DNA of 64,000 nucleotides, from assembly GCA_026770705.1 (NCBI GenBank), contig JANJGN010000071.1, forward strand, positions 186,001 through 250,000, in the 5' to 3' direction. The stretch is from Isurus oxyrinchus (Eukaryota). The notes under the pieces were generated by a model that saw nothing but the letters and a program-made list of their open reading frames with translations, made no database searches and was not told the origin of the DNA. This document shows, one piece after another, positions 1-64,000 of this stretch; the stretch's first letter is position 1, and the number at the start of each line of letters is the position of its first letter. The translations under genes and the position numbers were made by a program.

Positions 1-435
1 GAGGTCAGGTTGGACAGGTTAGGCTTGTATCCACTGGAGTTTAGAAGAGTAAGAGGCAACTTAATTAAAACCTTTAAGATCCAGGTGAGTCTTGACAGGG
101 TGGATATGGAGAGGATGTTCCCTCTTGTGTGAGAATCTAGAACTAGGCGGTCATGGTTTAAAAATAAGGGGTCGCTCATTTAAGATAGAGATGAGGCGAA
201 ATGTTTTCTCTCAGAGGGTAGTAAGTCTTTGGAACACTCTGCCTCAAAAGGCAGTGGAAACAGGGTCTTTGAATATTTTTAAGGCAGAGCTAGATAGATT
301 CTTGATTAACAAGGGGGTGAAAGGTCATTGGGGGTAGACAGGAATGTGAGGTTGAGGTGACAATCAGATCAGCCATGATCTTACTGAATGGCGGAGCAGG
401 TTCGAGGGGCTGAGTGACCTACTCCTGATCCTAAC
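1..435 (+). mobile_element. CR1-type LINE 3' fragment
   Basis: RRNVFSQRVVSLWNTLPQKAV...FKAELDRFL ORF2 C-terminus followed by the typical 3' tail. Confidence 0.8.
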
Positions 436-1689
436 TCAGATATCCAGATGTTCTCAAAGGCAATTGGGGATGGGCAACAAATACTGGCCTAGCCAGTGAC
501 ACCAACATCCCTGAAATGAATAAGAAAAAAATGTATCAATCAATTAAATTTATTGATTAATCGAATCGAAATTCCTCCAGCTGCTGTGGTGGGATTTGAA
601 CCCGTGCCTTCAAAGCATTCACCTGGGCCTCTGGATCACTGGCCTAGTGCCATTCCCATTGTGCGACTGTCTGCTATCATCATGGCTCTTTCACATCGAT
701 GTGGAAGTCCTGATAACAGAAGCATTGGACGAGGTACAGAAAGGTGACAAATCAGGAGCTCCATTGCTCAATATGAACGGATAATAAAGATAAATGAACA
801 TAAACCTTCCAGTCGCTAATTAGGGAGTCACTGTGGAGCCCATGAGTCCCTCGCAGCGCTATTGCAACCGTCTGGATCCCCAGTAGGGGACTCGGGGTGC
901 AGCTGTGTCTTCCTCATCATTTGGAAAAGCCGGAATTGTTCAGGTGCCCCTTCAAACAGGCCTACGAGTGCAGTGGGTGATGTCTCCCACAGGCCCTGGG
1001 AGACCTCCCCTGCCAATTTGTTTTGTAGCTTATTCTTCAACTGCGACATTGGATCAGCTTGAAAAAGGGTGGGGCTGAGGCAATACCACCAGGTAAGCGT
1101 CTATCCCCTCACACGTCACCCCCCCCCCCCCCACCCCCGTGACCATCACAGTCCCTCCCATCGTGCTGGAGGAGCATAATGTGCACATTCCCCTCCTTCC
1201 AATCAGTCTCCTCCCTTCCTCTCTAATCCTTGATCTTATTGTGTTCGGGGTTGACATCCCAGTCCTCCTCCCTAGACTGTCTGATGTTGACATCCCAATG
1301 CCCCATGTAGACCTGACCTCTCTCCAACTAGAGGCCCATTGTACTGTGACTTACAGAGACCACCGGCCCCCCTCGATTCTCACCCCCACCCCTACTCTCT
1401 ATATTACCTGCTCCCCACTGACAGGCTGCAGATGCCTCCCCTGACTGGGATTGTGCCACCTGCGGCCTAGTATCAAGCCCCCACCCCCAGGACCGACGTG
1501 TGTGAGGGACTGACCACGTCACTCATACCATGCTGGGCACGACCAACCCAGGACTGCCAGGCTCTCCCCACCACACTGGACTGGGACTAGAATAGGCGTG
1601 CCAAGCACAGCTCTCTAAATCGTGGCGCAGACCCACAGCACTCGCAATGTTTTGTGGCCCGAATCCTTGCTGAGGAACTGCCCAGCACT

Positions 1690-1790
1690 AAAATCAAAAC
1701 AACTGCAGATGCTGGAAATTCAAAACAGAAACAGAAACAGAAATACCTGGAAAAACTCAGCAGGTCTGGCAGCATCGGCGGAGAAGAACT
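1690..1790 (-). mobile_element. Penelope terminal fragment
   Basis: Matches about 31560-31655 (CCTGGAAAAACTCAGCAGGTCTGGCAGCATCGGCGGAGAAGAA). Confidence 0.6.
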
Positions 1791-2172
1791 GAGGTAGTGC
1801 GGCACTGTCGGAGGTTCAGTACTGAGGGAGTGCTGCACTGTCGGAGGGTCTGAGCTGAGGGAGTGCTGCACTGTCGGAGGGTTTGAACTGAGGGAGTGCT
1901 GCACTGTCGGAGGGTTTGAACTGAGGGAGTGCTGCACTGTCGGAGGGTCTGAACTGAAGGAGTGCTGCACTGTCGGAGGGTCTGAACTGAGAGAGTGCTG
2001 CACTGTCGGAGGTTCTGAACTGAGGGAGTGCTGCACTGTCGGAGGGTTTGAACTGAGGGAGTGCTGCACAGTCGGAGGGTCTGAACTGAGGGAGTGCTGC
2101 ACTGTCGGAGGGTTTGAACTGAGGGAGTGCTGCATTGTCGGAGGGTCTGATCTGAGGGAGTGCTGCACTGTC
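1788..2172. repeat. 33-bp minisatellite (ACTGAGGGAGTGCTGCACTGTCGGAGGGTCAGT-type)
   Basis: About 11 units. Same family at 15997-16289, 18389-18685, 27380-27620, 36857-37748, 53232-53460 and 56098-56348. Confidence 0.9.
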
Positions 2173-2903
2173 TAAAGAACATTGTACAAATTGCACAAAA
2201 TTTCATCTGATGCCTGTGTCTCATGCTAACATGAAGTTCATGCACACAACAGGAATATTTCTCGCTGTTTCTCTGCAGCAAGACAGCTTTGGTATCACAC
2301 CACCCACTGGCAAGAGTGTGCAGTTACAATGTGACATGTTTACATTGGAAATTTCTATTATAAAGATGGACAGAGGAATTCATCTGATTGGAAAACGTGA
2401 CAACAGGAAGCTATGTCTTTGAGCCAAGTATTTTGCAGCAAAACAAGAATTTTAATCTTTAAATATCTACAGAACAGGCTGAGCATTTTAATCACTTGAG
2501 TTAATCAAAGTAATTTTATTCATAAGCCAAATGCTTCTTACAATCTATCGCAGCATGAAAAAGGTGCAGCATTCAGAAAGCACATTCCAATCAGAGAACA
2601 GAGTTTAGCAACGTCACATTTCTGTTCATTCCTATTCGATGAACAATTTCAAAAGGAAATTGGACGGAAATTGGAAATAAATTTGCAGGGATACGGGGAT
2701 AGAGCAGGGGATGGGACTGAGTGGATTGCTTTACAGAGAGACAGCATAGACTCAATGGGCCAAATGTCCTCCTCCATTGCTGGAATGACTCGATGATACG
2801 GAGATGATTATAACCAGGACACTGACCAGTTTCATTACAACTTAACACAACATCACACGTTATTTGTCCGCACTGACTGACCAGATTGTTGCTGTACAAA
2901 GCT

Positions 2904-3043
2904 TCAAACAGTCTGTCGACTTCCTTTCACTGTTTGTCTCTCCCAGACACAGACTCCAGTGATAGTGATAACCACAGCCACAAGGAATATCACAGCTCGT
3001 ATTCCCAGGATCAGGATCACGTGCAGAATCTCTCCTCCACTGT
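2904..3043 (-). CDS. Gene C terminal exon: Arg-containing TM with short tail (activating type)
   Basis: Polypyrimidine-TAG acceptor, phase 1. (D)SGGEILHVILILGIRAVIFLVAVVITITGVCVWERQTVKGSRQTV*. No Tyr in the tail. Confidence 0.8.
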
Positions 3044-4164
3044 CTAGAGAACACACAGAAAGAAATCATCACTGACTCTCCACTTTCAATCTCTCACTCT
3101 GGCTGAACAATCAAACTTCATATCACTGCAACATTTGCTGTAATATTGACCCATCCACTGGGATTCAATGTGGAATGAATGTTTTCATTGTAAACACTCT
3201 AAGAGTGGACAATCGGAACTTTCCCCTTAGCGTGGAACATTGGTGAGAATGGATCATTGTGCTGTTGGACTCCCTGTCCAATGTTTCTCTCTATTGCTGT
3301 GTACAGGATTGTGCTGTAGAAAATTCTGGAAACGTTTAGTGCCGGGTGAAAATCCATCTCGGACGTGTGTGCGAATCGGGCAGGATCGAGATGGACTCCC
3401 CCACGGACTTACACCCCCCGCTTAATAAACAGTTCCAATCTTTACCCAGAGAGAGGGGAGAATGTGGAACTCGCTCCCACAGGGAATGGTTGAGGTGAAT
3501 AGTAGGAAATTAGGAAGTGAAATTGCTTGAAAAGCTTGGAGATGCAAGGGTTAAGTGTGACCGTGCCACCACTGGTGGGAGAGTGTAACTACAGCGTGAC
3601 GTTTACATAGGCAATCCCCATTATGAACAAGGACATTGGACATCATGTGAAAAATGGGCACTGGAAAGCTGAGAACTTGATGTAAGCTTTTCACCAACAG
3701 GAATTCCCTTCCTAAACCTCTCCACTTTCCTCTTACTCTCAAATACTCAAACAAAATTTCACACAAAATCACGTAAGGAGGAATTGGGACAGGTGACTGG
3801 TCAAAGAGTTAGATTTCAGGAAGGTTCTTAAAGGAGGATAGAGAGTTGGAGAGGCAGAGAGTGTCTGTGAGTAACTCTGTGCATCTGAGTGTCTGTAATA
3901 GACTTTGCAATTTCCATATTCTTCCATAAATATGAAAGGGAACACAAATCCCAGAATCCAGGTCAACTCACCGGTGCAGCACTGAGGGAGGTCAGGTAAT
4001 CCACAGGGGAGTATGTGCTAGTGTGTTTGTTTGTGAGTGTGTCTTTGTGTGTGCTCATAGATGTGAGATTGTGTGTCTGCAGGTGTCGATATAAGGCTGT
4101 ATATTTATGTGTGTTGTTGTAGTGTTTCAATCTGAGAGAGATGTTGAAGTTTGTCTTAACTAAC

Positions 4165-4315
4165 GTTCCACAGTGATGGTTATGAACCCCTCCACTGCTC
4201 CATGTTCATTCACTGAGCACACTGATAGTCTCCAGTGTCCCTGGATGTAACGTGAGGAATCACCAACCACAGCTCATTGTTGGAACTTGTTCTGTTCATT
4301 TAATATTCAGATGTC
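4165..4315 (-). pseudogene. Gene C truncated C2 exon remnant
   Basis: Only the 3' half of the 282-nt exon remains, with a 1-nt deletion near 4212. The 5' half is replaced by unrelated sequence. The homologous upstream intron resumes at about 4500. Confidence 0.8.
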
Positions 4316-4638
4316 AGGACCGGACTCAACAAGACAGATTGCAGGTTTACCAACAGAAAGTGAACAACAATTTATATTCAAAGGGAAGAGAGTGCTGGTT
4401 AATCAGCAAGTGGTCACTGATTGGAGGAGGTGTTGCCATGGAAAATAATGTGTGTGAAATGTAAAGTTTAGACAGCTTGTCTCTTCATTCAGCAACAATC
4501 AAATAAAGATCAGTTAACTTCTATCGACTGTGAAGCACTTTGAGAGGCATGAGAATGTGGACACTGAGAACGGGCTGCACTGTCAGAGGGTCAGCGCTGA
4601 GGGAGTGCTGATGTAGAATGAAGGGTGTCCGTACTTAC

Positions 4639-4935
4639 CTTGCACAGTTAGTACGAGGGTCCGCTCCGATGAAACAGATGGATATCTCACTCTGCAGCTG
4701 AGAGTGTGTCCGTGGTGTTTGAGTGATGGGATCAGGGTCAGAACAGAAGTATAGGTCAGAGTGACACCATGCTGAGTTACAGTGTTTGAGACTGATCCAC
4801 GTACGTCAGTGGGAGTGTCCCAGGTTAAGACAGGTGCTGCTGTTCCATTGCACGTTGTGTTGAAGGTGCAGCTTACATCCACACGCTTTCCTGCAATAAT
4901 TTCAGCAGGGAATATTGTGGGTTTATCTGTGAAAT
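4639..4935 (-). CDS. Gene C second Ig exon (open, but within a probable pseudogene)
   Basis: 297 nt, AG/GTAAGT, open. Confidence 0.8.
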
Positions 4936-5663
4936 CTAACAGACAGAGAATGGATCCTTTTAGAGAAATATAACGTGAAGCATCAGTTCAAATAGAAATC
5001 ACAGTCCCACAAGAAAAAGCACTTTTACAAGGATGATATCAGATCTAACAGATTACAATGATCAGGAGAGAATTTCCTGCTTTGAGACTTTGGTATTTCT
5101 GTCTCTCAGCTTAATACACGTTCACTCCGAGACACTTGAACTGATAATAGTGGGTGAGGGTGAAGGAGCAGACCAGAGTTTGGAGTGCACTACCCCATCA
5201 TTCACTCAGCAATCTGGGCCATTTATTACTTTGCAATTTGTGGGAGCTTGCTGTGCACAAATTGGCTGCTGTGTTTCTCACATTACAACAGTAACTACAA
5301 TTCAGGAATCAGCTCATTGGCTGTGAAGTGATTTCGTCCGTGGTGAGGTGGTGAAAGGTGCTACAGAAATGTGAATCTTTCTTCTGTCGATATGTCAGAC
5401 TTCAAGACAGGATTAGAGAGATCGATGGGAGTGGATAACCTGATAACATTGATGGACACAGTCAATACATTTAATCATTGTCATTAAAGTGAGTATTAGA
5501 GGTTGCTTTAGGACTGAACTGGAAGCTATCACCAGGTTATTGAGAATCAGACAGTGTGTTATAATAAGCTGTGTTTTGTGTTAATATGTAAACGTCACAG
5601 ATTGTGTTATTTCCCATTGAGTGTTGGATGTGAATTGATGAGTAATTATAACACAGCACTTAC

Positions 5664-6032
5664 CAGAAACGTGAAGCTGGGTTACAGGGTAATAGTTATG
5701 GCTCAGACCATTGTCAAATTCTATTCTGAAAAAATAAGGTCCTGCATCTTCCCGTCTGATGTTGTTTATAATCAGGGAACAGTCGCCATGTTTCAGGTCT
5801 CCAGACAGCCGGGTCCGATTGTGGAAACGTGGTAACTCATGACTGTGATCCTTGGAGTGAAAGGCAATGGGAGCCCAGGGAATCTGTTCCTCATTATTAA
5901 ACCAGACTCCACCTCGCGGTTGGTTTTCCAGACACGATGGATAACTGTAATGACATGGAATCTGTACACACGAACCTTCCTGCGCTGTCACCTCTCATGG
6001 AGTGTCACCTTTCCACTCTTGTGACAGTCCAA
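5664..6032 (-). pseudogene. Gene C V exon with premature stop (CGA to TGA)
   Basis: 369 nt. GDTP*EVTAQ with TGA at 5995-5997 where paralogues have CGA. Otherwise open and close to the gene B V exon. Confidence 0.85.
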
Positions 6033-6139
6033 CTGGGGAGAGAAATATCAATATTTAACTCTGAATGTTTTCTCAATCCACTAGACTCAATATCCACCCC
6101 CTCCATCACTGGATGGTTTGTGGATCCACTAGACTCAAA

Positions 6140-6920
6140 ATTTACAGATGAGGCTGAATTGGGGGGATGGTCAATACTGAGGAGAATGGCAACAAATTAT
6201 ATTGGCAGGAAGAATAGAAAAACAGAATATTATTTAAATGGAGACAGGCTGCAGAATGCAGTACAGAGGGATCTGGGTGTCCTTGTACATGAATCACAGA
6301 AAGTCAGCATTCAGGAACACCACGGAATGAGGAAGGCAAGTGGAATGTTGGCCTTTATTGCAAACGGATGGAGTAGAAAAAGGAGGGAAGTCTTGCAACA
6401 GCTGCACAGGGTGAGATTCTATCAGGAGCAGTGTGTACAAGCAGTTCAGAGAAGCTTCACTGGGCTGATTCCTGGGATTAAAGGGTTTGTCCTGTGAGGA
6501 AATGTTGAGCAGGTTGGGCCTGTATCCATTGGAGTTTAGAAGAATGAGGAGTGACCTTATTGAAACATATCCGATTCCGAGGGGGCTTGACAGGGTGGAT
6601 GCTGGGAGGATGTTTCCCCCTCGTGGGGGAATCTAGAACCAGGGAGCACAGTTTCGAAATGAGGGCTCTCCCATTTAAGACTGAGATGAGGAGGAATTTC
6701 CTCTCTCAGAGGGGCGCTAGCCTGTGGAATTCTCTTCCCCAGAGAGCAGTGGAGGCTGGGCCATTGAATAGACTCAAGGCTGAGTGAGGCAGGTTTTTGA
6801 TCGACAAGGGAGTCAAGGGTTTGGGGGACAGGCAGGAAAATGGAGTTAAGGCCACAACCAGATCAGTGAGAGCAGGCTCGAGGGGCCGAATGGCCTGCTC
6901 CTGTTCCTATTTCTTATGAT
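6140..6920 (+). mobile_element. CR1-type LINE fragment
   Basis: YYLNGDRLQ...QRDLGVLVHES; RRNFLSQR...WNSLPQRAV; 3' tail. Confidence 0.8.
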
Positions 6921-7479
6921 CCTACATTCTTACCATCTTAAAATATTAAAGCTGCAGAATAAACATGCAAGTGACTGACCCGCTCGACCCACCTTCCATC
7001 TGGGGGACCCATGGGGAGGACCCTTCCTGAGCCAGGTCCACCAGCCAACATGGTCTGGATCCGAGCACAGGAGACACGGTGGGGAGTGACTAACAGGCTC
7101 CTTGTGACAGGCCCCGTCTGTCCAATGGCTGGCTTTCAGCTGCCAAGGCCAGAGTGGTCCTTGCTAAAACCAGCTCAGGACTGGCCAGGACCCCTGTGCA
7201 GACCCCCTCCAGCGCTGCAGCCTCTGTACAAACCCCTCATGCGCTTGTGGAGAGACACAAACAAGGCTGCACATTACCGAGGAGAATCCCCTCTACGGAC
7301 TAAGGGGCTGACTCATCACCTTAAACTCAGCAAATGAGGAGGCTCTCGCTCGGTATCGGGGCTTGGCATTCGCTCAATAAAAATAATCAAATGACATTTT
7401 GGTCAGAAATCTAAGGAGGTTGTACATTCCCTCTAAAATAAGAATCAATCTGGGGTCGAGGGTCAAAGGGCAACAACTT

Positions 7480-9410
7480 ATATGTGCACAACAACTTTAA
7501 CATGACAAATCACCCCAAGGTGCTATACAGGAGCGTCATAAAATAAAGTATGTCACCCAGACACATGTGGAGATATTAGCGACAGCTGGCCAGAAGATGT
7601 CGGTGTTATGGAGAATCTTAAAAGGGTGATGAAATGGATAGTGAGAGAGAGAGAGATAGAGATAGAGAGAGTAAGAGAGAGGGATGGAGAGGGGTTGAGG
7701 GAGGGTATTACAGAGCTCAGGCCCCAGGCAGCTGAAGGCATGGCCACCGATGTTAGAGTGATGCGATCGGGGGATGGTCAAGAGGCTGGAATTGGAGAAG
7801 CGCAGAGACCTCAGAGGGTTGGAGAGGCTGGAGGAGGTTACAGAGATAGGGAGGTTTATAGGGGCTGGAGGATGTTACAGAGATAGGGAGGGTTGGAGGG
7901 GCTGGAGGAGTTACAGAGATAGGGAGGGTTGAGGGGCTGGAGGAGGTTACAGAGATAGTGAGGGTTGTAGTGATTGGAGGAGTTACAGAGATAGGGATAG
8001 TTGTAGGGGCTGGAAAAGTTAAGAGAGATTGGGAGAGTGTAGGGTCTGGAGGAGATTACAGAGACAGTGAGGGTTGTAGTGATTGGAGGAGTTACAGAGA
8101 TAGGGATAGTTGTAGGGGCTGGAAAAGTTAAGAGAGATTGGGAGAGTGTAGGGTCTGGAGGAGTTTGCAGAGGTAGGGAGGGTTGTAGTGACTGGGGCAG
8201 GTTACAGGGGCAGGGAAAGTCGTCGGGACTGGAGCAGGCTACAGTGATAGGGAAGCTTTTAGGGGCAGGAGGAAGTTACAGAAATAGGGAGGTTTGTAGT
8301 GGCTGGAGGAGGTTGCAGAGATTGGTAGGTTTGTTGGGCAGGATGAATTTACAGATATAGGGAAGCGGTAGAAGCTTCAAGAGGTTACAGAGAATGGGAT
8401 GGTTGTAGGTACTGGAGGAGGACGAGGAGATTACAGGGATAATGAGGAAACAAAGATGAAAATTTTGACATTGAGACTTTTCTTGACCAGGAGCCAGTCT
8501 CGGTCATCGAGCAGAGCGGGTGATAAGGGAATGGGACTTGGTATGAGTAAGGACGTGGTCAGCAGTTTTGGATGGCCTCAAGTTTATGGAGTGTAGAGCG
8601 TGTGTTGGAACAGTCGAGACTGGAGGTAATGAAGGCGTGGATGAGGGTTTCAGCAGCAGACGAGCTGAGACAGGGTGAAGTCTTGCGATGTTACGGAGGT
8701 GGAAATAGACGGTATTAGTGAGGGCACAGATATGAGGCCGGAAGCTCATCTCAGGATCAAATGGGACAACAAAGCTGTGAACAGATTGGCTTCAATCTCA
8801 GAGAGCTGCCAGGGAGAGGAATGGAGTTGGTAGCGAGGGAACAGAGTTTGGAGCGGGGAATGAAGACAATGGCTTCAGTCTTTCCAATATTTAATTGGAG
8901 GGAATTTCTGCCCATCCAGTACTGGATGTCGGATAAGCAGCCTGATAATTTAGCAGCAGTGGAGGAGTCGAGAGAGGTGGTGGTGAGGTAGAGCTGGGGA
9001 TCCTCAGTGGACAGGTGAAAACTAACACTGTTCAGATGATGCTGCAAAGCCATTGCAAGTGATTCTCTGGCTACGATGAGATGGATAAGAATGGAGCCAG
9101 GGGAGAGCAGTCCCACCCAGCTGGACGACAGTGGAGAGATGTTGGAGGAGGATGGTGTGGTCGAGCGTGTCAAAGGCTGCAGACAGATCGAGAAGGACGA
9201 GGAGGGAAAGTTGACATTTGTCACAGTCACACAGGATGCCATTTGTGACCTTGATAAGAGCTGTTTCAGCACAGTGGCTGGGGTGGGAACCTGATTGGAG
9301 GGATTCAAACATGGAGTTCCGGGAAAGATGGGAACGGATTCGGGAGATGGAAACACGTTCAAGGACTTTGGAGGGGAAAGAGAGGCTGGAGATGGGACGG
9401 GGGTTTACAC
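7480..9410 (-). mobile_element. L2-type LINE fragments interrupted by a minisatellite
   Basis: RPISSLSFPSKVLER...QSG...ETALIKVTN...LLVLLDLSAAFDTLDHTILL; LQLNIGKTEAI; YFHLRNIARL. Confidence 0.75.
7800..8440. repeat. Purine-rich minisatellite of about 37 bp
   Basis: GAGATAGGGAGGGTTGTAGGGGCTGGAGGAGGTTACA-like units. Confidence 0.75.
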
Positions 9411-9676
9411 GGACAGTGTGAGGTGTGGAAGGTGTAGTGGGGAGGAGACACTTCACTCAGGTGGGAGGTGTCATTACCCCTCAGCTCGGTTTACGTTACA
9501 GCTATGATGTGGATTCAATCACACACAATAAGCTCATGGATCTGGGAGCAGAAATAGAAAAATCATTAAAAATAGTGACGCTGGTTAACACGGCCAAAAA
9601 ACAAGCAAATCAAACATTATTATTTCCCATTGAGTGTTGGATGTGAATTGGTGAGTAATTATAACACAGCACTTAC

Positions 9677-10054
9677 CAGAAACGTGAAGCTGGGTTACAG
9701 GGTAATAGTTATGGCTCGGACCATTGTCAAAATCTATTCTGAAAATATAAGTTCCTGCATCTTCCCGTCTGATGTTGTTTATAATCAGGGAACAGTCGCC
9801 ATCTTTCAGGTCTCCAGACAGTCGGGTCCGATGGTGGAACTGTGGTAACTCGTGACTGTGATCCTTGGAGTGAAAGGCTACAGACCTTTTAGAATATTTG
9901 TTCCGTATGTACCTTCTCATATACCAGATTCCGACATGTCATTTCTTTGCCAAATCTGATGGATAACTGTAATGACATGGAATCTGTACACACGAACCTT
10001 CCTGTGCTGTCAACGCTCGTGGAGTGTCACCTTTCCACTCTTGTGACAGTCCAA
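9677..10054 (-). pseudogene. Divergent Siglec-like V exon with in-frame stop
   Basis: 378 nt, intact splice sites. ...YSYPSDLAKK*HVGIWYMRRYIRNKYSKRSVAFH...YIFRID. TGA at 9939-9941. Confidence 0.82.
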
Positions 10055-10274
10055 CTGTGGAGAGAAATATCAATATTTAACTCTGGATGGTTTGTAGATC
10101 CACTAGACTCGATATCCACACTCTCCATCACTGGGGCACAGTGGCTGCAGTGTGGACCATCTGTAGGACACACAAGGAACTCCCCAAGGTTTCACAATGG
10201 ATGGAAGAGAATCCTGGACACAGGAGTGGACTAGTTCATTCTACATTGGCTCATGGTCCTCAGGACCCTGTTTG

Positions 10275-11980
10275 TGCACAAGCCTGCTATCCAACAGAAC
10301 TGAAGTTGGGGAAAATCCATTTGGAATTCCACTGTCCAGGGCATTGTGTTAACTTGCTGAGTTTGTTTTAAATCTAACATCTATTTTTGGTCTGTTGCCT
10401 TAAAGGGAGTGTAACTGGGAGTCAGGTTAATTAGGAATTTTAGGAGTTATTATAGCAGTCATTGTAGTCTTATGTATGTGCTTGAAATCTTTTATTTTGA
10501 TGACAAATATTTTACTTTATTGTTTTAAATCTGTAAAGTTCTTGGTGGAGTTATTGCTTCTGAATTCAGTGCACACATCTCATAATAAATACAAATTGCA
10601 AAATCATTATGATCATGTGACCACCTTTCTGTCAGGGACTTGGTCTGCCTGGCACACATCACCTGCCAAGTGATAACACTGTTGTAAAATGCCTTTCAGG
10701 GACAGCAGCATGACATCACTCGAGGGGAAGTGCGTCATGTGATTTTTAGGAAATGGAGTTGGCTTAAGTAAGTTCGATGTGTATTTGTGTGTGTTAGGCA
10801 TAAGGTCTATCTTTAAGTTCAAGTTTAGTTTGTATTTCTGTATTTGGGTGTTTAGAAAAGGGGGAACTTGACTTAAAAAGAAGCCAGCATTCCACTGAGG
10901 TTTTATGTCTCTTGAAGGGAAGTCAAGAGAAATACAAGGTGTAAGAAACTGTGCTGTTGCCTAGCAACAGTGATCCAGAGGGAAAGACCCACAGAGACAG
11001 AGAAAAACAGAAAAGTACTTTCAGTTCTGTTGAAAGGAGTTGCCAGGAGAAGCAGCAAAGGAGCGGGACAGATAGTCAGTCCCAAAGTAAAGAAGAAGCC
11101 AAAACCATCGAGTGGAACAGGAGAAAGGGTCCAAGAAAACCTTCTAGTCAAATCTGGAAAAGGCCCTGTTAAGTGAAGTTAAGAGTGAGGAGCAGAAGAA
11201 GGCTTCAAGCATAAAGGGAGAAAGCAGCAGGACACAGACCTAAAGCAAAATAGGCTTGTGAGAAGCCAGAAGATCCTAGGAGACACCACAGGTTGGTGAC
11301 TCATTACTACGGCCATGTGAAGCCATGGTGTTCCATTGACACGGCTGAGCATTGGAGAGACAGGGCGTGGAAGGAAGGCTGAATGCACGTGGCGATCCAG
11401 GGGGCAGGAACATGGGAAGGAGAGTTTGAAATAGTGAAAGTGGACCCTTGTGGAAGGTGTCTGAGTGAAAGTGTCATGTTGGAGAAGATTCCAAAGCGTG
11501 TCCTTGAAGAGTGGATACTGGAAACCCTCATATGGATATCTCAGTTCAGTGAGACTGGTTGGCTCACAGTGTAACAAGCGTCTGGGGTCAGATGAGGAGG
11601 GAGACATAGAATTTGTTTCAAGTGGGTTCTTTCAATTGCTTTAAGAGTGTGGTGTCCCTGACCACAGGTCGTCTATTGGTTTACATCGACTGTGTACTTA
11701 GTGTGAACATGAGAGTATAAGATAGTTATTGTAACTTGTGTTCTACTTATGAATCTGTAAAGGTATAGGTCTGGCTGAAGGAGTAATGTAATATAGTCTG
11801 TCTTTCCTAGTTTAATAAATGTTTTATTCCTTTGTTAGAATCTCATCAGATGACTCCTGTGACTCTGTTCAGTAGCCACACTCCACATTCCAAAATAAAA
11901 AATAAAATTAGGACCTATCAAGCTGAGTTCCACCCTGGGATCTGACTTGCCCAGTAGTAACATCAGCTGGGATGATAACA
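10275..11980. mobile_element. Unclassified LTR-like repeats (related to 25504-26395 in inverse orientation)
   Basis: 10290-10680 resembles the reverse complement of 25504-25920. TG...CA-type ends and AATAAA. No coding homology seen. Confidence 0.4.
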
Positions 11981-13600
11981 CCATCCAGTCCAAGTTTCAC
12001 TTTGGCCTGTGAGCAGAACACAGCTCACACAGTTTGGCTGCAGGTGTCTCCCAGCTTTCTATCCTTGTATATCTGTTCTCATGTCCCTGTTCTAAATAAA
12101 TGAACCCACAATGTATTTACCCAATTCCGTATCAGTGGCTGGTGCCTTTATATCATTATAAAAACACAACATGGTGATCAGCGGTGGTCAAACATTCTGG
12201 CAGCAAGATTCAGTACAGGTATGACGTGGTGAACAGCCTGAGATCGAGCTACATGACATGAGACGACCCTCGATGCATTGGTCAGACCACAACAGAGACA
12301 CAGCATCAGAGAGGGTTGAAATCGCAGTGTACTGACTGCTCAGGAAACCTTTGAAGACACAGTGACGGGAAAGAGCTCAAGTAAAGAGCTGGGGAGCAGA
12401 CGGATCCCTCGTGGTGAGATTACAGCACACGGCCTGTAGGTCAGTGAGTGGGACAGTGTGTATCGCCAGGACCAGCAGCGGGTTAGCTCAGTCAGGGAAG
12501 GCGAGTGACCAGGGTGTGGGCTGGATCGATAGTGAGCGAGGGAGAGTCAAACACACAAAAACCATTATAAAAATCAGCCCAGCGAAGTTAGTGATTATAA
12601 CGGGCGGCTTCGAGATTGCTGAACAGCAAATTGAATAAAAAACAAAGACTCCATTACTCCGTGGTGTGTTCCTGCCACAACCCGTCTCCGTGGGCGGAGC
12701 TTCGGAAAAGCGCACGAAAGGGGCTAAAGCGACACTCATCCCAGATCCTGCAGGAGAAGGAAGGTCAAAGGAATATTGTCAGAATGTCCACGAAATTCCC
12801 CAGTTTGAACTGGGATGTAGCTGACCGACTATCTGAATTCAGAATGTTTAAACAGCGTACAGGGCTGTGGTTTCCTGATTCAGCTGTGACTGAACCAGAC
12901 GAACAAGCCATAAAAATTCACCTCGCGATTGGAAATGAAGGTCTACACAGGCTGAACACATCAGGATTAACAGCAGAAGAGCGAAAGGATCCCCAATAGA
13001 TATGGACGATATTGGAAGACAGGTTCAGAATCAGGTGAAACTCCATATTCATCAACTAGAGTTTATGTCATTTCATCAGCCTACACAATCCATAAACCAC
13101 TTCATCAGCCGATGTAGAGAAAAGGGTACGCACTGTGATTTCAAACACAGAGCCTGCAGACAGAGTTGTTGAGTTGGTGATCGCATCCACACCCATGGAA
13201 GCCTTCCAGAAAGATCTGCTAGATAAGACCAAAACCTATAGCATTGAAGAGCTACTCAAGGATGGACATAAATACGAAGTGATCCTCGCAGGTCAACGAA
13301 GCTTACAGGTCCTCAGTACAACATAAGTTGTTGACACACTCACTAGAACATCCAAACCTAGTGAGACGTGTGGAAGGTGTGGCCTTCTGCAGGCACCAAG
13401 GAAATGCCCAGCTTTCCACCAATCCTGCAAGGCTTGTGGCAGAAAGGGCCATTGATAGCGGCAGGGTACTAGAGCAAAGGCTGATGCAGCTACAAAGAGC
13501 CGTGCACTGATCCAAACAGACCCTACACAACGGGGAACCTTCAAGCAATAAGAATGACCATCCCCTATCCCATCAGGAACATTTACATGTGGTGACTGAC
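11980..13600 (+). mobile_element. Degenerate Ty3/Gypsy LTR retrotransposon (LTR end and gag remnant)
   Basis: ...CACAACA|TGG LTR/PBS-like junction at 12171. Gag-like LNWD...FRMFKQR...LAIGNEGL and paired zinc knuckles CGRCG...CPAFHQSCKACGRKGH*, with stops. Confidence 0.65.
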
Positions 13601-15344
13601 AAACCAGGAAATGGCGATGATGTGCACGGCGAGACGAGGAGCTGTGATCGATATTCCACCTCTCACACATATCCTGACGTGGCTTGCCAATAAATTGTGA
13701 ATTGTGGTCTTTACTGATCTCTCTGGGCACATCGAATAAACTGAAAATGTCCCATAGGGGTGGGATTTTCTGGCCCCACCCACTGCCAGGATTGTCCGGT
13801 CCGGCCGAAAGCCAATGGATTTATGTCTGTCCCAGTCTCAGAAACTAACCCATCAACTTAGTTCATGACATAACATTGAAATATGCAGAAAGTTTCAACA
13901 ATATTGGCAGTTTCAAGGGAGCTGCATCATTACACCTGCAGGAGAATGCATTTCTGTCAGACTCCTTGCATTCAAATAAATACAATCCAACTTTGTCACA
14001 CTATCCTGTGCCTTAACTGGCCAATAATTTCTATGCCTTCCGGCTTCACTTGCTCTCTCTTCTAATTTTGGCTGTGCCTCTCCCTCTGCTGAACCTCCTC
14101 TCGGGAACCCATCCCCTGCCATGTTAGTTTAAAGCCTCCCCAATTGCATCAAGGGCAAAATGCCAATTGAAACCAGGGACAACATCCAAGAATGACAATC
14201 CCACAGATCACTGTGAGCTTTTAAAGACACCTCCAGACAAGGTTACCACCACAAGATCTGGGCGTCACAGCAGATCACGTCAATGCGTTAGAGACTCAAA
14301 TATTAGCAGATCTAAACACTTGTATAATTGTCAAGAAATTTGAAAATGATACCAGAAACCTCTTGTTCCCTGTCCTTCTCAAAGATCCATCCCTGCAGCT
14401 GGAGACTTAAGAGTTATTGATGTGGGGCTTAATTTATCAGATTGTAGAATGATCCGGAAGAGAAGGAAGCCATTTGCCCATCGAACATGTGCTGGGCCTT
14501 TGAAAGATCTGTCCAATAAGTCCCACTCTAACCTCTGCTCTCTCCCCCACAGCCCTGCAAAATGTCCCCTTCAAGTATTTATCCAGTTCCCCTTCTGAAA
14601 GTTCCTGTTGAATCTGCTTCCACCGCCCTTTCAGGCAGTGAGTCAATGGTCTCTCTCTGAGCTGCAAAGTGCTCAGATTCTGTGAAATTTATACTCTGCA
14701 GCAGGTCAGAGACACTCATGATAACTCAGAATATTTGACAGTTTTACACACAGACAGCTTTACCTTCCTCTCTCTTTCAGTTATCTTGCTCCCTTATTGA
14801 AGTATCTAGCAAGGTGAGAATGGACAGGAAGTGTGACACTGAACAGCCTGTCTATTCTAGGAGCTGCTGAGTTGTCTTCATGGGAAATTCTGACTAAAAT
14901 CAGCAATAGACACAAAATTTCAGGGCATTGTTATCCGAGTCCTAGCATCAGGATAGACCTCAACCCCCAGTTTTTATCCCTGATTCTCTATTCAGCCAAT
15001 CGCTGCCCTGTCACTGGCTGACGTACACTGACTCTCAGTCCAGCAATGACTCAATTTTCAAATTCTCATCATCGATTTCTTACCCCACCATCCCCCTCTA
15101 CACTCCCGATCCCTGTAACCTGCTCCAACCCTAAAACCCTCTGAGATCTCTGCTCTCCTCCAATTCTGCTGTCAGTCAGGGAGTCAGTGTATATCAGTGA
15201 GCACAGGGGTGATGGGTGAATGGGACTTGGTGTGTGTTTGTACACTGGCTCACTGCTGAATCGGTTCCCTATCAGAGCTCAATAAGAACGATCTTTTACA
15301 AAGACTATTAACCATAAATCTGTCTGAGCTGATGATGATATTAC

Positions 15345-15384
15345 CTTGGAGAAGTGACAGGAGGAAGTAAGATTTCCCGATCAT
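15345..15384 (-). CDS. Gene C signal-peptide exon (MIGKSYFLLSLLQ)
   Basis: Same coding sequence as leader 43346-43385. Flanks about 14540-15640 are homologous to the gene B repeat unit. Confidence 0.75.
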
Positions 15385-15689
15385 CGTCCACTCCCAGATA
15401 TTTCCTCAGCTTCTAATTCTGAAGTTCTGAAAGAGAAAGGAGTTAATGAGACCTCACCTCTTGTCCGACAGCTCTCAAGAGATCAGAACCGCTTTTAGAC
15501 AATGTCTTCACAGACGAATTTGATTCTCTGTGGGATGATAGGTGCTCTGCAGAGAGTTACAAGGCTTTAAGAAAGAAAAGCAAGGAAGGACTTGCATTTC
15601 CATAGCACCTTTCACCTCCTCAGGGTGTCCCAAAGCTCATGTCTCTGCAATTCCTCATCCCTCTGGTGCCAAGACTGTGGTTGAATGGC

Positions 15690-15915
15690 CTCATCCTGTT
15701 CCTGTGTAACAGATTCAAGGCGGCTAAATAGGCCTCTTCCTTTTCCTGTGTGACAGGCCCGAGGGGGCTGAATGGCCTCCTCCTGATCCTGTGTAACAGG
15801 CTCGAGGGGCTGAATGGCCTCCTCCTGTTCCTGTGTAACAGGCTCGAGGGACTGTATGGCCTCCTTCTGTTCCTGTGTAACAGGCTCGAGGGACTGAATG
15901 GCCTCCTTCTGTACT
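15690..15915 (+). repeat. 42-bp minisatellite derived from the CR1 3' tail
   Basis: CTGTGTAACAGGCTCGAGGGGCTGAATGGCCTCCTCCTGTTC x about 5. The core matches LINE tails at about 6875 and 60040. Confidence 0.75.
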
Positions 15916-17376
15916 GTAAACTTGTTGCTGTAACTGCCTCTTTTGTTTCATTCAGCTGAATCTTCAGCTCTTTAGGCTATTCCTTTTATCTCTTGGGTCA
16001 GTACTGAGGGAGTGCTGCACTGTCGGAGGGTCAGTACTGAGGGAGTGCTGCACTGACAGAGGGTCAGTACTGAGGGAGTGCTGCACTGTCAGAGTGTCAG
16101 TACTGAGGGAGTGCTGCACTGTCAGAGGGTCAGTACTGTGGGAGTGCTGCACTGTCAGAGGGTCAGTACTGAGGGAATGCTGCTGTCGGAGGGTCAGTAC
16201 TGAGGGAGTGCTGCACGGTCAGAGGTTCAGTACTGAGGGAGTGCTGCACTGTCGGAGGGTCAGTACTGAGGGAGTGCTGCACTGTCAGAACTGCCGTAAT
16301 TCAGATGATGTTTGAAATTAGCAACATGCCTCGTGTAACAATCTATATCATCAGCTCAATATAAATAGATTAGTCCTGTACGTTTCACTTTACTGCAAAT
16401 TGTTCATGGTTTCATTTCCTTGTTAACCAGGCTCATGTGATGACTATTTTTAAATAATGTTTGTTATTTGGAACAAGGGGCCATGCCTGAACAGATAACT
16501 GTCGGATCAAGCAGCTGGGTTTTTTCTTGAACCTGGCTTCATTCAGATGTTTGCTGCTGGACATGAGATCATTAATGTGTGAATGTAGAATCGGAGTCAC
16601 CTCAGTGAACAGCAGCATTGGTTAAACAGCCTGATCTGCAATAAGAACTGCTGAACACAATGTCCATTCAGAACAGCTCGGTCCCCGATCAGAGAAACAG
16701 CCTCAGACAGAACCAACTGACGCTGGAATCCATACAATTCATCAACGTGTTGGGAGTTAGTTTGATGTCGGAGATGGAGTGTTACTGGGAAGGATGGAAC
16801 CCGTCAGGATGAACAGCTCGATGTACGACAAGGAAAGGATGAGCTAAGAGGGGTTGGTCACGGACAGACGGAGCGTGTGAAGACTCAACAAGCTAATGGC
16901 AGGTGAAGAGCTGGAAAGGTGTCTTTTCAACACAAGGTTTAGACACAGAACTCGATGTTTGATCGGGTATTTCAAACAGAGAAACTCTTTACAGGGTGAA
17001 TGGACCTTGTCAATAATCCATCCAGCCAACCTCGCCTGGAGATTAGTCCAATATTAGACACTAAACCGAGACCCCCGTCTGCCCTCTCGGGCGGGTGTGA
17101 AAGATCCCACAGCCACTATTTGGAGGAAGAGCAGGGGGGAGATCTCCCCGGTGTCCTGGCACCAATATTTATCCCTCAACCAACATCACCAAAAACAGAT
17201 GATCACATTGCTGTTTGTGGGAGCTTGCTGTGCGCTAATTGGCTGCTGCGTTTCCTACATTACAACAGTAACCACACTTCGAAAAAAGGGTGTACTCAAC
17301 TGTAAAGTGTTCTGGGACATCCAGAGACCATGCTGTACAGAAGAGATTTGACAGGAGCAGCAAGTGTTTTACTTAC

Positions 17377-17700
17377 AGGAGAATGAGTCCCCAGGGTTGT
17401 AGAGTCAATCCTGTCAGATGAATGTCTAACTGGAGACACTTCAGGGAGCTGATCTAATTCTGGAAATGTTCAGTTTACCAGGATCGGAGGAGAGATGATC
17501 TTCCTCTCCTGACTGCATCGGACACGAGGTGAACTGGCTCTGGGAGGAGGGTCAGTGTTAACCCAGTTTTTCTGTGTTTGAGGGAGATGTGAAACTGGGG
17601 AAGTCACGTGGTTTTTTGGTGTGGTCACTCCATGTCTTTATTTGGTGCAGCACTCATTTAGTTCATGTCGTTGTTTCAATGCTACAAAACCACAGCGCAT
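17377..17700 (-). promoter_or_regulatory. Candidate promoter and non-coding first exon for gene C
   Basis: CT|GTAAGT donor at 17377. Clustered ETS-like GAAACTGGGGAAGT (17591), E-box CACGTG (17605) and RUNX-like TGTGGT/AACCACA motifs. Inference only. Confidence 0.3.
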
Positions 17701-17809
17701 TCTGGACTATTTCTGCCTGACCTGCTGTCAGATACACACAGTCTGACAGAGAGGTGGAAAAGTGGTCCCTAGCAACGTGTGAAACTGTGAACTCGACTCA
17801 GTCAGAATG

Positions 17810-18320
17810 CACACACATACACACACACACACAAACACACACACACACTCACACACATACACACATACACACATTTCCTCTTGTTCATTCTTTTAAACAC
17901 ACACACTCCCTCTCAAACACGCACTCCCTCTCTCGCACACTCCCTCTCTCAAACACATACACCCTCTCTCTCAAACACACACACACACGCTCTCATGCAC
18001 ACGCTCTCTCACATACACACTCTCTCTTTCACACACACACTATCTAACACCCACAGATTCTCTCTCTTTCTTTCTCTCTCACACATAAGCTCTCTCTCTA
18101 ACACAGACATTCCCTTTCTCTCACACACACTCTCTCTCTCACACAATTCAGCTACCTCTCTCTCTCATGCACACACACACTCTACCTCTCTTTTGCTCTC
18201 TCACATATTTTCTCTTTCTCTCTATCCTTCTCTCTCGCACACATACGCACTGTCACTCTCTCACACACACATTGTCTCTCTTTCTCACACACGCACTCAC
18301 TCTCTCTCTCTCTCTCTCCA
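17810..18320. repeat. (CA)n/(CT)n low-complexity tract (similar at 21355-21820, 22700-23135, 30410-30715, 52485-52640)
   Basis: Direct inspection. Confidence 0.9.
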
Positions 18321-19159
18321 AGACAGACGGTTGGGGTTTTCAAACCATCTCAAGGTTACAGCTCAAAACCAGATGGACTCTCCCCAGTGAGGGAGTGCTG
18401 AGGGAGTGCTGCACTGTTGGAAGGTCAATATTGAGGGAGTGCTGCACTGTCAGAGGGTGAGTACTGAGGGAGTGCTGCACTGTCAGGAGGTCAGTACTGA
18501 GGGAGACCCTGCTCGATCAAAGGGTCAGTACTGAGGCAGTGCTGAACTGTCGGAGGGTCAGTACTGAGGGAGTGCTGCACTGTCAGAGGGTCAGTACTGA
18601 GGGTGTGCTGCACTGTCGGAGGGTCAGTGCTGAGGGAGTGCTGCACTGTCGGAGAGTGAGCGCTGAGGGAAAGCTGCTCTGTCAGACCTGCCATATTTCA
18701 GATGAAGTTTGAAATTAACAACATGCCTCATGTATAATTATATATCATCAGCTCAAAATAAATAGATTATTCCTGTACGTTTCACTTTACTGTAAATTGT
18801 TGGCAGTTTCATTTCCTTAGAAACCAGGCTTGTGTGATCACTATTTTTAAATAACATTAATAATTAAGATGCAACAATANNNNNNNNNNNNNNNNNNNNN
18901 NNNNNNNNNNNNNNNNNNNNNNNNNNNNNNNNNNNNNNNNNNNNNNNNNNNNNNNNNNNNNNNNNNNNNNNNNNNNNNNNNNNNNNNNNNNNNNNNNNNN
19001 NNNNNNNNNNNNNNNNNNNNNNNNNNNNNNNNNNNNNNNNATAGACTCACTCAGACACACACACACACTCACATATGTTCACACTGACACACGCTCGCGC
19101 AGGCAGACACACTCATGCTCACACAGACAGGCAGAGAGACAGCCACACACACACACACA

Positions 19160-21769
19160 CATGTCAGAAATAAAAAGTTAGAGTCCAATAAAAATTTAAA
19201 TGAATATATGATTGATAGCTTTGCTTGTCTTCGAGGTGTAGATTGTTGAAGTTTGCAAAGTTGATTGGTTTCCTGTGGCATCCTTGTGGTGATTTGATTC
19301 AGATTTGGACTTGTTGAAGATGCTCTGTTAGCTTCAGAAAGAGAGAGAGAGAGAGAGAATTTCTGCTCTTTTCCAGCAGTGTTTTTGGGTGACTGCCATC
19401 TTTCCTTTTCCTCCTACTTTCTCTTATATCTGCTTGACAGAACCTGTTGTTAAACTCCTGTCTGTATATTCCCAAAATGGAATTCGATCAGCATGTCTTG
19501 CATTCATTGTTATAGGCCAAGTAATCCCATTTTTTGATCTTTGCATCTTTGAAACATTTGATGCATTTCAAGATATAAATCAACAGGAGATGGAGACATT
19601 TCATCCTCCACAAGGGGTTTTGAATGATTGATGAATATCTGCATGGTGAGCAGTTCCCATTATCTTGATAGACCTACAGTGATCAAAGCCCAGCACTTTG
19701 CATTTTTAAGGGAGTCCCAGTTTCAAGTGGACCCTGACACATCTCAGTGAGAACCTTCATGCAACATGTCTGTAGTGCAATTCATTTGAAGCTTTCCAGA
19801 GAAGTGATCACGTTTGCAGTATCAGCAATCAGGTGACTCGTGACAGCCATTTTTGATCAGAGCCTAATCTGGTACTTTTGAAAAACAGGTCTCCTTTAAA
19901 CAGTTCAATACATTTTTGGCTTGTTGGTTAAGTTGAAGGAAGCTCTGTTATGACATAACAGATGGTAAATGCTGAGCTGTTCAAATCCTGGAGGGAAACT
20001 TGAAACAACTGTCACAACTAATTTCCAACTTGTATGTTTTGAGATGTGGGCTTTGAATTCAGTAGTAATGAGGTTAAGAGGTTTAACAGGTAATTCTGTT
20101 CACCTCAACAGGTTCACCACTTGTCTGATACAGTCAGGAGAGGGAGATCATCTCTCTTCCGATCCTGGTAAACTGAACATTTCCAGAATTAGATCAGCTC
20201 CCTGAAGTGTCTCCAGTTAGTCATTCATCTGACAGGATTGACTCTACAACCCTGGGGACTCATTCTCCTGTAAGTAAAACACTTGCTGCTCCTGTCAAAT
20301 CTCTTCTGTACAGCATGGTCTCTGGATGTCCCAGAACACTTTACAGTTGAGTTCACCCTTTTTTCAGTGTAAGAGGATTTTATAAAACTAAATTAAACAT
20401 TGATTAACAAGAAAAAATGATTTTTAAGCATACACATCTGTCTATAAATTACTACTATAATAACTTCTAAATCCCTTAATTAATTTAACTTCCATTTACA
20501 CACGTCAGAATTAAAAAATTAGAGTCCGACAAAAATTTGAAAGAATATATGATTAATACCTTTGCTTGTCTTTGAGGCGTAGATTGCTGAAGTTTGCAGC
20601 TGTTCAAAGTTAATTGGTTACCTGTGGCATCCTGGTGGTGATTTGATTCAGATTTGCATTTTTTTGAAGACGCTCTGTTATCTCTGTTAAGGCAACAGTA
20701 AAAGACAGAGATTTTAAATGTCCCAGGAACAGTAAACGATACGCTGAACAGTTGAGTTCAAAGTGAATTCTCTTAACTTCAGTCCCTGGAGGCAGCAGCT
20801 TGGTACATGCAGGCTGAAGGCTTTTCATCATTGTAAGATCTTAAAAACACCGACCCTTACACACAGTCTTCACTCCTTGATACATATTTTCCCCTCTGAA
20901 TGCAAATTCCCATTGTTTCACTATGTCTTTGGACTTTATCTTTGTAATAATACAAATCTCTCATAGCCCTAAGTTTTACCAGTAATCTTTGACAAAAATA
21001 AACACACTGTTTCTTATCTTCACCTGGCTGGGTGACACATTTCTCTCCTTCTTTGAAAACAATCTCGTTTGGTTTAACTTAAAATGCAAATTGCCCCCTT
21101 TACACTTCACATTCTAAAACATCCCCATGTTTACCTAATAAACAGTTCAAACCTAACTTCTCTTCTTCCATCAAAACACCCAGACCAGCTTCCTCTAATT
21201 CCAATAAATCTCACACAAACACATCACAGACACATGTGGACACAGACACATGGACTCTATTTTACAATAAATTCCAATAACATTGTGGAGATTATTATAT
21301 ATTCCTGACATGCTGTTACTCAGTCGCAGTTTCCTGTCAGTGGGACATTATCTTTGTTTGTGTGTGTTTGTGTGTTGGTAAGTGGATGTGGGTGTGTGTG
21401 AATGTGTGTGTGTGAGAGTGTGTGTGTGAGAGTGTGTGTGTGTGTGAATGTTGTTACAACTGGGTGACGGGCAGTGAACTGGCTCCCTTTCTATTCAACC
21501 CCCATGGTTGGTTGCAAAAAGGGTTTAAAATATAGTTTCCCCCAAATGCAATTTCCATAACAAGTCATACACACGCTCACACACAGGCCCACACACACAG
21601 ACACACAGGCACACATACACACACTCACACACAGGCACACACACACAGACACACAGGTGCACACGCATACACACACAAACGCACACAAACACAGACAAGC
21701 ACAGACACACACCACACTGACACCCACACACAGACAGGCACAGACACACACACACACTCACACAGGAAG

Positions 21770-21820
<51 letters not shown>

Positions 21821-22680
21821 GATATCAGAGGTAAAATAATTATGGAGCCCAATTAAAAAAAAATCAAAGAGTTATTATACTGCAGCATAGTTTGTGAAGT
21901 TTGAAGCTGTTTTAAATTAGTTGGTTTGCTGTAGAATCCTGTATTTTATCTGGCTCAGACTTGCACATTATTGAAGACACTCTGTTAGCTTCAGACAGAG
22001 AGAGAGAAAGAAGGGGGGGGGGGAGAGAGAGAGAGAGAGAGAGACAGGGATAGAGGGAGAAATCATTTCTGCTCTTTTCCAGCAGTGTTTGTGGAAGACT
22101 GCCATATTTCTTTTTCCTCCTCCTTTCTCTTATATCTGCTTGGCAGAACCATTTGTTATCTCCTGTCTGTATATTCCTGAAGGGAATTCAATCAGCATGT
22201 TTTGCATTCATTGTTAAAGGCCAAGTATTCACGTTTTTTATCTTTGCATCTCTGAAACCTTTGATGCATTTCAAGATATAAATCAACAAGAGATGAGGAT
22301 ATTGCATCCTCCTCAGGGGGTTTTGAATGGCTGATGATTATACGCTTGGTGAGCAGTTCCCACTGTTTTGTTGATAGAACTACAGCTGCTCAAAGTCTAG
22401 CACTTTGCATTTTAATGCCTTCCTTTTAAGAGTGTTCCTGTTTGCAGTGAACCCTGACACACCCCAGGCATGAACTTCCATGCAACAGCTCTGCAGTGCA
22501 ATTCATTTGAACTTTTCCAGAGAAGTGATCAACTTCACACCGTATCAGCAATCAGGTGACTTGTGTCAGCCATTTTTGATCTGTGTACAATCTTGTATTT
22601 CTTTGCAAAACAGGTCACTTTTAAACAGTTCAATACATCTTTGGTCAGTTAGTTAAGTTGTAGGAAGCTCTAAATCACAG
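19160..22680. repeat. Three related copies of an unclassified LTR-like element with microsatellites
   Basis: 19165-19955, 20503-20690 and 21885-22670 align by eye. Confidence 0.5.
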
Positions 22681-23789
22681 TTTGCTGTCAGGATATTGTC
22701 TTTGGGTGTGTGTTTGGGTGTGTGTAAGTGAGTGTCTGTGTGTGTGTGAGAATGTGAGTGTGTTTGTGTCTGTCTNNNNNNNNNNNNNNNNNNNNNNNNN
22801 NNNNNNNNNNNNNNNNNNNNNNNNNNNNNNNNNNNNNNNNNNNNNNNNNNNNNNNNNNNNNNNNNNNNNNNNNNNNNNNNNNNNNNNNNNNNNNNNNNNN
22901 NNNNNNNNNNNNNNNNNNNNNNNNNNNNNGTGTCTGTCTGTAAGTGTGTGAGCGTGTGTATGTGTGTTTGTGTATGTGTGTGAGTGTGTGTATGTCTGTT
23001 TGTGTATGTGTGTGTGCGTGTCTGTGTGTGTGTGAGTGAGTGTGTGTGTCTCTGTATGTGAGTATGTGTGTATGGGTGTGTCTGTGTATGTGTCTATGTG
23101 TGTGTGTCTGTGTGTGTGTTTGTGAGAGAGAGAGAGCAAGCGCTTCACAGAGTGAAACCTCCCTGAATGTGGCCGCTGTGTTTAACATTTAAGCCACACA
23201 GACAGGATGTGGTTAAAAGGTGAAACCACAAGGAGTGAGTGTGTATTCCAGTGACTGTCTCTCTGTGGGTTTCCTGTGGGTTTCTGTGAACTGCCTGTGG
23301 TTTTAAAAAGAATCTTCCAACCCCACATGCACGGCATCAAATAAGGATTTGGAAGCTGCAGCTCAGAGAGTAACTAGTCCCCCGAGAATTCACAGCCCCT
23401 CAAACACAGATTAACAGCATTAATCCTGACCGTCAGCCCACTCACTCATTGCCTCTTGTCTCAGACACTAGAAAGTGGAAGTTAAGGCCGGATTTTCACT
23501 CCCGGGTTGGGGGACACAGAGACGGCAGGAAAAAATAACAAAATATGTCTCGAGCACACAGAGCTCCAAGGGAAGGGTCGTGCTGCAGCTAAGGTGTGAG
23601 ACACGGCACATTCCCCGGATGCAGCATTGAGGCTTGTATGTCTACACAGCTGATGTAGGTGCACATGGAACACATGTGAATGAGCACTGTGATGCACACA
23701 CACCCTGGAGAGTAATATCCCTCCATGCACTACATATCAGGCTAACATCAACTCATGTTGTCATTGCTGACTCACAGGGTTGAAGAAGG

Positions 23790-24010
23790 TCACAGAGACG
23801 ACTCATCTTAAACCCCTCGATTAGATCACCCCTTAATCTTTGAGACTCGAGGGAACACAAGCCTGGTCTGTGCAACCTGTCCTCGGGATTTAACCCTTTC
23901 AGCTCCGGGATCATCCTGGTGACACTGCACAGCACCCCCTCCGAGGACAATATATCCTCCCTGAGGTGCCGGACCCAGAACTGAACCCAGTGACACCAGA
24001 TTGGGTGTGA
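23790..24010 (-). mobile_element. CR1 LINE fragment
   Basis: TRMIPELKGLNPEDRL...RLRGDLIEGFK. Confidence 0.65.
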
Positions 24011-24429
24011 GGGGATCTTAATAAAACTGTGCCAGACACTTCAAAAATCTCTTCAATTCAACCTTGTAAACGCAGTAGGAAAAATCCCAGGGGGCCATTG
24101 TATCTTAGCAACATCGTAAACTTGGCCAAAAGAATCCCCCTGGTCACCCCTGAGTGTTACTCATATTGTAAACACAACGTATCGAGATCCTCCCGTCTCT
24201 GAGAAGCAAAACTAGGACACTAGAGCACCACCACTGGCAGGAGGCTGTAATTACAGTGTGACATGTTTACATGGGAATGTTCCATTACCAATGACACAGG
24301 AATTTAAATAATCAGAAGGGCATGTGACAACAGGAAGTGGTGCCTTGGAGAATGGAATTATTCACTAGAGTACGTATTTAATTTGATAAAAATGTACAGA
24401 AATGTCAGGGCATTTTAATTGCTTCTTTT

Positions 24430-25500
24430 TTGTATTCATTCACTGACACTGGCGAGGCCAGAATTTATTGCCCATCCCTAATTGTCCTTGAGAATATGGG
24501 GGTGAGCTGCCTTCCTGAGCTGCTGCAGTCCCTGTTGTGTACGTACACCCACAGAACTGTTTGGGAGGGAGTTGCAGGATTCTGACCCAGCGACAGTGAA
24601 GGAACGGTGATATATTTCCAAGTCAGGATGGTAAGTGACTTCGAGGGGAACTTCCAGGTGGTGGTGTTCCCATGTGTCTGCTGCCCTTGTCCTTCTAGAT
24701 GGTAGTGGTCATGTGTTTGGAAGGTGCTGTCTAAGGAGGCTTGGTGAATCCCTACGTTGCATCTTGTAGATGGTACACACACTGCTGCCGCTGTACGTCA
24801 GTTTTGGAGGGAGAGAATGTTTATGGATGGGGTGCAAATCAAGCGGGGCTGCTTTGTCCTTGGCGGTGTCGAGCTTCTTGAGTGTTGTTAGAGCTGCACT
24901 CACCTAGGCAGGTGAAGAGTATTCCATCACACTCCTGACCAGTGCCTTGAGGTTGATGGACAGGCTTTGGGGAGTCAGGAGGTGAGTTACTCACCACAGG
25001 ATTCCCAGCCTCTGGCCTGCTCTTGTAGTCACAGTGTTTATATGGCTAGTCCAGTTCAGTTTCTTGTCAACGTTAACCCCCAGCGTGTTGATAGTGGGGG
25101 ATTCAGCAATGGTGATGCCATTGGACATTAAGGAGAGATGGATATATTCTCTCTGGTTGGAGATGGTCATTGCCTGGCACTTGTGTGGCATGAATGTTAC
25201 TTGCCACTTGTCAGGCCAAGCCTGGATATTGTCAAGATCTTGCTGCATTTGGACATGGACTGCTTCAGTATCTGATGAGTCATGAACGATGTTGAACGTT
25301 GTGCAATCATCAGTGACCTTCCATAATCCTGACCATCTGATAGAATGAATGTCATTGATGAAGCAGCTGAAGATGGTTGGGCCTAGGACACTACACTGAG
25401 CAACTCCTGCGGTGATGTCCTGGAACTGAGATGACTGACCTCCAACAACCACAACCACCTTCCTTTGTACTTGGTATGAATCCAACGAGTGGAGAGTTTT
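24430..25500 (-). mobile_element. LINE RT/3' fragment (same family at 31190-31520, 50470-51215, 54680-55130, 57600-58060)
   Basis: VVVGGQSS...ITAGVAQCSVLGPTIFSCFIND...QQDLDNIQAW.DKWQVTF...KCQ. Confidence 0.75.
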
Positions 25501-26666
25501 CCCTGTGACATGACATGGCAGATGATGTGTGCTTGGTGCTCCAAATCCACAAGGGAAAATTGGTCACGCTATCACAATAGTTTTGTAATTTGTATTTATT
25601 ACAAGAAGCGTGCACTGAATTCAGGAGTAATGAGTTGACCACAACCTTTAGAGATTTTAAAAATTGGATTAAGATATTTATTAACAAAATAAAAGATTTC
25701 AAGCACAGACATAATACCACGGTTAGTTACAGCTAAAATAAATTCTCAAATTCCTAATTAACCTGACTCCCAGTTACAGAGCCCGTTTAAGGCAACAGTC
25801 CAAAATAAGATTTTAGATTAAAAACAAGCCCAGCGAGTTAACACAGCACACACTTGACACTGGAAATCTAAACGGGTTTCTCCAACTTTATTTACTGAAC
25901 ATAACAGACTTATGCACAAATGCCTGGAGGCTTCTTCAAGCCTGTTTCACACACTCCTGTTAGATCTTACATGGCCCCCAACATAGCCTTTCATTCTCCT
26001 TTATACATGTTTCTCTCTCTTTGATGTGTAAATTCTTTGGAACTGTACCTTTCCCATAATATAAACTTTCATGTTGCCAATATTGTCAATGAAGTTTGGG
26101 TAAAATTAAAAAAAAACTCCTTAGCTTTGCTTATTGGGCTTGTCCTAAACAGACCAACATCCCTTTGAAATCTAAACAACCCCTTCACACCTTACATGCT
26201 AACACAGCCTCCATGTGTTCTCATTAGCATTTCAAGTACATTTCTACATCTAGCTTCTTTTGATAATCTCAAGCTTGAAGTCTACCTGACTCCAGATGTA
26301 ATTAAACTACACAGACAGACCCATCTACACTCACACCCATAAACCTTGTTTACAACAAACCAGGAAAATATTAAGCAAATTATTATACTTTCGCACCACC
26401 CCTGATTCCCATTGACTCCAGTTATGCTCGGGATCCTAGAGGCCACACTCGGTCAAATGCAGCCTTGATGTCAAAGGCAGTCACTCTCACCTCACCATAC
26501 ATAATTCATAAGCTTCTCGCCATCTTTTACAGCATGGAAAAAGGTGCAGCATTCAGAAAGCTCACTCAGAACCAATAAAAAAAGTTCAGCAACATCATAT
26601 TTCTGTTCATTACTATTTGGCCATGTTGGCTGCACACACCCCACAGCCCCGCTCCCTGTTTCACAC

Positions 26667-26915
26667 TCAGTTTTTCTGGAACCTGATCTGTGCGTATTCC
26701 GTGTCCTCGCTCCTGTGCACAGTCCTGTCACCGCTGGACAGCTTTGAAAAGTTGATGTTGGCGTAGAAAAGCTCGTCGGGTTTGTCGGGGTTCCCATGTC
26801 CAACATCGCCTCCCACTGGACCTTCAGAGAGACCCCGGGGAGCTGAGGTCTCACCCTCACTAGTTGTGTCTCTGGTTGTGTTCCAGGGCTCAGTAATCAG
26901 CAAGTTCTGTTTACC
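26667..26915 (-). CDS. Gene B terminal exon with ITIM (LFYANI) and ITSM-type motif (TEYAQI)
   Basis: TAG acceptor, 249 nt to TGA. ELFYANINF...DTEYAQIRF matches the motif pair of CD33-related Siglec tails. Confidence 0.9.
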   Translation of the reverse strand, partial: GKQNLLITEPWNTTRDTTSEGETSAPRGLSEGPVGGDVGHGNPDKPDELFYANINFSKLSSGDRTVHRSEDTEYAQIRFQKN

Positions 26916-27832
26916 CTACAGAGAAATGGAAACAGAAGACATCCTCACATCATTTACTGGCACTGATAGGGTTAAGTTATTCTGCAGCCTCGTTACTGTC
27001 AGTCGTGTCTCAATGGGTTTAACCCTCTTTTTCACTCTCTTTCTCTGTCTCCTTTTTTTCAATCTCTTTCTCTGTCTCTCTTTCTCTCTCTCTCTTTTGC
27101 TTTCTCTCTCTATTTATTATTTAATCTCTCTCGCTATCGCAGACCTGAGTCTTGAAGTCCTATGTTACCATCCCAATCATGAGATTTGTGCCCCATTATT
27201 CACAAACACAGACACACAAAGAACCTCACGCCAATGAAGGAATTTTATTGAAGGGCGACACTGCTACAGTGTTGGAAATGTGGCCGTGGGACCAGATAAG
27301 ATGGTAAACATGGTCAGCATTATACAACTATTCTGAAAGAGGCACCTCGAACACTGCAATGTTCTCTCAGTGCTCTCTGCTGACAGTGCAGCACTCCCTC
27401 GGAACTGCCCCTTCAAGAGGGCAGCAGCCCTTGAAAATGGACTCTTTGACAGTGCAGCACTCACTCAGTACTGTCCTCAGAACTGACCATCCGACAGTGC
27501 AGCACTCCCTCAGTACTGACCCTATGACAGCGCAGCACTGCCTCAGTACTGACCCTCTGACACTCCAGCACTCCCTCAGCACAGACCCTAGGACAGTGCA
27601 ACACTCCCTCAGTACTGACATCAGGTGCCTTGTCATTTTTGTGTTCAGGTTTCTGGTCAAAGAGCGAGTGATGGAGGGAGAGAGGGGGAGGGAGCGAGAG
27701 ACAGTGCTACCTACTGAGCCATATCTGACTCCACAGGTAGATATCTGTGGGTAACTTGGCTGGGAATCTGGGACATGTGTTGTCTACACACTGAGATAGA
27801 AGCTTTGGAGTGAGTGTAAACAGTTCCTGTAC

Positions 27833-27914
27833 CTGGTGCTTCACAAAGAGGGACCTGAGGGTCAATGCAATGTAATTGGTCCCTGAACCTCTCTCCTCCA
27901 TCGCTGTCTTTCTC
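27833..27914 (-). CDS. Gene B cytoplasmic exon 1 (TNYIAL)
   Basis: 82 nt, phase 2-0. RKTAMEERGSGTNYIALTLRSLFVKHQ. Confidence 0.82.
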
Positions 27915-28061
27915 CTGCAATAACACAATATCACACTGTGGTTATCATATAGCAGAGAGTCAGTGCAGCACAGACACAGAGCCCAGTGTAACCTTACAGC
28001 AACGGCTGGACTGTCTCTAGTTCCAATAAGGGGTATCAGCGTGACATCACTATAATGGAAG

Positions 28062-28280
28062 TGTGACATGTGATCCAATCTTAGTTTGACATTTGCTTTG
28101 AGCAGAGCACACACTCACAGCTCTGATGCCTTCAATCTTTATCCGTATGTATAACTGTTCTCGTGCCGAGTCTTGATTAACGAGCCCATAACATTCTCAC
28201 CCAATCCCTGTGAGCGATTGGTGCTTTGTGTCTTGTACAATAAATAAGCCTAAGGTATAATATCATTATAATGACACGCC
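28062..28280 (+). mobile_element. Probable solo LTR related to 11980-12171
   Basis: Shared blocks (GAGCAGA.CACA..CTCACA, CTGTTCTC, ACCCAATCC, TATCATTATAA). Confidence 0.4.
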
Positions 28281-28790
28281 ATATCTTTGACCCGCCCTCC
28301 ACCCCTGCTCTTCCCCCCATAGCCCTTCAAATGTTCCCCCTTCAAGTATTTATCCAATTCCCCTTTTGAAAGATCCTATTGAATCTGCTTCCACCGCCCT
28401 TTCAGGCAGCACCTTCCAGATCACAGCAACTGATTATTATTCATCTGGATAACGGGCAATGAAAAACACTCTCTGGATCATAATGGATAAAGAGATCAGT
28501 TAGGGAGTGGCATCTGGCGCTTAACACAAGGGAAACAATCACCGACTTCAGGAAAGAACATTGAAGCAAATATTTATCCAGGAGTAATCGTGCAGAGTGA
28601 GGAATCTCTGGGTCTCGTGATTGTTTACTGGATACAGGACAATGAAAGGTTCTCTCCGGATCAGAGTGGACACAGGGATCACTTACAGAGAGGGACCTGG
28701 TGCTGATCCCAAGGGAAATAATCACCGACTTAAGGAAAGAACATTGAAGCAAATGTTTATATTAAAATCAAGTTAAATCTTCAGACTTAC

Positions 28791-28887
28791 TTTCTCACAC
28801 AGATGAAGATGAAGATTCCAGCCAGGAAAACACTCAACATGAGCCCAGCCGTGAACAATCCTACTGTCCATTTACTGGAGTCTCTAC
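28791..28887 (-). CDS. Gene B transmembrane exon (uncharged)
   Basis: 97 nt, CAG/GTAAGT. (C)RDSSKWTVGLFTAGLMLSVFLAGIFIFICVR(K). Confidence 0.9.
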
Positions 28888-29695
28888 CTGTAAAAACAGC
28901 CATTAATTACTGCACTACAGGTTTACAATGATGCTCCGATGTATCTCGAGAAGCGATACACTCACTCAGTGTTTAAATACTCATTCTCGGGCAATGCTGA
29001 CATTTATTGTCCATCCCTAGTTTCCCCTTGAGAAGGTGGTGGGGGGTCTTCCTCCTGAACCACTGGTTTGTCCCAAACTGGGAGACCAGTTCAGAGGGCA
29101 GGTGTGAGTTAACCATGTTGGTGTCTGAGACTGGAGTCACATCCACATCGAGACATGCTTCCCTCCCTAAAGGGTATGTAGTCTCTACACATGTAACAAC
29201 CAACCTCACTGAAATAATCGACTATCAGGTCATTATCACACGGTGGTTTGCGGGATCTTGCTGTGCACAAATCAGTACCTGTGTTTCCTACATTACAACA
29301 GTGAGCTCACTTCGATAATGCTTCATTGGCTGTTAAATGTTTAGTCATTTCTAAGCAATTTATGAATACAATAGTTGCATTTCAAAGTAATTCATGTAAC
29401 ATTTATATATAATATTTATCAATTAAAGAATGAGAAGTTCAGCAATTAAAAGGGTTGTTCAGGACAGTTAGAGAGAGAAAGGTCTTCAAGTACGGAGATT
29501 GGAAACGAAGACCTGACAGCCTTGTCCTCACAACCATTGAAGGAGAAACTGAGAGCAAAAACAGAAAGGGAGAGGAAAAATTGGATGTGTGGATAACGTG
29601 GACTGAGCGAGGATTGAAGAAAACTGGATTAAAAACAACACGATCCCAATGGCTCCACGGAGACAACAAACAAACAAATGTATCTCCACACTCAC

Positions 29696-29977
29696 ATTCC
29701 ACAGTGATGGTTATGAATCCCTCCACTGCTCCATGTTCATTCTCTGCCACACACTGATAGTCTCCAGTGTCCCTGGATGTAACGTGAGGAATCACCAACC
29801 ACAGCTCATTGTTGGAACTTGTTCTGTTCATTGGGACATTAAGATGTCGCCACGTCAGGTTAGAAGCTGGGAAGCTCTCGACAGAGCAGATTATCACTGC
29901 AGAATTCCCCTCAATTATATTGATCGATGAAGCGTTAATCATACCAAGTGAAGTAATTGAGACATCCTGTGGTGCAT
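29696..29977 (-). CDS. Gene B repeated C2 Ig exon 5 (membrane-proximal)
   Basis: 282 nt, TAG/GTGAGT, open. Confidence 0.88.
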
Positions 29978-30743
29978 CTAAAAACATAGAAAGATTTTAA
30001 TGTGAGCAAATATGGTGCACAGCAAGACTCCATGCATCATCTCTCTGTATCTGATGTCTGAATGCATTTCCAGGTAACTTCCCTCACGATAAGGTCTTAT
30101 GGCACATTTATAATTGACACTGCCTATGTAAACTGTCACACTGCAGTTGCATTCTCCCACCAGTAGAGGTGTTGTCCATCTAGAATGAAAGAAGCTTGCT
30201 TTCACATCCTCAGGATTTCGCAAAGGGCTGGACAGGCAATGATTGTTTTTGATTGATGGAGCACTTAGGGATAAATCTACAATTCTCTGTTCAGGCGGTT
30301 GCTCATCCAACTCAGGGTCTTGTTCATCTGGAGTTTACCTTCCTTCAACACAGAATTGGAGCTGACACCGAGATTCCAGTGCAGCCCTGAGAGAGGACAC
30401 GGAACTCACATGTGTGTATGTGTGTATGTGTGTGTTTGTGTTTCTGCACAGGTGAGTGTGCTTGTGTCTGTATGCACACATGTAGCTGTGTGTGTGCATG
30501 CGCGTGTGTCTGTGTGTCTACGTCTGTCCATGAGTGAGAGTATGTGCATGTGTGTGTCTATGTGTGGGCATGAATATGTGTGTGTTTGAGATGGGTGTGT
30601 ATTTTCCTGTGTATGTGTTTGTACGTGTATGACTGTCTGTGAATACTTATGCATGTGTATGCTTACACATGTGTGTGTGTGTGTGTATGTGTCTGTGTGT
30701 GTGTGTGTGTGTCTGAGTGATGTTGAAGTTTGCATTAACTCAC

Positions 30744-31025
30744 GTTCCACAGTGATGGTTATGAACCCCTCCACTGCTCCATGTTCATTCTCTGCCACAC
30801 ACTGATAGTCTCCAGTGTCCCTGGATGTAACGTGAGGAATCACCAACCACAGCTCATTGTTGGAACTTGTTCTGTTCATTGGGACATTAAGATGTCGCCA
30901 CGTCAGGTTAGAAGCTGGGGAGCTCTCGACAGAGCAGATTATCACTGCAGAATTCCCCTCAATTACATTGATCGATGAAGCGTTAATCATATCAAGAGAA
31001 GTAATTGATAGGTTCCGTGGTGCAT
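30744..31025 (-). CDS. Gene B repeated C2 Ig exon 4
   Basis: 282 nt, TAG/GTGAGT, open. Confidence 0.88.
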
Positions 31026-31551
31026 CTAAATACAAATAAAGGTTTCATTGTGAGCAAACACAGTGCACAGCAAGACTCCATGATACATCTCTCTCTATTT
31101 GGTGTCTATGTGCATTTCAAGGTTTCTTTCCTGTTTTAAGTTCCTATGTCAACTTTTATAATGGTCACTGCCAGCAGTTTTCTTTTTGTACATTCATGGG
31201 AAGTGGATGTATCTATCTAGACCAGCATTTATTACCCATCCCTAATAACCCTTGAGGAGGTGGTGGTGAGTTTTTCACCTCCAGAGGATTCCCAGCCTCT
31301 GACCGGCTCCTGTAGCCACAGTATTTATGGCCGGTCCAGTTAGGTGTTTGGTTAACATCCCCCAGGATATTGATTGTGGGGGATTCAGTGATAGTAAACT
31401 CACTGAACATCAAGGAGAGATGGTTAGATTCTCTCTTGTTGGAGATGATCACTGCCTGGTACTTGTGATGCATTAATTGTCTCAGCCCAAGCTGAGTGTT
31501 GTTGAGCTCTTGCTGCATGTGGATATGTAAACTGTCACGCTGTAATTACAG

Positions 31552-33826
31552 AGATAAAAACAAAAAATCTGCGGATGCTGGAAATCCATAACAAAATCAA
31601 AAACAGAATTACCTGGAAAAACTCAGCAGGTCTGGCAGCATCGGCGGAGAAGAAAAGAGTTGACGTTTCGAGTCCTCTTGACCCTTCGACAGAACTTGAG
31701 TTCGAGTCCAAGAAAGAGTTGAAATATAAGCTGGTTTAAGGTGTGTGTGGGGGGGCGGAGAGAGAGAGAGAGAGAGGGGTGGAGTGGGGGTGTGGTTGTA
31801 GGGACAAACAAGCAGTGATAGAAGCAGATCATCAAAAGATGTCAACAACAATAGAACAAAAGAACACAGAGGTGTTGAAGTTGGAGATATTATCTAAACA
31901 AATGTTCTAATTAAGAATGGATGTTAGGGCACTCAAGGTATAGCTCTAGTGGGGGTGGGGAGAGCATAAAAGATTTTAAGATATTTAAAAATAATGGAAA
32001 TAGGTAGGAAAAGAAAAATCTATATAATTTATTGGAAAAAAAAGGAAGGGGGAAACAGAAAGGGGGTGGGGATGGGGGAGGGAGCTCACGACCTAAAGTT
32101 GTTGAATTCAGTATTCAGTCCGGAAGGCTGTAAAGTGCCTAGTCGGAAGATGAGGTGCTGTTCCTCCAGTTTGCGTTGGGCTTCACTGGAACAATGCAGC
32201 AGGCCAAGGACAGACATGTGGGCAAGAGAGCAGGGTGGAGTGTTAAAATGGCAAGCGACAGGGAGGTTTGGGTCATTCTTGCGGACAGACCGCAGGTGTT
32301 CTGCAAAGCGGTCGCCCAGTTTACGTTTGGTCTCTCCAATGTAGAGGAGACCACATTGGGAGCAACGAATGCAGTAGACTAAGTTGGGGGAAATGCAAGT
32401 GAAATGCTGCTTCACTTGAAAGGAGTGTTTGGGCCCTTGGACGGTGAGGAGAGAGGAAGTGAAGGGGCAGGTGTTACATCTTTTGCGTGGGCATGGGGTG
32501 GTGCCATAGGAGGGGGTTGAGGAGTAGGGGGTGATGGAGGAGTGGACCAGGGTGTCCCGGGGGGAGCGATCCCTACGGAATGCCGATAAGGGGGGTGAAG
32601 GGAAGATGTGCTTGGTGGTGGCATCATGCTGGAGTTGGCGGAAATGGCGGAGGATGATCCTTTGAATACGGAGGCTGGTGGGGTGATAAGTGAGGACAAG
32701 GGGGACCCTATCATGTTTCTGGGAGGGAGGAGAAGGCGTGAGGGCGGATGTGCGGGAGATGGGCCGGACACGGTTGAGGGCCCTGTCAATGACCGTGGGT
32801 GGAAAACCTCGGTTAAGGAAGAAGGAGGACATGTCAGAGGAACCGTTTTTGAAGGTGGCATCATCGGTGGCGAAGGAACCCTCTACTCCTCAACCCCCTC
32901 CTATGGCACCACCCCATGCCCACGTAAAAAATGCAACACCTGCCCCTTCAGTTCCTCTCTCCTCACCGTCCAAGGGCCCAAACACTCCTTTCAAGTGAAG
33001 CAGCATTTCACTTGCATTTCCCCCAACTTAGTCTACTGTATTCGTTGCTCCCAATGTGGTCTCCTCTACATTGGAGAGACCAAAGGCTGACTGGGCGACC
33101 GCTTTGCAGAACACCTGCGGTCTGTCCGCAAGAATGACCCAAACCTCCCTGTCGCTTGCCATTTTAACACCCCACCCTGCTCTCGTGCCCACATGTCTGT
33201 CCTTGGCTTGCTGCATTGTTCCAGTGAAGCCCAACGCAAACTGGAGGAACAACATCTCATCTTCCTTCTAGGCACTTTACAGCCTTCCGGACTGAATATT
33301 GAGTTCAACAACTTTAGGTTGTGAGCTCCCTCCCCCATCCCCACCCCCTTTCTGTTACCCCCCTCCTTTTTTTTCCAATAAATTATATAGATTTTTCTTT
33401 TCCCACCTGTTTCCATTATCTTCAAATATCTTAAAATCTTTTATGCTCTCCCCACCCCCACTAGAGCTATACCTTGAGTGCCCTAACATCCATTCTTAAT
33501 CAGAACATTCGTTTAGATAATATCACCAACTTCAACACCTCTGTGTTCTTTTGTTCTGTTGTTGTTGACATCTTTTGATGATCTGCTTCTATCACTGCTT
33601 GTTTGTCCCTACAACCACACCAACCCCCTCCACTTCTCTCTCTCTCTCTCTCTCCGCCCCACCCCCCCCCCCAACACACCTTAAACCAGCTTATATTTCA
33701 ACTCTTTCTTGGACTCGAACTCAAGTTCTGTCGAAGGGTCAAGAGGACTCGAAACATCAACTCTTTTCTTCTCCGCCGATTCTGCCAGACCTGCTGAGTT
33801 TTTCCAGGTAATTCTGTTTTTGTTTT
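31552..33826. mobile_element. Penelope-like retroelement, 5'-truncated inverted (palindromic) structure with GIY-YIG endonuclease
   Basis: Minus ORF 32086-32832 contains NLVYCIRCSQCGLLYIGETKRKLGDRFAEH. Inverted copy at about 32880-33826 has an in-frame stop (GETKG*). 15-bp TSD with one mismatch at 31537-31551 and 33827-33841. Confidence 0.88.
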
Positions 33827-34410
33827 ACGCTGTACTTACAGCCTTCCACCAGAGGAGACACTGTTGTGCTAGAAGAAAAGAAAATGTCTTTCACATCATC
33901 AGGATGTTTATGGAGATTTGACAGTGGAGGAATTGCTTTAGAATAATGGGGTATTGAGTGATAAACCTACAATTCTCTGTGTAGGGGGCTGCTCGTCCAA
34001 TACAGGGTCTTGTTCAGCTGATGTCGTCAGTGTTTCAGAGCAGAATCTGGAGCAACACTCCAGTGCAGCACAGGGAGAACAGACAACTCACACATGTCTG
34101 TGTGTGTGTGTGAGCAAGCACACGTGTGATTCTGTGTATGTTTCCTTCTGTATGTGTGCATGCAGGCGTACACACCTGAGCACATGTGGGATTCAACATG
34201 AATGCTTGTTTGTGTGCACANNNNNNNNNNNNNNNNNNNNNNNNNNNNNNNNNNNNNNNNNNNNNNNNNNNNNNNNNNNNNNNNNNNNNNNNNNNNNNNN
34301 NNNNNNNNNNNNNNNNNNNNNNNNNNNNNNNNNNNNNNNNNNNNNNNNNNNNNNNNNNNNNNNNNNNNNNNNNNNNNNNNNNNNNNNNNNNNNNNNNNNN
34401 NGTAACTCAC

Positions 34411-34692
34411 GTTCCACAGTGATGGTTATGAACCCCTCCACTGCTCCATGTTCATTCTCTGCCACACACTGATAGTCTCCAGTGTCCCTGGATGTAACGT
34501 GAGGAATCACCAACCACAGCTCATTGTTGGAACTTGTTCTGTTCATTGGGACATTAAGATGTCGCCATGTCAGGTTAGAAGCTGGGAAGCTCTTGACAGA
34601 GCAGATTATCACTGCAGAATTCCCCTCAATTATATTGATGCATGAAGAATTATTCATATCAAGAGAAGTAATTGAGAGACTCTGTGGTCCAT
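34411..34692 (-). pseudogene. Gene B repeated C2 Ig exon 3, acceptor mutated (AG to GG), probably skipped
   Basis: Open 282-nt frame with intact donor. Plus strand reads CATCCAAAAAC at the acceptor where sibling exons read CATCTAAAAAC. Confidence 0.7.
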
Positions 34693-35517
34693 CCAAAAAC
34701 ATATAAAGATTTCAATGTGAGCAAGCACAGTGCACAGCAAGACTCCATGCATCATGTCTCTCTGTATCTGATGTCTGAATGCATTTCCAGGTACCTTCCC
34801 TCAGGATAAGAACTTATTTTACATTTACAATGGGCACTGCCTATGTAAACTGTCACACTGCAGTTACATTCTCCCACCAGTGGAGGTGTCTATCTAGAAT
34901 GCAGGAAACTCCCTTTCAGATCCTCAGGATGTCCCCAAAGGCTTCAAAGGCAATGAATTGTATTTGATCAATGGAGCACTGAGGGGTAAATCTACAATTC
35001 ACTGTTCAGGAGGTTGCTCCATCCAGTTCAGGGTCTTGATAATCTGGAGTTTACCTTTCATCAACAAAGAATAGGAGCTGATACTGAGGCTCCAGTGCAG
35101 CACTGAGAGAGGAGAGGGAACCCACACGATTTTGTGTGTGAATGTGTGTGTTGGCTTGTGTGTGTGTATGTTTCTGCACAATAAGGATCTGTGTGTGTGC
35201 ACGCACTCATGTGTGTTTGTGTGTGTGCGCATGTGTGTCTGTCTGTTCATGTGTGTGTGTGTAAGTTAAGGTTGTATGTGNNNNNNNNNNNNNNNNNNNN
35301 NNNNNNNNNNNNNNNNNNNNNNNNNNNNNNNNNNNNNNNNNNNNNNNNNNNNNNNNNNNNNNNNNNNNNNNNNNNNNNNNNNNNNNNNNNNNNNNNNNNN
35401 NNNNNNNNNNNNNNNNNNNNNNNNNNNNNNNNNNNNNNNNNNNNNNNNNNNNNNNNNNNNNNNNNNNNNNNNNNNNNNNNNNNNNNNNNNNNNNNNNNNN
35501 NNNNNNNAGTAACTCAC

Positions 35518-35799
35518 ATTCCACAGTGATGGATATGAACCCCTCCACTGCTCCATGTTCATTCTCTGCCACACACTGATAGTCTCCAGTGTCCCTGGAT
35601 GTAACGTGAGGAAACACCAACCACAGCTCATTGTTGGAACTTGTTCTGTTCATTGGGACATTAAGATGTCGCCACGTCAGGTTAGAAGCTGGGAAGCTCT
35701 CGACAGAGCAGATTATCACTGCAGAATTCCCCTCAATTATATTGATCGATGAAGCGTTAATCATATCAAGAGAAGTAATTGAGAGATTCTGTGGTGCAT
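35518..35799 (-). CDS. Gene B repeated C2 Ig exon 2
   Basis: 282 nt, TAG/GTGAGT, open. Confidence 0.88.
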
Positions 35800-36442
35800 C
35801 TAAAAACATATAAAGATTTTAAAGTGAGCAAGCACAGTGCACAGCAAGACTCCATGCATCATGTCTCTGTATCTGATGTCTGAATGCATTTCCAGGTACA
35901 TTCCCTCAGGATAAGAACTTATTTCACATTTACAACGGGCACTGCCTATGTAAACTGTCACACTGCAGTTACATTCTCCCACCAGTGGAGGTGTCCATCT
36001 AGAATGCAGGAAACTCCCTTTCAGATCCTCAGGATGTCCCCAAGGGCTTCAAAGGCAATGAATTGTATTTGACCAATGGAGCACCGAGGGGTAAATCTAC
36101 AATTCACTGTTCAGGAGGTTTCTCCATCCAGTTCAGTGTCTTGATGATCTGGAGTTTACCTTCCTTCAACACAGATTCGGACCTGATACTGAGACTCCAG
36201 TGCAGCACTGGGAGAGGAGTGGGAACCCACATGTTTTTGTGTGTGTATGTGTGTGTTGGCTTGTGTGTGTGTATGTTTCTGCACAATAAGGATCTGTGNN
36301 NNNNNNNNNNNNNNNNNNNNNNNNNNNNNNNNNNNNNNNNNNNNNNNNNNNNNNNNNNNNNNNNNNNNNNNNNNNNNNNNNNNNNNNNNNNNNNNNNNNN
36401 NNNNNNNNNNNNNNNNNNNNNNNNNNNNNNNNNNTAACTCAC

Positions 36443-36724
36443 ATTCCACAGTGATGGTTATGAATCCCTCCGCTGCTCCATGTTCATTCTCTGCCACACA
36501 CTGATAGTCTCCAGTGTCCCTGGATGTAACGTGAGGAATCACCAACCACAGCTCATTGTTGGAACTTGTTCTGTTCATTGGGACATTAAGATGTCGCCAC
36601 ATCAGGTTAGAAGCTGGGAAGCTCTTGACAGAGCAGATTATCACTGCAGAATTCCCCTCAATTATATTGATCGATGAAGCATTAATCATATCAAGACAAG
36701 TAATTGAGAGATTCTGTGGTGCTT
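36443..36724 (-). CDS. Gene B repeated C2 Ig exon 1
   Basis: 282 nt, TAG/GTGAGT, phase 1-1. EAPQNLSITC...IICSVKSFPASN...DTGDYQCVAENEHG. Confidence 0.88.
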
Positions 36725-36856
36725 CTAAAAACAAATAAAAATCAGTTAACTTACATTGACTTTGAAGCACTTTGAGAGACACTGAGAATGTGAAAGGTGT
36801 GATATCAATGTCGGTTCCTTCACCACAAAGCACGTAATCCAGGCACACACTTCAGT

Positions 36857-37748
36857 TCAGTACTGGGGGAGTGCTGCACAGTCAGAGGGTCAGCACTGAG
36901 GGAATGCTACCCCGTCAGAGAGTCAGTACTGAGGGAGTGCTGCGCTGTCAGAGGGTCAGTACTGAGAGAGTGCTACACTGCCAGATGGTCAGTACTGAGG
37001 GAGTGCTGCACTGTCGGAGGGTCAGTACTGAGGGAGTGCTGCACTGTCGTGGGGTCTGGAATGGGGGAATGTCAGTACTGAGGGAGTGCTGCACTGTCGT
37101 GGGGTCTGGAATGGGGGAATGTCAGTACTGAGGGAGTGCTGCACTGTCGGAGGGTCAGTACCTAGGGATTGCAGCATTGTCGGTGGGTCAGTTCTGCGGG
37201 AGCACTGCACTGTCAGGTGGTCAGTACTGAGGGAGTGATGCATTGTCAGAGGGTCAGTAGAGAGATGGTGCTGAACTGTTGGAGGGTCAGTACTGAGGGA
37301 GCGCTACATTGTCAGAGGGTCAGTGGAGAGGTGGTGCTGAACTGTTGGAGTGTCAGTACTGAGGGAGCGCTACATTGTCAGAGGGTCAGTAGAGAGATGG
37401 TGCTGAACTGTTGGAGGGTCAGTACTGAGGGAGCGCTACATTGTCAGAGGGTCAGTGGAGAGCTGGTGCTGAACTGTTGGAGTGTCAGTACTGAGGGAGT
37501 GCTGCACTGTTGGAGGGTCAGTACCTAGGGATTGCAGCATTGTCGGTGGGTCAGTGCTGCGGGAGCACTGCACTGTCAGGTGGTCAGTACTGAGGGAGTG
37601 ATGCATTGTCAGAGGGTCAGTAGAGAGACGGTGCTGAACTGTTGGAGGGTCAGTACTGAGGGAGCGCTACATTGTCAGAGGGTCAGTGGAGAGGTGGTGC
37701 TGAACTGTTGGAGTGTCAGTTCTGAGAGAGTGCTGCACTGTCAGAGGT
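36857..37748. repeat. Long 33-bp minisatellite array with higher-order variants
   Basis: Direct inspection; produces 11-aa periodic ORFs. Confidence 0.9.
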
Positions 37749-37841
37749 GAATTTTTATCAGATAGGTGATCTGTTGCTAAACAGAGTGCAGTTTGTGGGA
37801 TCTTGCTGTGCAAAGTCAGGACTATCACAGCTGATGTAGAA

Positions 37842-39255
37842 TAGGTAAACAAGGAGCAGGAGTAGGCCATTCAGCCCCTTGAGGCTGGTCCATCATTTAA
37901 TAAGATCTTGGCTGATCTGATATTAACCTGAAATCTGCATCCCATCCACCCCCGATCACCTCTCACCCCCTTGCTTACCAAGGATCTGTGCTGCTCTGCT
38001 TTAAAAATATCTGAAGACCCTGTTTCTCCCATCATTTCAGGAAGAGAGTTCCAAAGACTTACAAACCCTGATAGAAAAAAATTTCATCTCATCTCTCTCT
38101 TAAATGTACGTCCCGTTACTTTTAATCAGTCACCCCGAGTTCTAGATTCTTCCATAAGAGGAAACTCCCTCTCCACACCCACCCTGTCAAGACCCCTCAG
38201 GATCTTACATGTTTCAGTCAAGTCACCTCTTACTCTTCTCAACTCCAGCTGATCCAATCCTAGTCTGTCCAGCCTTTCCTCATCAGACAAACCCACCCAT
38301 TCCAGGTATTGGTCTGGTAAACCTTCTCTGAACTGCTTCCGACGCATTTACATCCTTCCTTAAATAAGGAGACCAATACTGTACACAGTACTCCTAATGT
38401 GGTCTCAGCAGTTCCCTGTACAACTGAAGTGTAGCCTCCCTACTTTTGTATTCAATTCCCCCTCACAATCAATGATAACGTTTTATTAGCTTTCCTAGTT
38501 ATTTGCTGAACCTGGATATTGGCCTTTTATGATTCATGCACTGGAACACCCAGATCCCTCTGCACTTCAGAACTATGCAATCTCTCACCACTTAGATAAC
38601 ATGCTTCTCTTTCATTTCTCCTGTCAAAATGGACCATTTCATATCCCTGTCTCATCAGCAAATTTAGTTACCATCCCAACAATCCCTTCATCAAAATGAT
38701 TTACAGAAATTGATAACTGTTGTGGTCCCAGCACTGACCCCTGTGGCACATCAATCCTCACATTCTGCCAACCTGAAAAAGACCCATTTATGCCTACTCG
38801 CTGCTTCCTGCTAGCTAGCCAATCTTCTAACCATGCCGAAATGTTAGCCTCTACATAATGAGCTTTTATTATCCACAATAACCTGTGATGTGGCACTTTA
38901 TCCAATGCCTCCTGGATGTATAGGTACAGTACATCCACCAGTTCCCCTTTATTCACATGTTACTTCCTCAAAGAAATCCAATAAGTTGGCTAAATGCAAT
39001 TTCCCTGTCACAAAACAATGTTGACTATGCCTGATGACATTGAGCTTATTGGAGTGCCCTGCTATAACGTCTTTAATAATAGCTTCTAACATTTTCCCTA
39101 TGACAGATGTTAAACCTATAGTTGCCCAATTTCTGTCTCCCTCTCTTTTTGAATAATGGAGCTACATTTCCTATCTTCCAATCTAATGGGACCTTCCCTC
39201 AATCTAGGGAGTTTTGGAAGATGAAAACCAATGTATCAACTATCTCACCAGACAC
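37842..39255 (-). mobile_element. CR1 LINE inserted about 15 nt from the gene B C-exon donor
   Basis: DKVPHHRLL...RKQRVGINGSFSGW...VPQGSVLGP...KFAD. Absent at the homologous positions of genes A and C. Confidence 0.8.
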
Positions 39256-39272
39256 TGGATGTCCATACTTAC

Positions 39273-39569
39273 CTTGCACAGTCAGTACGAGGGTCCGCTC
39301 CGATGAAACAGATGGATATCTCACTCTGCAGCTGAGAGTGTGTCCGTGGTGTTTGCGTGATGGGATCAGGGTCAGAACAGAAGTATAGGTCAGAGTGACA
39401 CCATGCTGAGTTACAGTGTTTGAGACTGATCCAGGTACGTCAGTGGGAGTGTCCCAGGTTAAGACAGGTGCTGCTGTTCCATTGCACGTTGTGTTGAAGG
39501 TGCAGCTTACATCCACACGCTTTCCTGCAATAATTTCAGCAGGGAATATCGTGGGTTTATCTGTGAAAT
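39273..39569 (-). CDS. Gene B second Ig (C2-set) exon
   Basis: 297 nt, open, near-identical to 60861-61157 and 4639-4935. Confidence 0.9.
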
Positions 39570-39969
39570 CTAACAGACAGAGAATGGATCCTTTTAGAGA
39601 AATATAACGTGAAGCATCAGTTCAAATAGAAACCACAGTCCCACAAGAGAAAGCACTTTTACAAGGATGATGTCAGAACTGAGAGGTTACAATGATCAGG
39701 AAAGACTTTTAAACTGGATTAGAGAGATCGATGAGAGTGAATAACCTGATAACATTAGTGGACACAGTCAATGCATTTCATCATTGATATTAAAGTGAGT
39801 ATTAGAGGTTGCTTTAGGACAGAACTGGAAGCTATCACCAGGTTATTGAGAATCAGACAGTGTGTTATAATAAGCTGTGTTTTGTGTTAATGTGTAAACA
39901 TCACAGTTTGTGGTATTTCCCATTGAGTGTTGAATGTGAATTGGTGAGTAATTATAACACAGCACTTAC

Positions 39970-40338
39970 CAGAAACGTGAAGCTGGGTTACAGGGTAATA
40001 GTTATGGCTCGGACCATTGTCAAATTCTATTCTGAAAAAATAAGGTCCTGCATCTTCCCGTCTGATGTTGTTTATAATCAGGGAACAGTCGCCATCTTTC
40101 AGGTCTCCAGACAGCCGGGTCCGATGGTGGAACCGTGGTAACTTGTGTCTGTGATCCTTGGAGTGAAAGGCAATGGGAGCCCAGGGAATCTCTTTCTCGT
40201 TATTAAACCAGACTCCACCTCGCGGTTGGTTTTCAAATTTTGCTGGATAACTGTAATGACATGGAATCTGTACACAGGAACCTTCCTGCGCTGACACCTC
40301 TCGTGGAGTGTCACCTTTCCACTCTTGTGACAGTCCAA
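39970..40338 (-). CDS. Gene B Siglec-like V-set exon
   Basis: 369 nt, open, AG/GTAAGT. EGSCVQIPCHY, GDCSL, YFFRIE. Confidence 0.92.
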
Positions 40339-40884
40339 CTGGGGAGAGAAATATCAATATTTAACCCTGGATAGTTTGTAGATCCACTAGACTCGATATC
40401 CACCCCCTCCATCACTGGGGCACAGTGGCTGCAGTGTGGACCATCTACAGGACACACAAGGAACTCCCCAAGGTTTCACAATGGATGGTAGAGAATCCTG
40501 GACACAGGAGTGGACAAGTTCATTCTACATTGGCTCATGGTCCTCAGGACCCTGTTTAGTGAAGCCAGTCTTCCACCCAACACAGTGTCTACAAGACACA
40601 CCAATTGAGATCCATTCAGTGCTGATTTACAAGACAGGACAATGGATTAGGAGCCCTCAGAACTCCCCCCATTATCACCGTCATGAATCACTAATTAGCC
40701 TAACATTCCTGTCTGCTCTTCAACACAGCTGATTGGCTAATCTGATTCAATCTGATTGGTGTTCATTCTCTCTTCAATGTTTAAGGAATCACCAATCACT
40801 CGGCCTCTAGTTATTCTCCTCCCCACAAGGGGAAATATTCTCTGTCTACCCAGTCAACTAAAAACTTTCCTCTAAACCTACCAT

Positions 40885-41460
40885 CATACCCCTATGTTCC
40901 TTTCTCCCTCATGTGTTAATCCAGGTTCCATCTTAAATACATCAATACTATTCACCCCAGCCACTCCCTGTGGGAGCGAGTTCCACATTCTCCCCACTCT
41001 CTGGGTAAAGACGTTTCTCCGGAATTCCCCATTGGGTTTATCAGTGATGATCTCATATTGAGGGCCCCTAGTTCTGCTCTCCTCTCCCAACAAGAGGAAA
41101 CACTCTCTCTGTATCCACTCCATCAAAACCTTTCTCAGTTTTAAACACCTGGATTAGGTCATCCCCTCAGCCTTGTCTCTTCTAGGGAAGAGAGACCCAG
41201 CCCGTCAGTCCTGTCCTCATATGTTTACCCCCACATTTCTGGGATCATCATTGTCAATCTTCTCTGCGCCCTCTCCAGTGTCTCTATATCCTTTTTATAA
41301 CACGGTGACCAGAACTGCAGGCAGCACGGTCAATGTAGACTGACCAAGGTTCAATACAGGTTTTCCATCACTTCCCTGCTTTTCAGTTCACTCCCTTTCA
41401 GAATAAAGTCTAGCGTTTGGACTGCTATTTTTCTGACCTGGTTAATGTGTGGTGTAACTT
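40885..41460 (-). mobile_element. CR1 LINE fragment
   Basis: FRRNVFTQRVGRMWNSLPQGV. Confidence 0.7.
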
Positions 41461-42049
41461 TTGGTGAATGATGTATCTGTATCCGTTCTCCCTGTGTTCC
41501 TCCATCCCACCTTGGCCTGAGATCCAGACTGACCTCGTGCATCGTGAGCAGAGAGCCGGAACGCCGAGTCCTCACAGACCTCGGGAGGTTCACACGTGCG
41601 CGGGGGGCTCGCAGCACAATTTGTCATTTTTGGGGGGGGCCGAGGCAGACCCCAGGGTGTCTGTGCAAAAATGGAATCTTGTCGCCTTATTCTCTTAGCA
41701 AGTGTCTTGACTCTCAAACAACGTCTACTTGAAACAAAACGTTATTGGTTCCTGACTGAACTTCACCAAAAAAAAAATTGGGTGTCTGTTCCTCCATCAG
41801 CAACTCTTCAGAATCCTGCTGAAGTCACGGATATTTCAGAAGGACAGGGAACAAGAGGTTTCTGGTATCAGCGTTTTGTGTGGGGCCCAGTTCAGTTTGA
41901 ACAAATAAACAACACCATCTTTGAAAGTCATGAACCCAACCCACCTTTCCCGTTCTCTCCGGTGTTTTTCTCTCTCTTGCTCGATAATTTGATTCTGCCA
42001 AGGACCCCTTGGAAAATCATGGACCACAATTAGACAACCAATGGAATAA

Positions 42050-42160
42050 GAAATCTCTTTGGATGCTCATTGTCTAAGGAATCTCTTTGGATCTTCATTG
42101 TCTAAGGAATCTCTTTGGATCCTCATTGTCTAAGGAATCTCTTTGGATCCTCATTGTCTG
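42050..42160. repeat. Short tandem repeat of about 28 bp
   Basis: TCATTGTCTAAGGAATCTCTTTGGATCC x 3-4. Confidence 0.8.
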
Positions 42161-43345
42161 GTGGATTATTTCTGATCCAAACCCCATATTGTTGTATTGT
42201 TGATTCCGATGCAGCATTGTAGACTGACTTGTCCCCAAGCTCAGCACTGACCCTACTCCAGCAGACACTGTGAAACACACTAACAAAGGGCCTCTAGCCT
42301 GAGCTCTGCATGTGTCGGAGGTGCCGCTGTGGTGGGTTCATGACTTTCAAAGATGACGTTGTTTATTTGTTCAAACTGAACTGGGTCCCATATGAAACGC
42401 TGATACCAGAAACCTCTTGTTAACTGTCCTTCTGAAATATCCATGATTCAGCAGGATTCTGAAGATTTGCTGATAAGGATCTAAAATTCTCTGATTGTTG
42501 AATGATACAGCACAGGAGGAGCTCATTTGACCCATCGTGCATGTGCTGGCTCTTTCCCAATTCCTCTCCAGCACCTTTCACACATCCCTGCAAATTTCCC
42601 TTCAAGTATTTATCCAGTTCCCCTTCTGAAAGTTCCTGTCGAATCTGCTTCCACCGCCCTTTCAGGCAGTGAGTCAATGGTCTCTCTCTGAGCTGCAAAG
42701 TGCCCAGATTCTGTGAAATTTGAACTCTGCAGCAGATCAGAGACAATCATGATAACTCAGAATATTTGACAGTTTTACACACAGACAGCTTTGCCTCCCT
42801 TCTCTCTTTCAGTTATCTTGCTCCCTTATCAAAGTTTCTGGCATGGTGTGAATGGACAGGAAGTGTGACACTGAACAGCCTGTCTATTCTAGGAGCTGCT
42901 GTGTTGTCTTCATGGGAAATTCTGACCAAAATCAGCAAAAGACACAAATTTCAGGATATTGCTATCAGAATCCTAGCACCTGGATAGATTTCATCCCCCA
43001 GGTTCGTTCCCTGATTTTCTGCTCAACACATCACTCCCCATCTATCACTGACCAACAGCCGACATCACCTGAAGTTTAAGATTCTGCTCTAGCTGCTACA
43101 ATCCTGCCTAATTGTGTAACCGTCTCCAGCCCCTACAACGCTCTGAGATCTCTATTCTTCTCCAATTCTGCTGTCAGACAGGGAGTCAGTGTATATCAGT
43201 GAGCACAGGGGTGATGGGTGAATGGGACTTGGTGTGAGTTTGTACACTGGCTCACTGCTGAATTAGTTCCCAATCACAGCTCAATAAGAATGATCTTTAC
43301 AAAGACCCTTTACCATAAATCTGTCCAAGCTGACGATGATATTAC

Positions 43346-43385
43346 CTTGGAGAAGTGACAGGAGGAAGTAAGATTTCCCGATCAT
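43346..43385 (-). CDS. Gene B signal-peptide exon, copy 1, proximal (MIGKSYFLLSLLQ)
   Basis: Joins the V exon as MIGKSYFLLSLLQ|VGLSQEW. Upstream polypyrimidine-CAG acceptor starts the exon at 43427. Confidence 0.82.
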
Positions 43386-43835
43386 TGTCTACTCCCAGAT
43401 ATTACATTCACTTCTCACTCTCAAACTCTGAAAGAGAAAGGAGTTAATGAGACCTCACCTCTTGTCCGACAGCTCTCGAGGGATCAGAACTGCTTTTAGA
43501 CAATGTCTTCACAGACAAATTTGATTCACGGTGGGATGATAGGTGCTCTGCAGAGAGTTACAAGGCTTTAAGGAAGAAAAACAATGAAGGATTTGCATTA
43601 GTATAGCACCTTTCACCACCTCAGGGCATCCAAAATCTCATGTCACTCCACTTCCCTCATCCCTTGAGCTAGAAAGATGTTCTGTACAACAGACTTGAGC
43701 CTCACACCCAGATCTCAATAATCAGTAGAAATCTTTCAAAGGCATCAATCATTGGAATCTGTCTTTATAAAGTCACAACATCAACAAAGTACGGTGTTGG
43801 CGGTGGAAGTGAATTCCAATCGTTCCGTTACTTAC

Positions 43836-43980
43836 CCAGGACCTGTCCGACTGCTCGCCTGGGGAGGAACTGCCCACACGCTCTGCTTGGGCTGAATGAC
43901 CTCTTCCTGTGCTGCTCCCTCTGTGTATTTAATTAGAAAGAGCTGATGTGTCTCTGTGAGACAAAATGAGGAAGTTGGAA
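43836..43980 (-). promoter_or_regulatory. Putative promoter and non-coding exon 1 of gene B (repeated at about 45598, 47362, 49124)
   Basis: CCTGG|GTAAGT donor at 43836. PU.1/ETS-like AAAATGAGGAAGT at 43963-43975 (AAAAGAGGAAGT at 45724 and 49250). No transcript evidence. Confidence 0.5.
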
Positions 43981-45112
43981 CAAAGTGAGTGAACAGCACT
44001 TAGCTGTGCACTGTTAGCAAACCCTGTGTCTGTATAAGAATATAAGAACAGAACAAGTAGGATCAGCTGGACACCCTGACATTTTCATTCCTTACATGCC
44101 AGCCACTCATTTTTTTATCCACTCACTGAAACTATTTATCTGCCTCTGCAGCCTCTTTGTGTCCTCCTCACAACTTGCTTTCCTGCACAGCTTATATATT
44201 TCCTACCTATCTTCACCATACAGTCAGAAAATCTGTCTACAGTACAGTCAGTCCCTTCATCCAAGTTACTAATGTAGATTGTGAATAGTTGATGCTTTGA
44301 AATATCTGTCTAATTATTCCCACGCTCAGCTCTGCTCTCTCCTCCAAAGCCCTGCAAAATTTGCCCTTCAAGTATTTATCCAGTTCCCCTTCTGAAAGTT
44401 CCTGTTGAATCTGCTTCCACCGCCCTTTCAGGCAGTGAGTCAATGGTCTCTCTCTGAGCTGCAAAGTGCTCAGATTCTGTGAAATTTAAACTCTGCAGCA
44501 GATCAGAGACGCTCATGATAACTCAGAATATTTGACAGTTTTACACACAGACAGCTTTACCTTCCTTCTCTCTTTCAGTTATCTTGCTCCCTTATTGAAG
44601 TATCTAGCAAGGTGAGAATGGACAGGAAGTGTGACACTGAACAGCCTGTCTATTCTAGGAGCTGCTGTGTTGTCTTCATGGGAAATTCTGGTTAAAATCA
44701 GCAATAGACACAGAATTACAGCGCATTGTTATCCGTGTCCTAGCATCAGGATAGCTGTCATCCCCCTGTTTTTTTCCCTGATTTTCTGCTCAACCCATCA
44801 CTCCCCATCTATCACTGACCAACAGCCGACCTCACCTGAAGTTTAAGATTCTGCTCTAGCTGCTACAATCCTGCCTAATTGTGTAACCGTCTCCAGCCCC
44901 TACAACGCTCTGAGATCTCTATTCTTCTCCAATTCTGCTGTCAGACAGGGAGTCAGTGTATATCAGTGAGCACAGGGGTGATGGGTGAATGGGACTTGGT
45001 ATGAGTTTGTACACTGGCTCACTGCTGAATCGGTTCCCAATCAGAGATCAATAAGAATGATCTTTACAAAGACCCTTTACCATAAATCTGTCCAAGCTGA
45101 CGATGATATTAC

Positions 45113-45152
45113 CTTGGAGAAGTGACAGGATGAAGTAAGATTTCCTGATCAT
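45113..45152 (-). CDS. Gene B signal-peptide exon, copy 2 (MIRKSYFILSLLQ)
   Basis: Same structure, 40 nt, intact donor. Confidence 0.7.
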
Positions 45153-46871
45153 TGTCCACTCTCAGATATTCCATTCACTTCTCACTCTCAAACTCTGAAA
45201 GAGAAAGAATTTAATGAGTCCTCACCTCTTGTCCGACAGCTCTTGCAAGATCAGAACTCCTTTTAGACAATGTCTTCACTGACTAATTTGATTCACGGTG
45301 GGATGATAGGTGCTCTGCAGAGAGTTACAAGGCTTTAAGGAAGAAAAACAATGAAGGATTTGCATTTGTATAGCACCTTTCACCACCTCAGGGCATCCAA
45401 AATCTCGTCACTCCACTTCCCTCATCCCTTGAGCTAGAAAGATGTGCAGTACAGCAGACTTGAGCCTCACACCAGATCTCAATAAACAGTAGAAATCTTT
45501 CAAAGGCATCAATCATTGGAATCTGTCTTTATAAAGTCAACATCAACAAAGGACGGTGTTGGTCGTGGAAGTGAATTCCAATCGTTCCGTTACTTACCCA
45601 GGACCTGTCCGACTGCTCGCCTGGGGAGGAACTGCCCACACGCTCTGCTTGGGCTGAATGACCTCTTCCTGTGCTGCTCCCTCTGTGTATTTAATTAGAA
45701 AGGGTTGATGTGTCTGTGTGTTTAAAAGAGGAAGTTGGAACAAAGTGAGTGAACCGCACTTTGCTGTGCACTGTCAGTACACCCTGTGTCTGTATAAGAA
45801 TATAAGAACAGAACAAATAGGATCAGCTGGACACCCTGACATTTTCATTCCTTACATGCCAACCACTCATTTTTTTATCCACTCACTGAAACTATTTATC
45901 TTCCTCTGCAGCCTCTTTGTGTCCTCCTCACAACCAGCTTTCCAGCACAGCTTATATATTTCCTACCTATCTTCACCATACAGTCAGAAAATCTGCCGAC
46001 AGTACAGTCAGTCCCTTCATCCAAGTCACTAATGTAGATTGTGAATAGTTGAGGCTTTGAAATATCTGTCTAATTAGTCCCACGCTCAGCTCTACTCTCT
46101 CCTTCAAAGCCCTGCAAATTGTCCCCTTCAAGTATTTATCCAGTTCCCCTTCTGAAAGTTCCTGTTGAATCTGCTTCCACCGCTCTTTCAGGCAGTGAGT
46201 CAATGGTCTCTCTCTGAGCTGCAAAGTGCTCAGATTCTGTGAAATTTAAACTCTGCAGCAGATCAGAGACACTCATGATAACTCAGAATATTTGACAGTT
46301 TTACACACAGACAGCTTTGCCTCCCTTCTCTCTTTCAGTTATCTTGCTCCCTTATTGAAGTTTCTAGCAAGGTGAGAATGGACAGGAAGTGTGACACTGA
46401 ACAGCCTGTCTATTCTAGGAGCTGCTGTGTTGTCTTCATGGGAAATTCTGGTTAAAATCAGCAAAAGACACAAATTTCAGGTTTTTGCTATCAGAGTCCT
46501 AGTACCTGGATAGATTTCATCCCCCAGGTTCTTTCCCTGATTTTCTGCTCAACCCATCACTCCCCATCTATCACTGACCAACACTCGACATCACCTGAAG
46601 TTTAAGATTCTGCTCTAGCTGCTACAATCCTGCCTAATTGTGTAACCGTCTCCAGCCCCTACAACCCTCTGAGATCTCTATTCTCCTCCAATTCTGCTGT
46701 CAGACAGGGAGTCAGTGTATATCAGTGAGCACAGGGGTGATGGGTGAATGGGACTTGATATGAGTTTGTACACTGGCTCACTGCTGAATCGGTTCCCAAT
46801 CAGAGATCAATAAGAATGATCTTTACAAAGACCCTTTACCATAAATCTGTCCAAGCTGACGATGATATTAC

Positions 46872-46911
46872 CTTGGAGAAGTGACAGGAGGAAGTAAGAT
46901 TTCCCGATCAT
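46872..46911 (-). CDS. Gene B signal-peptide exon, copy 3 (MIGKSYFLLSLLQ)
   Basis: Same structure, 40 nt, intact donor. Confidence 0.7.
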
Positions 46912-48638
46912 TGTCCACTGCCAGATATTCCATTCACTTCTCACTGTCAAACTCTGAAAGAGAAAGGAGATAATGAGACCTCACCTCTTGTCCGACAGCT
47001 CTCGAAAGATCAGAACTCCTTTTAGACAATGTATTCACTGACTAATTTGATTCACGGTGGGATGATAGGTGCTCTGCAGAGAGTTACAAGGCTTTAAGGA
47101 AGAAAAACAATGAAGGATTTGCATTTGTATAGCACCTTTCACCACCTCAGAGCATCCAAAATCTCATGTCACTCCACTTCCCTCATCCCTTGAGCTAGAA
47201 AGATGTTCTGTACAACAGACTTGATCCTCACACCCAGATCTCAATAATCAGTAGAAATCTTTCAAAGGCATCAATCATTGGAATCTGTCTTTATTAAGTC
47301 ACAACATCAACAAAGGACGGTGTTGGTGGTGGAAGTGAATTCCAATCGTTCCGTTACTTACCCAGGAGCTGTCCGACTGCTCGCCTGGGGAGGAACTGCC
47401 CACACGCTCTGCTTGGGCTGAATGACCTCTTTCTGTGCTGCTCCCTCTGTGTATTTAATTAGAAAGAGCTGATGTGTCTCAGTTTATCAAAATGAGGAAG
47501 TTGGTACAAAGTGAGAGAACAGCACTTTGCTGTGCACTGTCAGTAAACCCTGTGTCTGTATAAGAATATAAGAACAGAACAAATAGGATCAGCTGGACAC
47601 CCTGACATTTTCATTCCTTACATGCCAGCCACTCATTTTTTTATCCACTCACTGAAACTACTTATCTGCCTCTGCAGCCTCTTTGTGTCCTCCTCACAAC
47701 TTGCTTTCCTGCACAGCTTATATAATTCCTACCTATCTTCACCATACAGTCAGAAAATCTGTCTACAGTACAGTCAGTCCCTTCATCCAAGTCACTAATG
47801 TAGATTGTGAATAGTTGATGCTTTGAAAGATCTGTCCAATTATTCCCACTCTAACCTCTGCTCTCTCCTCCAAAGCCCTGCAAAATTTACCCTTCAAGTA
47901 TTTATCCAGTTCCCCTTCTGAAAGTTCCTGTTGAATCTGCTTCCACCGGCCTTTCAGGCAGTGAGTCAATGGTCTCTCTCTGAGCTGCAAAGTGCTCAGA
48001 TTCTGTGAAATTTAAACTCTGCAGCAGGTCAGAGACAATCATGATAACTCAGAATATTTGACAGTTTTACACACGGACAGCTTTACCTTCCTTCTCTCTT
48101 TCAGTTATCTTGCTCCCTTATTGAAGTATCTAGCATGGTGAGAATGGACAGGAAGTGTGACACTGAACAGCCTGTCTATTCTAGGAGCTGCTGTGTTGTC
48201 TTCATGGGAAATTCTGACTAAAATCAGCAATAGACACAAAATTACAGCGCATTGTTATCCGTGTCCTAGCATCAGGATAGCTGTCATCCCCCTGTTTTTT
48301 TCCCTGATTTTCTGCTCAACCCATCACTCCCCATCTATCACTGACCAACAGCCGACATCACCTGAAGTTTAAGATTCTGCTCTAGCTGCTACAATCCTGC
48401 CTAATTGTGTAACCGTCTCCAGCCCCTACAACCCTCTGAGATCTCTATTCTCCTCCAATTCTGCTGTCAGACAGGGAGTCAGTGTATATCAGTGAGCACA
48501 GGGGTGATGGGTGAATGGGACTTGGTATGAGTTTGTACACTGGCTCACTGCTGAATCGGTTCCCTATCACAGCTCAATAAGAATGATCTTTACAAAGACC
48601 CTTTACCATAAATCTGTCCAAGCTGACGATGATATTAC

Positions 48639-48678
48639 CTTGGAGAAGTGACAGGATGAAGTAAGATTTCCTGATCAT
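48639..48678 (-). CDS. Gene B signal-peptide exon, copy 4 (MIRKSYFILSLLQ)
   Basis: ATG...CAAG|GTAATA, 40 nt, phase 1, in frame with the V exon. Confidence 0.7.
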
Positions 48679-50039
48679 TGTCCACTCCCAGATATTCCAT
48701 TCACTTCTCAATCTCAAACTCTGAAAGAGAAAGGAGATAATGAGACCTTACCTCTTGTCCGACAGCTCTTGCAAGATCAGAACTCCTTTTAGACAATGTC
48801 TTCACTGACTAATTTGATTCACGGTGGGATGATAGGTGCTCTGCAGAGAGTTACAAGGCTTTAAGGAAGAAAAACAATGAAGGATTTGCATTTGTATAGC
48901 ACCTTTCACCACCTCAGGGCATCCAAAATCTCGTCACTCCACTTCCCTCATCCCTTGAGCTAGAAAGATGTTCTGTACAACAGACTTGAGCCTCACACCA
49001 GATCTCAATAAACAGTAGAAATCTTTCAAAGGCATCAATCATTGGAATCTGTCTTTTTAAAGTCAACATCAACAAAGGACGGTGTTGGTCGTGGAAGTGA
49101 ATTCCAATCGTTCCGTTACTTACCCAGGACCTGTCCGACTGCTCACCTGGGGAGGAAGTGCCCACACCCTCTGCTTGGGCTGAATGACCTCTTCCTGTGC
49201 TGCTCCCTCTGTGTGTTTAATCAGAAAGGGTTGATGTGTCTGTGTGTTTAAAAGAGGAAGTTGGAACAAAGTGAGTGAACAGCACTTTGCTGTGCACTGT
49301 CAGTAAACCCTGTGTCTGTATAAGAATATGAGAACAGAACAAGTAGGATCAGCTGGACACCCTGATATTTTCATTCCTTCTATGCCAACCACTCATTTTT
49401 TTATCCACTCAGTGAAACTATTTATCTTCCTCTGCAGCCTCTTTGTGTCCTCCTCACAACCAGCTTTCCAGCACAGCTTATATATTTGCTACCTATCTTC
49501 ACCATACAATCAGAAAATCTGCCGACAGTACAGTCAGTCCCTTCATCCAAGTCACTAATGTAGATTGTGAATAGTTGAGGCTTTGAAATATCTGTCTAAT
49601 TATTCCCACGCTCAGCTCTACTCTCTCCTTCAAAGCCCTGCAAAATGTCCCCTTCAAGTATTTATCCAGTTCCCCTTCTGAAAGTTCCTGTTGAATCTGC
49701 TTCCACCGCCCTTTCAGGCAGTGAGTCAATGGTCTCTCTCTGAGCTGCAAAGTGCTCAGATTCTGTGAAATTTAAACTCTGCAGCAGGTCAGAGACAATC
49801 ATGATAACTCAGAATATTTGACAGTTTTACACACAGACAGCTTTGCCTTTCTTCTCTCTTTCAGTTATCTTGCTCCCTTATTGAAGTATCTAGCAAGGTG
49901 AGAATGGACAGGAAGTGTGACACTGAACAGCCTGTCTATTCTAGGAGCTGCTGTGTTGTCTTCATGGGAAATTCTGGTTAAAATCAGCAAAAGACATAAA
50001 TTTCAGGTTTTTGCTATCAGAGTCCTAGTACATTTGCTA

Positions 50040-51215
50040 ATCTGATTTGTCTAATCGATATGACGATTGAAAACTCCCATGATTATTGTGGTGCCTTTCT
50101 CATAAACCTCCTGATGTATTGATTTATAATCTATCCCTGCAGTGTAACTACTGTCAGGGGGGAGTATAAACCAACCCACCAGTGATTTCTTTCCCTTGCA
50201 ATTCCTTATATTCACCCAAACTGACTGTGCATCTTGACATCTGAGCCAAGATCATTTCTCACTACTTTACAGGTCTCATCTTTTATTAACAGAGCGACCC
50301 CACCTCCTTTTCATTTTTCCTATCCTTTCAAAGATTCCAAATATCCTTCAATTTTCAATTTCCAACCTTGGTCACCTTGCAACCAACTCTCTGCAGTGTC
50401 CATCTTATCGTACCCATTAATCTCTATTTGTGCTATGACTTCATTCATTTTGTTCCAAATTAATGTTTTATATATTCATTCTTCCATGGGAAGTGGGCAT
50501 CACTGGCTAGGCCAGCATTTATGGCCCATCCCTAATTACCTTGAGAAGGTGGTGGTGAGCTGCCTTCCTGAACCTCTGCACTCCATGTGGTGTAGGTACA
50601 CCCACAATGCAGTTAGAGAAGGAAGTCCAAGATTTTGACCCTAGTGGCAGTGAAGGGACGGCGATATATTTCAAAATCAGGATGATGTGTGTCTTGGAGG
50701 GGAACTTCCAGGTGGTGGTGTTCCCCTATGTCTGCTGCCCTTGTCCTTCTCAATGGTAGAGGTCGTGGGTTTGGAAGGTGCTGTTGAAGGAACCTTGCTG
50801 AGCTGCTGAAGTGCATGTTGTAGATGGGATACACTGCTGCCACTGTGCATTGACGATGGAGGGAGTGAGTGTTGCTGTGGTTGAGGGGGAGCCAATCAAG
50901 CGGGGCTGCTTTGTCCAGGGTGGTGTCAAGCTTCTTGAGTGTTGTTGGAGCTGCACTCATCCAGGCAAGTGGAGAGTATTCCATTCACGCTCCTGCCTTG
51001 TGCTATGTTGATGATGGACAGGATTTGAGAAGTCAGGAGGTGAGTTACTCACCGCAGGATTCCCAGCCTCTGAGCTGCTCTTGTAGCCACAATGTTTATG
51101 TGGCTGACCCAGTTCAGATTCTCGTCAATGGAAACCCCCAGGCTGTTACCACTGGGAGATTCAGTGATGGTGCTGCCATGGAATATCAAGGATAGATGGT
51201 TAGATTCCCTCTTGC
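50040..51215 (-). mobile_element. Nested LINE fragments
   Basis: MEYSPLAWMSAAPTTLKKLDT, similar to 24430-25500, inside older LINE-like sequence. Confidence 0.6.

Positions 51216-64000: not shown

Follow-up and report, generated by a model that had tools for sequence, protein, structure and literature searches.

In a 64,000-nucleotide stretch of the genome of Isurus oxyrinchus, the whole of which is referred to here as the window, two Siglec-like genes, A and B, share the locus with a third copy, gene C, whose last exon is very probably real, spliced and a member of a conserved cassette of the activating type. Gene C is a two-Ig-domain Siglec-like gene made up of a leader, a V, a C2 and a transmembrane (TM) exon, and the segment 3043-2904 is its genuine last coding exon. 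The features of gene C are as follows, with the kind of evidence that identified each.

2450..2903 (2450 approximate), minus strand: 3' UTR of gene C (contigs, blastn)
2904..3043, minus strand: terminal coding (TM) exon of gene C (translation, splice joint, shark homologues)
3044..4638, minus strand: intron from C2 to TM exon, 1595 bases (GT at 4638-4637, AG at 3045-3044; joint found in three runs)
4165..4315, minus strand: dead 3' half of a stalk-type C2 exon, inside the C2-TM intron (blastn)
4639..4935, minus strand: C2-set exon of gene C (Pfam C2-set_2, E 2.6e-08; joints to the V and TM exons)
5664..6032, minus strand: Siglec-type V-set exon of gene C with the FFRIEF motif (Pfam V-set 2.7e-09, Ig_CD22 3.5e-09)
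15345..15384, minus strand: putative leader exon of gene C, MIGKSYFLLSLLQ, with a phase-1 donor (loose end in run X1)

The terminal exon and its membrane span

The TM exon is preceded on the minus strand by a pyrimidine-rich tract, tttctttctgtgtgttctctag, and by an AG at 3045-3044. It begins at 3043 with two bases that finish a split codon (phase 1) and fit the donor of the C2 exon, where 4639 is followed by GT; this donor reads caag/gtaagt and leaves one base over, which is compatible with the acceptor at 3043. The frame from 3043 translates to SGGEILHVILILGIRAVIFLVAVVITITGVCVWERQTVKGSRQTV, and the product runs in order through the linker SGGE, a hydrophobic span, a tail of 12 residues and the stop, a TGA at 2906-2904. 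The hydrophobic span, from Ile to Trp, is 29 residues long, and its sole charged residue is an Arg (codon 2999-2997) within the motif ILGIRA, with 10 hydrophobic residues before it and 18 after. Gene C therefore has the single basic residue inside the TM helix that is found in adaptor-coupled receptors, and its tail, ERQTVKGSRQTV, is short and devoid of Tyr (12 residues), as in activating receptors.

An initial annotation of this DNA had proposed a phase-correct acceptor followed by a span with an Arg and a Tyr-free tail of 12 amino acids, and both the sequence and its translation bear this out. Its remark that the open reading frame track misses the frame does not hold at a threshold of 50 amino acids, where the frame is listed as a GTG ORF of 50 amino acids at 2904-3056; the discrepancy is a matter of threshold only. 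A hydropathy scan of the three minus-strand frames across the 64 kb returned three non-repetitive segments of TM grade, namely the TM exons of genes C, A and B. When positions 1-12000 were compared with the window by blastn, no second copy of the TM exon was found, in keeping with the earlier observation that it is unlike the TM exons of A and B, and the segment 2640-4135 had no copy elsewhere in the window except for one weak match of 87 bases. The Pfam search with the TM exon peptide gave noise only (E > 0.2).

Layout of gene C

Pfam identifies a V-set/Ig_CD22 exon followed by a C2-set_2 exon, which is the domain composition of a Siglec. In mammalian Siglecs, the FRxE motif marks the F strand with the conserved sialic-acid-binding Arg. 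GPYFFRIEF is the sequence in the V exon of gene C, and it is shared by gene B and the Scyliorhinus canicula protein P0012, a likeness that concerns presence in the sequence only.

Downstream of the stop codon, the 3' UTR is covered by contigs at 2729-2917 (0 differences), 2607-2809 and 2413-2639. Its part 2903-2640 is found in gene C alone when compared across the window, 2636-2518 is homologous to the stretch 50-170 nt downstream of the gene B stop (blastn against 26497-26617), and an AATAAA lies at 2520-2515. The dead stalk fragment at 4315-4165 is about 92% identical to gene B's five stalk exons (blastn of 4136-4315 against 30715-30896 and four further copies); its 5' half and acceptor are gone, its frame is disrupted, and it is skipped in RNA.

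A further V-set exon copy, degenerate in sequence, is found on the minus strand at 9677-10054, after the leader (15.38 kb) and before the V exon that starts at 6032. It is 85% identical to the V exon of gene C, with gaps.

Splicing in public sequence runs

Four public runs from one organism were compared with positions 2400-6300 at a likeness of at least 97%. Of the words sampled from 2650-3100, 58-73% are present in the runs, whose contig totals of 48-93 Mb are transcriptome-sized; we infer from these totals and from the canonical joints, rather than from the record, that the runs are RNA.

The junction between 4639 and 3043 that the initial annotation had predicted was found exactly in contigs of three of these runs, X1, X2 and X5, which represent two samples and two studies. 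The joint skips 1595 bases and is bounded by GT..AG on the minus strand. A single X5 contig of 850 nt spans the 3' UTR, the TM exon (2882-3043) and the C2 exon (4639-4936), and a joint between the V and C2 exons (4935 to 5664) is present in X1 and X2. At the V acceptor, a loose end of 27 letters in X1 exactly matches the leader at 15345-15384, and equally matches two leader cassettes of gene B. Because the contig 2729-2917 passes the stop into the unique 3' UTR, the TM exon is the terminal exon. Intron contigs are present too, at about 2-10% of exon depth.

The C2 exons of genes C and B differ at 4916, 4800, 4722 and 4649. Among contigs on this exon the sole listed difference from gene C is at 4800, and with none listed at 4916, 4722 or 4649 the spliced RNA resembles gene C, not gene B. 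The possibility that the TM exon serves as an alternative end of gene B is thus unsupported, as no departure from gene C is listed for the contigs at 4916, 4722 or 4649. At 4800 all four runs have G on the plus strand and encode Pro, the residue of genes A and B. The C of the window encodes Arg (in TDVRGS); it is either a variant private to the assembled animal or a mistake in the assembly.

Within the TM exon, a T>C difference at 2960 (plus strand), which changes Thr to Ala in the context ITIT/AG, accounts for approximately 35-55% of the depth in one sample and for the entire depth in X5; most other sharks have Ala here. The long X5 contig also has 218 different letters instead of 2640-2881. 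The mixed state of 2960 and this divergence indicate that a near-identical second allele or paralogue adds to the signal, and part of the support for splicing may come from that allele or paralogue and not from the window locus itself.

Two further observations concern the V exon. At 5705, 5790, 5839 and 5889 all contigs aligned to the V exon of gene C have gene-B-like letters, which reflect either short contigs derived from gene B or gene conversion in gene C of the sampled animal. One X1 contig drops 70 bases within the V exon (5865-5936) at non-canonical GT..TT ends (minus strand), probably as an assembly artefact at a cluster of differences between genes C and B.

Homologues of the cassette in other sharks

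A phmmer search with the 45-residue TM peptide against 1.84 billion representative proteins gave nine matches, one of which (P0008) is a repeat artefact. The eight true matches, with E values of 3e-13 to 4e-5, are all from sharks and all aligned at the extreme C-terminus. Their carriers are a CD33-like protein, a Siglec-12 and an Ig protein of Scyliorhinus torazame, a Siglec-13 and a CD22-like protein of Chiloscyllium punctatum, a CD22-like protein of Hemiscyllium ocellatum, a sialoadhesin-like protein of Rhincodon typus and a SLAM family member 9-like protein of Mustelus asterias. No ray, chimaera, bony-fish or tetrapod protein was matched, which for a query of 45 residues is weak evidence of absence. 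A word-index search with residues 175-219 of P0001 yielded five candidates and added two proteins of S. canicula, P0011 and P0012. Both are intact and 272-273 amino acids long, are named Siglec-13 and Siglec-14 isoform X2, and have the order leader-V-C2-TM; their linkers start with VQ-D-SGGE (P0011) and VQ-Y-SGGE (P0012).

These matches bear on whether the TM exon could be a chance ORF or an unused pseudo-exon, given that it is short and lies in sequence without counterpart in genes A and B. Its exact canonical joints in three runs and its significant C-terminal homologues in sharks rule this explanation out, and we assign it a negligible probability.

Gene C and its homologues were compared exon by exon. 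The leader of gene C, MIGKSYFLLSLLQ, is identical to that of P0011. Against P0012, gene C is 80% identical in the V exon, 89% in the C2 exon and 79% in the TM exon, while its C2 exon is 91% identical to that of P0011 and its TM exon 82% identical to that of P0001. The C-terminal shark homologues of the TM exon range overall from 71 to 82% identity. The initial annotation had made its reading depend on conservation of the Arg and had suggested a search for intact paralogues: the Arg of ILGIRA is invariant in all ten homologues (10/10, from six shark species), and the protein search recovered the S. canicula Siglec-13/14-like proteins as intact examples of the same build. The tails of the homologues are 5-12 residues long and Tyr is absent in every one. 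The shark Arg-TM cassette consists of a linker, a helix with the ILGIRA Arg in its outer half, and a Tyr-free tail of 5-12 residues.

Intact proteins of the gene C build in other sharks are already known as automatic RefSeq predictions. Our literature search found no paper on shark Siglec pairs or describing the S. canicula Siglec-13/14-like proteins. In P0003, the C. punctatum Siglec-13 and an intact six-domain carrier of the cassette, the sequence is YYFKVEF, with Lys in place of the sialic-acid-binding Arg.

The ectodomains of the CD22-like and SLAM-like carriers differ from gene C in Pfam architecture and do not resemble it significantly in sequence (E > 0.6), and the cassette that these receptors carry is 58-78% identical to the gene C copy, and 58-75% identical over 36 residues. 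With a shared cassette on unrelated ectodomains, the TM exon behaves as a reusable module. A broader interpretation is that sharks possess a lineage-specific, portable Arg-TM cassette that was exon-shuffled onto at least three unrelated families of Ig receptors (CD33-like and single-V Siglecs, CD22-like receptors and SLAM-like receptors), turning inhibitory receptors into activating ones. We regard this as a serious possibility with slightly less than an even chance of being correct.

Genes A and B and the proposed origin of gene C

The features of genes A and B that bear on gene C, and the repeat arrays of the region, are listed below.

58560-58441, minus strand: TM exon of gene A, uncharged (hydropathy scan)
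28906-28787, minus strand: TM exon of gene B, uncharged (hydropathy scan)
26915-26667, minus strand: tyrosine-tail exon of gene B, LFYANI...TEYAQI
55955-55707, minus strand: tyrosine-tail exon of gene A, copy 1, LLYANP...TEYTQI
53086-52838, minus strand: tyrosine-tail exon of gene A, copy 2, LLYANP...TEYAQI
1785-2172 and about ten others (e.g. 15995-16289, 36855-37747, 53230-53477, 56099-56351), both strands: tandem arrays of a 33-base repeat, PTVQHSLSS in one frame, across the Siglec cluster

The TM exons of genes A and B are without charge and their tails are of the ITIM/ITSM type, a design predicted to be inhibitory, and gene C, next to genes with such tails, has the build of the activating partner in a pair. 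In both tail copies of gene A the membrane-proximal LLYANP has Pro at +3 and is not a canonical ITIM; the corresponding motif of gene B is LFYANI.

Nucleotide identity to gene B is 94.6% in the V exon and 98.7% in the C2 exon of gene C, and the introns flanking these exons reach about the same level. Within the C2 exon, 4 of 297 bases differ from gene B and 6 of 297 from gene A. On the simplest interpretation, gene C would have arisen from a gene-B-like copy that lost everything from mid-stalk exon through the ITIM exon and received a foreign segment bearing the TM exon in exchange. It would have kept the B-type 3' end, and the inserted block would be the stretch of about 1.5 kb that has no counterpart elsewhere in the window. 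The edges of the block 2640-4135 are a truncated stalk exon on one side and a B-type 3' UTR on the other, and resemble those of a replacement or recombination event. Several contigs diverge precisely at 2639/2640, which is an edge of the TM-exon block.

State of the gene C copy

The C2 and TM exons of gene C are open. The gene as a whole is not intact, as its V exon has an in-frame TGA at 5997-5995, at about codon 12, where genes A and B read Arg (CGA in gene B). The assembled allele of gene C is consequently unable to make a receptor, and the initial annotation was right to say cautiously that gene C encodes or encoded one.

Whether this extends beyond the assembled allele is a separate matter. 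Gene C could be a transcribed pseudogene, dead in the species, whose TM exon is intact since inactivation was recent; we consider this only a little less probable than not. The TGA falls 12 codons within the V exon, the dead stalk fragment at 4315-4165 and the degenerate V copy at 10054-9677 denote a rearranged locus, and the S. torazame model P0001 likewise lacks the first part of its V domain. Additionally, no contig with another letter at 5997 is listed, with X1 and X2 having depth in the bin and coverage of the site itself being unproven. Against a pseudogene, the gene C transcript is abundant relative to the intron signal in X1 and X2, and the stop is a single change of the CpG type that may be an allele of the sequenced animal. 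The Thr to Ala variant of the TM exon at 2960 is moreover expressed in the same sample, and an intact allele or paralogue may exist. A pseudogene would in any case bear on the gene C copy, not on the nature of the TM exon.

Proposed coupling to an adaptor

The initial annotation concluded that gene C encodes or encoded an adaptor-coupled activating Siglec. The activating build is supported by splicing of the TM exon to Ig exons, by the invariant Arg, by the Tyr-free tail and by the ITIM/ITSM neighbours; of the adaptors it named, DAP12, by analogy with Siglec-14, is the less likely one for gene C. By analogy with known receptors, the cassette of gene C probably couples to an adaptor, and the chances that this adaptor is of the FcR-gamma/zeta type are about even.

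The proposed mechanism is that the buried Arg would block stable surface expression unless it pairs with the two Asp residues of an ITAM adaptor dimer. Since the ectodomain of gene C is near-identical to that of the inhibitory gene B (V 95%, C2 99% at the nucleotide level), binding of ligand would activate; the cell would be activated by ligand engagement of gene C and inhibited through genes A and B.

A receptor with a TM Arg and a short tail might instead be a non-signalling form, without any adaptor, that acts as a ligand decoy against the inhibitory partner or is unstable or retained in the ER. A charged residue within a helix can serve as a signal for ER retention or degradation, and the charge in this helix is a possible signal of that kind; the tail has no signalling motif, and among homologues it can be as short as 5 or as long as 12 residues. 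That ILGIRA and the helix around it stay invariant in at least three receptor families and at least two shark orders would be hard to account for unless they had a specific partner within the membrane, and makes a non-signalling form improbable.

The choice of adaptor, if gene C is coupled as we propose, turns on the residue and its position. [quoted passage not shown] Swapping Lys and Arg lowers adaptor assembly several-fold; with a Lys-to-Arg exchange, assembly of KIR with DAP12 falls to 15% (PMC1440944). The identity of the residue, Arg in every copy, and its N-terminal position, with just 18 hydrophobic residues after it, would favour an adaptor of the FcR-gamma/CD3-zeta type over DAP12.

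Coupling to DAP12 or DAP10, as for mammalian Siglec-14, -15 and -16, is unlikely by comparison with what is known of those receptors. DAP12 is the adaptor that mammalian activating Siglecs use (PMC7226832), it is also bound by rodent Ly49 receptors that have a TM Arg (PMC1440944), and in a helix that starts at the Ile after Glu the Arg would come eleventh among 29 residues, near the centre. The 18 hydrophobic residues after the Arg, on the other hand, place it in the outer third of any helix of 21-24 residues. Arg is present in 10/10 homologues and in the window copy, never Lys, and phmmer revealed no similarity to any mammalian Siglec TM. As to the adaptors themselves, a survey from 2014 did not find FcR-gamma in sharks (PMC4016189), and our search of the literature on DAP12 and FcR-gamma in elasmobranchs found nothing specific.

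Significance

Fish have been described as being without CD33-related inhibitory Siglecs, in a literature centred on teleosts (PMC7226832), and one survey places the origin of FcR-gamma and its receptors with bony fish (PMC4016189). The shark locus has Siglec-like genes with ITIM/ITSM tails beside a copy with a conserved, RNA-spliced anchor of the activating type. It moves the paired-receptor design, and probably ITAM-adaptor coupling by a buried Arg, into cartilaginous fish. Should the portable-cassette interpretation be true, paired activating and inhibitory Siglecs arose independently in cartilaginous fish, by way of an adaptor of the FcR-gamma/zeta type and not DAP12. One anchor on unrelated ectodomains would also be a natural example of activating partners obtained by a single-exon swap. 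The value of the gene C copy itself is limited by its stop codon and by the presence of similar genes for other sharks in RefSeq.

Comparison with known systems

The closest counterparts of gene C are the S. canicula Siglec-13/14-like proteins, which have in common with it the order leader-V-C2-TM, the exon junction, the ILGIRA Arg and a tail that is short and lacks Tyr. Unlike gene C, whose V exon has a nonsense codon and whose tail is 12 residues long, the S. canicula proteins are intact, and their tail of 5 residues closes with ERRTV.

In mammals, Siglec-5/14 and Siglec-11/16 resemble the relationship of A and B to C, in that an inhibitory ITIM/ITSM Siglec has a near-identical neighbour with a basic TM and a short tail. 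Siglec-15 has two Ig domains, as does gene C. Mammalian activating Siglecs use DAP12 or DAP10, with a TM Lys in Siglec-15 (PMC7226832), whereas the invariant Arg of gene C sits within the outer half of its span. The homology and the central basic residue that characterize the TM of mammalian DAP12-coupled Siglecs were not found in gene C, as the phmmer matches were from sharks only and the Arg is in the outer half. With no TM similarity found, the gene C exon falls outside the TM lineage of mammalian activating Siglecs, and to judge from these comparisons its activating TM is independent in origin from theirs.

Fc-alpha-RI, LILRA, GPVI, NKp46 and OSCAR have an N-terminal TM Arg and a very short tail (PMC1440944), as does gene C. 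The ectodomains of these FcR-gamma-coupled Ig receptors belong to another family than that of gene C, and the likeness found is one of build. The activating KIR of macaques are thought to be recombinants with a foreign TM and tail on a KIR3D ectodomain, and bind FcR-gamma, not DAP12 (PMC8102735); this logic of a swapped cassette matches the apparent origin of gene C. Set beside LILRB/LILRA and Siglec-5/14, gene C looks like the activating half of such a pair.

Follow-up and report, generated by a model that had tools for sequence, protein, structure and literature searches.

The closest described systems to the gene cluster analysed here are the primate paired Siglecs SIGLEC5/14 and SIGLEC11/16, in which, according to the available text of PMC5701461, a Siglec V plus C2 head sits on one of two kinds of end, a short tail behind a charged anchor or a tyrosine-motif tail. 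Null activating copies are described in the available parts of PMC6288428 and PMC4042635, SIGLEC14-null being a fusion deletion; heads are exchanged, in primates even from the non-functional donor SIGLEC16P, and SIGLEC11/16 are 97-99% identical over a V-containing tract (available text of PMC5701461). Excerpts of two further sources report that some primates have only 4-5 CD33-related Siglec genes (PMC4384638), and that teleost genomes are without inhibitory CD33-related Siglecs (PMC7226832). Siglecs receive a single passing mention in a paper on the whale shark genome, and full-text searches of openly accessible papers found none on a shark Siglec expansion; shark genome supplements may list this expansion.

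Expanded clusters of paired Ig receptors include chicken CHIR, teleost NITR and KIR/LILR. Like the shark cluster, these arrays combine activating with inhibitory genes, hold many pseudogenes and evolve by birth and death, but, unlike the shark cluster, they do not encode Siglec-type lectins. Human SIGLEC12 has two V-set domains. Siglecs share a Cys pattern, to which the CxxxPC motif contributes two Cys, strand E one and the next domain a spare Cys, with the disulfide pairing that goes with it.

The window is a 64,000-nucleotide stretch of the Isurus oxyrinchus assembly GCA_026770705.1 (contig JANJGN010000071.1, positions 186,001 to 250,000), in which genes A, B and C lie on the minus strand. 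We hold it highly probable that gene C represents a shark Siglec-like receptor, likely activating, in a broken copy, and that its cluster, which comprises hundreds of near-identical genes, is likely shaped by duplication, loss and the exchange of domains, and does not evolve as one-to-one pairs. A first-pass annotation of this DNA had invoked SIGLEC14 and SIGLEC16 as models; the analogy holds for the family as a whole, which has tails of opposite sign, heads in common and activating copies that are null, and fails for genes B and C as a specific converting pair. The shark cluster differs from the primate pairs in that a common pool of heads serves its ~229 and ~220 tails, with no one-to-one pair, and in that genes B and C are without a V-centred tract, the null-carrying tract joining two activating-type copies instead; the null of gene C is a nonsense change, unlike the SIGLEC14 deletion. 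The tandem V exons of gene C resemble those of SIGLEC12, in which, in the available text of PMC6288428, secondary nonsense changes and frameshifts likewise accumulate in a retired gene, although gene C, unlike SIGLEC12, has an activating-type anchor, retains the codon for the essential Arg in V1 as well as V2, and has an extra Cys in its second V exon.

Gene Anatomy and Siglec Identity

The following exons and features were located, in window coordinates:

15345..15384, minus strand: gene C leader exon, 40 nt (ATG, 13 codons plus 1 nt), intact
9677..10054, minus strand: gene C first V-set exon (V1), in frame, AG/GT borders, one internal TGA (9939-9941)
5664..6032, minus strand: gene C second V-set exon (V2), 369 nt, AG/GT borders, one in-frame TGA
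5995..5997, minus strand: V2 stop at exon codon 13, a CpG change of CGA to TGA
4639..4935, minus strand: gene C C2-set exon (C1), 297 nt, intact
approx. 4159..4315, minus strand: half-exon remnant (another Ig exon), with a frameshift in gene C
2904..3043, minus strand: gene C terminal transmembrane (TM) exon, 140 nt, intramembrane Arg in LGIRAVIFL, activating-type
39970..40338, minus strand: single V exon of gene B, first-position type, without the extra Cys, intact
39273..39569, minus strand: gene B C1 exon
29690..36725 (approximate span), minus strand: five further Ig exons of gene B
26665..28890 (approximate span), minus strand: gene B neutral TM, linker and last exon with LFYANI and TEYAQI
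62017..62382, minus strand: gene A V exon, of the other loop type

Genes C and B are linked and carry opposite signalling tails. As had been annotated, gene C is activating-type in its anatomy, with a basic residue (Arg) in the TM segment, a short last-exon tail without Tyr and no ITIM, and gene B is inhibitory-type, with a neutral TM and the tyrosine motifs LFYANI and TEYAQI. The 3′ end of gene A has a neutral TM and two tandem tyrosine-motif tails; the linker and tyrosine-motif exons are present there in two tandem copies (window 52780-57600), and the next gene has three.

The best PDB matches of the gene B V domain are Siglec-5 (2e-16), Siglec-7, Siglec-8, CD33, MAG and sialoadhesin, the scores for Siglec-5 and MAG lying within a few orders of magnitude of each other. 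Pfam assigns this V exon to V-set and Ig_CD22, and C1 to C2-set_2. The Siglec Cys pattern is present, with the Cys positions of gene B V aligning with those of Siglec-5, and YFFRIE of gene B V aligns to YFFRVE of Siglec-5, so that the essential Arg of the F strand, whose role is described in the available text of PMC8198044, is present. Gene C V2 is 94.6% identical to this Siglec-homologous V-set, which a C2-set domain follows. The essential Arg codon is kept in V1 and V2 of gene C as in gene B V; V2 retains it in YFFRIE and has an extra Cys in its BC loop (YPSCLE), and in gene C C1 the motif CTFNTTC supplies a second Cys. The 11 database relatives of gene B V in the length range searched all come from sharks and rays. 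Shark and ray proteins named “CD33-like” or “Siglec-13, -14-like” (P0001-P0010), the names being automatic, have the same leader, V and C1, and the GIRAVIF anchor of the gene C family recurs in P0001, P0002 and P0007.

The reading frame of gene C is not intact. The annotation had called it null, which stands, but through a single inactivating change, which does not: V1 carries its own TGA at 9939-9941, so the stop at 5997 is the second premature stop of the gene, and gene C is null, broken by two nonsense codons, one per V exon. The sequence context of the V1 TGA occurs once in the whole assembly, and V1 is open in the checked close relatives of gene C. A repaired product of about 281 aa had been calculated; the arithmetic is correct (40 + 369 + 297 + 140 = 846 nt, or 281 aa plus stop), but this product is probably not the native one. 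Since V2 is a second-position V with the extra Cys, and intact relatives keep an open V1, the native form is likely a two-V protein of ~407 aa, in which V1 would be joined to V2.

Cluster Size and V Exon Positions

A 25-nt V word has 464 exact copies in the assembly, V-start words number at least 551 (497 + 16 + 19 + 19; see below), and 229 Arg-TM and 220 neutral-TM exons are found at up to one mismatch (reversed-pattern controls, 0), but the assembly may hold both cluster haplotypes on unplaced contigs, and these counts may therefore be up to about twofold too high. The cluster contigs, which include G000 C52, C71, C121, C150, C189, C323, C385 and C724, are spread over many megabases. At the V start, short contigs of run X10 reach a depth of ~5,000, against 19-35 for rarer ones, which fits a high copy number in another individual, although depth is not copy number and the figure is not counted as evidence here.

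We annotated a sample of 1.2 Mb, comprising C71:166001-872000, which includes the window, and C52:1550001-2040000, with 68 V exons. The extra Cys is present in 28/28 V exons that follow another V, compared with 4/40 first-position exons, a distribution that fits joined V-V domains. Among the downstream V exons, 14 of the 28 start with EPSQ, a linker-like start that never follows a leader, and the other 14 start with VGLSQ. Tandem arrays of up to seven or eight V exons at ~2.0-2.3 kb spacing are found at G000:C52:1871384-1886673 and C52:2282428-2296605, the first of which lies within the annotated sample and precedes one C1 and an Arg TM. The essential Arg is absent from 9/31 open first-position V exons and from 0/25 open downstream V exons.

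These observations bear on the reading that tandem V exons are used singly, in which case a stop in one V would remove one isoform, and a twin of gene C on C52 (described below) would be functional while the window copy is null. All V exons are of phase 1-1, up to seven of them precede one C1, and the VGLSQ start kept by half of the downstream exons is signal-peptide-like, all of which would suit single use; the EPSQ starts of the other 14 and the near-exclusive placement of the extra Cys in downstream exons speak against it, and we consider single use unlikely. The two-V form of gene C is the reading adopted here.

Other elements of the sample include a third TM exon type, at G000:C52:1613881 and six similar sites, which is neutral, ends in a stop and has no adjacent tyrosine tail. 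Spacers between genes hold repeats of a divergent, truncated Siglec-like V exon with ~34% identity to the main family, one at C52:1825617-1826299 and 13 further full-length copies, among them that at C71:170752.

Closest Relatives of Gene C

A search of the assembly with V2 gave 819 first-look candidates, of which 40 were scored, all being 97-100% identical; the 30 loci fetched from these 40 are all nearer to the gene C V (96.8-100%) than is gene B (94.6%). The best four relatives besides gene C were all checked, and all end in an Arg TM, with CGA at the stop codon position in three. At G000:C52:1578694, V2 is identical to that of gene C including the stop and the gene ends in an Arg TM, with a V1 that is different and open. 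This C52 twin differs from gene C at 14 positions over window 2200-6360, and the resemblance is confined to a block:

approx. 2200..6900: tract shared with G000:C52:1575200-1579900, 99.1-99.9% identical, with the same stop

Outside ~2200-6900, identity to C52 falls to paralogue level (96-98%), the flanks of the C52 twin (98.1%) being no closer than those of other paralogues (98.06%). A block of ~4.7 kb that includes the null is thus common to two activating-type loci, through conversion, unequal crossover or allelic descent. The stop would be older than a copy event and than a second nonsense change.

The C52 twin could be an allele of gene C. On this basis the stop might be a segregating null of one locus, with C71 and C52 as two haplotypes or close alleles, and with intact forms of gene C carried by other individuals. 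The left flank of the C52 locus is similar over ~28 kb, and intact V2 exons are only 2 bases away, at C71:631951 and C121:748956, both in genes that end in an Arg TM. These intact copies lie at other positions, however, and one is on the same contig, so that at least that copy is a paralogue. Given also that the flanks match C52 only as well as they match other paralogues, that the V1 exons differ and that the window copy has a second stop, a segregating null appears improbable. C71 and C52 as plain haplotypes were considered separately and rejected, gene order not staying collinear.

Head Exchange, Decay and Expression

Activating and inhibitory labels change 10 times on the V tree of 55 labelled exons (shuffled mean 13.3, p 0.017), and V heads are thus largely intermixed, with weak clustering by tail type. 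A PHI-type test detects recombination within V (p 0.0005), a signal that gapped loops may inflate; because of recombination, single-exon trees, and hence the AU tests given below, are approximate. Exchange of binding domains between members predicted to be activating and members predicted to be inhibitory is likely in this family.

Broken V exons make up 12/68 of the sample, about one in six. Among 22 units that end in an Arg TM, nine passed the ORF check, eight have a lesion and five are incomplete. Faster death of activating genes was considered but is not shown by the counts, broken V exons numbering 8/40 against 2/15, and complete genes with a lesion 8/17 against 2/11 (one-sided p ~0.12; lesions in leader, V and C1 were counted, with C2 flags and several C1 exons left out).

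Four runs from four studies, guessed to be RNA, were assembled into contigs that drop rare variants and that represent the family, not being assignable to gene C. At that level, the V-C1 joint is present in 4/4 runs, as is the joint from C1 to the Arg TM (3043-4639), in which the half-exon remnant is skipped. Among the joints listed, for a stretch that does not extend to V1, none connects one V with another.

The sample also holds seven headless C2-tail units, six with a TM and tyrosine motifs and one without a TM. They lie on the same strand at G000:C52:1831013 and 2030367 and at C71:336299, 535493, 762116 and 860966, and inverted at C52:1676378. For six of the seven, an activating-type head of the same orientation lies 18-27 kb upstream, and these tails may be debris or an alternative inhibitory end; a tblastn search for a hidden V belonging to them found only truncated, opposite-strand divergent V. 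At loci with headless tails, splicing could join a head either with the Arg anchor or with a tyrosine-motif tail. The combined reading, in which hundreds of shark Siglec genes pool their heads across tails and some loci also switch sign by splicing, seems to us quite unlikely. Gene C has no tyrosine-motif tail within 20 kb and would stay dead even if such switching occurred elsewhere.

Genes B and C Are Not a Dedicated Pair

The first-pass annotation had proposed that B and C are a converting pair, that is, a dedicated inhibitory and activating pair with V homogenised by conversion, as in SIGLEC5/14 or SIGLEC11/16. The two genes adjoin, have opposite tails and share three loop motifs absent from gene A, and recombination does occur in the family. 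Yet 28/67 sampled V exons are nearer to gene C than gene B is, and one ties, placing gene B 29th-30th of 67 in closeness to gene C V2 (20 differences in 369 bases) and gene C 23rd-25th for gene B. Gene B has 0/6 of the rare alleles of gene C, gene C has 0/9 of those of gene B, and a clade of gene B, gene C and the gene C twin is rejected (AU test, approximate as noted, p-AU 0.0011). V2 of gene C is moreover of second-position type, and the gene B V of first-position type.

The suggested GENECONV run was replaced by sliding windows, rare-allele sharing, and AU and PHI-type tests. Sliding windows revealed no V-centred tract: from 90% in the upstream flank, B/C identity rises to 94.6% across V, stands at 93-94% in the intron and reaches 98.6% in C1. 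C1 is thus the more alike of the two exons, opposite to what the available text of PMC5701461 describes for primate SIGLEC11/16, a V-containing tract of 97-99%. The value for C1 is family-wide background, gene A and gene C being 98.0% identical there, with a median of 6 mismatches among 40 C1 exons. The longest identical run between B and C, 84 nt, is unremarkable and common to many.

The loops ENQPRGGVW, IPWAPIAF and DNGxSHNY are, as annotated, common to genes B and C and different in gene A, but they are not specific to gene B, since all three exact motifs are present in 13/68 V exons of the 1.2 Mb sample (eight activating-type, four inhibitory-type and one without a tail). The PWAPI loop type is the commonest (31/68 V exons; 16 units with Arg TM, 6 with neutral TM, 5 with the third TM and 4 tailless), and the IPWAP loop is also found in catshark protein P0002. 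At the level of this assembly the dedicated-pair model is already refuted, and we give it very little credence. Where hundreds of closer relatives exist in a genome, neighbours in a window can mimic a converting pair.

Recurrence of the Stop

The annotated change of CGA to TGA at 5995-5997 is real in the assembly: the TGA is present on the minus strand, genes A and B have CGA, and the substitution is a CpG transition. In one 18-nt context, the assembly has 497 copies with CGA at this codon, 16 with TGA, 19 with CAA and 19 with a transversion at the same base (17 GGA and 2 AGA), the GGA copies in the sample being confined to one V clade. The 16 TGA exons are spread over six V types and require at least six changes on a tree of 80 rows (the 68 sampled V exons plus 12 further TGA exons); their monophyly is rejected, with the approximation noted for such trees (AU test, p-AU 5e-9). 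This recurrence fits repeated CpG deamination, perhaps with help from short conversion, and the six TGA “origins” could partly be short conversion tracts. Copy counts alone are no proof of a CpG hotspot, as 19 transversion copies hit the same base.

Among the guessed-RNA runs, the three from organism A read CGA only at 5997, in family-level contigs. Run X15, from organism B, has 3% non-G at 5997, but introns are also covered in this run, and the non-G reads are therefore not taken as TGA transcripts. An assembly or base-calling error has almost no standing as an explanation, and an isolated base-call error is unlikely: the organism-A contigs with CGA only would agree with one, whereas the change is a CpG transition found in 16 copies, and the identical exon on a second contig (G000:C52:1578694) has the same stop and the rare alleles of gene C.

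Discussion

As gene B is not its partner, its nearest relatives are activating-type and its stop is recurrent, gene C counts as an ordinary pseudogene within a cluster that evolves by birth and death. We propose that deamination of a methylated CpG would have created the stop in an ancestor of gene C, that conversion or unequal crossover would then have transferred the ~4.7 kb block with the stop between gene C and the C52 locus, in either direction, and that V1 would next have acquired the second nonsense change. Any gene C message would be lost to nonsense-mediated decay, or would yield a peptide of ~51 aa. Intact Arg-anchor members are predicted to signal via an ITAM adaptor, and tyrosine-motif members to recruit phosphatases. 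Both tail types would draw their V heads from one recombining pool, and the loss of one copy would thus be covered by many others.

The notable thing is the cluster itself, rather than the stop in gene C, which matters little where ~1/6 of sampled V exons are broken and intact near-twins exist. If ~100-230 genes of each signalling type are truly present in the shark, cartilaginous fishes have large paired Siglec-like arrays, and the cluster would offer a natural test of head sharing between activating and inhibitory receptors.

Two further features of gene B were observed in the window. Four tandem leader/promoter units of ~1.76 kb lie at 42586-50031, and an intron holds, at 31593-33826, two inverted copies of a ~950 nt stretch, 95% alike, with a retroelement-like open frame.
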